NCBI GenBank assembly: GCA_963773065.1
Contig: CAVYZN010000010.1
Span: forward strand, 1 to 34,147
Source of the DNA: an uncultured Gammaproteobacteria bacterium
GTDB lineage: Bacteria; Pseudomonadota; Gammaproteobacteria; UBA9214
Direction of reading: 5' to 3'
Length of the DNA: 34,147 nucleotides
Shown here: piece after piece, positions 1 through 34,147 of the stretch
Numbering within the stretch: the stretch's first letter is position 1
Layout of the letters: each line of letters begins with the position of its first letter
The notes under the pieces: generated by a model
What the model was told of the DNA's origin: nothing
Seen by the model: the letters and a program-made list of their open reading frames with translations, nothing else
Database searches by the model: none
Made by a program: the position numbers and the translations under genes

Positions 1-71
1 GAGTCCGATTCCGGCAGTCGCGGAACCGGCCGTGTCCCGTTAGGCTGTCTGATTGAGACAGTCATGGACAT
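1..71 (-). CDS. Probable 5' end of a DUF692/MNIO (BufB-like) gene, running off the window edge
   Basis: ATG at 71, just after the DUF2282 stop. Reads MSMTVSIRQPNGTRPV and then, after a 1-nt shift, ATAGIGL, resembling the G-I-G-L-R start of DUF692 proteins. Position matches DUF2282-DUF692 operons. Confidence 0.5.
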   Translation of the reverse strand, partial: MSMTVSIRQPNGTRPVPRLPESD

Positions 72-74
72 GCC

Positions 75-341
75 TTAGCCCTTGGGCTTCAGGCTGCCGC
101 CCACAATCTTCTCGCAGGTGCCTTGCGGCAGGTAGACCCAGGACATGGCATCGCCATCGGCCTTGTTCTGGCCCGCACAGGCATGGGAGCTCGTCTGACA
201 GTCGTTCTTGCCGGCCTTGACGATGCCGTAACACTTCTCCGGCTTTTTCTCCTCCGCCATGGCGGTGCCCGCGACACCCAGGGCGTTGAGTGCAAACAAA
301 CCCGCGATCGCGGCGCTGATAATTGCATTACCGTCTTTCAT
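75..341 (-). CDS. DUF2282 family secreted peptide (bufferin BufA1-like precursor)
   Basis: Signal peptide followed by [37 protein letters not shown] with 4 Cys. GGAGG RBS before ATG 341. Confidence 0.88.
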
Positions 342-811
342 TGCAACTTCCTCCATATTGGGTTGGTGTAATGGAGCACGATGGCTCCCGCCCTAGGTGT
401 CTGCATCGCCCGTGCCAGACTTCGCGTCCAATAAATAAACGTGTGGGTACAGCGTGTTATCTGAAGGTCACGAAAAGCGGAGAGCGCGCGGGCATGACGC
501 AGTCACCACTATTGGCGGATTGCCCGCGAAAGGCCACGGGTGGACGGTGGGGGGAAACAGGCCATCCCCATTTTCCTCAGGTCATGCTGACAGGCTTGTC
601 ATGATGTCAGCAGCCGATTTTACGGCGGCGTAGGAAAACAGGGACTTAGGGTATGTCAGGGTGGAACGCAATTTGCCGACAACTACCGTCTTATAGTCAT
701 AGCGGACTTGCCAGTCGTCATTGATCGCGCCAGAGGCCGCTCTGGATAACCGAGCTGACGCGAGTCTGCCGGCAGTCCTTTGGGTATCGACGGGTGTGAT
801 CAGCTTTCGCC

Positions 812-1792
812 ATGCGAATGCGTAGTGACTTGCTGGCGATTCTTGCAGACGGTCAGTTCCATTCCGGTGAAGCATTGGGTCTGACGCTCGGCGTGAGTCG
901 CATGGCGGTGTGGAAGCATATGCGGTCGCTGCGTGAGTGCGGCGTTCCACTGGAGGTGGCGCGCGGTCAGGGGTACCGCTTGCCGGCCTGTGTTGAACTG
1001 CTCGATGCGAAAGCCATACTGGACGGGCTTGATTCCGGGACCCGCGAGCAGTTGGCGGGTGTTGATGTTTTCCTGGAAATTGACTCCACCAATACCTGGT
1101 TGCGGCAGAAGGCGCTGGATGGCGCACCCACCGGCAGTGTCTGCGTTGCCGAGATGCAAAGCGCCGGGCGCGGGCGGCGCAACCGCCGCTGGGTCTCACC
1201 CTTTGCGGCCAGCCTGTACCTTTCGCTGTTGTGGCGATCGGCAACCGGTGCGGCGGATCTTGGCGGACTCAGCCTCGCGGCCGGGGTGGCCATCGTGCGC
1301 AGTCTCAGGACGTTTGGCATCGACACGGCGGGACTGAAGTGGCCGAATGACGTGCTCGTTGATGGCGCCAAGCTGGCGGGGATATTGATTGATGTAATCG
1401 GCGAATCGACGGGGCCGTGTTCCGTGATCATCGGCATCGGCATCAATGTGGCCATGCCGGAGTCGGCCGCCGCGGAGATAGACCAGGACTGGACCGACCT
1501 TAGTTCCCTGACGGGCCAGAAGCGGATTTCCCGCAACCGGCTCGCCGCGTCCGTCCTGGGCTGCATGATTGCGGCGCTCGAGGCATTCGAGCGGGCGGGT
1601 TTGCATCCCTTCCTGGATGAATGGCGCCGGTACGATATCATTCACGGCCGCCAGGTCAATCTGCGGTTGCCCAACGAGGTCATCAAGGGCCGGGCCTGCG
1701 GCATTGATTCCGGGGGGGCATTGCTGGTTGACACGGCGGCGGGACGCCGGCGTTTTGCATCCGGCGAAGTCAGTCTGAGAGTCGCCCCATGA
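812..1792 (+). CDS. birA: Bifunctional biotin--[acetyl-CoA-carboxylase] ligase / biotin operon repressor
   Basis: N-terminal HTH (LADGQFHSGEALG..VSRMAVWKH), DSTN, GRGRR, KWPND and KLAGIL motifs, C-terminal SGEVSLR. Confidence 0.96.
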   Translation: MRMRSDLLAILADGQFHSGEALGLTLGVSRMAVWKHMRSLRECGVPLEVARGQGYRLPACVELLDAKAILDGLDSGTREQLAGVDVFLEIDSTNTWLRQKALDGAPTGSVCVAEMQSAGRGRRNRRWVSPFAASLYLSLLWRSATGAADLGGLSLAAGVAIVRSLRTFGIDTAGLKWPNDVLVDGAKLAGILIDVIGESTGPCSVIIGIGINVAMPESAAAEIDQDWTDLSSLTGQKRISRNRLAASVLGCMIAALEAFERAGLHPFLDEWRRYDIIHGRQVNLRLPNEVIKGRACGIDSGGALLVDTAAGRRRFASGEVSLRVAP

Positions 1793-2546
1793 TGCTGTTT
1801 GATGTGGGCAACTCGTCCGTCAAATGGGCGATTGAGCGGCATGGCGCGCTGGAAGGCGGCGGCCGGTTTTTTCACGATGATGAAGGTTTCTCCCGCTCGG
1901 CCAGCCGAGCCTGGAATGGTCTGCCCGCGCCGCGGGTCCTCGCGGTTGCCAACGTCGCCGGCGCCGGCATGGAACGCGAGATTACCGAGTGGGCTGCAAA
2001 TAGCTGGAACACGACACCGTGTTATGTCCGTGTCGCGAAACAGGCGGCGGGCGTGACAAACGCCTATTCGGAACCCGGCGCCCTGGGCGTCGACCGCTGG
2101 GCCGCGATCGTAGCGGCACACCACGCCACCGGGCGCCGGTGTGTGTCATCGACTGCGGCACGGCCATTACCATCGATGTCGTGGATGCCGCCGGCATCCA
2201 TCAGGGCGGTCTGATAGCACCGGGCCTGGACATGATGCGGCGTTCACTTGCGCAGGACACTGCGGCCATCGGGGCGCTGTCGGGTAAGGCGGACGAGACG
2301 CAATCCCTCCTGGGCAGGAGCACGATTGACGGCGTCAACTGCGGGGTGATGCGCATGGCCAGTGCGCTGATTGACTGGGTAGCGGGTGAAGTTGCCGCCG
2401 GATACGGCGGGAAACTCGAGGCCGTGATTACCGGCGGCGACGCGGAACGGCTACTGCCATTACTGCGCCGGGCGTTGCATCACGACCCCGACCTTGTTTT
2501 GAAGGGAGTCGCTATACTCGCCAGGGAGATGCTATGCGGCATGTGA
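1789..2546 (+). CDS. coaX: Type III pantothenate kinase (frameshift near 2140, probably a sequencing indel)
   Basis: DVGNSSVKW and LGVDRW in ORF 1789..2214; VIDCGTAITID, GGLIAPG, TGGDA and LVLKG in ORF 2019..2546. Canonical position after birA. Confidence 0.9.
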
Positions 2547-3046
2547 TCTATATACTGGTCGTGGTGAACCTCGGTTATTTTGCCTGGAATTGGCTGCAGA
2601 ACGTAACGGAAAAAGAAGTCGCGGGTATTCCCAGTCATTGGCCGTCGCGTGTTCGGCGCCTGGAGACGCTCCAGGAAATGTCGGCGAAGAGAGTTTCCTC
2701 TGCTGCGGATGATAGCCACGGTATTAGCATTGACAACACTCCGGTCGCAACCTTGTCCAGGCAAGACGTTGAGCCACAGGGCGCCGCGGAAATCACCCAG
2801 GTCGAAGCGCAGACCGAATCGGAACCGCCCGGTGCGGTTAGTCCGTCGCGCTGTCACGTGCTTGGCGCCTTTTTGAGTGCCTCGAATACGAAGGATGTTG
2901 AAAAACGCCTGAACGAACTCGGCTACCAACCCAGGGAACGCACGAGCGATGTCCAGGAAGAGATCGGCTACGGGGTCTATCTGCCGGCCATGGAGCGCGA
3001 CGAGGCCGTGCGGATTACACACCTGTCAGTCAATTGCAGCGGGTAG
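2534..3046 (+). CDS. Membrane-anchored SPOR-like protein typical of the coaX downstream position, possibly C-terminally shortened
   Basis: N-terminal TM (YILVVVNLGYFAW), C..LGAF and YGVYLP motifs; synteny birA-coaX-SPOR-tRNA. Confidence 0.6.
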   Translation: MRHVIYILVVVNLGYFAWNWLQNVTEKEVAGIPSHWPSRVRRLETLQEMSAKRVSSAADDSHGISIDNTPVATLSRQDVEPQGAAEITQVEAQTESEPPGAVSPSRCHVLGAFLSASNTKDVEKRLNELGYQPRERTSDVQEEIGYGVYLPAMERDEAVRITHLSVNCSG

Positions 3047-3086
3047 GGTGTTTGATTAGAATAGCCGGCCTGTTCGGATTCCAGAT

Positions 3087-3162
3087 GCTGGCGTAGCTCA
3101 GTTGGTAGAGCAGCTGATTTGTAATCAGCCGGTCGGGGGTTCAAATCCCTTCGCCAGCTCCA
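3087..3162 (+). tRNA. tRNA-Thr(TGT)
   Basis: GCTGGCG acceptor stem, TAGCTCAGTTGGTAGAGC D-arm, anticodon arm GCTGA-TTTGTAA-TCAGC, GGTTCAAATCC T-arm, encoded CCA. Confidence 0.97.
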
Positions 3163-3324
3163 TTAAATCAGAACGTTATAATATCCTTGCAGTGACCGGG
3201 CATGTTGCGAAGACATGATCTTTGTTGCAGGGTTACTTCGATTATTTTCACTCGCCATTAAATGTTTCACATTACGCGGCTGGGTAAGGCGCGACCTTCG
3301 GCCGCAGGTTCCTGATTAGGTGTT

Positions 3325-3333
3325 TGCTATAAT
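3325..3333 (+). promoter_or_regulatory. Extended -10 sigma70 element (TGnTATAAT)
   Basis: TGCTATAAT about 155 nt upstream of the glycine-zipper gene ATG. Confidence 0.5.
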
Positions 3334-3487
3334 TTAACATGTGCACTCGTCTATCACGGGAACGGCAGCAGGGCTGACTTCATGCACTAAGTGAGGCCAC
3401 CGCAGCCAGAAGGGAAGGGGGCGAGCGCAAGTGAGGGACGCCTGTTTCCCCGCACAGACGAGGTATTAATCACCGCAGGAGATCAGG

Positions 3488-4039
3488 ATGGACAAGTCAA
3501 TGCTAACCGGGCTCGTGATCGGCGCTGTCGTGGCCACCGCCGGCGGTTCTATCGCAGGCTACAACCTGCTTAGCAAAAAGGAACCTGCATATGCCGAGGT
3601 GCTCGGTGTCGACGAGATCAGGGAAACCGTAGAGACACCGCGGGAAGTCTGTGAGGATGTGCCTGTCACCCAGCAGAAGCCGGTACAGGACCAGCACCGG
3701 ATCGCGGGTACCGTAGCCGGTGCGGTGATAGGTGGCGTACTGGGCCATCAGATTGGTAGCGGCAAAGGCAAGAAGATAGCCACTCTCGCCGGTGCCGCGG
3801 CCGGGGGCTATGCCGGCAACAAGGTGCAGGAAAACATACAGGCCAACGACACCTACACCACAACAGAACGCAGTTGCCACACCGTCACCGATTCCCATGA
3901 AAATGTGATCGGCTACGACGTCAGCTACCGCCTCGGCGATGAGGAAGGCAAGGTGCGCATGGACCACAAACCGGGTGACCGCATTGCGGTGGAAAACGGC
4001 CAGCTTGTGCTGGGCGCCTCTGTCGCTCCCGCACCGTAA
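3488..4039 (+). CDS. Glycine zipper 2TM domain protein (YcfJ-like)
   Basis: REVCEDV..RIAGTVAGAVIGGVLGHQIGSGKGKKIATLAGAAAGGYAGN..ERSC..GYDVSYRL..RMDHKPG. AGGAG RBS. Confidence 0.88.
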   Translation: MDKSMLTGLVIGAVVATAGGSIAGYNLLSKKEPAYAEVLGVDEIRETVETPREVCEDVPVTQQKPVQDQHRIAGTVAGAVIGGVLGHQIGSGKGKKIATLAGAAAGGYAGNKVQENIQANDTYTTTERSCHTVTDSHENVIGYDVSYRLGDEEGKVRMDHKPGDRIAVENGQLVLGASVAPAP

Positions 4040-4217
4040 GACACTACCAGCGCCTATGGCCGATCCGCGGGAGGGGTTTCTCTATGACGCGAATAAATAC
4101 GGCGGCCAGAGCCGCCGTATTTGTTTTTACCCGTCTGTATCCGGGAAACTCGATCGGGTCGTGTGCCAACTGAGTGAGCCACGGCGCTTATCACGCATCA
4201 GCTTGACTGCGGCATGA

Positions 4218-5654
4218 TCAGCTCGGGTTCGAGTCCCTGTAGCGTGAGGTGTTGAATTTTCGCTCAAATATTTTATAGATTTCGGCAACGGTTCTTGGCT
4301 TGCTCAGTTTCGGTTGAAAGATACCTTGATTGTTCTTCGCCGCTTGCGGGAAGACATCGCCCGCTATTTTGTCGGGATGCTCGTCGAGAGTTTTCAAAAA
4401 GGAAATCGCGCCTGCGGGACCAAAGAAGTGGGATAAATAAAGGTCGGTATGTCCGGGCTTACGGTCAAGTGAATACGAGAGCCGCTTCATGTTGTATTTG
4501 ACGTACTCCGCCGCCAGCAGGGCCGATATTCTCGGATTATGGCGAAGAGCAAGGACATGCCGATAAATGGCCGGATCACGAATCGTGGGCCGCGTATTAC
4601 CCGTATCATCTATATTATTTTCCACCTGTGATGCATAGCTTCCGATCCCGTACTTTTCTCCGTAGGTCTTGACAGTCTCAAGCCAGGTATCATCCTTGAA
4701 CTGATAAAGTCCTGCAGCGAAAGTCTTCGGTGCCTTTTTTGTCGGGTCGAAGGAACTCTCGATTGACGCGAGTTCCATGAGGAAGGAAAAGTCGACGCCG
4801 GTACGCATACTGCCTAGCCGAATTGCCGCCAGTATTCCGCTGTCGATACCGAATTTCTTCTCATCCTGCCGGGCCTGGTTGGCGTATTTCATTACGGTGG
4901 CAATCAGTTGATTCCCGTCCGGCGCTTTCTGTTTGCCCGCCGCGGGAAGATACAATAACCTGAACTCATTCAATGCCTGTACCGTACGCGTACCCGTAAT
5001 CCCCTTCACATGATCCTCGCCCAGATCGAAGCCCAGGGCCAGCAGGTTACTTGTATTTCTTTCACATGCGGATAGGCATCGGGCATCCCGGTGGTTCTTG
5101 CCGCCTGTGCCGCATTTAAGAGCAGCGGCGGCCCGAATTTTCCATAAGCCGGCCGCTTCCCTGGGTTGGGAACGTGCGCGGAAGGTCTTGTTTGGCGTGA
5201 CTGCTGATGGGGGTTCTTTTCCCGTATTCAACCCGATCTTGCCGATCTGAATCGCGCCTGTCACGGGCGCCTCGTCCCTGGATGAATCCCCTGTCAGTGG
5301 TTCCAGATTCTCCAGCATGACTACGTTCTGATCGTTGAAGTGACGTCCCATGGAGACTTCCAGATCCTGGCCCCGTCCGGCCAGTTCCTGTATGGTCCTG
5401 CTCACTCCAGCCAGAACCTGAATATTGTCCTGGATACCCCAGATCGTTGTGGCGTTTGTCGACATGACCAGGAGAAACGTAATGCCGGCGGCCAGCATCG
5501 CCTGGCTTGATTGTCGGCTGTATTTGTTATCAGCCTGCACTTGGTGCAGTGTATCCCGCTGGTTGAGCAGGGCGCCGACGCAGGACTCTGGTTGCAGGTG
5601 CTCATAACCCGCGGCAGACAGCTCTGTTTCAGAGCCGCGGCCCGGGTAAGGCAT
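4218..5654 (-). CDS. Lytic transglycosylase-like (SLT/lysozyme fold) protein with a degenerate peptidoglycan-binding segment
   Basis: GVDFSFLMELASIESSFDP (catalytic Glu), AAGLYQF..TWL and LYLSHFFGP motifs. LLALGFDLG..GITGTRTVQALNEF resembles PG_binding_1. Start codon uncertain. Confidence 0.75.
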   Translation of the reverse strand: MPYPGRGSETELSAAGYEHLQPESCVGALLNQRDTLHQVQADNKYSRQSSQAMLAAGITFLLVMSTNATTIWGIQDNIQVLAGVSRTIQELAGRGQDLEVSMGRHFNDQNVVMLENLEPLTGDSSRDEAPVTGAIQIGKIGLNTGKEPPSAVTPNKTFRARSQPREAAGLWKIRAAAALKCGTGGKNHRDARCLSACERNTSNLLALGFDLGEDHVKGITGTRTVQALNEFRLLYLPAAGKQKAPDGNQLIATVMKYANQARQDEKKFGIDSGILAAIRLGSMRTGVDFSFLMELASIESSFDPTKKAPKTFAAGLYQFKDDTWLETVKTYGEKYGIGSYASQVENNIDDTGNTRPTIRDPAIYRHVLALRHNPRISALLAAEYVKYNMKRLSYSLDRKPGHTDLYLSHFFGPAGAISFLKTLDEHPDKIAGDVFPQAAKNNQGIFQPKLSKPRTVAEIYKIFERKFNTSRYRDSNPS

Positions 5655-6231
5655 ACCGTTGTGATGCGTGTAATGCCTTCTGGCTGTAAAGTTTACTCGT
5701 GTGCAAGGTCCCGGCCCTCATAAGCTGCTTCAGGTGTAGCTGAGGCTATTAAACCGATTCGCCCTCCCTGCCCCGATATCCCGATCCCGTTCATGCCCGA
5801 CCACCGTTGTCCATTCACCGCCTTGCCACCTGGTGACCGTCCTTCTGCGATCAACGCTAATTGCGTCAAACAAAAATTATCTCAGGTATGAAACGCCTCA
5901 AAGAAGCGACTTACCGCGAGTGGCGTTAACAATCCTGCTGATTGCTCAGTGATACTGGCAGTCACATCAAGAGGCAGTCGATAACTTTCGGCATTTTGCC
6001 GCTGGCAGGAACTGGACAAGGTCCCCCTCCGGCCTTGATGGCCTTAATCGATAATGCCCGACTGGCGTATCCGTCCTGCGGCTTAGCAAGGATTCCGTTC
6101 TGGCTAGCGGTTCAGCAACAGCGGATGCTTCACATACGTAGGCACCCGCCTCATGCGGTCTGTGGGCATGCCTGCGTTGTTTCCTACTCCCGCTCAGGGG
6201 TCAACTCCTGGCGGTGGTAAATCCAGTGAAC

Positions 6232-6609
6232 TCAGTTTTCCTGTGCGCCCTGGTCTATCCAGAGTTTTATGGTGTTGATTTCATCCGGTGTAAGCGGTTG
6301 TTTGCCATGCGGCATATTGATTGTGGGGTCGGCTTTTCCGGCAACGAGTATGTACAAGGTGCTGGACTCCGATGAACCCGGGACGATGACTGGACCAAAT
6401 TTTGTCCCTTTCATGATTGACGCATAGGAATCGAGCTGAAAACCGCTCTTGTTTGCACCATCCTTGTTTGGCATGTGACATTCAGCGCAATATTTATCCA
6501 TGATCGGTCTAACGTCTGCAGTGTAACTCAACTTTTTTTCCCCGCTGCATCCAATGGTTGCCAGAGCACTGGCCAGGATAAGGGGTAACAATCCATACCT
6601 GCTTGTCAT
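6232..6609 (-). CDS. Lipoprotein c-type cytochrome (Planctomycete cytochrome C-like domain)
   Basis: Lipobox-like TIGC, DVRPIMDKYCAECH heme motif, IVPG..ESS.L, MP distal ligand, WIDQGA. Confidence 0.82.
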   Translation of the reverse strand: MTSRYGLLPLILASALATIGCSGEKKLSYTADVRPIMDKYCAECHMPNKDGANKSGFQLDSYASIMKGTKFGPVIVPGSSESSTLYILVAGKADPTINMPHGKQPLTPDEINTIKLWIDQGAQEN

Positions 6610-6880
6610 CTTTAACTCCCCCGGATCTGGTAGATAATGCAGGATCCATATTTTTAGATAGGCTACACCTTCAGATGTATGACTTCATTGATCTCAATCA
6701 ATGTTCATCCTACCTCAATCCTTGCTCGTAATAAATCATGGAAAGTTCGATTATTCACATCGAACCGTTACGGCGCCACGCTCACCAACAAAAACGTTCT
6801 GATCTGAAAGTAAAAATCCTGGTGTCTCGAAGTCGTGCATTTTCCATGGCGAGTCTGCTCTATTCGACCATGGCGAGTCT

Positions 6881-6943
6881 AAGACCGAACGCTATGCCTA
6901 CCTGATGCCGGAAAATCTCCGTGGCGCCGTTGAACTGCTGTAG
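6881..6943 (+). pseudogene. Tyrosine recombinase/integrase C-terminal relic
   Basis: Translates KTERYAYLMPENLRGAVELL*, resembling the TxRYAHLxPExLRxAV tail around the catalytic Tyr. Lies 70 nt from the tRNA-Pro 3' end. Confidence 0.6.
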
Positions 6944-7013
6944 GGTGTTTCGCGATCGAGTTGCATTGCAGAATCAGGATCGAGAAACGGACGGGATTCG
7001 TTTCTGATTTGAT

Positions 7014-7090
7014 TGGTCGGGGTGAGAGGATTTGAACCTCCGACCCCTGCCTCCCGAAGGCAGTGCTCTACCAGACTGAGCTACACCCCG
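7014..7090 (-). tRNA. tRNA-Pro(CGG)
   Basis: CGGGGTGTAGCTCAGTCTGGTAGAGCACTGCCTTCGGGAGGCAGGGGTCGGAGGTTCAAATCCTCTCACCCCGACCA; anticodon loop TTCGGGA. Starts 1 nt after the ispB stop. Confidence 0.97.
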
Positions 7091-7091
7091 A

Positions 7092-8093
7092 TTAATACGT
7101 GCGATTGACGGAAAATTCCGCGAGGCTGTACAGGGCCTCTTTGTAGGTGGATGCCGGTAACGCATCCAGTGCCGCAATGGCCTGGTCGGCTTCCCGTTGC
7201 GCGGCCTGTGCAGTGTACGGGATGCTTCCGGTTGATTCAATGGCGGCGAGTACGGCTGATATGTTTTCATGACCGCCGTTCTCGATGGCCTTGCGGATGA
7301 GTTGCGCCTCGCCCGGCGTACCCTTGCGCATGGCGCGAAGCAGGGGCAGGGTCGGCTTGCCCTCGGCCAGGTCGTCCCCGAGGTTTTTGCCGGTATCCCC
7401 GGGCGAGGCGCTGTAGTCCAGGACATCGTCGATCAACTGGAAGGCGATGCCGAGGTGCAGTCCGTAGCTGGCCAGCGCGGTTTCAACCGCATCCGGCTGC
7501 CCGCCCAGGATCGCGCCGATCTGCGCGGCGGCCTCGAACAGCTTGGCGGTCTTGCGGCTGATCACTTCCATGTAGCGCGCCTCGGTCGTCTCCGCATCGT
7601 GGCAGTTAAGCAATTGCAGCACTTCCCCCTCGGCAATGGTATTGGTCGTATGCGACATGATTTCCATGATGCGCATATTGTTGGCCTCGACCATCATCTC
7701 AAAGGCGCGCGAATAGAGAAAATCACCGACCAGGACACTGGCCTCGTTGCCCCAAACGGCATTGGCGGTCATGTTGCCGCGTCGCAATTGCGAGGCATCG
7801 ACCACATCATCATGCAACAGCGTAGCGGTATGGATGAACTCGATCACCGCGGCCAGGTTGATATGCTGGTCGCCCTGGTAGTGGCAGGCGCGGGCGGAAA
7901 GCAGTACCAGCAGGGGGCGCAGACGCTTGCCGCCACTGTTGATGATGTAATTTGAAAGCTGGTTGATCATGGCCACATTGCTGTACAGGCGCGATCTGAT
8001 CAAAATGTCCACTGTCGCCACGTCGTCGGATACGAGCGCACGTAGCGCATCGACGCTAATCATAACCTGCTGATTGGAGATAACTTCCTGCAT
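7092..8093 (-). CDS. ispB: Octaprenyl-diphosphate synthase
   Basis: GGKRLRP, LLHDDVVD..RRG, FQLIDDVLD and GKNLGDDLAEGKPTLP motifs; divergent from rplU. True start may be slightly downstream of 8093. Confidence 0.95.
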   Translation of the reverse strand: MQEVISNQQVMISVDALRALVSDDVATVDILIRSRLYSNVAMINQLSNYIINSGGKRLRPLLVLLSARACHYQGDQHINLAAVIEFIHTATLLHDDVVDASQLRRGNMTANAVWGNEASVLVGDFLYSRAFEMMVEANNMRIMEIMSHTTNTIAEGEVLQLLNCHDAETTEARYMEVISRKTAKLFEAAAQIGAILGGQPDAVETALASYGLHLGIAFQLIDDVLDYSASPGDTGKNLGDDLAEGKPTLPLLRAMRKGTPGEAQLIRKAIENGGHENISAVLAAIESTGSIPYTAQAAQREADQAIAALDALPASTYKEALYSLAEFSVNRTY

Positions 8094-8269
8094 TCCTGTG
8101 TCGATATGTCCGGATTCGGCCGCCGACTCGCCGGATACCTGACGGACTCGCTAGTCTAACGATGTTAAACGCCATGTACCAGAAGGTATTTGATTGACCT
8201 TAAAGAGAGCAATCATTAAAATGAGCGGCCTTTTTCAGGATTCTGTGTAGTGTACCTGGAGTGTCCGAC

Positions 8270-8578
8270 ATGTATGCGGTGATCAAAACCGGTGGTAAGC
8301 AGTACCGCGTCTCGCAAGGAGATACCTTGAGGATTGAGAAACTGGAAGCCGGTGAAGGTGAATCCGTCGAGTTCGAGCAGGTGCTGATGGTGGGCGAGGG
8401 TGACGATATCAAAATCGGCGCTCCTTACTTGGATGGCAGCCGTGTGGCCGCCAGGGTCAAAAGCCATGGCCGCGCCGACAAGGTTGAAATCATCAAGTTC
8501 AAACGCCGCAAGCATCACATGAAGCGGATGGGACATCGTCAGAGCTACACCGAAGTGGAGATCACGGGCATCTCGTGA
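8270..8578 (+). CDS. rplU: 50S ribosomal protein L21
   Basis: [30 protein letters not shown]. Confidence 0.98.
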
Positions 8579-8605
8579 TGGACCGCGCGTTTAGAGGATT
8601 ATTCG

Positions 8606-8863
8606 ATGGCACATAAAAAGGCAGGCGGCAGTACCCGTAACGGTCGCGATTCCGCGTCGAAGCGGCTCGGCGTCAAATGTTTCGGTGGTGAGTCGGTGAT
8701 TGCCGGCAACATCATTATTCGTCAGCGGGGCACACGTTTTCACGCCGGCAGTAACGTCGGTTGCGGCAGGGACCATACCCTGTTCGCCAAGAGCGACGGT
8801 ACGGTGCGTTTTGTCCAGCGCGGCACCAAAAATCGCAAGTTCGTCGAAGTGGTTGCCGGCTGA
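8606..8863 (+). CDS. rpmA: 50S ribosomal protein L27
   Basis: [29 protein letters not shown]. Confidence 0.98.
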
Positions 8864-8887
8864 ACCCGAGGTCTGGCGTGATTGATC

Positions 8888-8918
8888 AACCCCGCCACCG
8901 CGCGGGGTTTTTCATTTT
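8888..8918 (+). terminator. Rho-independent terminator after rpmA
   Basis: AACCCCGC-CACCGC-GCGGGGTT hairpin followed by TTTCATTTT. Confidence 0.8.
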
Positions 8919-8924
8919 GAATAG

Positions 8925-10073
<1,149 letters not shown>

Positions 10074-10146
10074 AGTAGCCTGTTGAAACGCTCGATACAC
10101 GGCGGGTCCCCGCCGGCGCGGGACAGGGCGCGGATTTCTGGCGAAG

Positions 10147-11273
10147 ATGTCGAAACAATTGAATACCAGCGATTGCAAGCGCTGGGTCATCAAGATCGGC
10201 AGCGCTTTGCTGACGGAAAATGGTCGTGGCCTGGCGGTGGGCGCGCTCGACGGCTGGGTTGAACAGATCGTCGCCCTGCGCAAGGAGGGCCGTGAAATGC
10301 TGCTGGTCTCATCCGGTGCGGTGGCCGAGGGCATGACGCGGCTGGGGTGGACCCGTCGCCCGCACGCCCTGCACGAATTGCAGGCGGTGGCGGCCGTCGG
10401 CCAGATGGGGCTGATCCAGGCCTATGAATCGCGTTTCCAGCGATACGGCTTGCATACCGCGCAGGTGCTGCTTACCCACGATGACCTCGCCGACCGCCAG
10501 CGTTACCTGAATGCCCGCAGTACCTTGCGCACCCTGCTCAGGCTGGGCGTGGTGCCGGTCGTGAATGAAAACGACACCGTGGCAACCGAGGAAATTCGCT
10601 TCGGCGACAACGACACGCTGGCCGCGCTGGTGGCCAATCTGGTGGAGGCCGATCTGCTGGTTCTGCTGACGGATCAGGCCGGAATGTATGACAAAGACCC
10701 GCGCAAGGACGCAGGGGCTGCGCTGGTGACCGAGGCGCGGGCCGGCGACGCGGCGCTGGAATCCATGGCGGGCGATAGCGGCGGGATGCTGGGCGCGGCG
10801 GCATGCTGACCAAGGTGCGGGCGGCGGCGCGCGCGGCGCGTTCCGGGACGCTGACGGTGATCGCCTCGGGCAAGGAGGAAAATATCCTCCAGCGCCTGGC
10901 CTCGGGCGAGGCACTCGGCACCCGGCTGTTCCCGGCCAGCGTGCCGCTCGCCGCACGCAAGCAATGGCTCGCCGGGCAACTGCAGGTGCGCGGGTGCCTG
11001 ACGCTTGATGACGGCGCCATCACCGTGCTGCGGGCGGCGGGCAGGAGCCTGCTGCCGGTCGGTGTTACCGGGGTGGAAGGTGATTTCGATCGCGGGGATC
11101 TGGTGGTGTGTTACGCGCCTGGGGGTGAGGAGGCGGCCCGCGGTCTGGTGAATTACAGCGCCGAGGAATCACGCCGGATCATCGGGCATCCCAGCCACCG
11201 CATCGAGGAGATCCTGGGTTATGTCGATGAACCGGAACTGATACACCGCGACAACCTGGTCCTGATGGGATAG
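10147..11273 (+). CDS. proB: Glutamate 5-kinase with PUA domain (frameshift near 10795)
   Basis: VIKIGS, VSSGAVA and NENDTV..FGDNDTL in ORF 10147..10809; MLTKV..SLLPVGV..IHRDNLV in ORF 10803..11273. Confidence 0.93.
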
Positions 11274-11295
11274 GGTTAGTCCATAAACACCGTTT

Positions 11296-11373
11296 TCACC
11301 GCAGAGACGCAGAGAACGCAGAGAAATTGTTTTCGTAAAGAATTTCTTTGCGTCCTTTGCGTCTCTGCGGTGA
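11296..11373. repeat. Long palindrome of the GxxExxY-associated repeat family, gene-less copy
   Basis: TCACCGCAGAGACGCAGAGAACGCAGAGAAATT, 12-nt loop, AATTTCTTTGCGTCCTTTGCGTCTCTGCGGTGA. Confidence 0.85.
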
Positions 11374-11403
11374 GTTTATTTGTTATGGATGGACGCCAGG
11401 TAG

Positions 11404-11432
11404 AAATGAAAAAGCCGGTCGATGACCGGCTT
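11404..11432 (-). terminator. Rho-independent terminator after rpsT
   Basis: Minus strand reads AAGCCGGTC-ATC-GACCGGCTT-TTTCATTT. Confidence 0.78.
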
Positions 11433-11459
11433 GGTTGAGTACGCAGGCGCGCCTGAAAA

Positions 11460-11720
11460 TCAGAGGGCGCGGATATGCTGATTGAGTCGGCTCTTGTGGC
11501 GGGCGGCCTTGTTGTGATGAATCAGTCCCTTGCCTACGGCGCTGTCGATGACCGGTACCGCCTTGCGGTAGGCCTGCGTGGCGGCCTCTGAATTGCCGGT
11601 GCGGATGGCGGCAAAGACCTTCTTGATCGAGCTGCGCAGTTCTGAGCGTTGACTGGCGTTGCGCTGGCGGTGGTTTTCCGCCTGCCGCGCCCGCTTGGTT
11701 GCTTGTGCTGTATTGGCCAA
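11460..11720 (-). CDS. rpsT: 30S ribosomal protein S20
   Basis: TTG start, ANTAQATKRARQ..KGLIHHNKAARHKSRL. Confidence 0.97.
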   Translation of the reverse strand: MANTAQATKRARQAENHRQRNASQRSELRSSIKKVFAAIRTGNSEAATQAYRKAVPVIDSAVGKGLIHHNKAARHKSRLNQHIRAL

Positions 11721-12034
11721 AGGATGACTCCTGACGCGGGTGGTTCAAAGGCGGCGTACTATGCGGATTTTCGGGTGATTTGTCAATCGCGGTACGGATG
11801 GAAGCCGGGCGTGTGTCGCATCGGCTGCCCCCGCGCGGCATGATCGGCGGTGATCGGGCCTGCTGGGGGCATGCCGCTGACCGCGTGAACCGGGAATCGT
11901 TGGACCAAACCGGTGCGCGGGGCATGACCTGCTGTTAAGCTATTGTTTTCTAAATGACCTTTACATCAGAGCTGCCAATCTTCCCGCAATGACCATCCGG
12001 CCGGATATGCCCCCGGCTGTGCATGACCCTGTGT

Positions 12035-13615
12035 ATGAGTCGCAAGCTACTAAAAAATACGATGATTGTTGGCTCGATGACGCTGGTGTCCCGGGTGCTG
12101 GGCCTGGTGCGGGACATGGTGATGGCCTGGTTCGGCGCCACCGCCGGCATGGATGCCTTTTTCGTTGCCTTCAAGATCCCGAATTTCCTGCGCCGCCTGT
12201 TTGCCGAAGGGGCTTTCTCGCAAGCCTTCGTGCCGATCATCTCCGAATACAAGGAACAACGTTCCCATGAGGCGGTCCGGGACCTGGTCAACCGGGTGGC
12301 CGGTACCTTCGGCGGGGTACTGATTCTGATTACCGTGGTGGGCGTGCTGGCCAGCCCGCTCGTGATCACGGTGTTCGCCCCGGGATTCCTGTATACGGAC
12401 AGCGCCAGATTCGACCTGGCATCGCAGATGCTGCGTATCACCTTTCCCTATATCCTGTTTGTATCGCTGGTGGCCTTCGCGGCCGGCATACTCAATACCT
12501 ATGGCCGCTTTGCCACGCCGTCGCTCGCGCCGGTGTGGTTGAACGTCGTCATGATCGGCGCCGCGTTATTCGTCGCCCCCCATCTGGAACGGCCGGTGCT
12601 GGCGCTGGCGGGCGGGGTGTTCGTCGCCGGCGTGGTGCAGGTGCTGTACATGCTGCCGTCGCTGCGGCGCATCGGGTTGTTGCCGCGGCCTCGCTGGGAC
12701 ATCCGGGACGAGGGCGTGCGGCGCATCATGAGGCTCATGCTGCCGGGCATATTCGGTTCCTCGGTCGCCCAGATCAACCTGCTGCTCGACACCCTGATCG
12801 CCTCCTTCCTGGTGACCGGCAGCGTGACGTGGCTGTACTACTCCGACCGCCTGGTGGAATTTCCTCTCGGCGTTTTCGCCATCGCCCTGTCGACGGTCAT
12901 ACTCCCGAGCCTCTCGCGCAGTCATGCCAACGCCTCTGAAGAGGAGTTTTCCGCCACGGTTGACTGGGGCCTGCGTCTGGTGCTGCTGGTCGGGATACCT
13001 TCGATGATCGGCCTGATCATACTGGCGCGGCCCGTGCTGGCCACGCTGTTCCTTTATCATGACTTCACCATATGGGATGTACGCATGGCGAGTCTGAGTC
13101 TGATGACGATGTCATTCGGATTGCCGGCCTTCATGCTGATCAAGGTGCTGGCCCCGGCATTCTACTCACGCAAGGATTCGCGGACGCCGGTGCGCATCGC
13201 GGTGATCTCCCTGGTGACCAACCTCTTGTTCAATCTGGTCATCGTAATTCCGATGGTGCGCCTGGGGGTGCCCGGCCCGCATGCCGGGCTGGCGTTCGCG
13301 ACCTCCATTGCCGCCTATGTCAATGCCGGGCTGCTGTTCCGGGTTCTGTACCGTAAACGGATTTATCAGCCGCACGCCGGATGGCGGAAATATCTCCTCC
13401 AGCTTGGTTCGGCCGCCGCCGCGATGGCCGTCGTGTTGCTGTGGGCGGCCCCGGCCCTGGCGGAATGGGCCGCCTGGCCTGCCGGACACCGTGGTCTGGT
13501 CCTTCTGGCCTGGGTATGCGCGGGATCGGCGGTTTATTTCCTCACCCTGCGCGCCGGCGGCCTGCAGGTCTCGACGCTGTGGACTACCGCGCATGCGGCC
13601 GGGGAGGGCGCATGA
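12035..13615 (+). CDS. murJ: Lipid II flippase MurJ/MviN
   Basis: SRVLGLVRD, DAFFVAFKIPNFLRRLFAEGAFSQAFVP and YYSDRLVEFPLG motifs; multiple TM helices. Confidence 0.96.
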   Translation: MSRKLLKNTMIVGSMTLVSRVLGLVRDMVMAWFGATAGMDAFFVAFKIPNFLRRLFAEGAFSQAFVPIISEYKEQRSHEAVRDLVNRVAGTFGGVLILITVVGVLASPLVITVFAPGFLYTDSARFDLASQMLRITFPYILFVSLVAFAAGILNTYGRFATPSLAPVWLNVVMIGAALFVAPHLERPVLALAGGVFVAGVVQVLYMLPSLRRIGLLPRPRWDIRDEGVRRIMRLMLPGIFGSSVAQINLLLDTLIASFLVTGSVTWLYYSDRLVEFPLGVFAIALSTVILPSLSRSHANASEEEFSATVDWGLRLVLLVGIPSMIGLIILARPVLATLFLYHDFTIWDVRMASLSLMTMSFGLPAFMLIKVLAPAFYSRKDSRTPVRIAVISLVTNLLFNLVIVIPMVRLGVPGPHAGLAFATSIAAYVNAGLLFRVLYRKRIYQPHAGWRKYLLQLGSAAAAMAVVLLWAAPALAEWAAWPAGHRGLVLLAWVCAGSAVYFLTLRAGGLQVSTLWTTAHAAGEGA

Positions 13616-13672
13616 GACACCGCCCGGGTGCTATACACTAGGCTTTTTGTTCGGGCGGTCCGGCAAATTACC

Positions 13673-14600
13673 ATGGAATTGGTTCGCGGCATTAATAACT
13701 TGCGTCCCCGTCACCGGGGGTGCGCCGCTACCATCGGCAATTTCGATGGCGTGCACCTCGGGCACCAGGCCGTGCTCGGGCAATTGTCGGAACACGCCGA
13801 GATGCTGCGCCTGCCGGTAACGGTCATCATGTTCGAGCCGCAACCGCGGGAATACTTCACCCCGGAGCGGGTGCCTCCCCGATTCACGCGGTTGAGGGAA
13901 AAGGTGGAGGCGCTGCGCCGCTTTGGCGTGGACCGGGTGCTTTGTCTGCGTTTCGGCGACTTCCTGGCCGGCCTGTTGCCGGAGGAATTTATCCGTATCA
14001 TCCTGCTGGAAGGGCTGGAGGTGAAATATCTCGTGGTCGGGGATGATTTCCGGTTTGGCAGGGGCCGGGCCGGGAATTTCGCGACTGCTCGATCGCGCCG
14101 GGGCCGCCCATGGATTTTCCGTCGTGAAAATGCATACCTTCAATATCGACGGGAAGCGCGTCAGCAGTACGCGCGTTCGCGATGCACTGGAGGCGGGTGA
14201 CCTGGCGGGGGCGGAATCCCTGCTGGGCCGGCCCTACCGCATGAGCGGCCGGGTGGCGCATGGCGACAAACGCGGCCGGACAATCGGTTTCCCGACGGCC
14301 AATATTTTTCTGCACCGCAGCGCAACACCGGTGCAGGGCGTGTTCGCGGTGGAATTGTTCGGGGTGGAGGGCGAACCCGTGCGGGGGGTCGCCAATGTCG
14401 GCAACCGTCCGACCGTGGACGGCACGCGCAGCCTGCTGGAAGTTCACCTGTTCGATTTCCACCGGGACATCTACGGCCGCCACGTACAGGTCGAGTTCCT
14501 GCACAAGATCAGGGCGGAACGGCGTTTCGAGAGTTTCGATGCCCTGCGGCGGCAGATCGAGGATGATGCGACCCAGGCGCGCGCGTGGTTTGGAAAATGA
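13673..14600 (+). CDS. ribF: Bifunctional riboflavin kinase/FAD synthetase (frameshift near 14085)
   Basis: TIGNFDGVHLGHQ and VVGDDFRFG; then VSSTRVR, GRTIGFPTAN, NVGNRPT and LEVHLFDF in the second frame. Confidence 0.93.
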
Positions 14601-14601
14601 A

Positions 14602-15138
14602 TCACCGCAAAGGCGCGAAGGACGCAAAGGGATTCTTTTACAAAACAATTTAAATTTTGCGTTCTTTGCGGTGCCATAATTCTTTATTGGATGACACAAG
14701 CTGACGAGTTGATGCCAGGGAGGGTGTCGATGAGCAGGGAAGATATACTTTCACACGAGATTATCAGCGCGGCAATCGAGGTGCACCGGAATACAGGCCC
14801 CGGTTTGCTTGAATCGGCGTATGAACAGTGCCTCTGCGTGGAACTGGGGAAAAGGAATATTGGTTTTGAGCGGCAGGTTCAAATACCGGTAAACTATAAA
14901 GGTTGTATGATCGATTGCGGTTACCGCATGGATCTGCTTGTCGATGACCTCGTCGTTCTTGAACTGAAGGCAGTCAGCACGCTGGAAAGAATTCATGAAG
15001 CACAATTGCTGATATACCTGAAACTCTCCGGAAAGCGACTTGGGATTTTACTGAATTTCAATGTTGTGCTTTTGAGAAATGGAATCAAACGAGTAGTTAA
15101 CGGCTTATGACTTCGCGCTCTTTGCGTCTTTGCGGTGA
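14602..15138. mobile_element. Putative GxxExxY cassette bounded by inverted repeats, inserted between ribF and ileS
   Basis: Left arm TCACCGCAAAGGCGCGAAGGACGCAAAG (14602-14629), partial inverted arm 14655-14673, right arm CTTCGCGCTCTTTGCGTCTTTGCGGTGA (15111-15138). Visibly more AT-rich than the flanks. Confidence 0.6.
14730..15110 (+). CDS. GxxExxY protein (PD-(D/E)XK nuclease-like)
   Basis: AAIEVHRNTGPGLLESAYEQCL, YRMDLLVDDLVVLELKAV, HEAQLLIYLK, GILLNF. GGAGG RBS before ATG 14730. Confidence 0.93.
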   Translation: MSREDILSHEIISAAIEVHRNTGPGLLESAYEQCLCVELGKRNIGFERQVQIPVNYKGCMIDCGYRMDLLVDDLVVLELKAVSTLERIHEAQLLIYLKLSGKRLGILLNFNVVLLRNGIKRVVNGL

Positions 15139-15146
15139 GAATAAAC

Positions 15147-17996
15147 GTGGCTGATTACAAAAATACCCTCAATCTTCCCAACACGGCTTTCCCCATGAAG
15201 GGCAATCTGCCCCAGCGCGAACCGGAGATACTGCAGCGCTGGGAAGCCATGGACCTCTACGGCACGCTGCGCGAGGCCTGCCGGGGACGCCCGCGATTCG
15301 TGCTGCATGACGGGCCGCCCTACGCCAACGGCGACATCCACATCGGCCATGCCGTCAACAAGGTCCTGAAGGACATCATCGTCAAGAGCAAGACCCTGAG
15401 CGGGTTCGATGCGCCCTATATTCCCGGTTGGGACTGCCACGGCCTGCCGATCGAACTCAATGTCGAGAAGCAGGTCGGCAAGCCCGGCGTCAAGGTGGAT
15501 GCGGCGGCCTTCAGGAACGCCTGCCGTGAATATGCCAGCCAGCAGGTGAACGGCCAGCGGCGGGATTTCATGCGCCTGGGGGTGGTGGGCGACTGGCGGA
15601 ATCCCTATCTCACCATGCAGTACCGCATCGAGGCCGACATCATCCGCGCGCTGGGCAGGATCGCCGAAAACGGCCACCTGTACCAAGGGCTACAAGCCGG
15701 TGCACTGGTGCACGGATTGCGGCTCCGCCCTGGCGGAGGCCGAAGTGGAATATGAGGACAAGGATTCGCTCGCCATCGATGTCCGCTTCCCGGTGCTGAA
15801 TGAGCAGGCGTTGCTCGCGCGCTGCCACCATACCGAGGGGCGTTGCGGAGAGGGTCCGCTGCCGGTCGTGATCTGGACCACCACACCCTGGACGCTGCCG
15901 GCCAACCACGCGGTCGCGCTCAATCCGGCGCTGGACTATGTCGTGGTGCAGTGCGATACCGGCCACGGGCAGGAGCGGCTGCTGCTGGCCGATGCGCTGC
16001 TAAAGGACGCCATGGGCCGTTTCAATGCGGAGAAATACCGAGGTGCTGGCCTATTGCAAGGGGAGCGATCTGGAAGGGCTGAAACTCGCGCATCCGTTCT
16101 ACCAGCGCGAGGTGCCGGTCATCCTCGGCGAGCACGTCACCACGGAGGCGGGCACCGGCGCCGTGCATACCGCGCCCGGGCATGGCCAGGAAGACTATAT
16201 CGTCGGACGCCGTTACAGCCTGCCGGTCGACAATCCGGTCGGCGGCGATGGCCGGTTTCTTCCGGACACCGAACTGTTTGCCGGACAGCATGTCTTCGAG
16301 GCCAACAATTCCGTCATCGAGGTTCTGAAGAGCCGCGGCGGCGCTGCTGCACGAAGAGAAGCTCCGGCACAGTTATCCGCACTGCTGGCGGCACAAGACG
16401 CCGATCATCTTCCGCGCCACGCCGCAATGGTTCATCAGCATGGAGCAGAATCACCTGCGCACGGCGGCATTGAGCGAGATCCGGCAGGTCGAATGGATAC
16501 CGGACTGGGGGCAGGCGCGCATCGCCGGCATGGTGGAGAACCGGCCGGACTGGTGCATCTCGCGCCAGCGGACCTGGGGTGTGCCGATCGCGCTGTTCGT
16601 GCACAGGGAAAGCGGCGAACTGCACCCGGACAGCGCCAGCCTCATCGAGGCCATCGCGCGGCGCGTCGAAGAGCGGGGCATCGACGCCTGGTATGAACTG
16701 GATCCGGCCGAGCTGCTCGGCGGCGATGCCGCCGATTATGAAAAGGTGACCGACACGCTGGACGTGTGGTTCGACTCCGGCGTGACCCACTTTGCCGTGC
16801 TGCGGCAGCGCGAGGATCTGGCGTTTCCGGCCGACCTCTACCTGGAGGGCTCCGACCAGCATCGCGGCTGGTTCCAGTCTTCGCTGCTCACCTCGGTCGC
16901 CATGTGCGGCATGGCGCCCTACAAGGCGGTGCTGACCCACGGCTTTACCGTCGATGCCAACGGCCAGAAGATGTCCAAATCCCGGGGCAATGTGGTGGCC
17001 CCGCAGAAGGTGGTGAATGCGCTCGGCGCCGATATCCTGCGCCTGTGGGTGGCCGCGACCGACTACCGCGGCGAGATGAGCGGTCTCGGACGAGATCCTG
17101 AAACGCATGGGCGACTCCTATCGCCGCCTGCGCAACACCGCCCGCTTTCTGCTCGCCAATCTGAACGGTTTCGATCCCGCCGCGGACCTGCTGGATCCGC
17201 GGCAAATGCTGGGTCTCGACCGCTGGGCCGTCGAACGTACCCGCTTGCTGCAGGAAGCGGGTGCGACGGCCTATGGCGATTACGAATTCCACCGCATCTA
17301 TCAGCTGGTGCACAACTTCTGCGCGGTGGATATGGGCGGCTTCTATCTGGATATCATCAAGGACCGGCAGTACACCACGCGTGCCGACGGCATCCCGCGG
17401 CGCTCCGCGCAGACGGCGATGTACCACGTGGTCGAGGCGCTGGTGCGCTGGTTCGCGCCGATCATGAGTTTCACCGCCGAGGAGATCTGGCGGCACCTGC
17501 CCGGGACCGCGTGCCGCATCGGTTTTTCTCTCGACCTGGCATGAGCTGCCGCCGGTCTGCATACGGAATCCGAGGTCCGGCGGCACATGGATGCCGATTA
17601 CTGGGACCGGGTCATCGGGTGCGTGAGGCCGTCAGCAAGGAACTGGAGAAGCTGCGGGTGGCCGGCGGGATAGGCTCCTCGCTCGATGCCGAGGTGGACC
17701 TCTATGCCGATGCGGAAACCGCCGGACTGTTGCGCGCCCTGGAGGATGAGCTGCGCTTCGTGCTGATCACCTCCTATGCCCGCGTTCATGACGCCGCCGC
17801 CCGTCCGGCTGAGGCGGTCGTGGCCGGCGATCCCGGGCGGCAACTCTGGCTGCGGGTTGCGCCCTCGGAGCATGCCAAGTGCGTGCGCTGCTGGCACCAT
17901 CGCGAGGACGTGGGTGCGAACCCGGAACATCCCGAACTCTGCGGGCGTTGCATCGAGAATATCGCGGGCGACGGTGAATTGCGCCGTTACGCCTGA
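15147..17996 (+). CDS. ileS: Isoleucine--tRNA ligase (about five frameshifts, probably sequencing indels)
   Basis: [58 protein letters not shown] and C-terminal CxRCW..CGRC, spread over successive frames. Confidence 0.94.
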
Positions 17997-18022
17997 AAAC
18001 CCGTCTTGCGGAGCAATCGCGC

Positions 18023-18499
18023 ATGAAATGGTTCTGGCTTTCCGGGGTGGTGCTGATCCTGGATCAGTGCAGCAAATGGATCGCCGATTCCCTGCTGGAT
18101 CCGCACGACTCCATCCCGCTGCTGCCGATCCTTGCCCTGCGCAAGGCCTACAATCCGGGCGCGGCTTTCAGCTTTTTGAGCGATGCCGCCGGCTGGCAGC
18201 GTTGGTTCTTCGTCGGGTTGGCGCTAGTGGTTATCGTCGTGCTCGTGGCCTGGCTGCGGCGTCTCCCCCAGGGGCAGGGACGCATGGCGCTTGCGCTGGC
18301 GCTGATACTGGGCGGGGCGGCGGGCAACCTGGTCGACCGGTTGCTCTACGGTCATGTCATCGATTTCATCGACCTGTATTACCGCGCCTGGCACTGGCCC
18401 ACGTTCAATATCGCCGATTCGGCGATCACGCTCGGCGCCGCGCTGTTGCTGCTCGATGCCTTCATGGGGCGCAGGGAAGAAACCCCGGGAAAACAATGA
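18023..18499 (+). CDS. lspA: Lipoprotein signal peptidase II
   Basis: DQCSK, NPGAAFS, GNLVDR, VIDFI and FNIADS motifs. Confidence 0.96.
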   Translation: MKWFWLSGVVLILDQCSKWIADSLLDPHDSIPLLPILALRKAYNPGAAFSFLSDAAGWQRWFFVGLALVVIVVLVAWLRRLPQGQGRMALALALILGGAAGNLVDRLLYGHVIDFIDLYYRAWHWPTFNIADSAITLGAALLLLDAFMGRREETPGKQ

Positions 18500-18544
18500 G
18501 CGGCGCCTTTATCGAGTGTTAACATGAATGGCTGACATTTCTTC

Positions 18545-18634
18545 GTCGTCATTCCGGCCAAACGAGCATAGCGAGCGCGAGCCGGAATCCAGGAACCTTA
18601 AGGACATCCTGGATTCCCGCTTTCGCGGGAATGA
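18545..18634. repeat. REP/dRS3-like palindromic element 1, interrupted by intron copy 1 (completed by CGAC at 20560-20563)
   Basis: GTCGTCATTCCGGC..GCCGGAATCCAGG..CCTGGATTCCCGCTTTCGCGGGAATGA|CGAC. Removing the intron restores the GTCGTCATTCC/GGAATGACGAC terminal inverted repeat. Confidence 0.85.
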
Positions 18635-20559
18635 GTGCGCCCGTGAAGGCGCGGTATCCGCATGGTGAAAGTCCATGCCGGGGCAAGCCAAGACCCCGAA
18701 GCCGAAGGTAACTGCGTCGCCGCGAGGCGGGGTGGAGAGCAACTGGAGGCGAACTGGCGGTCCGCAGGGTAACGAACTCGATTCGGCGGGATGCAGCGAC
18801 GAGCCTGCTCATTCATGGCGAAGTCCGAAACACGCCCGGCACGCTGGTAATGGCGTGCAAAGCGCTGCCGGGGCGCATCACGTGGTTGGAGGCGGAACGT
18901 TGGGAAGGTATCGCGAGATAAGCGGGGAGACCTGCCGTCGAGGTGACGTCGGCAGGGGTCAGAACCTTCGTAGTACCGAAGGACGGAGCAAGGAAGCCAT
19001 GGCACAAACCGAGGGAAACCGGAGTTCGAGAGCAGGGGTGCATACCCCGCCTAACGCTTGCCCTGCCCGTCTGAGAGGTGCGGAAAGCAAAGCCGCTCCG
19101 AGGGAAGGGAGGTAGGAAGGTGGATGTGTGAAATCTGGAAAGAGGCAAAGCGTGAGCGCAGCATCGGTAGTGCCCGCGAGGGCTAAACAAGAAGCGGAAA
19201 CCCGGGTCCGAGACTGGAGCTGGGTGGACACCACGATCTGGACGGAACGCATGTTGGCGGCGCTGGATAACGGCGTCAAAGGAAGCAAATGGTTCAGCCT
19301 GATCGACAAAGTCGCGCGGGCGGACACGCTGCGCCAAGCCTGGGAGAAAGTTGCCCGGAACAAAGGTGTGGCGGGAGTGGACGGGCAAAGCGTGGAGAAG
19401 TTTGCCGCGCAGGCGGAGGCTTATCTGAACGAACTGGAAGAAACGTTGAAGCGGGGCAGTTACCGGCCGCAGCCGGTCAAGCGCGTGGAGATTCCCAAAG
19501 GACCGGGGCAAACCCGGCCGCTGGGCATCCCGGCGGTGAAAGACCGCATCGTGCAGACCGCGCTCAAGCGGGTATGTGAGCCCATCTTCGAGCGGGAATT
19601 CCACGACAACAGCTACGGCTTCCGCCCCGGACGCGGATGCAAGGACGCTCTGAGAGAAGTCGACCGGCTCATCAAGGACGGCTACCCCCACGTAGTGGAT
19701 GCCGACCTCAAGAGCTACTTCGACAGTATCCCGCATGAACGGCTGCTGGCCCGGGTAGAAGAACGGATTAGTGATGGGCGAGTCCTTGACCTGATCCGAG
19801 GCTACCTGAGCCAAGACATCCTGCATGGCCTGGTGCGCTGGACACCGACGGGAGGCACGCCGCAAGGCGCGGTCATCAGCCCGTTACTGGCGAACCTCTA
19901 CCTGCACCCGCTGGACGGCCTGATGCAAGGCAAGGGGTACCGGATGGTTCGGTATGCCGACGACTTCGTCATACTTTGCCGGACGGCGGAAGAAGCGAAG
20001 GCCGCACTGGAAGAAGTGCATGCCTGGGTGGAAGCTAACGGTCTTGCCCTGCACCCCAACAAGACCCAAGTGGGCGACTGTCGGGAAACGGGGCAAGGCT
20101 TCGACTTCCTGGGCTACCGCTTCGAAGCGGGGCGGCGCTGGGTGCGCAAGAAAAGCCTGAGAGCCATACGGGACAAGCTGCGGAGCAGGACCGGACGCAC
20201 GCGCGGGGAGAGCCTGAGGAGCATGATCGCGGAGATCAACCCGATCCTGAAAGGCTGGTTTGGCTACTTCAAGCATGCCCACCCGCTAGAGTTCAAGCGA
20301 CTGGACGGCTTCATCCGTCGTCGCCTGCGGGCGCTGTTGCGCAAACGGGCGAAGCGGCCGGGAATGGGGCACTGCCATGCTGATCATGCGCGTTGGCCGA
20401 AGGCTTTCTTCGCTGAGCAAGGGCTCTTCACCTTGACCGGAGCCCATGCGCAGGCGAGCCAATCACGATGTTGAAACCACCGACTGGAGAGCCGTGTGCG
20501 GGAGAACCGCACGCACGGTTCGGAGGGAGGGGAGGGCGCGAGCCCTTCTCTACCCCTAT
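18635..20559 (+). mobile_element. Group II intron, copy 1 (1925 bp)
   Basis: 5' GTGCG; domain V GAGCCGTGTGCGGGAGAACCGCACGCACGGTTC (20489-20521); domain VI with bulged A; 3' ..CCCCTAT. Boundaries confirmed by where identity with copy 2 ends. Confidence 0.95.
19128..20474 (+). CDS. ltrA: Group II intron reverse transcriptase/maturase (no endonuclease domain)
   Basis: GVDG, RPLGIPAVKDRIVQ, SYGFRPGR, DADLKSYFDSIPH, GTPQGAVISPLLANLYL, RYADDF, FDFLGY and GWFGYF motifs. Confidence 0.96.
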   Translation: MKSGKRQSVSAASVVPARAKQEAETRVRDWSWVDTTIWTERMLAALDNGVKGSKWFSLIDKVARADTLRQAWEKVARNKGVAGVDGQSVEKFAAQAEAYLNELEETLKRGSYRPQPVKRVEIPKGPGQTRPLGIPAVKDRIVQTALKRVCEPIFEREFHDNSYGFRPGRGCKDALREVDRLIKDGYPHVVDADLKSYFDSIPHERLLARVEERISDGRVLDLIRGYLSQDILHGLVRWTPTGGTPQGAVISPLLANLYLHPLDGLMQGKGYRMVRYADDFVILCRTAEEAKAALEEVHAWVEANGLALHPNKTQVGDCRETGQGFDFLGYRFEAGRRWVRKKSLRAIRDKLRSRTGRTRGESLRSMIAEINPILKGWFGYFKHAHPLEFKRLDGFIRRRLRALLRKRAKRPGMGHCHADHARWPKAFFAEQGLFTLTGAHAQASQSRC

Positions 20560-20644
20560 CGACTGTTAGTTATGACGTGCGTCACTTATTTATGTAAGTC
20601 TCAATAAGTTGATGACATCCAGGGGGATAGTTTTGACCAGACGT

Positions 20645-21099
20645 GTGAAATATCCCATCGGCGCGGGCAGCACCGTCACCCTGCATTTCTCGCTCACGCT
20701 GGAAGACGGCACGGTGGCCGATAGCACCTTTGACGGTGAGCCGCATACCTTTATCCTGGGTGACGGGTCGCTGCTGCGCGGTCTGGAACTGGCGCTCTAC
20801 GGCCTGCGTCCGGGCGATACCCAGCGCCTGCTGCTGCACCCCGAACAGACCTTCGGGATGCGCGATCCGGCTAAAATTCATCACCTGCCGCGCGCGGAGT
20901 TCGCCGACGACATCACCCTGGAACCGGGCATCATCATCGGCTTTACCGACGCCGGCGGCGAGGAGATACCCGGGACCGTCTGTCCGCGACCGAAGCGGCC
21001 GTCGAGGTGGACTTCAATCACCCGCTGGCAGGCCATGCCGTCACCTTCGATGTGGAAATCATCGACGTGGTCCCGGCGGATATCGATGACGCCGATTGA
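20645..21099 (+). CDS. fkpB: FKBP-type peptidyl-prolyl isomerase SlpA/FkpB (frameshift near 20985)
   Basis: VTLHFSLTLEDGTVADST..LGDGSLL; then VEVDFNHPLAGHAVTFDVEII* in the shifted frame. Canonical position after lspA. Confidence 0.9.
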
Positions 21100-21102
21100 T
21101 GT

Positions 21103-21133
21103 TCACCGCAAAGACGCAAAGGACGCAGAGAAA
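21103..21133 (+). repeat. Lone left arm of the GxxExxY-associated repeat
   Basis: TCACCGCAAAGACGCAAAGGACGCAGAGAAA, 3 nt after the fkpB stop. I found no matching right arm downstream. Confidence 0.75.
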
Positions 21134-21192
21134 AACTTTGTTTAATGAAAAACAGATCAATGCGAAAGATGTTTTAGAGAATCTCTGAGCAC

Positions 21193-21268
21193 GTCATCCC
21201 CGCGAAAGCGGGGATCCAGTAACCCACTCGATCCTGTACAGACTGGATTCCCGCTTTCGCGGGAATGA
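21193..21268. repeat. REP/dRS3-like palindromic element 2, interrupted by intron copy 2
   Basis: GTCATCCCCGCGAAAGCGGGGATCCAGT..ACTGGATTCCCGCTTTCGCGGGAATGA|C(23194). Confidence 0.85.
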
Positions 21269-23193
21269 GTGCGCCCGTGAAGGCGCGGTATCCGCATGGT
21301 GAAAGTCCATGCCGGGGCAAGCCAAGACCCCGAAGCCGAAGGTAACTGCGTCGCCGCGAGGCGGGGTGGAGAGCAACTGGAGGCGAACTGGCGGTCCGCA
21401 GGGTAACGAACTCGATTCGGCGGGATGCAGCGACGAGCCTGCTCATTCATGGCGAAGTCCGAAACACGCCCGGCACGCTGGTAATGGCGTGCAAAGCGCT
21501 GCCGGGGCGCATCACGTGGTTGGAGGCGGAACGTTGGGAAGGTATCGCGAGATAAGCGGGGAGACCTGCCGTCGAGGTGACGTCGGCAGGGGTCAGAACC
21601 TTCGTAGTACCGAAGGACGGAGCAAGGAAGCCATGGCACAAACCGAGGGAAACCGGAGTTCGAGAGCAGGGGTGCATACCCCGCCTAACGCTTGCCCTGC
21701 CCGTCTGAGAGGTGCGGAAAGCAAAGCCGCTCCGAGGGAAGGGAGGTAGGAAGGTGGATGTGTGAAATCTGGAAAGAGGCAAAGCGTGAGCGCAGCATCG
21801 GTAGTGCCCGCGAGGGCTAAACAAGAAGCGGAAACCCGGGTCCGAGACTGGAGCTGGGTGGACACCACGATCTGGACGGAACGCATGTTGGCGGCGCTGG
21901 ATAACGGCGTCAAAGGAAGCAAATGGTTCAGCCTGATCGACAAAGTCGCGCGGGCGGACACGCTGCGCCAAGCCTGGGAGAAAGTTGCCCGGAACAAAGG
22001 TGTGGCGGGAGTGGACGGGCAAAGCGTGGAGAAGTTTGCCGCGCAGGCGGAGGCTTATCTGAACGAACTGGAAGAAACGTTGAAGCGGGGCAGTTACCGG
22101 CCGCAGCCGGTCAAGCGCGTGGAGATTCCCAAAGGACCGGGGCAAACCCGGCCGCTGGGCATCCCGGCGGTGAAAGACCGCATCGTGCAGACCGCGCTCA
22201 AGCGGGTATGTGAGCCCATCTTCGAGCGGGAATTCCACGACAACAGCTACGGCTTCCGCCCCGGACGCGGATGCAAGGACGCTCTGAGAGAAGTCGACCG
22301 GCTCATCAAGGACGGCTACCCCCACGTAGTGGATGCCGACCTCAAGAGCTACTTCGACAGTATCCCGCATGAACGGCTGCTGGCCCGGGTAGAAGAACGG
22401 ATTAGTGATGGGCGAGTCCTTGACCTGATCCGAGGCTACCTGAGCCAAGACATCCTGCATGGCCTGGTGCGCTGGACACCGACGGGAGGCACGCCGCAAG
22501 GCGCGGTCATCAGCCCGTTACTGGCGAACCTCTACCTGCACCCGCTGGACGGCCTGATGCAAGGCAAGGGGTACCGGATGGTTCGGTATGCCGACGACTT
22601 CGTCATACTTTGCCGGACGGCGGAAGAAGCGAAGGCCGCACTGGAAGAAGTGCATGCCTGGGTGGAAGCTAACGGTCTTGCCCTGCACCCCAACAAGACC
22701 CAAGTGGGCGACTGTCGGGAAACGGGGCAAGGCTTCGACTTCCTGGGCTACCGCTTCGAAGCGGGGCGGCGCTGGGTGCGCAAGAAAAGCCTGAGAGCCA
22801 TACGGGACAAGCTGCGGAGCAGGACCGGACGCACGCGCGGGGAGAGCCTGAGGAGCATGATCGCGGAGATCAACCCGATCCTGAAAGGCTGGTTTGGCTA
22901 CTTCAAGCATGCCCACCCGCTAGAGTTCAAGCGACTGGACGGCTTCATCCGTCGTCGCCTGCGGGCGCTGTTGCGCAAACGGGCGAAGCGGCCGGGAATG
23001 GGGCACTGCCATGCTGATCATGCGCGTTGGCCGAAGGCTTTCTTCGCTGAGCAAGGGCTCTTCACCTTGACCGGAGCCCATGCGCAGGCGAGCCAATCAC
23101 GATGTTGAAACCACCGACTGGAGAGCCGTGTGCGGGAGAACCGCACGCACGGTTCGGAGGGAGGGGAGGGCGCGAGCCCTTCTCTACCCCTAT
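21269..23193 (+). mobile_element. Group II intron, copy 2 (1925 bp, offset 2634 from copy 1)
   Basis: Same GTGCG..CCCCTAT ends. All ORFs wholly internal to the intron have translations identical to copy 1. Confidence 0.95.
21762..23108 (+). CDS. ltrA: Group II intron reverse transcriptase/maturase, copy 2
   Basis: 448-aa translation identical to 19128..20474; YADD motif. Confidence 0.96.
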   Translation: MKSGKRQSVSAASVVPARAKQEAETRVRDWSWVDTTIWTERMLAALDNGVKGSKWFSLIDKVARADTLRQAWEKVARNKGVAGVDGQSVEKFAAQAEAYLNELEETLKRGSYRPQPVKRVEIPKGPGQTRPLGIPAVKDRIVQTALKRVCEPIFEREFHDNSYGFRPGRGCKDALREVDRLIKDGYPHVVDADLKSYFDSIPHERLLARVEERISDGRVLDLIRGYLSQDILHGLVRWTPTGGTPQGAVISPLLANLYLHPLDGLMQGKGYRMVRYADDFVILCRTAEEAKAALEEVHAWVEANGLALHPNKTQVGDCRETGQGFDFLGYRFEAGRRWVRKKSLRAIRDKLRSRTGRTRGESLRSMIAEINPILKGWFGYFKHAHPLEFKRLDGFIRRRLRALLRKRAKRPGMGHCHADHARWPKAFFAEQGLFTLTGAHAQASQSRC

Positions 23194-23266
23194 CAGACTT
23201 AATCAAAGTTCACTTAACACCGCTAATCTGAGAGTTAAATGTAATTATGAAAACGGGGAACAAGAA

Positions 23267-23398
23267 ATGGAATATAAAATAATGCACTTTGTACTACTGG
23301 TTCTCATCCTGTTCCTGTTCTCAAAATTATCCATTGATGCAATAATCTTTGGGGCGCTGGCTATTTATTTGTATCAGACCAAGGTAGAAAAGCCATGA
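23267..23398 (+). CDS. Small hydrophobic protein (43 aa)
   Basis: MEYKIMHFVLLVLILFLFSKLSIDAIIFGALAIYLYQTKVEKP; GGGGAA upstream; AT-rich. Confidence 0.45.
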   Translation: MEYKIMHFVLLVLILFLFSKLSIDAIIFGALAIYLYQTKVEKP

Positions 23399-23490
23399 CT
23401 GGTATGATTGAGTCCTTAGAAGCATTGTATCTGATTTACCTGGTACCACAGATAATCCAGAAGCTAAAGGAAATGAATAAAGATAACTGA
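23395..23490 (+). CDS. Small peptide (31 aa), ATGA-coupled to the previous ORF
   Basis: MTGMIESLEALYLIYLVPQIIQKLKEMNKDN*. Confidence 0.35.
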   Translation: MTGMIESLEALYLIYLVPQIIQKLKEMNKDN

Positions 23491-23565
23491 AATAAACCCA
23501 GACAGAGTCAAGCAGAAGAAGGCGGTATGTGTAATGCTTGCATGCTTTGAAGTGCCGCGCTTTAT

Positions 23566-23948
23566 GTTTGAATGACAGCCCTGATGAAGAGGGGATTAAG
23601 ACCTATGTGATTCACGTTAAGCATCCGTTCACGTATTATTTGTTTGAACGACAGCCCTGATGAAGAAGGGATTAAGACCGGGACTACACACTCGCGTACT
23701 CCTCATCCTTGAACAATTCAGGTTTAAACGACAGCCCTGATGAAGAAGGGATTAAGACGTCTGCATTATTTGCCCAAGGTTAATGTGTTACCGTTGTTTG
23801 AACGACAGCCCTGATGAAGAAGGGATTAAGACCGCAATGCGCTTCATCTATGAAGCCTCCTCGATGTTTGAACGACAGCCCTGATGAAGAAGGGATTAAG
23901 ACTTCGCAGGTAATCGACATCCCATGGTTGCAGTGGTTTGAACGACAG
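23566..23948 (+). CRISPR. Orphan CRISPR array, type III-like 37-bp repeat; 5 full repeats, 1 truncated repeat, 5 spacers
   Basis: GTTTGAACGACAGCCCTGATGAAGAAGGGATTAAGAC at 23566, 23642, 23722, 23796 and 23866; 13-bp partial repeat at 23936. Unique spacers of 39, 43, 37, 33 and 33 nt. CCCT/AGGG hairpin and ATTAAGAC 3' end. Confidence 0.95.
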
Positions 23949-24249
23949 GTTCATCTGGCCTTCGAGGCCGTATCTGATCTCAGCAGGGAGGAGCTAGAGG
24001 GACTTGGACAGCTCATTGCAAGCCAGCAATAACAGGTTCATGTTCGCTCTATTCCGATTCTGACCATTTTCGAACAGTCACGGTGAGAGTCGCATTTGAG
24101 TCGACTCCGCCAATTAGCTAATCGTTGCGGCGGGCGACCCGATCCCCTCGGTAGGCCGGTTCGCCTATGTCGAAGCGTGGTATTGCTGGTTAATGGACCG
24201 GATGGCTGCCGGATCGTCAAGAGGATGTCTAACCGCCTGTGTCACATAC

Positions 24250-24822
24250 TCAATGCAGTCGAAGCGTTGCATAGTCCCCCAGGGCGGTCTCGATATCCTG
24301 GAGACTGGGTCTTTCGGCCAGCGCCGGCGAGTTAAAGGCACCGCCACAGACAAGGGAAAGCACGTCCAGTTGCCGGTCGGAGTGCAGGTACAGGGTGTAG
24401 ATCTTCATCAGCCTGCTCTCGCCATCACCGCCGCCGTCACCTCCCCCGTCCCCGCTCGCCAGATGAAAATCCGCACTTATCGCCACCACGACACCTCCCG
24501 AAGCGACGACATGCACGATGTCGGATGAGACTCTCTCGACAGTGAAGTGGTCGGCATAAATCGTCTGTGGCCGCTCGACCACGTTCCTGACCGTCAGCTC
24601 ACAGTGCGGCCGGTATTCGTTGATCGCCGGTTGCGCCACCCCATCCTGGAAAAACACGCGGGCCATTCCGGGCGGAACAACGACATCCCGGTAAAGTTCA
24701 ACGCTGGCGTTGCGCAGGGGGACGTAGTCGCGGGTTGCCTCGTTCCTGATCAACAGCGGTCCGCATGCAGCGAGTAACCACGCTGCTAACAGTGCGGCGG
24801 CGATGGCACGCCGCCGTCTCAA
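24250..24822 (-). CDS. Hypothetical lipoprotein
   Basis: RRRRAIAAALLAAWLLAAC lipobox; 190-aa open frame. Confidence 0.7.
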   Translation of the reverse strand: MRRRRAIAAALLAAWLLAACGPLLIRNEATRDYVPLRNASVELYRDVVVPPGMARVFFQDGVAQPAINEYRPHCELTVRNVVERPQTIYADHFTVERVSSDIVHVVASGGVVVAISADFHLASGDGGGDGGGDGESRLMKIYTLYLHSDRQLDVLSLVCGGAFNSPALAERPSLQDIETALGDYATLRLH

Positions 24823-25398
24823 GGGTTCATTGCCGCTGCGCGGCGCGATTGTATTGCGATCAACTTCCGAATTTCTCCATCAAGGAAATAACCGGCGGAA
24901 TTAAACGGTAGCCAGGATCATGCTCCCGTACAGTAAAACACGACATGTTTCCTCATCACAACCTACTAGGCGACGACAACGCACAAGAGCCCAATCCCCT
25001 GGCTGGAGCCAGCCATCCGTAATCGAACCCACCATGCTTACAGGCACGAATGACATGAATGCGGGCTTAGGTATCAGCCTAGTACACCTTCATTCGAAGG
25101 CAAGAAAAAATACGCTGCTCCGATGGGCGCCATCAAACCTCCCATTGTTCGCGAGGCCGCTGAACGGCGTGCGCTATATCCGCAAGATCTGGCCGAAACC
25201 GCGCACATAAAGACCGCAGTGTGGGGTTAACTGGAACAGATGAAAATCGGGCAAGCCCCGCGGCCTATTGATGAATCTGCCGAAACTTTGCGTGAAATAC
25301 TCCAGTATTTCTTCGCGAACCGGACTCTCGCGCGGGATGACCGACACATCGCACAGCAGCGTGAGCCGCCGGCGCGCAAACACGATTCTCTGCTGAGT

Positions 25399-25512
25399 CC
25401 TCTTTCTACTGGCTATACCAATTAGTCCCATCAGACCACTGCCGAACAACCAGACGGCAGTGGACAGTGGTGCCGCGCTGACATCGCCCGGGTGCAAGCG
25501 CCAGACATAGAG
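25399..25512 (-). pseudogene. VPLPA-CTERM/PEP-CTERM sorting-signal relic
   Basis: LYVWRLHPGDVSAAPLSTAVWLFGSGLMGLIGIASRKR matches the VPLPAAVWLFGSGLxGLIGxARRK pattern but has no start or N-terminal body of its own. Confidence 0.7.
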
Positions 25513-25522
25513 GGTTCCGTCC

Positions 25523-26152
25523 TCAGTAGGACTCCGGCTGGGCCGTGCCGTAGCGCCACGAGCCATCCGGCTGCAGGCAGGCCGTGCCGTACCCATTTAC
25601 CTGTTTTCCGCCGACCATAATCTTCGTGCTGTACTCCCGCTCCTGCAGGCACGGATTGACCGACGCGGTGTTTGCATACTGGGTCGGCGGGGGCGGCGGC
25701 GCGCTGTTCGCCTGCGGATAATTGCCCTGATCCGCGGTGTTCCTGTGCTGGTAGGCGTTGAGCCCATAGCCGAGAATGCCACCGCCTAGCAAGCCGATCC
25801 ACAGTTTTCGTTGATTGTTATTATTGTTGTTGTGATGGTTATTCTTGCCGCACGTGGAGCACGGGTAGGAGGGATAATAATGGGGATAATAAGGTCCCCT
25901 GCCTGCGTAATGGGGATAATAAGGCCCCCGGCCCGCGTAATGGCCATAGTAGCTGTTGTTGTAATGGGTGTTGTAATGGGTGCTTTGTACATGCGTGTTA
26001 AAGTAATGCTCATTACTCTTGTAGCCACCCTTGTTCCAGCCATGATCATGATCATCATCGCCACCCTCACCGGCCCAGGCAGCACCCGGCACCGCGAGGA
26101 TCATGGCCATGACTGCCGCCAGCGCGGTTGAGGATTTACGCTGCGTGTTCAT
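25523..26152 (-). CDS. Secreted His/Tyr/Asn-rich protein with glycine-zipper helix and 17-kDa surface-antigen-like C-terminus
   Basis: Signal peptide (AWA), HYN repeats, two HYAGRGPYYP units, LWIGLLGGGILGY, CLQEREY..VGGK..YGTACLQPDGSWR. AAGGAGG RBS. Confidence 0.8.
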   Translation of the reverse strand: MNTQRKSSTALAAVMAMILAVPGAAWAGEGGDDDHDHGWNKGGYKSNEHYFNTHVQSTHYNTHYNNSYYGHYAGRGPYYPHYAGRGPYYPHYYPSYPCSTCGKNNHHNNNNNNQRKLWIGLLGGGILGYGLNAYQHRNTADQGNYPQANSAPPPPPTQYANTASVNPCLQEREYSTKIMVGGKQVNGYGTACLQPDGSWRYGTAQPESY

Positions 26153-26186
26153 AATTGCCTCCTTGGTAGTGGATCACGGTTATGTA

Positions 26187-26214
26187 TAACGCGGCGCCCT
26201 GAAAAAGGGTGACA
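26187..26214 (-). promoter_or_regulatory. ECF-sigma-type promoter TGTCACC-N16-CGTTA
   Basis: TGTCACCCTTTTTCAGGGCGCCGCGTTA; same motif and spacing upstream of the paralog at 32678. Confidence 0.6.
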
Positions 26215-26513
26215 ACTCGCCAAACCACATCGACACCGTTTTGCGAAACTTCATCCTGCTGTTTCTAATTCAAAACTTGTCGTACATCCAATTGTAAGAT
26301 CACAGCCACTATAACCTGATGAAAAGTGCGTGGCCGTGTGGACGTCTCCTATCGCGTAAAATGAAACCACTAGATAATCTGGTGGTATATAAAAGAGGGT
26401 TTGGGTGATCTGCGTAATAGGTAGAATTACCAATGGTTGGAATACCCGAGGAAGTTCTGTACGCTCCGCTCAGTACCCGGCTACTTCTCTTAAACCTTTA
26501 CAAGGAGAAATCC

Positions 26514-27011
26514 ATGAGCGGCCGCCACAACCATGCCAGCATCAACGACACCCTGGTCAACTCCCGGATGCTGATCAAATCGGTGGAAGAAATCCTCAAA
26601 CGCGTTCATCTCGACCGCGACCACGACATCCCTTATCTCGCCGGCTACAGTGTCGACCGCTCAAAAATCTATATCGACCGCCACTTGCAGCGGGTCTACC
26701 AGGATCATCTGGGCCGCAATCACGAAGTCGACCGGTTCCTCGTCCTCCATGAAGCCACCGAAAAGGCGATGATCGACACCTGGAACCTGCATTACCAGCA
26801 CGCCCACCAGATCGCCCTTCGCGCCGAGGAAGCGGCGGTGCGCGCGGCCGGACTCGAATGGCGCGAATACGACAACTTCATGCAGCAGTGGATCAAACGG
26901 GCCGACTCCGAAAAAATCACCAAAGTTCCCGCCAATCTTGATCTGACGCCCTACCTCGACGAAAACGACAACGAACTCATCCAAGCCATGCAGCACGCCA
27001 TGGTGCCCTGA
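26514..27011 (+). CDS. Conserved-looking hypothetical protein with putative metal-binding HExxE..H motif
   Basis: AAGGAG RBS; DIPYLAGYS..IYIDRH..FLVLHEATEK..HYQHAHQIA; strong GC3 bias. Confidence 0.7.
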   Translation: MSGRHNHASINDTLVNSRMLIKSVEEILKRVHLDRDHDIPYLAGYSVDRSKIYIDRHLQRVYQDHLGRNHEVDRFLVLHEATEKAMIDTWNLHYQHAHQIALRAEEAAVRAAGLEWREYDNFMQQWIKRADSEKITKVPANLDLTPYLDENDNELIQAMQHAMVP

Positions 27012-27189
27012 TGCCGGCCGATTCCGGTCATCAGTGAATGCTAAACTTCCGGATCGGGGGTGCGCCGAGCGAAGGCGGGGTCAACGTGGAGATTTCCCGC
27101 CCATACTCGATTGGATACCTGAGAGGCAATAGCGGCGGCGTCGCAGGATGCGCCAGTCAACTTCACGGGGGGAATGCGAGTTTTGGAAC

Positions 27190-27267
27190 ACTGCGCTGCT
27201 CGACCGCCTGACCCATCATTGCCATATCATCAAGACCAACAACGAGTGCTATCGCTTCAAAAACCGC
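27190..27267 (+). pseudogene. istB: IS21-family IstB helper ATPase C-terminal relic
   Basis: TALLDRLTHHCHIIKTNNECYRFKNR matches the IstB tail ALLDRLTHHCHIxxTGNESxRFK. Confidence 0.78.
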
Positions 27268-27619
27268 CCCGCTCAGACTCATACCTCGATTGGAATGTAC
27301 TCTATGCCGCAATTCAGGACACTTTCGCTCCGACATCGGGCTTTGAAGCTTAGGGAGAGGTTGGGACCAATCACACGCTGAGATATAACTCAGCCCCCCT
27401 GAATTAACAACAAGTTATAAATTAATCGGACCCCACAAAACTCTCAAGATCTCGCCGGGGTCCCATTGGGGTCCCAGGATTGGGCGGCTGTAGCTTTTAT
27501 TTCCGGCGCGCTTCACCGTGACGGCGTCATGTCCACGGACCCCTGGGCGTCAGTTCTGATAGTATTGCCGTTTCCCCAGTCCCCGGCTGGAAATCGAGAG
27601 GAAAGCATTGATGGTAGTC

Positions 27620-28357
27620 ATGAATCGATTCATTCTCAGGATGCTCTGCGTCGCCACTGCGGTAACGATCATGGCCGCCTGCGCCACCGAGTACAAGGCG
27701 AAACCCCTGCCGTTCCGGCTCCCTACGTCATACCCCAACGCCACCCAGGTCGCCGGCGCCACTGTTGCTGCGCAGGCCTATATGGATCGTTCCGAGGCGC
27801 AGCAGCTGTTCGGGTTCGACATACGCGGCGCGGGCATCACGCCGGTACAAGTGGCGTTCGATAATACCGGCAAGACTCCGCTGAAGATTAATCCGGGCCA
27901 GACGTTTCTTGAGGACAAGGATGGCCAGTTGTGGCCCATTCTGGAGAACCGCTTTGCCTATGAGCGGGTGACCAAGTACGCCCAGACCCATGAGATATTC
28001 AAGGAGGGGGCCTACACGGGGTTCCTGGGTGGCGTCGCGGGTGCCTTGGTGGGAGCAGCGGTGGGCGTCGTCTCCGGCCGGGACGTGGCCGCCAATATCG
28101 GTAAGGGCGCGGCAGTGGGTGCTGCGGGGGGCGCTGTCCTCGGCGGGGCCAGCGGAGCCGAAAGCGCCGATGCGGCACGGCTCAAGGTTATGGATGACTT
28201 TCGCGACAAGTCGCTGGAAAACAAGGCCATCGATCCGGGGGATCTGGCCTACGGATTTTTGTTTTTCCCTGGCGAGGCGCTATCGGCGCAGAAGCTGCGT
28301 TTACAGTTGATCGAGGAGGACACGGGAGAAAGGTATACAGTGAATCTGGCACTTTAA
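27620..28357 (+). CDS. Glycine-zipper lipoprotein
   Basis: Lipobox MAAC; GGVAGALVGAAVG..GKGAAVGAAGGAVLGG; YGFLFFPG. Confidence 0.8.
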   Translation: MNRFILRMLCVATAVTIMAACATEYKAKPLPFRLPTSYPNATQVAGATVAAQAYMDRSEAQQLFGFDIRGAGITPVQVAFDNTGKTPLKINPGQTFLEDKDGQLWPILENRFAYERVTKYAQTHEIFKEGAYTGFLGGVAGALVGAAVGVVSGRDVAANIGKGAAVGAAGGAVLGGASGAESADAARLKVMDDFRDKSLENKAIDPGDLAYGFLFFPGEALSAQKLRLQLIEEDTGERYTVNLAL

Positions 28358-28426
28358 GTACGTAATGTAAATGAAATCCAGTGGCTCGAAGATCACAGCA
28401 GCATCCTTGGGGTTTCGCTGCGATCT

Positions 28427-28887
28427 CTAATAGGAATAGGCTGCGAAAACGTCCTGAAGACAGACTACGTACTGAAGACCGGAAGCGCAAAAGTATAAAA
28501 TCGGCTTTTGATAAGGGTCGTGGACAAAAGGCGCGTTAACACGCATGTCTGGTTTCAGTACATTCTCGCCGTCCAGGCTGAAATGCTGTACGACCGGGTT
28601 GGGTCGACTCTTGCCGTTCAGTCTAATTTGCCCAACGGGGTCCGCGTAAGGCTTGGCCCCTGGCCATATTCTACCCCCGTCAGAAACGAAGCTTGCGTCA
28701 CGAATAAAAACAGCGACCCGAATGCCGCCGTGTGAGGCATCTAATAAAACGAACAGCTTCACATTAAACAAAAGCCAATGTGATCCAAGCGATTGTAAGC
28801 TGCCCGGATTGTTCGCGGGCATACCCAAAGGGCACAAGAGCCCGCACCTACAAGAGGTAGCGCCTCCTGCTCTTCCGCAGGGGTCAT
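28427..28887 (-). CDS. Possible hypothetical protein coupled downstream of the GMC fusion (frameshifted near its 5' end)
   Basis: ATG 28887 overlaps the upstream TGA (AAGGAATTATGA). MTPAEEQEAL is followed by a long open frame to 28427 after a shift. Confidence 0.35.
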
Positions 28888-31764
28888 AATTCCTTAATAC
28901 GGATATTGCGAAATTGCACGACTTCGGTGTGACATTGAAGTCCGATATAGCCTTCATCCCGCTTGGTTTTGCCAACACTCGCTGCAACAGCGGACAACAG
29001 GTTCGGAAACTGTCCTTTAGATACCAGCAGCCCGTTGAGCCTGACTTCGATGTTCCCGCCTTGCAGCTTGATCTCGTAACTGTTCCAGTAGGTCGATTTG
29101 CCCGCATCCCGTGGCTGCACGACTTTCGCGGCCCACAGCCGCGCGGGGAAGACGCCATAGACCGAGCCCGTCTTGTGCAGGGGAGAGCCATACACGGCGT
29201 TCTCGTAATCGTATCCCTGCTCGTCTATCTGGACTTCAATGGTCGAGTCATAAAAGCCTGCGTCAAGAACGGCGGGTTGCGGCATGCGCAGGAAGATTCC
29301 CGAGTTGGCTTCAATGTCGTAGGCTTTCCAGTCCAACCTCAGTATGAAATCATCGAACATCCTGGTGGTGTACCAGAGCACGCCCAAAGCGGTCGTCTTG
29401 TTATCCACGCCGGCGCCGAGGATGGGGTAAGTCTCGACTGGAGACATCAAAGAAAGCCTGACTCCCGCCGGGGACCATACTCCAGCCGTCGGTGGCGAAG
29501 TTCCCGCCATACAAGGTTTGAAACCCCGGCTCGTTCCCCAGGAACTCAACGGACGTACACCGTTCGATGATCGACACGGCGATCTTTCGTGAGAGGGCAA
29601 TTCCGGTCAGGGCCGGATTCGCCGAACCCGCGGTGGGGAAAATCGCTTGATCGACACAATAGGCGTTAGTGACATGATGAAAGCGCCCGTTTACATCGGT
29701 GACGGATTTGGCAAAGTCCGTGCCCATCCACATCGTTCCCAATTCATGATACGAGGTGCCGATGCCATCGGGTCCGCCTCCTACATATTCGATCGGTGAC
29801 GTGCCGCTTTGCGGCCTGGTGATTTCCAGATTGCCGTTCTGGATTCTAAAGTCGGGTTTATGCAAAGGGGCCGGCGGCGGTCCCGAAATAATCAAACCAT
29901 CGGCCGCAAAGCGCGCGGTGTGACAGGGACAGCTAAAGATACCTTGAGCACCCACCCAGTCGACGAAGCAGCCCTCGTGTGTACAAGTCCCCTCGATCAC
30001 CCGGTATTGGCCACCAAAGCGACCGACAAAAAAGCGCCCACTCGGCGTGTCCTCCCTGCGGAAGGAGTCGTCCGGGATAACGTTGAGGGGAACCTGGGCC
30101 AGCACCTCGATGGTCGCCGCGGGTTGAGGGCCGGTCGGTGCAGTACCGCCTTGCGTCTGGTTGGCCAATGCCGCGATGAAATCAAAGGCCGCTTCATCCT
30201 GGGCGGTTCGCACCTCACCATCGTCGCTCGTCTCCACCAGGTGGACATAAGCTTTGGGGATACGAAGCTCGTTGCCGCTTTCAATATAGATATCGTCCCC
30301 GGTCCCGCCAAAAGGACTGACATTCATCCAGCTCGCATTGGGGTTACTGCCGATGGGGCTGGTCCGATCCCCGAAGGTCTCTCCCACGGTCCGGATTCCG
30401 ATTGCAACGCGGTCGTTGCCAAGGCCGCTTTGTGCTTCCCGAATCGACTCGATATCTTCGATATTCGGTGTCATCTGATAGAGAAAACGTTCCGGGTCTT
30501 TGCTGGCGCCGGGAAACAGGGGCACATCCATATTGGGTGCGGCATAAAATTGCAAGTGGAATTGCCCCACACCACTCCCTGAGGTTGGCGTGGATCCGGT
30601 GACATGGAGTGCCGCCGTTTTTATTTTGGCCGGAGTGGGTGGAGGGAGATTGAGGGCAGTACGCTTGACGCGCCAGGTAAAGTTACTGCGCACGTGATAC
30701 AGCAGATTACGCCCTATTAATTCTCCATTCTGATTTAACGGCGCCGGGCGCGGGAAAGAGTTCAGAGCCAGGCGCGTCGAGTTAATGGTATTACCAGCCA
30801 GAATTACCATGGCGCTTGACTTGAGATTCAAGCGGACCACACGCGCTTTACTTTTGACTCTCGGGTCCGCCGGATCCGCCAACGCGACGACCACTTGATT
30901 TACGCGCCCATTCGCAGTTTGCAGTTTAAGCACCTCGGCATAAGGCACTACAAAAAGCCGGCGTAAGGAATTATTTCCGCCGCTGATTTCGCTGTCTTCC
31001 CGTACCGAGTCCAGCAGCAAGGGAAGACTGCTGTATTTATCGAAACTGAATAATCCGGAACCCGGGGATTCCCCCTGAACCGCGATCGGCGGAGCCAATG
31101 CCGCCTTCAGGGAAGGCACCTGGTTGCCGTTGACCACGGCTTCGGCGCGGCTCTTCAGCGCTGTATATAAAGGTCCGTTGATAAAATCCTGCACCGGATA
31201 AGCGCCAATTTCCCGCTCACTGTACTCATACCCGCCCCGCCAGCCGGTCTGAAAAAGATAGTCCTCGACATCTTCCGGCCACAGTCTGTCGCCATCGTCA
31301 TCGAGCTTCTGCATATCTTCTGGTTGGTAACGCGGGGACCACCCGCCCCAGAACATCGACTTGCCGCCGAGGCAGCGAGTGTGTTTTACGAACGCAACGC
31401 CATTTGTCTGGCCCGGCTCGACCAGATCTTCGGCGACCAATGCAGCGAGATCCGTGCTGCGGCGAGTCAGGTTTTGTATGTGTTCGGTGATCAGGAAAGG
31501 TCCCGACTCCAGAACCAGAATTCGCGGGGCATCCGGAGTGTTGGCCATCCTGCGGCCGCGCTCGAACAATTTGGCCGCCGTGTAGGCCCCATACATTCCC
31601 GATCCAACGATGACGATATCGAATTGCCCGCCGCTCTGGGCCTCGAGAATTTCATCCCAGGTATTGCAGGTGTAGCGAGCCAACCCATCAACAGAGAATG
31701 TCGTCCTCTGAATATCAGGCAGTGGGAGTGGGACACCAGTATCAACAAGTCTATTTAATGGCAT
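28884..31764 (-). CDS. GMC oxidoreductase with inserted Rieske [2Fe-2S] domain and C-terminal DUF1080 domain (frameshift near 29440)
   Basis: IVIVGSGMYG FAD motif, LGGKSMFWGGW, CTHEGC..CPCH Rieske motifs, HELGT..FPTAGSANP, EPGFQTLY; then DDFILRLDWK..NSGIFLR..EVQID..TGSVY..WNSYEI..GYIGLQCH..FRNIRIKEL. Confidence 0.85.
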
Positions 31765-31806
31765 AGCGATCCCTCGTCTGAGTTATGTTCCAAACCGCTG
31801 TACTGA

Positions 31807-31983
31807 GTGCCTGTGAAAATATCGCCAGCCTGCTGCGGACGCCGCTTTGCGGCTGTGGCGGCGTTGCGCCACGCGAAAACTTCGGTCATTTGGCTCGCCA
31901 AACTTCCTTGTTTTCGCGCAGCGCGCCTTGCCTCGCACGCCAATCGACGCCCTCGCGACGGCCGTCGATATTTTCACAGGCTC
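31807..31983. mobile_element. MITE, 177 bp
   Basis: 18-bp TIRs GTGCCTGTGAAAATATCG / CGATATTTTCACAGGCTC (1 mismatch), flanked by TGA direct repeats at 31804-31806 and 31984-31986. No transposase. Confidence 0.8.
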
Positions 31984-32197
31984 TGAGGCAGCCGGCCAGC
32001 TCGCGTATCCTCCTCGTTGTTGATGACCAGTCTTATTACCCGCAAAGAAGTGGCTACGCGGCGGGTAAAGATACGATTGTTGAATTCAAAACGCCAGAAC
32101 CCTATGGCCAGGGATTGAGGATTCGTAACTGACGGCGTGAAAGACGGGGACCGGCCAAGGCCGGTCAATCAATCGGAGCAGTCATGCGGACGAGATG

Positions 32198-32491
32198 CTA
32201 CATCCCCCAGAAGTCGGCAGGCGTTGCCTCGCAGTCAGTGCCGCTGGTACATCCGTGTACCTGCTGAATGTCCAGGCGTTCGGCAGCCAGTTCCAACTCG
32301 AACTGGGCTGTTATGCATTCCAGTTCCCTGCCGACCACCCCGCAGGACACCTGCTCCTTTTTGTACGCCTGCAGCATCCTGCCCGGATCATCGTCGTATT
32401 GGTCGGTCAATACGCTATCGCCAGCCCCGGCAGCAGTCCCCAAGACCAGCATCACCAGCCCCGGCAGCATTCTCGCAATCTTCATAGGCAT
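32198..32491 (-). CDS. Small secreted Cys-containing hypothetical protein
   Basis: AGGAGG RBS, signal peptide MKIARMLPGLVMLVLGTAAGA, 4 Cys. Confidence 0.55.
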   Translation of the reverse strand: MPMKIARMLPGLVMLVLGTAAGAGDSVLTDQYDDDPGRMLQAYKKEQVSCGVVGRELECITAQFELELAAERLDIQQVHGCTSGTDCEATPADFWGM

Positions 32492-32677
32492 ATCCTCCTA
32501 TGCGATTCCCCATATGACGGCAGATCACGAGAAAACAGTAGGTTAAGATGAAGCAGGACCAGGCGGGAGTGACGACGGCACGGCGGACTCTGCCGGGGCC
32601 CCCAGGGGCAGCGTCATAGGGTTGATAGGGGCGTTATTCGATGGCCTGATTGGCGGCGCAGTATCTCATTGACCGTG

Positions 32678-32705
32678 TGTCACCCTTTTTCGGACCGATA
32701 CGTTA
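32678..32705 (+). promoter_or_regulatory. ECF-sigma-type promoter TGTCACC-N16-CGTTA
   Basis: TGTCACCCTTTTTCGGACCGATACGTTA, about 45 nt before ATG 32749. Confidence 0.6.
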
Positions 32706-32748
32706 GCTATATTCGTAACACACGTAACCCATCAACCAGGAGGCAGTT

Positions 32749-33113
32749 ATGAACACACAGAGTAAAACCTCGTCCATCTTAGCGTCGGTCATGGCCATGA
32801 TCCTCGCGGTGCCGGGCGGCGCCTGGGCCGGTGGGGGTCGCTATGACAATGGCGGGCACTATAATGGCTACCACCAGAATGAACATTACAACAGCCATTA
32901 CAACAACCATTACAACGGCTATACAACAATCATTACAACGGCTATTACAAGGGTAGCCGGTACTATTATCCCCAGTACTCTGGGTACCAGTCGTGCGGTA
33001 ATAAGAATAACCATCACAACAACAACAATAACGACAACGACAACCTGTGGATCGGCCTGCTGGGCGGTGGCATCATCGGTTATACCCTGAGTAATATCCA
33101 TTCGGGCTACTAA
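32749..33113 (+). CDS. Shorter paralog of the His/Tyr/Asn-rich secreted protein (frameshift near 32922)
   Basis: MNTQSKTSSILASVMAMILAVPGGAWAG, HYN repeats; shifted frame gives NHHNNNNNDNDNLWIGLLGGGIIGYTLSNIHSGY*. Confidence 0.72.
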
Positions 33114-33337
33114 CCGCAAGCCATCGCATTACCCGACCCTCCCAGACCTTCACCGGGATGGACCTTAAACCTGGTGAATGTCGGGGGGGCAGGAGACTTC
33201 TAAATCAGCCCCCGAACGCCTCGATTGCCGCCTCCCGCCCGCTCCACGGAGATGGCGTTCGCGCATCCTTGGCGCACGCCGCCATTCAAGGCGCTGATCA
33301 GGCCGTCGCGGCGGCAGGTGACGTACTGTGTGAACGG

Positions 33338-33970
33338 CTATCCGCCGGTCTCCGGAACGCCGGTGAAGAAGTCGACAACCCCGGTCTCCAGCGAGTATTC
33401 GGCGCCGACGATGAGGAGGCCGTCGTGCTGGATCAGCTGTTCGATGAATTCCGACCCGTGTCGCAGGTGGTCGACCGAGGCGCGGATGTTGGCCCGGACC
33501 GCCTGCCGCACCAGCGCGTCCGGCTGATGGCGCGGCTCCGTCGCCAGCAGCCCTTCCACGGACGGGCGGATACGGCTGACGATCGAGCGGAGGTTGCGCG
33601 ACTGATCACCGGCCGGCCGCTGGAGTTCTTCGACCGTGGCGAGCATCGCGCCGCACTGGGAATGACCCAGCACCACCACCAGCCGCGTGCCGAACCGCTC
33701 CACGGCGAACTCGACGCTGCCGACCTGCGACGGGGCGACGATGTTGCCCGCGACCCGGATGACGAACAGGTCGCCCAGGCCCTGGTCGAAGACGATCTCC
33801 GCCGGGACCCGCGAATCGGAGCAGCCGAGGATGACGGCGAACGGCTCCTGGCCGGCGGCGAGTTCCGCCCGCTGTGCATGGCTGAGCAGGGTATCGGGAC
33901 TGCGCAGGCCGGCGGCGAAGCGCTGGTTCCCTGTGCGCAGGTGTTCCAGCGCGGTGACAGCGTCGATCAT
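33338..33970 (-). CDS. Beta-class carbonic anhydrase
   Basis: GNQRF, QEPFAVILGCSDSRV, GDLFVIRVAGN, VVLGHSQCGA (Cys/Asp/His/Cys Zn site). Confidence 0.95.
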   Translation of the reverse strand: MIDAVTALEHLRTGNQRFAAGLRSPDTLLSHAQRAELAAGQEPFAVILGCSDSRVPAEIVFDQGLGDLFVIRVAGNIVAPSQVGSVEFAVERFGTRLVVVLGHSQCGAMLATVEELQRPAGDQSRNLRSIVSRIRPSVEGLLATEPRHQPDALVRQAVRANIRASVDHLRHGSEFIEQLIQHDGLLIVGAEYSLETGVVDFFTGVPETGG

Positions 33971-34147
33971 GTTCGGGTGTTCCGTTCTGCCGGGTTCCGG
34001 TGACCCCACCCGACGTGGCTCGTGCAGCGAATCTCGATGGGTAAGGCGATACGGTGGACGATTATCACCGCTTCCCCTGGGGATAGGGAATACGCCGCGG
34101 TATTTTTCAGTTCAGAAAGTCTGTTATGAATCCGTTGGTTCATTAAA

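What the first reader, a model, noticed from the sequence alone, without database searches (positions are those of the whole stretch)
11296..21133. GxxExxY nuclease-like gene with its own family of palindromic repeats: possible REP/RAYT-like mobile system
Seen: the motif TCACCGCA(A/G)AGACGCA(A/G)AG..CGCA(A/G)AG, built of 8-9-nt CGCARAG units, occurs as inverted arms bracketing the GxxExxY gene (14602-14629 and 15111-15138, plus an inner partial arm at 14655-14673). It also occurs as an empty 78-bp hairpin after proB (11296-11373) and as a lone arm after fkpB (21103-21133). Three arms directly follow a stop codon (0-3 nt gap). The cassette splits the normally adjacent ribF and ileS. Known: GxxExxY proteins are PD-(D/E)XK-like, and I know of no established function. 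Inference: an autonomous cassette plus non-autonomous copies, analogous to RAYT/REPIN but driven by a different nuclease fold.
Basis: partly seen in the sequence, partly recalled or inferred. Interest (0 to 1): 0.75.

Follow-up and report, generated by a model that had tools for sequence, protein, structure and literature searches.

The report
Nuclease gene framed by palindromic repeats
A small nuclease gene wedged between two essential genes is framed by the same hairpin repeat that also sits empty nearby, and this pairing of gene and repeat recurs across many bacterial phyla, which points to an undescribed kind of selfish mobile element.

Summary
All arms lie at the stated coordinates (6 motif matches against 0.11 expected by chance). 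The ORF is a GxxExxY / PDDEXK_3 protein (E 1e-43), most likely starting at 14730.

The pairing is general. All 17 GxxExxY genes I could inspect carry short tandem units or an inverted repeat on at least one side; 16 have both flanks in view, and 15 of those are flanked on both. The genes sit co-oriented between housekeeping genes (fabD-fabG, murB-ddl, ribF-ileS).

Repeat type follows protein clade, not host phylum. RRAG-type units go with one clade and GGAT-type units with another, and one genome holds both pairings.

Gene-less hairpins far outnumber cassettes. Only 3 of 79 motif-selected loci carry the gene between the arms. One organism has at least 78 hairpin places in 2.1 Mb against 3 gene places.

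There are no target-site duplications. Hairpins nest inside hairpin loops.

The architecture (about 27-bp terminal stem, three tandem heptamer-like units, small ORF) matches ORF-bearing 23S rRNA intervening sequences.

My best reading is a REP/RAYT-like element family built around a Cas4/RecB-like nuclease. I did not show mobility or cleavage, and I found no description of this in print.

The parts
11296..11373 (.). Gene-less hairpin copy between the convergent proB and an unassigned minus-strand ORF: two 37-nt arms, each TCACC plus three CGCARAG units.
   Evidence: I4; (z -11.6). Its loop and right arm are 84% complementary over 50 nt to the left end of the cassette (I3), so the copies in this window are homologous beyond the arms.
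14602..14632 (+). Left arm of the cassette. It begins 1 nt after the ribF stop codon.
   Evidence: I15, D4.
14655..14674 (-). Inner partial arm of two units. It can pair locally with the left arm.
   Evidence: The local DNA fold is weak (z -2.7). In the RNA fold of the whole cassette the left arm pairs with the distal right arm instead.
14730..15110 (+). GxxExxY / PDDEXK_3 nuclease gene (126 aa plus stop). It is co-oriented with ribF and ileS and has no promoter-like site of its own.
   Evidence: Residues E28, D68, E78, K80, Q92 and Y96 are invariant in 53 aligned sequences. The model has pLDDT 91.4. No promoter-like match lies between 14600 and 15140.
15111..15138 (-). Right arm of the cassette. 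It starts directly after the stop codon and ends 8 nt before the ileS GTG at 15147.
   Evidence: (I15, D17).
21103..21133 (+). Lone left-type arm 3 nt after the fkpB stop. No partner arm follows.
   Evidence: (D4, I5).
13628..14600 (+). ribF, the upstream host gene. It is read in two frames (13628-14200 and 14043-14600).
15147..17996 (+). ileS, the downstream host gene. It is read in at least three frames.

Best explanation
The window holds three copies of a very widespread palindromic repeat family. Each arm has a YTCACC foot followed by, typically, three 7-nt CRCRRAG cores spaced 8-9 nt apart. One copy is the gene-bearing form: a promoter-less cassette of left arm, GxxExxY nuclease gene and right arm, inserted co-oriented between ribF and ileS.

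I read the family as a selfish element system with gene-bearing and gene-less members. In layout it resembles REP/RAYT and ORF-bearing rRNA intervening sequences.

Proposed working, step by step:
1. The cassette is transcribed by read-through from the host operon. Co-orientation is shown; expression is inferred.
2. In the transcript the two arms pair into a stem of about 27 bp that encloses the ORF. This is predicted. By analogy with rRNA intervening sequences the stem would be an RNase III substrate, so that insertion into a transcribed unit is tolerated. This is inferred.
3. The protein is an active-site-intact Cas4/RecB-like PD-(D/E)XK nuclease. Conservation is shown. It would recognise the unit array or hairpin foot of its own repeat type and cut it. 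This is inferred from clade-specific repeat types.
4. Host repair or recombination across the conserved arms then copies the element or the gene into other copies and new sites, often hairpin loops. This is inferred from the nesting, the absence of target duplications and the many gene-less copies.
For: (a) Generality on the gene side. I inspected 17 GxxExxY genes, the window's included.
- 10 have CRCRRAG-type arms or hairpins: window, L001, L002, L003, L004, L033, L036, L047a, L103 (one side in view) and L116.
- 5 have GGAT-class units: L039, L133, L134, L137 (a downstream hairpin only) and L138 (AATCC units, the reverse complement).
- L132 has ACAAAT-type unit arms, and L047b has a 37-nt inverted repeat, 81% complementary.
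- 11 of the 17 were found by protein similarity or by accident, not through the arms.

(b) A family-blind scan of about 580 kb for 80-260-aa ORFs flanked by inverted repeats gave 11 rows. Seven are GxxExxY genes and none of the others forms a second recurrent family. Among arm pairs spaced more than 200 nt apart, 6 of 7 enclose a GxxExxY gene.

(c) Repeat type follows protein clade and not host.
- The 5 GGAT-class genes form a clade with 95/89 support, drawn from Spirochaetota, Fusobacteriota, Chloroflexota, Gemmatimonadota and Bacteroidota.
- Mean identity is 47.8% within a repeat type (27 pairs) against 35.5% between types (64 pairs).
- Gemmatirosa carries both gene types, each beside its own hairpin type. 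Both hairpin types are multi-copy there: at least 78 places (capped) and 17 places.

(d) Gene-less copies dominate.
- Only 3 of the 79 distinct full-flank loci hit by the motif carry the gene between the arms.
- 73 of 80 arm pairs have 2-184 nt between the arms.

(e) The gene looks inserted. It lies between gene pairs that are ordinarily neighbours, and both neighbours are co-oriented in 11 of 11 loci where both could be judged.

(f) In Gemmatirosa, hairpins sit nested in the loops of other hairpins.

(g) The two arms of one hairpin match each other better than arms from other hairpins: 0.789 against 0.678, sd 0.008.

(i) The RNA fold of the whole cassette pairs the distal arms, in both the MFE and the centroid structure, with z -3.2. 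The same layout is described for a 23S rRNA intervening sequence excised by RNase III: a 28-bp terminal stem and three tandem heptamers before a small ORF (PMC4990558, passages read).
Against: - No mobility event was seen. I recovered no filled-and-empty pair of orthologous sites.
- There are no target-site duplications: 4, 1 and 1 matches for 2, 3 and 4 nt, against 4.05, 1.05 and 0.47 expected.
- A nuclease alone cannot transfer strands, so step 4 rests entirely on unnamed host functions.
- 37 of 50 lone three-unit arms have no recognisable partner within 700 nt. Nothing in the model explains them.
- The co-variation amounts to about one deep split on a 14-sequence tree. That is equally explained by arms and gene simply being inherited together.
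- The CRCRRAG arms stay nearly the same while the proteins diverge to 38-62% identity. This could mean that a host factor or RNA constraint, rather than the encoded protein, reads the arms.
- Whether structure is selected in RNA could not be decided. The sense strand was more stable in 12 hairpins and the antisense strand in 7.
- Six of the 17 genes were found through their arms.
Confidence: 0.5

Rival explanations
1. The hairpins are an independent repeat family, spread or kept by some other factor, perhaps useful to the host as mRNA-end or processing signals. GxxExxY would then be a homing-type nuclease gene that parasitises them. It would cut gene-less hairpins and be copied in by recombination across the arms, without multiplying the hairpins themselves.
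For: - The gene is found between arms or beside whole hairpins.
- Gene-less copies are the great majority.
- The arms are 28-37 nt long. By my recollection of minimal homology lengths, not tested here, that may be just long enough for recombination.
- Target duplications are absent.
- The fold resembles nucleases that only cut.
Against: - This reading leaves the spread of the hairpins unexplained.
- In the window and in Gemmatirosa the gene lies beside nearly complete hairpins, not inside one loop.
- A second, rarer hairpin type again occurs together with its own gene clade in the same genome.
Confidence: 0.2
2. GxxExxY is a host-adopted protein that binds or cuts the hairpins as RNA or DNA for the cell's benefit, for example in transcript processing or stability, or in resolving cruciforms at palindromes. 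The arms around its own gene would then be autoregulatory sites. Nothing would be mobile today.
For: - Hairpins lie near gene ends: 30 of 39 are within 80 nt of the end of a 120-codon ORF.
- The catalytic residues are strictly conserved.
- The family is very large, with 21,066 clusters at 50% identity reaching E 0.001.
- There is weak similarity to Holliday-junction resolvases.
Against: - The gene sits sporadically between different conserved gene pairs in different lineages.
- Two of the 17 genes are read in two frames (L001, L033).
- An earlier survey recorded multiple transfers and mixed clades for this family (PMC3424549, table row read).
- Related loci show nested hairpins and hairpins at contig ends.
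Confidence: 0.15
3. The elements matter only as RNA, like rRNA intervening sequences. The arms exist so that RNase III removes the insert. The gene-less hairpins are what remains after the ORF has decayed, and the protein has nothing to do with the repeats.
For: - The predicted long-range stem encloses the ORF.
- The layout is shared with an intervening sequence whose ORF is described as decaying (PMC4990558).
- Two gene copies are disrupted.
Against: - The 60-200-nt interiors of gene-less hairpins show no trace of the gene; the best E-value is 0.42.
- Many hairpins have loops of only 2-30 nt.
- This reading predicts neither the abundance (at least 78 places in 2.1 Mb) nor the nesting.
- Clade-specific repeat types are unexplained.
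Confidence: 0.1
4. These are ordinary intrinsic terminators or chance palindromes that merely resemble each other.
For: The hairpins are intergenic and close to gene ends.
Against: - The motif gives 6 matches against 0.11 expected.
- The same foot and units occur across phyla.
- A run of four or more T follows only 13 of 66 hairpins.
- The terminator scan flags none of the three window sites as a whole; its only hit there is a 5-pair stem inside the left arm.
- The cassette lies inside an operon upstream of an essential gene.
Confidence: 0.03

Closest known systems
REP / RAYT (TnpA-REP, 'REPtron') systems
   Same: - Short palindromic repeats at high copy number in intergenic DNA.
- One or a few copies of an associated gene flanked by the repeats in inverted orientation.
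- Protein groups paired with their own repeat types (abstract of PMC8266576).
- No target duplication found here.
   Different: - The protein is a PD-(D/E)XK (Cas4/RecB-like) nuclease, not a HUH/Y1 enzyme, so the covalent cut-and-join chemistry of TnpA-REP is not available.
- The arms are arrays of three 7-nt cores behind a YTCACC foot, not a hairpin behind a GTAG motif.
- Nearly the same repeat occurs across many phyla rather than being lineage-specific.
- Lone half-sites are common.
ORF-bearing intervening sequences of 23S rRNA (S23p / four-helix-bundle type)
   Same: - A small ORF enclosed by terminal inverted repeats that form a stem of about 28 bp.
- Three tandem heptamer repeats (GACAGAT in that paper) ahead of the ORF.
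- The element sits inside a transcribed unit and is regarded as selfish and horizontally transferred.
- Excision by RNase III is shown there (PMC4990558, passages read).
- In the window, the stem is predicted and the three units per arm are seen.
   Different: - The window's element lies between protein-coding genes, not in rRNA; the window has no rRNA match.
- The ORF belongs to a different family.
- The units have 1-2-nt spacers.
- Gene-less copies are numerous.
- I could not test whether S23p cassettes carry the same arms.
Non-autonomous inverted-repeat elements of bacteria (MITEs; Correia and ERIC elements, named from memory)
   Same: Short, structured, multi-copy inserts in transcribed intergenic regions, with terminal inverted repeats.
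   Different: - There is no target-site duplication and no related transposase.
- The interiors are not conserved between genomes.
- A dedicated small nuclease gene occupies a minority of copies.
Free-standing homing endonuclease genes
   Same: A lone small nuclease gene lodged between conserved neighbouring genes, co-oriented with them and with no obvious host function.
   Different: - Homing genes target one homologous locus. Here the shared sequence is a dispersed repeat.
- Flanking unit arrays are not a feature of homing genes.
- Cleavage is untested.
Cas4 / RecB-family and Hjc-type PD-(D/E)XK nucleases
   Same: - The best structural matches are Cas4 (4ic1, 4r5q) and then the archaeal resolvase Hjc (2wiw).
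- There are weak Cas4 profile hits (E 0.0026).
- E, D, ExK and Q...Y positions are invariant. Reading the last as the RecB-family QxxxY motif is from memory.
   Different: - The matches are weak (best E 5.8e-3, TM 0.40-0.53).
- The protein is 126 aa and a single domain, with no helicase partner.
- The CRISPR-like array 8 kb away in the window has no shown link to it.

Membership tests
GxxExxY protein family (TIGR04256 / Pfam PF13366 PDDEXK_3) | Profile score above the curated cut-off | tested here: met
   147.1 bits against a cut-off of 35; 146 bits against 22.
GxxExxY protein family (TIGR04256 / Pfam PF13366 PDDEXK_3) | GxxExxY motif and PD-(D/E)XK catalytic D...ExK | tested here: met
   The motif reads G25-L-L-E28-S-A-Y31. 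E28, D68, E78 and K80 are invariant in 53 sequences.
REP/RAYT (REPtron) | The associated gene encodes a HUH/Y1 TnpA-like enzyme | tested here: not met
   PDDEXK_3 / GxxExxY are the only matches. The fold is nearest Cas4 and Hjc.
REP/RAYT (REPtron) | The gene is flanked by its repeats in inverted orientation | tested here: met
   Window (I15); L002, L003, L004, L036, L047a, L116, L133.
REP/RAYT (REPtron) | Repeats at high copy number, dispersed and extragenic | tested here: inconclusive
   Gemmatirosa has at least 78 places in 2.1 Mb, capped. The window has 3 sites in 34 kb.
REP/RAYT (REPtron) | Protein groups co-evolve with their cognate repeats | tested here: inconclusive
   Repeat type follows protein clade in 14 genes and within one genome. 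This is about one split on the tree and could be plain co-inheritance.
REP/RAYT (REPtron) | Conserved GTAG-type motif at the foot of the hairpin | tested here: not met
   The foot is YTCAC followed by the first C of the unit, in 56-61 of 77 hairpin ends.
REP/RAYT (REPtron) | Cleavage and strand transfer of the single-stranded repeat by the protein | not testable with these tools
   Needs biochemistry.
MITE / DDE-transposon derivatives | Target-site duplication flanking terminal inverted repeats | tested here: not met
   Direct flank matches are at chance level in 66 hairpins.
rRNA intervening sequence (S23p type) | Located within a helix of 23S or 16S rRNA | tested here: not met
   The element lies between ribF and ileS. 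Rfam finds only tRNAs and group II intron domains in the window.
rRNA intervening sequence (S23p type) | Terminal inverted repeats form a stem of about 28 bp around a small ORF, with tandem heptamers before the ORF | tested here: met
   The fold of 14598-15142 pairs the distal arms. There are three units per arm. The features are as described in PMC4990558.
rRNA intervening sequence (S23p type) | The ORF is of the S23p / four-helix-bundle family | tested here: not met
   The ORF is PDDEXK_3.
rRNA intervening sequence (S23p type) | Excised from the transcript by RNase III | not testable with these tools
   Needs RNA end mapping with and without RNase III.
Free-standing homing endonuclease gene | The nuclease cuts the gene-less allele and is copied in by repair | not testable with these tools
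   Only the position between conserved neighbours is shown.
Intrinsic terminator | GC-rich hairpin directly followed by a T run | tested here: not met
   13 of 66 hairpins have four or more T within 12 nt. The scan flags no whole window hairpin.

The most novel reading that the evidence does not exclude
GxxExxY proteins and their triple-unit hairpins form a previously unrecognised class of nuclease-driven palindromic mobile elements, spanning many phyla and possibly both prokaryotic domains. They would be a PD-(D/E)XK counterpart of REP/RAYT in which each nuclease clade reads its own 7-nt unit array. The same element class would then be the source of the ORF-bearing intervening sequences of rRNA, whose origin and mobility have been open questions since they were first described.
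Probability: 0.3. Interest if true: 0.9.

Novelty: new variant of a known kind. Interest (0 to 1): 0.8.

Why it matters
- It gives a concrete, testable function to a very large family of unknown function. The family has 21,066 clusters at 50% identity, and the one survey that lists it records its function as unknown (PMC3424549).
- It defines a repeat family that recurs with nearly the same sequence in very distant organisms. That family probably breaks many metagenome assemblies, since several hits lie at contig ends.
- It supplies a second, chemically different example of the repeat-plus-dedicated-enzyme arrangement known from REP/RAYT.
- It links operon-resident cassettes to the long-unexplained rRNA intervening sequences.
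- If the nuclease clades really read different 7-nt unit arrays, they would also be a natural set of small sequence- or structure-specific nucleases.

Tried and rejected
- Target-site duplications: none above chance.
- Palindromic extension into the flanks: present in a minority only. 12 of 66 hairpins have a run of 5 or more, against a mean of 4.8; the highest of 500 shuffles also reached 12. Insertion into pre-existing stem-loops is therefore possible but not general.
- Gene remnants inside gene-less hairpins: none, and the interiors are unrelated between genomes.
- RNA-strand asymmetry of hairpin stability: 12 against 7, undecided.
- Orthologous filled and empty sites among the fetched loci: none found.
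- Second cargo family between such arms: none in about 580 kb. One 945-nt pair of two-unit arms in L015 is probably chance.
- Four-helix-bundle (S23p-type) genes, to test for shared arms: one 50-kb annotated stretch held none, and I stopped there.
- Phage records: no homologue.
- Solved structures by sequence: nothing meaningful, best E 0.14.
- PHROGs: no match. PADLOC: only weak Cas4 hits.
- Integron attC reading: rejected, because the conserved ends do not fit the attC core consensus as I recall it, and the sites are dispersed singly rather than in cassette arrays. I did not search systematically for an integrase.
- Homodimer prediction: no verdict.
- The first identity table and tree used wrong frames for L137 and L138. 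One search replaces them.
- Literature. 'GxxExxY' appears in 3 papers, none on function. PF13366, PDDEXK_3 and TIGR04256 appear in 2. Four 16-nt arm strings appear in 0 papers, and the shorter strings hit only unrelated primers. 'XK nuclease' together with 'extragenic palindromic' appears in 0. IPR026350 and 'GxxExxY protein' add nothing new. Subscription journals and the family curators' own notes were not visible.

Full report
**What is in the window.** Gene order around the finding:
- obg
- proB (read in two frames)
- a hairpin
- an unassigned minus-strand ORF
- murJ
- ribF (two frames)
- the cassette
- ileS (at least three frames)
- lspA
- a group II intron
- fkpB (two frames)
- a lone arm
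- a second copy of the intron

- The empty hairpin is at 11296-11373, with 37-nt arms that are 89% complementary. Its DNA fold gives z -11.6.
- The cassette arms are at 14602-14629 and 15111-15138, 28 nt and 82% complementary.
- The inner two-unit arm is at 14655-14674.
- The lone arm is at 21103-21133 and has no partner.

A two-unit pattern gives 6 matches against 0.11 expected by chance.

The loop and right arm of the first hairpin are 84% complementary over 50 nt to the left end of the cassette. The copies are therefore homologous beyond the arms.

The ORF is a GxxExxY / PDDEXK_3 protein. The start at ATG 14730, behind AGGGAGGG, gives 126 aa, the length of most homologues.

The right arm ends 8 nt before the ileS start. 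No promoter-like site lies in the cassette.

In E. coli K-12, ribF and ileS are 42 nt apart and are followed by lspA, fkpB and ispH.

**The gene side: is the arrangement general?** A tblastn search of plasmid records with the window protein found 7 records. A second search with a divergent relative added two more places. With the genes found in motif-selected loci and in their flanks, I could inspect 17 genes.

All 17 carry arrays of short tandem units or an inverted repeat on at least one side:
- Ten have CRCRRAG-type units.
  - In Bacteroides finegoldii the arms enclose the gene between radA and an FAD-dependent gene.
  - In Sphingomonas they enclose it between fabD and fabG.
  - In Bernardetia they enclose it between an adenine deaminase gene and a guanylyltransferase gene.
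  - In Gemmatirosa two whole hairpins bracket the gene.
- Five have GGAT-class units:
  - Treponema has inverted arms.
  - Fusobacteria and Persicobacter have the units on both sides in direct orientation.
  - A Thermoflexales genome has five units upstream and a hairpin downstream, between murB and ddl.
  - The second Gemmatirosa gene has only a downstream hairpin.
- Prevotella has ACAAAT-type unit arms.
- The second gene of L047 has a 37-nt inverted repeat.

Both neighbours are co-oriented with the gene in 11 of 11 loci where both could be judged.

Two copies (L001, L033) are read in two frames.

**The repeat side.** I spent the single genome scan on the three-unit motif.

The record titles name these groups:
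- Chloroflexota
- Acidobacteriota
- Planctomycetota
- Myxococcales
- Thermodesulfobacteriota
- several proteobacterial groups
- Bacteroidota
- Nitrospinales
- Nitrospirota
- Armatimonadota
- Verrucomicrobiota
- Methylomirabilota
- two archaeal bins

Bins can be contaminated, so I would not lean on the archaeal ones.

Several hits lie at contig ends, as expected of multi-copy repeats.

Counts:
- Across all loci then held there were 80 convergent arm pairs. In 73 the arms are 2-184 nt apart. Of the 7 wider pairs, 6 enclose a GxxExxY gene.
- Among the 79 distinct full-flank loci, 3 carry the gene between the arms that triggered the hit. Two further genes turned up by accident, each with other repeat types.
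- Fifty three-unit arms had no partner by my pattern. Thirteen of them have a degenerate partner, and 37 have none within 700 nt.

Other properties of the hairpins:
- Interiors are unrelated between genomes and show no trace of the gene.
- The conserved foot is YTCAC before the first unit.
- Arms have three units in 199 of 239 cases, although the search pattern favoured three.
- The two arms of one hairpin match each other better than arms of other hairpins (0.789 against 0.678).
- There is no target duplication. A minority of hairpins continue as a palindrome into the flanks.
- Hairpins lie near gene ends: 30 of 39 are within 80 nt of a long ORF's end, and 11 of those lie between convergent ORFs. 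The tight spacing to stop codons seen in the window is not general.

**One genome in depth.** The hairpin next to the Gemmatirosa gene matches at least 39 places in each of two plasmids of about 1 Mb. tblastn finds only 3 gene places there, all on one plasmid.

The GGAT-type hairpin beside the second gene type matches 7 and 10 places in the same two plasmids, and again nowhere else.

In 100 kb of these plasmids there are two sub-types of the RRAG hairpin. Hairpins also sit nested in the loops of other hairpins, up to three deep. Part of this nesting is itself a repeated composite.

**Protein and repeat go together.** In a 14-gene tree the five genes with GGAT-class units form a supported clade (95/89). 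They come from five phyla. Bacteroidota and Chloroflexota-related hosts occur on both sides of the split. Gemmatimonadota does too, if L001, which is not in the tree, is counted among the RRAG genes.

Mean identity is 47.8% within a repeat type and 35.5% between types.

This is essentially one deep split. It shows that arms and gene travel together through horizontal transfer, and it is compatible with specific recognition, but it does not prove recognition.

**The protein.**
- The model is confident (pLDDT 91.4).
- The nearest solved folds are Cas4 proteins and then Hjc resolvases, all weak.
- The E, D and ExK positions and a Q...Y pair are invariant.
- The family is very large, with 21,066 representatives at E 0.001 and 7,374 at 1e-10.
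- The first 14 rows of that search are 240-295-aa proteins with two matched stretches, that is, tandem two-domain forms. That hints at a two-domain working unit, as inference only.

**Comparison with what is known.**
- The layout is that of REP/RAYT, but the enzyme family, the foot motif and the breadth of distribution differ (for the abstract).
- The closest described anatomy is the ORF-bearing intervening sequence of 23S rRNA. It has a 28-bp terminal stem, three tandem heptamers before a small ORF of unknown function, excision by RNase III, and a long-standing suggestion that the ORF once served mobility (PMC4990558, passages read).
- The RNA fold of the whole window cassette pairs the distal arms around the ORF.
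- I could not test whether S23p-type cassettes carry the same arms.
- I found no paper that describes the association. The one survey that lists the family gives its function as unknown and notes multiple transfers.

**Verdict.** My best reading is a selfish element family with gene-bearing and gene-less members. It is tolerated in operons because its arms form a processable stem, and it is spread through breaks made by its own nuclease.

The association, the copy-number asymmetry, the clade-specific repeat types, the insertion-like positions and the nesting are shown. Cleavage, RNA processing and mobility are inferred.

**What stayed unchecked.**
- Synteny of the ribF-ileS junction in relatives was not examined.
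- Genome-wide counts in the source organism were not obtained.
- Co-occurrence of hairpins and genes across genomes was not tested.

Noticed in passing
window 18604-20559 and 21238-23193: Two copies of a group II intron, 2634 nt apart and 99% identical over the 300 nt compared, flank fkpB. The reverse transcriptase/maturase ORFs are at 19128-20474 and 21762-23108. The Rfam intron match (RF00029) lies at 20487-20559 and 23121-23193. Each copy begins just after the same small palindrome (GGATTCCCGCTTTCGCGGGAATGA), which suggests insertion beside a stem-loop.
   Followed up: partly
L042 769-792 and 867-1232; window 21103-21133 and 21238 onward: In a Propionivibrio-labelled contig a lone arm is followed about 75 nt later by DNA that is 75% identical over 367 nt to the 3' part of the window's intron. 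In the window a lone arm also lies about 100 nt ahead of an intron copy. Introns may split these hairpins.
   Followed up: no
window 23564-23948: A CRISPR-like array: five copies of a repeat of about 37 nt, plus a partial sixth, spaced 70-80 nt start to start. I did not identify any cas gene among the ORFs I scanned.
   Followed up: partly
window 10147-11273, 13628-14600, 15135-17996, 20609-21099: proB, ribF, ileS and fkpB are each read in two or more frames. Since essential genes are affected, assembly indel errors are more likely than decay. ORF ends in this window should be read with that in mind.
   Followed up: partly
window 25766-26178 and 32723-33083: Long inverted repeats (124 nt at 80% and 81 nt at 83%) lie about 6.5 kb apart. 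They contain 12-nt tandem repeats (TACAACAACCAT-like) and bracket a region with a Rieske / GMC-oxidoreductase-like ORF. Unexplained.
   Followed up: no
L135 5500-5650; L136 6340-6581: In the Gemmatirosa plasmids, hairpins of one sub-type sit inside the loops of hairpins of another, up to three levels deep. Part of this composite recurs as a repeat of about 170 nt.
   Followed up: partly
proteins P0122-P0135: The 14 best-scoring representatives in the 1.84-billion-protein library are 240-295 aa long and match the 126-aa query twice, so tandem two-domain GxxExxY proteins exist.
   Followed up: no
window 15134-15147; L002 1100-1117; L047 3019-3040: [quoted passage not shown] It could serve as that gene's ribosome-binding site. 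The resemblance to a Shine-Dalgarno element is from memory.
   Followed up: no
L022 2827-3066 and L049 2917-3154: Two contigs of one Sulfuricellaceae bin share 240 nt at 94% identity around the hairpin. In that genome the repeated unit is therefore longer than the hairpin itself.
   Followed up: no

Follow-up and report, generated by a model that had tools for sequence, protein, structure and literature searches.

A group II intron lineage that inserts beside hairpins, found twice at the same nucleotide of a REP palindrome and set apart from canonical class C introns by several signatures

Introduction

Two group II introns lie in one window of DNA (the whole stretch of 34,147 nucleotides analysed here, contig CAVYZN010000010.1 of the uncultured Gammaproteobacteria assembly GCA_963773065.1, lineage UBA9214), each inserted at the same nucleotide of a palindromic repeat. 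A preliminary description, made from the letters of the window, had taken them for endonuclease-less introns outside class C (IIC) that use a multicopy intergenic repeat as a renewable harbour. The locus raises the question of how these introns are placed beside a hairpin and of how they stand to the class C introns.

Results and discussion

Two identical introns at one nucleotide of a REP palindrome

Pairwise alignment and blastn against the whole assembly gave 100% identity between the two introns over 1925 bp, as had been described, and both have CTGGATTCCCGCTTTCGCGGGAATGA directly 5' and C directly 3', the identity extending over these 26 nt upstream and 1 nt downstream (Table 1). Joining the exons of copy 1 yields an 11-nt outer inverted repeat of GTCGTCATTCC (18545-18555) with GGAATGA+CGAC, in agreement with the earlier proposal that excision restores the palindrome arm; the CGAC and the preceding exon GA also complete the GACG (= CGTC) tag. 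In the twin locus on contig C9, the gap between lspA and fkpB is 18 nt. The genome-wide search for copies and their flanks, which had been suggested as a check, revealed a third copy on contig C5 (minus strand, about 7582-4844; blastn, whole assembly). This copy is decayed and interrupted, with a 5' end about 75-79% identical to the window introns and a deleted RT gene, and its junctions show the same hairpin and GA upstream and C downstream, i.e. the same nucleotide as in copies 1 and 2.

Table 1. Coordinates of the features in the window
Feature	Position	Strand	Description
Left REP, doublet 1	18544..18593	+	CGTC tag, ATTCCGGC/GCCGGAAT stem, unusually long loop, CCAGG tail; inverted-repeat search; CGTC REP form as in the passages of PMC3733652 on it
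Right REP, doublet 1 (target and 5' exon end)	18609..18634	+	CTGG tail, stem ATTCCCGC 18613-18620, loop TTTC, stem GCGGGAAT 18625-18632, then GA
IBS1	18629-18634	+	GAATGA, end of right REP, doublet 1
Group II intron, copy 1	18635..20559	+	1925 bp; Rfam, pairwise alignment, blastn; bracketed by lspA and fkpB
alpha	18687..18690	+	GCCA; pairs with alpha' UGGC 18851-18854, terminal loop of an 11-bp stem-loop
EBS1	18809..18814	+	TCATTC; terminal loop of Id3 hairpin (Rfam structure line); pairs with exon GAATGA; covariation
EBS3	18885..18885	+	G; pairs with first 3' exon base C20560
RT/maturase (P0001)	19128..20474	+	448 aa; YADD; RVT_1 5e-40, GIIM 9e-16
Domain V	20489..20521	+	33 nt; AGC triad 20490-20492, 4-bp distal stem, 5-nt loop GAGAA
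Predicted branch-point A, domain VI	20552..20552	+	4-bp basal helix, then UAU 3' end; by analogy only
3' exon start, copy 1	20560..20563	+	CGAC; C20560 = IBS3
Left REP, doublet 2	21192..21219	+	CGTC-ATCCCCGC-GAAA-GCGGGGAT-CCAG
Right REP, doublet 2 (copy 2 target)	21243..21268	+	26 nt identical to those at copy 1
Group II intron, copy 2	21269..23193	+	EBS1 21443-21448, EBS3 21519, RT 21762-23108, domain V 23123-23155
3' exon of copy 2	23194..23208	+	CAGACTTAATCAAAG; downstream part of subfamily-A REP unit

The palindrome targeted is a CGTC-1/dRS3-type REP, in keeping with the earlier label of dRS3-like, and 16 sites of the assembly read (C/T)GTC-ATTCCCGC-N4-GCGGGAAT-CCAG. The CGTC/TGTC tag, the 8-bp stem starting with AT, the 4-nt loop, the CCA tail and the arrangement in doublets (dimers) are all features given for the CGTC-1 REPs, the Neisseria dRS3, in the passages of Di Nocera 2013 (PMC3733652) that treat them, where no dedicated transposase gene is assigned to these REPs; likewise, none of the 10 Y1_Tnp genes of the assembly is flanked by target-type hairpins. 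The present elements differ from those of the same passages in their low copy number (47 relaxed hairpins in the assembly) and in the tags of the doublets, which point outward here. The target hairpin of copy 1, with its 8-bp stem and 2-nt tail, has a folding energy of -14.8 kcal/mol, and doublet 2 forms an inverted repeat with 27-nt arms that are 93% complementary. Empty REP sites of subfamily A read CAGGCTTAATCAGAG, and the flanks of copy 2 match this subfamily at 38/45 positions upstream and at 13 of the first 15 downstream; for copy 2 as for the C5 copy, both flanks agree with empty REP units.

Three of the 16 exact target sites are occupied and 13 are empty, so that free copies of the repeat remain, as the idea of a renewable harbour implies. 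The intron was found in 0 of 40 relatives searched, though the REP 26-mer is present in many copies in several of these. The identity of the copies, together with this distribution, is compatible with recent activity, which may nonetheless be low or over since only 3/16 exact sites are occupied.

Anatomy of the ribozyme and its reverse transcriptase

The hallmarks of group II introns, namely a 5' GUGYG, domains V and VI with a bulged A, a 3' AY and an RT/maturase ORF in domain IV, are present: the intron begins with GUGCG at 18635, ends in ...CUAU and carries an RT and maturase ORF, and its domains V-VI are recognised by Rfam RF00029 in both copies (20487-20559 and 23121-23193, 57.4 bits, cut-off 40). 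In the domain I fold, 67 of 82 pairs show compensatory changes among 20 sequences. The alpha-alpha' pairing is held in 93.8% of 80 cells against 16-55% in slid controls, with 4 cells changed on both sides, and the non-ORF RNA amounts to about 578 nt (1925 minus 1347). The AGC triad of domain V was located as claimed, and the same form of domain V occurs in 30 relatives. The 448-aa RT/maturase is intact and has YADD, and a domain search of it found RVT_1 and GIIM and no endonuclease domain, consistent with the description of the intron as endonuclease-less.

Exon recognition by two pairings

TCATTC, formerly a candidate, is EBS1: the Rfam structure line for domain I, whose folding had been another of the suggested checks, places it in a terminal loop, and it covaries with the last exon bases across 31 different sites. 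Complementarity of at least 5 bp was found in the EBS1 columns at 23 of the 31 unique sites and at no more than 6 in any other alignment bin. Contiguous pairing from position -1 spans 6 bp at 20 sites, 5 bp at 5, 4 bp at 3, 7-8 bp at 2 and 3 bp at 1, with a mean of 5.65 bp compared to a permutation mean of 2.92 and maximum of 3.61 (200 permutations). EBS3 covaries as well, being T in 5/5 introns with a 3' exon A and G in 24/25 with a 3' exon C. At exon positions -6 to -16, none of the alignment bins rises above the permutation null across the 31 sites, so that the lineage has no EBS2.

Relation to class C introns

It is conceivable, though in our opinion rather unlikely, that the intron is simply a class C intron, which curated databases would file as such and which differs from the terminator and attC introns only by the kind of its hairpin. 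RF02001, the only model of domains I-IV above the Rfam cut-offs for the lineage, matches the window marginally (39.4 bits at 18716-18916, cut-off 32) and 8/20 relatives at 33-46 bits, and it also scores the canonical IIC introns of integron attC sites and terminators, at 134-140 bits. The closest solved RTs are IIC RTs (2e-67 and 6e-65, compared to 8e-46 for T.el4h and 8e-37 for LtrA), and the intron, as IIC introns do, lacks EBS2-IBS2 pairing and is inserted shortly after a DNA stem-loop; the passages of Toor 2006 (PMC1702495) on insertion sites place IIC introns after terminators 'or other inverted repeats'. In the window search, one lower-scoring overlap of the same clan as the RF02001 match was suppressed.

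Against this assignment, an RT tree of 40 rows unites the 20 family rows in one clade (100/99), outside the clade formed by five CGC-type IIC introns and the intron L081 (98/98); both lie within a 95/97 clade whose internal order is unresolved, the sample of IIC-type RTs comprising six, all plasmid-borne. The proposed RT phylogeny separates the lineage from the sampled canonical IIC introns, beside which its RT would form a clade of its own.

The published IIC signatures are not those of the window intron either. In the passages of Toor 2006 (PMC1702495) that define the class, EBS1-IBS1 has 3-4 bp, the triad is CGC, the distal stem is 2 bp shorter and epsilon' reads AGGAA, and in most IIC introns position -3 is a G and the base of domain VI has 3 bp (Monachello 2016, PMC4748821). 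The IIC boundary consensus of Abebe 2013 is 5' GUNYGCCNRGCAUGG and 3' CCUACYCGAU. Comparators L084, L086, L087 and L092 fit the IIC boundary consensus, and a canonical IIC fragment on contig C19 has GAAGGAA. The window intron instead reads GAGAGCAA after stem IC1, with AGCAA in the epsilon' region; its 5' end, GUGCGCCCGUGAAGG, agrees with the consensus at 12/15 positions, and its 3' end, CUACCCCUAU, has U at -3, with a domain VI base of 4 bp and 7 nt beyond the branch A. The AGC triad, the 5-nt domain V loop, the 4-bp domain VI base, the UAU end and the 6-bp EBS1 are departures from IIC. As a mark of class, AGC against CGC is not decisive alone: AGC is present here and the canonical comparators show CGC, but L081, otherwise IIC-type, has AGC too. 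The earlier verdict of 'non-IIC' is thus half right: it stands as regards these five RNA signatures and the RT clade, which is separate from that of the sampled canonical IIC introns, whereas the RF02001 match, the lack of EBS2, the nearest RTs and the hairpin targeting speak for kinship with IIC. The clade of A.v.I2, the only one within IIC for which a domain VI base of 4 bp is reported, was considered and rejected because the domain V start of A.v.I2 reads CGC in the published primer.

Compared with terminator IIC introns such as B.h.I1, as portrayed in the relevant passages of Toor 2006 (PMC1702495) and of Zimmerly and Semper 2015 (PMC4424553), the intron shares the lack of an endonuclease, the compact ribozyme, EBS1 and EBS3 without EBS2, a stem-loop at the place of IBS2, an intergenic position, several copies per genome and the RF02001 match. 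It differs from them in an EBS1 of 6 bp that overlaps the stem (theirs 3-4 bp), in AGC (theirs CGC), a 33-nt domain V with 5-nt loop, epsilon' AGCAA (theirs AGGAA), a 4-bp domain VI base, a ...CCCCUAU end (theirs CYCGAU), the separate RT clade and a target hairpin without a T run. With the IIC-attC introns (L087, L092; Leon and Roy 2009 and Quiroga 2008, as cited in PMC4424553) it shares the use of repeated structured DNA as a renewable landing site; those are canonical IIC introns in attC sites (RF02001 134-135 bits, CGC triad, CCCGAU end for L087 and L092), whereas this lineage sits in REPs and other simple hairpins.

Classes E and F (IIE/IIF), e.g. Pe.th.I2, Ge.ur.I1 and D.a.I1 (Nagy 2013, PMC3753933; Toro and Martinez-Abarca 2013, PMC3552965), likewise have no endonuclease, alpha' at the tip of the Id3 stem-loop, a 5-nt domain V loop (GAGAA in the window), an AGC triad, a lariat-competent domain VI and a ribozyme of 450-700 nt, a range that includes the roughly 578 nt found here. 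By their descriptions, on which this comparison is based, they are IIB-like introns with apparent EBS2-IBS2 pairing at ordinary homing sites and with RTs of class F or the g groups, and the lineage would be set apart from them by the lack of a covarying EBS2-IBS2 duplex in 31 sites and by the hairpin beside every site. Class F and g1 serve as the outgroup nearest class C (Monachello 2016, PMC4748821).

Hairpins across the lineage

Each of the 32 unique lineage sites comes after a hairpin, with an unpaired tail of 0-7 nt. For the 34-nt 5' exons the folding energy has a median of -12.0 kcal/mol, compared to -6.1 in 1320 control windows (Mann-Whitney p = 2.6e-11). Perfect stems of 7 bp or more occur at 12/32 sites versus 5.7% of 1980 controls. 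Hairpin-adjacent insertion is thus a property of the whole lineage and is not special to the window intron or to REPs. Since many unrelated hairpins are used, the lineage works like IIC introns.

The association could also come from survival at neutral sites instead of recognition. We consider it quite improbable, however, that homing is by sequence only, IBS1 and IBS3 being read, possibly aided by contacts of the protein with REP bases, and hairpins being enriched by survival in neutral palindromic repeats or terminators. An EBS1 of 6 bp is indeed found in the sequence-homing IIA/IIB introns, IBS1 overlaps the stem by 4 nt in the window and by 0-6 nt in relatives, and the hairpins at three lineage sites are weak (-5.2 to -6.5 kcal/mol). 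Seven bases, on the other hand, cannot explain the choice of site: the assembly has 473 free GAATGA-C sites, the hairpin being present in only 14 of them and absent from 459, not one of which is occupied. Chance placement is excluded because all three insertions are at hairpin sites, which make up 17 of the 476 GAATGA-C sites, a result with a probability of (17/476)^3 = 4.6e-5, or 1.3e-3 when only two insertion events are taken as independent. Moreover, the hairpins of the lineage are unrelated in sequence, yet their geometry is conserved, and no second covarying pairing appears in the 31 sites.

A model for insertion at REP hairpins

With good confidence, the locus is best explained by an intact, recently active retroelement at REP hairpins that is placed by EBS1 and EBS3 without EBS2, the hairpin most probably being read as structure. 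The intron would be transcribed with lspA-fkpB, leave the transcript as a lariat and return to DNA by reverse splicing; splicing and mobility are predicted from its sequence. The insertion point is set by the two pairings TCATTC-GAATGA (EBS1) and G-C (EBS3), and the intron cuts the GACG tag of the REP mid-way, 2 nt beyond the stem. The DNA hairpin stands where other introns have IBS2, and because it does so in every member of the lineage, its structure is most probably what is recognised, as with class C introns. The anatomy, the two pairings, the missing EBS2, the hairpin association and the filled and empty sites are observed; from them we infer such recognition, along with priming at the replication fork and present-day activity. 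For the 6-bp EBS1 duplex to form, the bottom 4 bp of the stem must come apart, and this competition of full EBS1 pairing with the stem base is awkward for a reading of the intact hairpin. Being multicopy, the REP offers many equivalent neutral sites.

Misassembly, for instance a chimeric join across the 1.9-kb repeat, is hardly to be expected as the source of the second copy or of its downstream junction: the assembly does look like a composite bin (completeness 90.9%, contamination 6.3%), with a C9 twin 93-96% identical to window positions 7005-21183 whose synteny ends at 21183, immediately ahead of REP doublet 2, and with the expected ispH missing, but assemblers collapse repeats and do not duplicate them, unique sequence (fkpB) separates copies 1 and 2, both flanks of copy 2 are of REP subfamily A and the C5 copy independently has the same junction. 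The two junctions of copy 2 could still belong to two different copies.

Place among hairpin- and REP-targeting elements

REPs as targets of mobile DNA, a group II intron included, are reported in the passages of Tobes and Pareja 2006 (PMC1525189) on ISPpu9, ISPpu10, ISPa11 and a group II intron of P. putida KT2440. Most of the elements treated there are DNA transposons and the association of the P. putida intron is loose, with 2/9 copies at REPs, whereas here 3/3 copies lie at one nucleotide and RNA-DNA pairing explains the position.

Taken together, the intron is a variant of the known hairpin-targeting introns and not a new kind, and it belongs to a widespread, hairpin-adjacent lineage that does not fit the textbook form of the one class known for hairpin targeting.

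Intron copies and their target hairpin

The source assembly (33 contigs, 3.84 Mb, completeness 90.9%, contamination 6.3%), of which the window makes up the entire contig C10, behaves like a metagenome bin. Alignment and a search of the whole assembly revealed 100% identity between the two 1925-bp introns of the window (copies 1 and 2), running from 26 nt upstream (CTGGATTCCCGCTTTCGCGGGAATGA) to 1 base downstream (C) of each, in agreement with the preliminary description, which had placed identical introns at one same nucleotide. Both start with GUGCG, their domains V and VI score 57.4 bits (Rfam cut-off 40) and the RNA outside the ORF amounts to about 578 nt. The domain I fold comprises 82 pairs, 67 of which display compensatory changes across 20 relatives, and the alpha-alpha' partners are paired in 93.8% of cells compared with 16-55% in slid controls. 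The domain IV ORF encodes 448 aa with RVT_1 (5e-40) and maturase GIIM (9e-16) domains and YADD; the domain search of this ORF retrieved no endonuclease domain, and the element was thus rightly described as an intron without endonuclease. It is predicted to splice, to form a lariat and to be mobile.

Coordinates of the introns, exon-binding sites and neighbouring features
Feature	Contig	Position	Strand	Remarks
Intron copy 1	window	18635-20559
Intron copy 2	window	21269-23193
Predicted spliced lspA-fkpB junction	window			...GGGAATGA-CGAC...
alpha-alpha' pairing	window	18687-18690 with 18851-18854
EBS1 (TCATTC)	window	18809-18814		terminal loop of Id3 hairpin (Rfam structure line)
EBS3 (G)	window	18885
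GNRA hairpin IC1 (CCGCGA)	window	18720-18725		conserved
FtrB (Francisella sRNA) Rfam match	window	18593-18657	minus	18.6 bits, cut-off 66
Frameshifted fkpB	window	20634-21100		break near 20978, one T missing
Second dispersed repeat family	window	21100-21135		GTTCACCGCAAAGACGCAAAGGACGCAGAGAAA...
Five direct repeats of about 37-41 nt	window	23564-23948		GTTTGAACGACAGCCCTGATGAAGAAGGGATTAAGAC..., 70-80 nt spacing, directly downstream of copy 2
14-kb stretch (ileS-lspA-fkpB region), two versions	window; C9	7005-21183; 37270-49201		93-96% identical
C5 copy of the intron	C5	about 7582-4844	minus	about 75-79% identity in domain I, 98% in last 57 nt
Intron nested in the domain V loop of the C5 copy (locus L095)	C5	about 4901-6893	minus	boundaries approximate; RF02005 (D1D4-6) match, 114.9 bits
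IIC-type 5' fragment	C5	105664-105950		RF02001, 62 bits; right after a hairpin
IIC-type remnant	C8	180615-180785		RF02001, 91.5 bits; short ORF in place of RT
Canonical IIC remnant	C19	61306-61890		RF02001, 126 bits; CGC triad, CCGAU end, no RT

A third, decayed copy, on sister contig C5, lacks most of its RT gene and carries a second, unrelated intron within its domain V. It is preceded by ...ATTCCCGCTTTCGCGGGAATGA and followed by C, so that the assembly-wide tabulation of copies found this one also at the same hairpin position rather than in unrelated sequence. The nested intron, which makes the arrangement twintron-like, has an RT frame of 475 aa; its apparent ends are unusual, the 3' one lying about 120 nt from its domain V.

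The target hairpin is composed of a (C/T)GTC tag, an 8-bp stem (ATTCCCGC/GCGGGAAT), a 4-nt loop and a CCAG tail, the same layout by which CGTC-1 REPs are defined, and equated with Neisseria dRS3, in the description by Di Nocera et al. 2013 (PMC3733652); the palindrome had therefore been correctly likened to dRS3. The strand on which the intron lies reads ...GCGGGAAT-GA|CG, which puts the insertion 2 nt past the stem and halfway through the tag. For each window copy this REP forms the right-hand member of an inverted doublet, and joining the exons of copy 1 restores an 11-nt outer inverted repeat, as expected of a palindrome restored on excision. A link of the REP to RAYT was rejected, as none of the ten Y1-transposase (Y1_Tnp) genes of the assembly (0/10) is flanked by target hairpins, which agrees with the corresponding statement in PMC3733652.

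An oriented pattern search of the assembly returned 17 REP matches, 3 followed by the intron and 14 by C. Because one of these 14 is the occupied C5 palindrome read from its opposite strand, 13 separate empty sites face 3 occupied ones, in keeping with the proposal that a multicopy repeat leaves free landing sites. GAATGA|C occurs unoccupied 473 times in the assembly and is accompanied by the hairpin at only 14 of these sites, while all three insertions lie at hairpins (probability 4.6e-5 for three events, 1.3e-3 if two are counted as independent). Two REP subfamilies are separable by their flanks, and both copy 2 and the C5 copy have subfamily A on both sides: the 3' flank of the C5 copy agrees with an empty unit in 41 of 45 positions, and copy 2 agrees with subfamily A in 38 of 45 positions upstream and, downstream, in 13 of the first 15. 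These matches provide an empty-site comparison.

The second dispersed repeat family adjoins REPs, also occurs in flanks on contigs C9 and C32, and fills the lspA-fkpB spacer in one relative (G001, locus L067). The weak FtrB match is due to the shared ATTCCCGCG..GCGGGAAT hairpin alone and shows the wide occurrence of this REP form.

Exon pairing and hairpin siting across the lineage

Of 62 related loci that were fetched, 34 allowed the 5' end to be located by alignment; the other 28, truncated or unalignable, were excluded. Sites sharing the last 20-25 exon bases were counted once, by which the second window site (W2) and loci L018, L027, L028 and L045 were dropped. D1D4-4 and unassigned plasmid introns, with uncertain 5' ends, were left unscored for exon hairpins.

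A stretch of 5 bp or longer that can pair with exon positions -1 to -7 lies in the EBS1 columns at 23 of 31 unique sites; no other bin gathers more than 6. Counted without a break from -1, the pairing is 7-8 bp long at 2 of these sites, 6 bp at 20, 5 bp at 5, 4 bp at 3 and 3 bp at 1, with a mean of 5.65 against a permutation mean of 2.92 and maximum of 3.61 (200 permutations). The candidate EBS1 of the preliminary description, TCATTC, is thus both correctly located and covarying with the exon. At the EBS3 position, a 3' exon that begins with C goes with G in 24 of 25 introns and one that begins with A goes with T in all five, the sole G-starting exon being a mismatch. No region of domain I rises above the permutation null for exon positions -6 to -16, and no EBS2 was found; CCGCGA was rejected as an EBS2, being a conserved hairpin and not an exon-binding site.

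The lineage was found in Proteobacteria, Acidobacteriota, Planctomycetota, Verrucomicrobiota, Chlamydiota and others, and relatives from many phyla adjoin quite different hairpins, each with an EBS1 to match. Folding of the final 34 exon bases gives a median of -12.0 kcal/mol at the 32 unique sites, compared with -6.1 for 1320 same-locus control windows (Mann-Whitney p = 2.6e-11), and an unpaired tail of 0-7 nt separates hairpin from insertion. Perfectly paired stems of 7 bp or more are present at 12/32 sites (5.7% of 1980 controls), and three sites have no more than weak hairpins (-5.2 to -6.5 kcal/mol). Hairpin siting is thus common to the whole lineage and indicates that the element works like class C introns; the hairpin is presumably read as a structure by the intron machinery.

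In class C introns, the stem-loop is proposed to replace the missing IBS2-EBS2 pairing in the account of Toor et al. 2006 (PMC1702495), where insertion at "other inverted repeats" is already mentioned. Hairpin or terminator targeting is ascribed to class C alone in passages of Zimmerly and Semper 2015 (PMC4424553) and Gomes 2025 (PMC12584367). Tobes and Pareja 2006 (PMC1525189) describe a P. putida intron with 2 of 9 copies at REPs, and attC-like structures are suggested upstream of truncated IIB introns in Sonbol and Siam 2021 (PMC7923331). Given these earlier reports, the phenomenon is known in kind and the intron is not a new kind of element; what sets this case apart is a sister lineage, coherent and widespread, whose RNA signatures differ and whose 6-bp EBS1 invades the stem.

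Relation to class C and other intron classes

Domain I of the window intron scores 39.4 bits with RF02001, the IIC model (cut-off 32), and 8 of 20 relatives score 33-46 bits, while none of the other D1-D4 models passes its cut-off in the window intron or these 20 relatives. RF02001 gives 134-140 bits for terminator-type and integron attC introns, with CGC triad and ...CYCGAU end, and 62-126 bits for the IIC fragments of the same assembly. The nearest solved RTs to the intron RT are IIC RTs. On the other hand, measured against an IIC feature list drawn from statements in Toor 2006, Abebe 2013 (PMC4028801) and Monachello 2016 (PMC4748821), canonical class C introns have an EBS1 of 3-4 bp (PMC1702495), a CGC triad and AGGAA at epsilon', whereas the window intron has 6 bp, AGC and AGCAA; it is further set apart by a 33-nt domain V with a 4-bp distal stem and 5-nt loop, a 4-bp domain VI base, U at -3 and the 3' end CUACCCCUAU.

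RTs were placed in a tree of 40 rows (IQ-TREE, LG+G4) in which the IIC RTs are few and all from plasmids. The IIC-type introns of the assembly itself were rejected as comparators, having no intact RT genes; the short ORF of the C8 remnant, where the RT should be, may encode a four-helix-bundle protein. The 20 family RTs form one clade (100/99), and five CGC-type IIC RTs with that of comparator L081 another (98/98); both clades lie within one 95/97 clade, which also takes in three AGC introns of no assigned class and two long branches and has no supported internal order. L081 is IIC-like by boundaries and Rfam, yet has an AGC triad, and therefore the triad, present as described, decides nothing alone.

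Classes E and F, in Nagy et al. 2013 (PMC3753933), resemble the window intron in having alpha' at a stem-loop tip and a 5-nt domain V loop, and its RNA length also fits; they differ in their apparent EBS2. Class F with g1 is the outgroup nearest class C in an analysis of Monachello 2016 (PMC4748821). The A.v.I2 clade, IIC introns reported to have a 4-bp domain VI base, was rejected as home of the lineage, since its published primer shows a CGC-type domain V start.

The lineage is read as related to IIC but not as canonical IIC, and a curated name could be C, F or unclassified. The label "non-IIC" holds for triad, EBS1 length, domains V/VI and 3' end, but not for the RF02001 match, the missing EBS2, the hairpin siting and the nearest RTs. 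A tentative and rather doubtful extension is that this unnamed lineage beside class C, combining a 6-bp EBS1, class E/F-type domains V/VI and EBS2-less, hairpin-dependent targeting, could be a living intermediate, with hairpin targeting older or wider than class C. The 6-bp EBS1 duplex would then have to melt the base of the target hairpin.

History of the locus

The C9 twin is 93-96% identical to window positions 7005-18502 and 20610-21183, with an lspA-fkpB spacing of 18 nt that holds neither REP nor intron, and ispH after fkpB. Four relatives (G002, G003, G004, G009) also have short lspA-fkpB spacers without REP, and 18502 is joined to 20610 alike in contigs from three unrelated metagenomes. 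The twin and these relatives were rejected as true empty sites, the REP being absent as well, and represent a pre-REP rather than pre-intron state; thus the REP doublet came first and the intron later.

A search of 40 relatives (completeness 62-100%), of which 4 belong to the same genus and 24 to the same family, found the first 366 nt of the intron in none; several of these genomes have numerous copies of the REP 26-mer. The closest RTs come from two Rhodocyclales-type bins, are 78-80% identical and lie after near-identical REPs. Together, these observations point to recent arrival by horizontal transfer and to a small number of jumps, likewise recent; recent activity, proposed earlier from the identical copies, fits both.

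Similarity to the C9 twin stops at 21183, just upstream of doublet 2, and a chimeric join inside the repeated intron is a minor possibility for copy 2; an artefact is made less likely by REP subfamily A, which flanks this copy on either side, and by the independent C5 copy. No sequencing run contained more than 0.30 of the words of the window, and all matching runs were contigs from other samples; stretches of the window lacking cover, and a joint 18634->20560 with 26-nt sides (X4), were not counted as evidence.

The two versions of the 14-kb stretch imply either a bin that mixes two related strains or a foreign origin of the window contig. An AT-rich region takes the place of ispH in the window beyond 21183. 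The T missing from the window fkpB is present in the C9 twin, four relatives and contigs of four metagenomes, and this gene is either a real pseudogene or carries an assembly homopolymer error. The direct repeats downstream of copy 2 look like a CRISPR array.

Significance for group II intron targeting

The intron offers a clean natural system in which to study REPs as renewable safe harbours, with one 26-nt target, 13 empty sites and identical copies. Hairpin-directed insertion is the hallmark of one class, IIC, in passages of reviews; here a second coherent RT clade does it with other RNA hardware, namely a stem-overlapping 6-bp EBS1, an AGC triad and a predicted lariat-competent domain VI. 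If the intermediate position were true, it would show hairpin recognition replacing IBS2-EBS2 and contradict the statement that all lineages except class C use ordinary homing sites. If confirmed, it would become testable whether ribozyme or protein reads the stem-loop and how this reading evolved in place of EBS2, in a compact intron whose target rule of hairpin plus 7 nt could be reprogrammed.

Follow-up and report, generated by a model that had tools for sequence, protein, structure and literature searches.

A CRISPR array downstream of a group II intron

We looked at a stretch of 34,147 nt (the window, meaning the whole piece of DNA that was analysed) in which a short CRISPR array follows the second of two group II intron copies. 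The features of the locus, all on the + strand, are the following:

18635..20559, + strand: group II intron copy 1, in the lspA-fkpB spacer, within a REP-like element (5' flank 18522-18634)
21184..21268, + strand: 5' part of a REP-like palindromic element, the intron target, ending in the hairpin ATTCCCGCTTTCGCGGGAAT and then GA
21269..23193, + strand: group II intron copy 2 (IIC-like), with 5' GTGCG, D1-D4 ribozyme, RT/maturase ORF 21762-23108 and domains V-VI
23194..23208, + strand: REP-like tail, CAGACTTAATCAAAG, which serves intron copy 2 as 3' exon
23209..23565, + strand: AT-rich stretch between the REP-like tail and the array, with two small ORFs within
23267-23398, + strand: small ORF1, 43 aa, hydrophobic
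23395-23490, + strand: small ORF2, 31 aa
23566..23948, + strand: CRISPR array, five full 37-nt repeats, five spacers and a sixth repeat ending after 13 nt
23943..24032, + strand: 3' fragment of an ORF, 29 codons plus stop, joined to the repeat-6 stump, where an X3 contig diverges

The 37-nt repeat, GTTTGAACGACAGCCCTGATGAAGAAGGGATTAAGAC, was found by pattern search at 23566, 23642, 23722, 23796, and 23866 on the + strand, with 2, 0, 1, 0, and 0 mismatches, respectively, and the reversed pattern, taken as a control, gave 0 matches. The repeats are direct and of constant length, and the five spacers (39, 43, 37, 33, and 33 nt) all differ from each other. This confirms the first-pass annotation, which had described 37-nt repeats with five unique spacers of 33-43 nt about 370 bp past the reverse transcriptase (RT) element, the measured gap from the intron end (23193) to the array start being 372 nt. 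The full repeats occupy 23566-23902 and the stump of repeat 6 lies at 23936-23948. The end of the span given earlier, 24032, had to be corrected: it is the stop codon of the fused gene fragment and not the array end (23948). The letters CGACAG (23943-23948) are common to the stump and to the downstream ORF fragment, for which no Pfam family was found. Extra degenerate repeats upstream were looked for and rejected, the best match having 18/37 positions against a shuffle mean of 17.8. The repeat forms a hairpin with 4 bp in the stem and 8 nt in the loop, after which comes an 8-nt tail, AUUAAGAC; hairpin and tail are kept in four of the five repeats, and repeats 1 and 3 deviate from the consensus. 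The Rfam family CRISPR-DR32 matched all 5/5 repeats at full length on the + strand with 33.9-36.5 bits, below its gathering score of 48. Across the assembly (3.84 Mb, 90.9% complete, 6.3% contamination) the repeat is confined to one place, and a k-mer scan found this array as the sole CRISPR-like one, other candidates being two coding tandem repeats and one poly-G run. No match to the repeat string GAAGGGATTAAGAC was found in full-text literature.

An IIC-like intron and its REP-like target

Intron copy 2 combines ribozyme domains with an intron-encoded RT/maturase. Rfam detected RF02001 at 21350-21550 (39.4 bits, cut-off 32) and RF00029 at 23121-23193 (57.4 bits), and the RT contains RVT_1 and GIIM (Pfam), as does that of copy 1 (ORF 19128-20474), and matches TIGR04416 at 390 bits with a cut-off of 300; no En-type domain was found in it by Pfam. 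Its best solved relative is the GsI-IIC RT 6ar1 (E 2e-67), followed by 7uim, 5hhj, and 5hhl, which we take to be IIC. These IIC-type relatives outrank 6me0 (8e-46) and LtrA (8e-37). As judged from RT similarity and target type, and not from a model of the ribozyme structure, the intron is IIC-like. The two copies, spaced 2.6 kb apart, are identical across 21243-23194, and the sole gap of their 1957-nt BLAST alignment lies just beyond the intron end, in line with the earlier statement that the RT sits in a complete ribozyme with an identical twin. Identical copies with intact ORFs suggest recent mobility of the intron.

The REP-like element is a dispersed palindrome with 14 motif sites on 9 contigs, 11 of them empty, and with a predicted fold of -48.8 kcal/mol (z -7.5); copies at 83-95% identity occur on contigs C11, C15, C27, and C32. 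Empty copies read ...GCGGGAATGA and continue with CAGGCTTAATCAGAG. All three related intron copies of the genome are inserted after GCGGGAATGA, 2 nt past the hairpin, and the intron on C5 has the same REP-like tail as copy 2. The predicted spliced REP junction is GGGAATGA joined to CAGAC. According to PMC1702495, IIC introns sit downstream of terminators or other inverted repeats.

The repeat family is associated with type III loci

The 3' 24-mer of the repeat, CCCTGATGAAGAAGGGATTAAGAC, was detected in 111 stretches of public genome contigs. Among the arrays of this family the 5' 13 nt of the repeat differ while the 3' 24-nt half is invariant. In the family arrays examined in detail, the neighbours were Cmr2, Cmr4, and Cmr6 at one locus (G061) and Csm1, Csm3, Csm4, and Csm5 at another (G063). 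When the distinct arrays having at least 1 kb of upstream sequence were counted (37 arrays), 31 had a cas gene at most 2 kb upstream, with Cas2 in 23 and Cas1 in 21. The CRISPR-DR32-like repeat thus belongs to a type III-associated family, and the label "type III-like", given to it in the first-pass annotation, is supported since the 24-mer stands in other genomes beside cas1-cas2 and type III-A/B effector genes.

The identical 37-nt repeat was found on two metagenome contigs. One of them, L123, has cas2 and a leader directly upstream of its array, and three repeats of the window match its repeats exactly; the second has a transposase and an AAA_22 ATPase upstream. In IMG/VR, one viral contig bears a solitary repeat of the family. 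Finally, the 25.7-kb plasmid NZ_OX458334.1 of Methylocaldum szegediense carries a family array, and none of its 34 listed features is a cas gene; since PLSDB gene tables are incomplete, such a gene is absent only from the listed features. This plasmid also bears recombinases and a siphovirus Gp157-family gene.

Cas genes, spacer targets, and flanking DNA

As the first-pass annotation had stated for the 34-kb window, no Cas family was found there, either among 37 ORFs (Pfam) or among 16 ORFs (NCBIfam). It had also proposed to search the genome for cas6, cas10, and cas1 and for other copies of the repeat; none was found. Profile searches of the genome gave 0 matches for Cas1 (PF01867), Cas2 (PF09827), RAMPs (PF03787), Cas6 (PF10040), and Cmr2 (TIGR02577), and 25 Cas proteins from related loci had 0 tblastn matches in its 3.84 Mb. 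In this assembly, 90.9% complete, cas10, RAMP, and cas6 genes as well as a cas1-cas2 module with leader are all absent. Neither Cas1 nor RAMPs were detected in any of 24 same-family genomes. The 37-mer at up to 3 mismatches was found in none of 60 relatives, and the 24-mer at up to 1 mismatch in none of 36 same-family genomes. As a by-product, the array is the sole CRISPR trace found in a bacterial family otherwise without Cas1 or RAMPs in the 24 genomes searched.

The spacers, whose comparison with phage, plasmid, and self sequence had likewise been proposed, yielded no protospacer in these searches. The best match of the array among 50,697 phage records had E = 1, and the sole match among 72,556 plasmid records was a related array. 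Exact matching, which diverged protospacers escape, gave 0 matches in IMG/VR for each of the five 26-nt spacer starts and 0 matches in metagenome contigs for spacer 5. In the genome itself and in the related loci, the spacers had nothing better than an 18-nt match containing 1 mismatch (E 0.24).

The DNA upstream of the array is of a different composition, with a GC content of 0.378 for 23214-23565 versus 0.589 for the contig; taken with the array, the segment has 0.38-0.46 in a genome of 0.59. The two small ORFs within it are probably not genes: neither matched a Pfam family, and ORF1 had no homologue besides itself among 5.8 billion proteins. A profile built from 17 family leaders had no match in the window, even with E allowed up to 10. 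A resemblance to the leader seen by eye (AAAGATAACT, CTTGCA...TTTGAA) was dropped since the profile search gave it no support. There was no similarity between the flank and the leader of L123, and in a blastn-short comparison with flanks taken from 78 and 81 family loci, neither the upstream nor the downstream flank had a match under E 0.02. Cas remnants, cas2 included, were searched for by tblastx of 23199-23570 and 23903-24260 against the related loci and the genome, with nothing significant. Prediction gave 2 promoter-like sites versus 1.4 expected. In same-genus genomes, the alignment with the window begins only at 24123/24124 and continues onward from there.

The array is probably a decayed remnant

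Altogether, we think it likely that the array is the decayed, orphan remnant of a type III-associated array, most likely inert, which a lineage devoid of CRISPR-Cas acquired horizontally, and that its position next to the intron is a by-product of intron targeting. Upstream, the cas1-cas2-leader module of the family would have been replaced by unrelated AT-rich DNA; downstream, repeat 6 would have been cut and joined to the gene fragment, leaving both array ends broken. Since there is no Cas6, a transcript of the array could not be cut into crRNAs; since there is no Cas10 complex, the array could not guide interference; and since there is no Cas1-Cas2, it could not grow. Any transcription would probably be read-through of the ileS-lspA-fkpB operon, which is possible because no terminator-like site was predicted in 23100-24400, a stretch spanning the intron-array gap. 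The fragment may nevertheless be recent, and processable if Cas6 were supplied, because four of its five repeats keep hairpin and tail and three match repeats of L123 exactly. As for the intron, a mobile IIC-like element would home to the stem-loop of the REP-like element, and one such element adjoins the array. Because the intron seems to home to this stem-loop, the adjacency of RT and array can be understood as a by-product of its targeting. Chance landing of the intron, preferred already in the first-pass annotation as the simpler explanation, is supported and can be given a mechanism: an IIC-like intron of which 3/3 copies stand after the same REP-like hairpin.

The adjacency may also reflect a recombination or assembly join at the repeated intron, because the synteny with contig C9 breaks exactly there. 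C9 carries lspA-fkpB-ispH without REP element, intron, or array, and has the same lspA-fkpB spacer without intron copy 1 or its REP element. The contig of the window, C10, is a variant that matches part of C9 at 93-96% identity, and their homology stops exactly at 21183, at the REP element and intron. From there C9 leads to ispH and C10 to DNA that has same-genus counterparts in a C1-like context; farther on, C10 contains a stretch 97% identical to C11. If the contig left the 1.9-kb intron repeat at a different locus, true contiguity would extend just from the 3' end of the intron through the REP tail and the AT-rich DNA to the array, and the link between fkpB and the array would be an assembly artefact or a recombination product. 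The assembly is indeed indel-prone, ileS being split on either contig and C9 differing from C10 by 33 gap positions over 3.7 kb. Against such a join, the contig retains both identical 1.9-kb copies at a distance of 2.6 kb, which suggests that they were spanned by long reads, and copy 1 has anchoring lspA-fkpB spacer sequence on either side. Seven sequencing runs were listed, none of them RNA, the best with 0.20 of the sampled words. In 22800-24400, most of the coverage by X1-X4 contigs falls on the end of the intron and on sequence past 23943, and none of these contigs bridges the intron-array or the array-downstream join, uncovered stretches being uninformative. An X2 contig of 186 nt aligns with 23223-23406, from which it differs by 3 letters and 1 gap, and an X3 contig of 360 nt matches 23943-24104 and runs upstream into unrelated sequence. 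We consider such a join somewhat unlikely, and the nature of the array would be unchanged either way.

Instead of the stump of a chromosomal locus, the AT-rich DNA with the array could be the footprint of a mobile cas-less array of plasmid or phage origin. Cas-less arrays can persist on mobile DNA, since the Methylocaldum plasmid, with its recombinases and Gp157-family gene, carries one. The solitary repeat on a viral contig, the low GC of the segment, and the lack of CRISPR-Cas in the host-family genomes searched are consistent with this origin. However, Pfam and NCBIfam scans found no integrase, transposase, or phage gene in the array flanks, and the AT-rich stretch is absent from 399/399 other genomes of the class and had no match in the phage and plasmid collections searched together with the array. 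This makes a mobile origin improbable in our view. A bolder version of it, in which the 0.73-kb AT-rich-plus-array piece would be a travelling cas-less array of this type III repeat family, comparable to that of the Methylocaldum plasmid, that moves on mobile DNA, borrows resident type III machinery in trans and became stranded in a lineage without CRISPR-Cas, is a speculation to which we give little credit.

The first-pass annotation had also considered an orphan array served in trans. The orphan part stands, no cas gene being found in the genome. Service in trans would require type III cas genes of the same repeat family, able to process and use the five spacers, in the 9% that is unassembled, among C10-variant contigs that escaped binning, or on a plasmid. 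In its favour, the repeats have stayed largely intact and match those of a cas2-bearing array, and the use of orphan arrays in trans has been described (PMC7145637 and bioRxiv 10.1101/2020.04.14.041012). The bin is moreover incomplete and mixed: C10 being a variant, the bin may not contain the remainder of the C10 strain, where a cas locus or plasmid could lie. Against this, the array has no family leader and its 3' end is cut short, and it is because neither the genome nor any of the 24 same-family genomes holds Cas1 or RAMPs (nor did any of the 25 Cas queries match) that we judge service in trans quite improbable.

Lastly, we compared the window RT with the RTs standing beside family arrays. 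Such RTs were found in only 2/37 distinct loci (L084 and L120, which are the same place, and L049), where they follow cas1 and lie between cas1 and the array. An Rfam scan with E up to 0.01 found no intron RNA family at L084 or L049, and in NCBIfam the L120 RT matches just the RT part of the intron RT/maturase model. The window RT shares 37-38% identity with them, the same as with the intron RTs on C5 and C32 of its own genome. In PMC6013744 and PMC5513706, CRISPR-associated RTs are defined as being without intron RNA and fused or adjacent to cas1; the window RT has an intron RNA, and no Cas1 was found in the window or the genome. The first-pass annotation had raised a snapshot of intron RT and CRISPR juxtaposition with possible co-transcription. 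A functional or evolutionary link between the intron RT and the array, be it a recruitment snapshot or an RT supplying cDNA spacers or transcription, is largely refuted and scarcely credible: intron, fkpB, and array do share one strand without a predicted terminator, but the RT carries a maturase domain inside a complete ribozyme with an identical twin, the genome has no cas1, and the related introns occupy the same REP site whatever the neighbours.

Comparison with known systems

Taken alone, the locus is ordinary and matters little. Its analysis removes an attractive but wrong reading, that of an intron RT caught joining a CRISPR locus, and accounts for the pairing by an IIC-like intron that appears to target REP-like hairpins, one of them next to the array. 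Two by-products may be of use: one is a repeat family, found at type III-A and III-B loci in many Gammaproteobacteria, in which the 24-nt 3' half does not vary, and the other is a pair of ribozyme-less RTs standing between cas1 and a family array.

Like the orphan arrays surveyed by Bernheim et al. (Nucleic Acids Res 2019, PMC7145637), the window array is genuine and short, with no cas gene nearby or genome-wide; it differs from them in that both its ends are broken and its host family is without Cas1 or RAMPs in 24 genomes. With the type III-A and III-B loci of Competibacteraceae, Ectothiorhodospira, Plasticicumulans, and Leucothrix, it shares the 24-nt hairpin-plus-tail, the 37-nt repeat length, variable spacers (repeat spacing 67-76 nt), and the orientation in which cas1, cas2, leader, and array follow each other in those loci. 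These loci, however, have up to 148 repeats, a conserved leader, an adaptation module, and Cas10/RAMP effectors, whereas the window array has 5 repeats and is accompanied by none of these other components. The Methylocaldum plasmid array has the same repeat family (GTTTGAAACGAGACCTGATTAAGAAGGGATTAAGAC) and is likewise without cas among the listed features, but it counts 16 repeats, the last one degenerate, on a small circular replicon.

The intron resembles the RT-Cas1 and RT-adjacent-to-cas1 modules of type III systems (PMC5513706, PMC6013744, and PMC6821258) in that an RT of intron lineage lies less than 400 nt upstream of a type III-family array on the same strand; it departs from them by its complete ribozyme, its maturase domain, and the absence of cas1 beside it or in the genome. 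With the group IIC introns, such as B.h.I1 (PMC1702495) and the intron of the GsI-IIC RT 6ar1, it shares an RT in which Pfam found no En-type domain, insertion after a strong stem-loop and the use of several equivalent hairpin sites, although its target is a REP/MITE-like palindrome and not an intrinsic terminator or attC.

An orphan, truncated type III-family array

The locus is an orphan, truncated array of a type III family lying beside a IIC-like intron that sits in its usual hairpin target. We searched the whole source assembly (33 contigs, 3.84 Mb, 90.9% complete, 6.3% contamination), of which the window is contig C10 entire, for the 37-nt repeat GTTTGAACGACAGCCCTGATGAAGAAGGGATTAAGAC, and it was confined to the array site:

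23566, + strand: repeat 1, 2 mismatches
23642, + strand: repeat 2, 0 mismatches
23722, + strand: repeat 3, 1 mismatch
23796, + strand: repeat 4, 0 mismatches
23866, + strand: repeat 5, 0 mismatches
23936-23948, + strand: sixth repeat copy, ending after 13 nt

The five spacers measure 39, 43, 37, 33 and 33 nt and are all different. The reversed control pattern of the repeat gave 0 matches. The search confirmed the 37-nt repeats with five unique spacers of variable length described in the first-pass annotation. The mismatches of repeats 1 and 3 may stem from assembly errors. The predicted fold of the repeat is a 4-bp stem closing an 8-nt loop, with the 8-nt tail AUUAAGAC after it. Rfam CRISPR-DR32 covers 5/5 repeats full-length on the + strand, with scores (33.9-36.5 bits) that fall short of its cut-off of 48. 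By a simple k-mer scan, no further CRISPR-like arrays were detected in the assembly, the other candidates being two coding tandem repeats and one poly-G run. The annotation had left the spacers to be matched to phage, plasmid and self sequence; no protospacer was found in phage records, plasmid records, the own genome or related arrays, nor in IMG/VR (five 26-nt exact scans) or metagenome contigs (spacer 5 only), exact-match scans being of a kind that misses diverged targets.

The repeat family and its cas neighbours

The 3' 24-mer of the repeat, with one position free, was found in 111 stretches of a species-level genome collection, carried mostly by Competibacteraceae (Competibacter, Contendobacter, Plasticicumulans), Ectothiorhodospira and Leucothrix. 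Arrays of this family reach 148 repeats elsewhere; the 24-mer is invariant and the 5' 13 nt vary between arrays. Three of these loci are ordered as follows:

Ectothiorhodospira: Csx1-like, Csm6, cas1, cas1-like, cas2, array, Cmr2, Cmr4, Cmr6
Competibacteraceae, ahead of the array: Csm6, Csm1, Csm3, Csm4, Csm5, ring nuclease, Csx16, cas1, cas1-like, cas2
Contendobacter, ahead of the array: cas2, cas1, RT

Neighbours were counted for 37 distinct arrays, each having two or more exact repeats and an upstream flank of 1 kb or longer, deduplicated by the last 100 upstream bases; this set includes two near-duplicate Ectothiorhodospira strains and leaves out 26 single-repeat locus entries and arrays with shorter flanks.

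Table. Matches at most 2 kb upstream of family arrays
Cas2: 23/37
Cas1: 21/37
cas1-like gene: 16/37
RT: 2/37
Cas6, CARF or Csx genes as sole match: a few of 37
No match: 6/37

Since arrays of the same family adjoin type III genes, the label "type III-like" given to the window array is supported beyond the appearance of its repeat. The exact 37-nt repeat is present in two metagenome contigs, one with cas2 (Pfam E 6.6e-17) and a 120-nt leader immediately upstream, the other with an rve transposase and an AAA_22 ATPase upstream.

The cas1-like ORF of the 16/37 arrays, about 260-280 aa long and located between cas1 and cas2 (L117 12650-14434 and L121 5161-7009, two family loci), matches the N-terminal part of Cas1 only, by weak Pfam and NCBIfam matches. 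Solitary repeat copies were also seen outside arrays, at L116 (an 11.4-kb IMG/VR contig), at L021 and among the 26 single-repeat entries. Upstream of its repeat, the viral contig is identical to a Betaproteobacteria MAG contig, and such copies may be single repeat units on mobile elements.

Absence of cas genes

No recognisable cas gene had been reported in the window, and this was borne out: no Cas family was detected among 37 ORFs (Pfam) or 16 ORFs (NCBIfam). The absence extends to the whole assembly, where the searches for Cas1, Cas2, RAMPs, Cas6 (PF10040) and Cmr2, all of which did match control genomes, found 0 matches, and where 25 Cas proteins translated from related loci gave 0 tblastn matches at E up to 0.01. 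We then looked at relatives, which are sampled and often incomplete genomes, C10 itself being a variant contig of its bin. The 37-mer with up to 3 mismatches was found in 0/60 of them; the 24-mer with up to 1 mismatch was found in 3/60, all three from other families of the class, and in 0/36 same-family genomes. Cas1 or RAMPs were detected in 0/24 same-family genomes; the same searches found Cas1 in 6 genomes and RAMPs in 3 from other families of the class. By this Cas1/RAMP search of 24 genomes, the window array is the sole CRISPR trace seen in its taxonomic family. The absence of cas genes from the assembly, and of Cas1 and RAMPs from the 24 same-family genomes, indicates that the array is isolated and probably horizontally acquired, in a lineage otherwise showing no CRISPR-Cas.

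Both ends of the array are broken

Family arrays elsewhere have a conserved leader upstream. A profile of 17 family leaders had no match in the window (E up to 10) or the genome (E up to 1), no similarity was found to the leader of the metagenome contig carrying the identical repeat and cas2, and no cas2 remnant was detected upstream of the array. The place of the leader is taken by AT-rich DNA (23209-23565, GC 0.378 vs 0.589 for the contig), which gave 0 matches in 399 other genomes of the class. Its two small ORFs match no Pfam family, and the 43-aa one has no homologue but itself; a 186-nt contig from a freshwater-sediment run spans 23223-23406, differing by 3 letters and 1 gap. Downstream, the cut sixth repeat is joined to the final 29 codons of an ORF that stops at 24032. 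In a soil run, a 360-nt contig matches 23943-24104 with unrelated sequence upstream of the match, and alignment to same-genus genomes begins only at 24123/24124. No additional degenerate repeats flank the array on either side. The array is broken at both ends.

The intron and its REP-like target

The intron next to the array (copy 2) and its twin (copy 1) were annotated as follows:

18635-20559: group II intron copy 1, identical to copy 2
21269-23193: group II intron copy 2, starting GTGCG
21350-21550: group-II-D1D4-3 (Rfam), 39.4 bits, cut-off 32
21762-23108: RT ORF of copy 2, with RVT_1 and GIIM maturase domain; TIGR04416 at 390 bits
23121-23193: domains V-VI (Rfam), 57.4 bits
23194-23208: REP-like element tail CAGACTTAATCAAAG, 15 nt directly 3' of copy 2

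The closest solved relative of the RT is the GsI-IIC RT 6ar1 (E 2e-67), followed by 7uim, 5hhj and 5hhl, which we take to be IIC RTs, and then by 6me0 (8e-46), LtrA (8e-37) and Cas6-RT-Cas1 (5.5e-33). Contig C5 carries a third copy (about 7604-4843, minus strand), which is diverged and appears to be nested: a short 5' intron part with an RT N-terminus remnant would be followed by another ribozyme-like stretch that has an RT of its own, sharing 37.6% identity with that of the window. This copy may be a twintron.

All three copies (3/3) are inserted 2 nt past the hairpin ATTCCCGCTTTCGCGGGAAT of a palindromic, REP-like element, which when empty reads ...GCGGGAATGA/CAGGCTTAATCAGAG and is predicted to fold at -48.8 kcal/mol (z -7.5). 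Of 14 genomic sites with the exact hairpin motif, three host IIC-like introns and 11 are empty. Introns of class IIC are described as usually situated 3' of terminators or other inverted repeats (PMC1702495). The position of the intron is therefore explained by its usual hairpin target and does not need the array, and the chance landing that the first-pass annotation had named as the simpler explanation fits the shared site of the three copies.

The REP/MITE-like elements are about 100 nt long and form at least two sub-types; copies are at window 18522-18634 and 21184-21268, and others are on C8, C9, C11, C16, C22, C27 and C32. Another repeat, of about 190 nt at 31794-31996, has copies with 93-99% identity on 11 or more further contigs (C4, C5, C8, C9, C18, C20, C23, C26, C31, C32 and others) and is probably a MITE or an IS element end.

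Contig C10 and the join at the REP element

C10 7005-21183 is 93-96% identical to C9 37270-49201 over a block containing ispB, obg, proB, murJ, ribF, ileS, lspA and fkpB. Over this block C9 has no REP elements and no introns, fkpB being followed by ispH (LYTB, E 3e-98) and pilin genes, and its homology stops exactly where the REP element starts (21183). Further along, same-genus counterparts of C10 24124-25407 sit in a C1-like context, and C10 28868-33188 is 97% identical to C11 3359-7670. This second copy of the C9 housekeeping block, in agreement with the 6.3% contamination, marks C10 as a co-binned strain variant, and its order departs from that of the main genome exactly at the repeated REP/intron.

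The break at 21183 could mean that intron or REP copies recombined, or that the assembly was joined across the 1.9-kb repeat. Of the words sampled from the locus, no public run contains a fraction above 0.20, and none of the run contigs aligned there bridges the joins. The caveat touches only how fkpB is linked to the array; the identity of the array and the short-range adjacency of intron end, REP tail, AT-rich DNA and array are unaffected.

We also saw several housekeeping genes split by frameshifts (coaX, proB, ribF and ileS; window 1789-2546, 10147-11273, 13628-14600 and 15135-17996; C9 45251-48098). As ileS is frameshift-split on both C9 and C10, with 33 gap positions over 3.7 kb between the contigs, this points to an assembly prone to indel errors rather than to pseudogenes.

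Proposed role and comparison with known systems

Because genes for Cas6, Cas10-RAMP complexes and Cas1-Cas2 are missing, the array would be neither processed, used nor extended, and most likely does nothing. No terminator-like sites were predicted at 23100-24400, and promoter-like sites there are at background level; any transcription of the array would start from the ileS-lspA-fkpB operon and read through over the spliced intron.

Family arrays can travel on mobile DNA without cas genes, as indicated by the circular, 25.7-kb Methylocaldum szegediense plasmid NZ_OX458334.1, which has a 16-repeat family array (L139 11722-12825) and no cas genes among its 34 listed features. That the window fragment itself arrived as such a cas-less array is given low odds. 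The plasmid also carries recombinases, a siphovirus Gp157-family gene and toxin-antitoxin genes.

Finally, we compared the window RT with those linked to arrays. The use of intron-related RTs by type III loci, mentioned in the annotation, holds for this repeat family: in 2/37 arrays, both from Competibacteraceae (L084/L120, a single place, and L049), an RT lies directly after cas1 and ahead of the array, with the order cas2-cas1-RT-array at L120 2420-4931. The L120 RT (281 aa, NCBIfam) aligns to the intron RT/maturase model over the RT part alone, and no intron RNA family was detected at either locus (Rfam, E up to 0.01). PMC6013744 and PMC5513706 describe CRISPR-associated RTs as being without intron RNA and as either fused to cas1 or next to it; both array-linked RTs fit this definition, as cas1-adjacent and not fused. 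The window RT, in contrast, is surrounded by an intron ribozyme and has no cas1 beside it or in the assembly, and so is no example of such an RT. It is 37-38% identical to the array-linked RTs, the same as to the unrelated intron RTs of C5 and C32. The proposed intron RT-CRISPR juxtaposition is not supported as a link. Both the array and the intron belong to known kinds.
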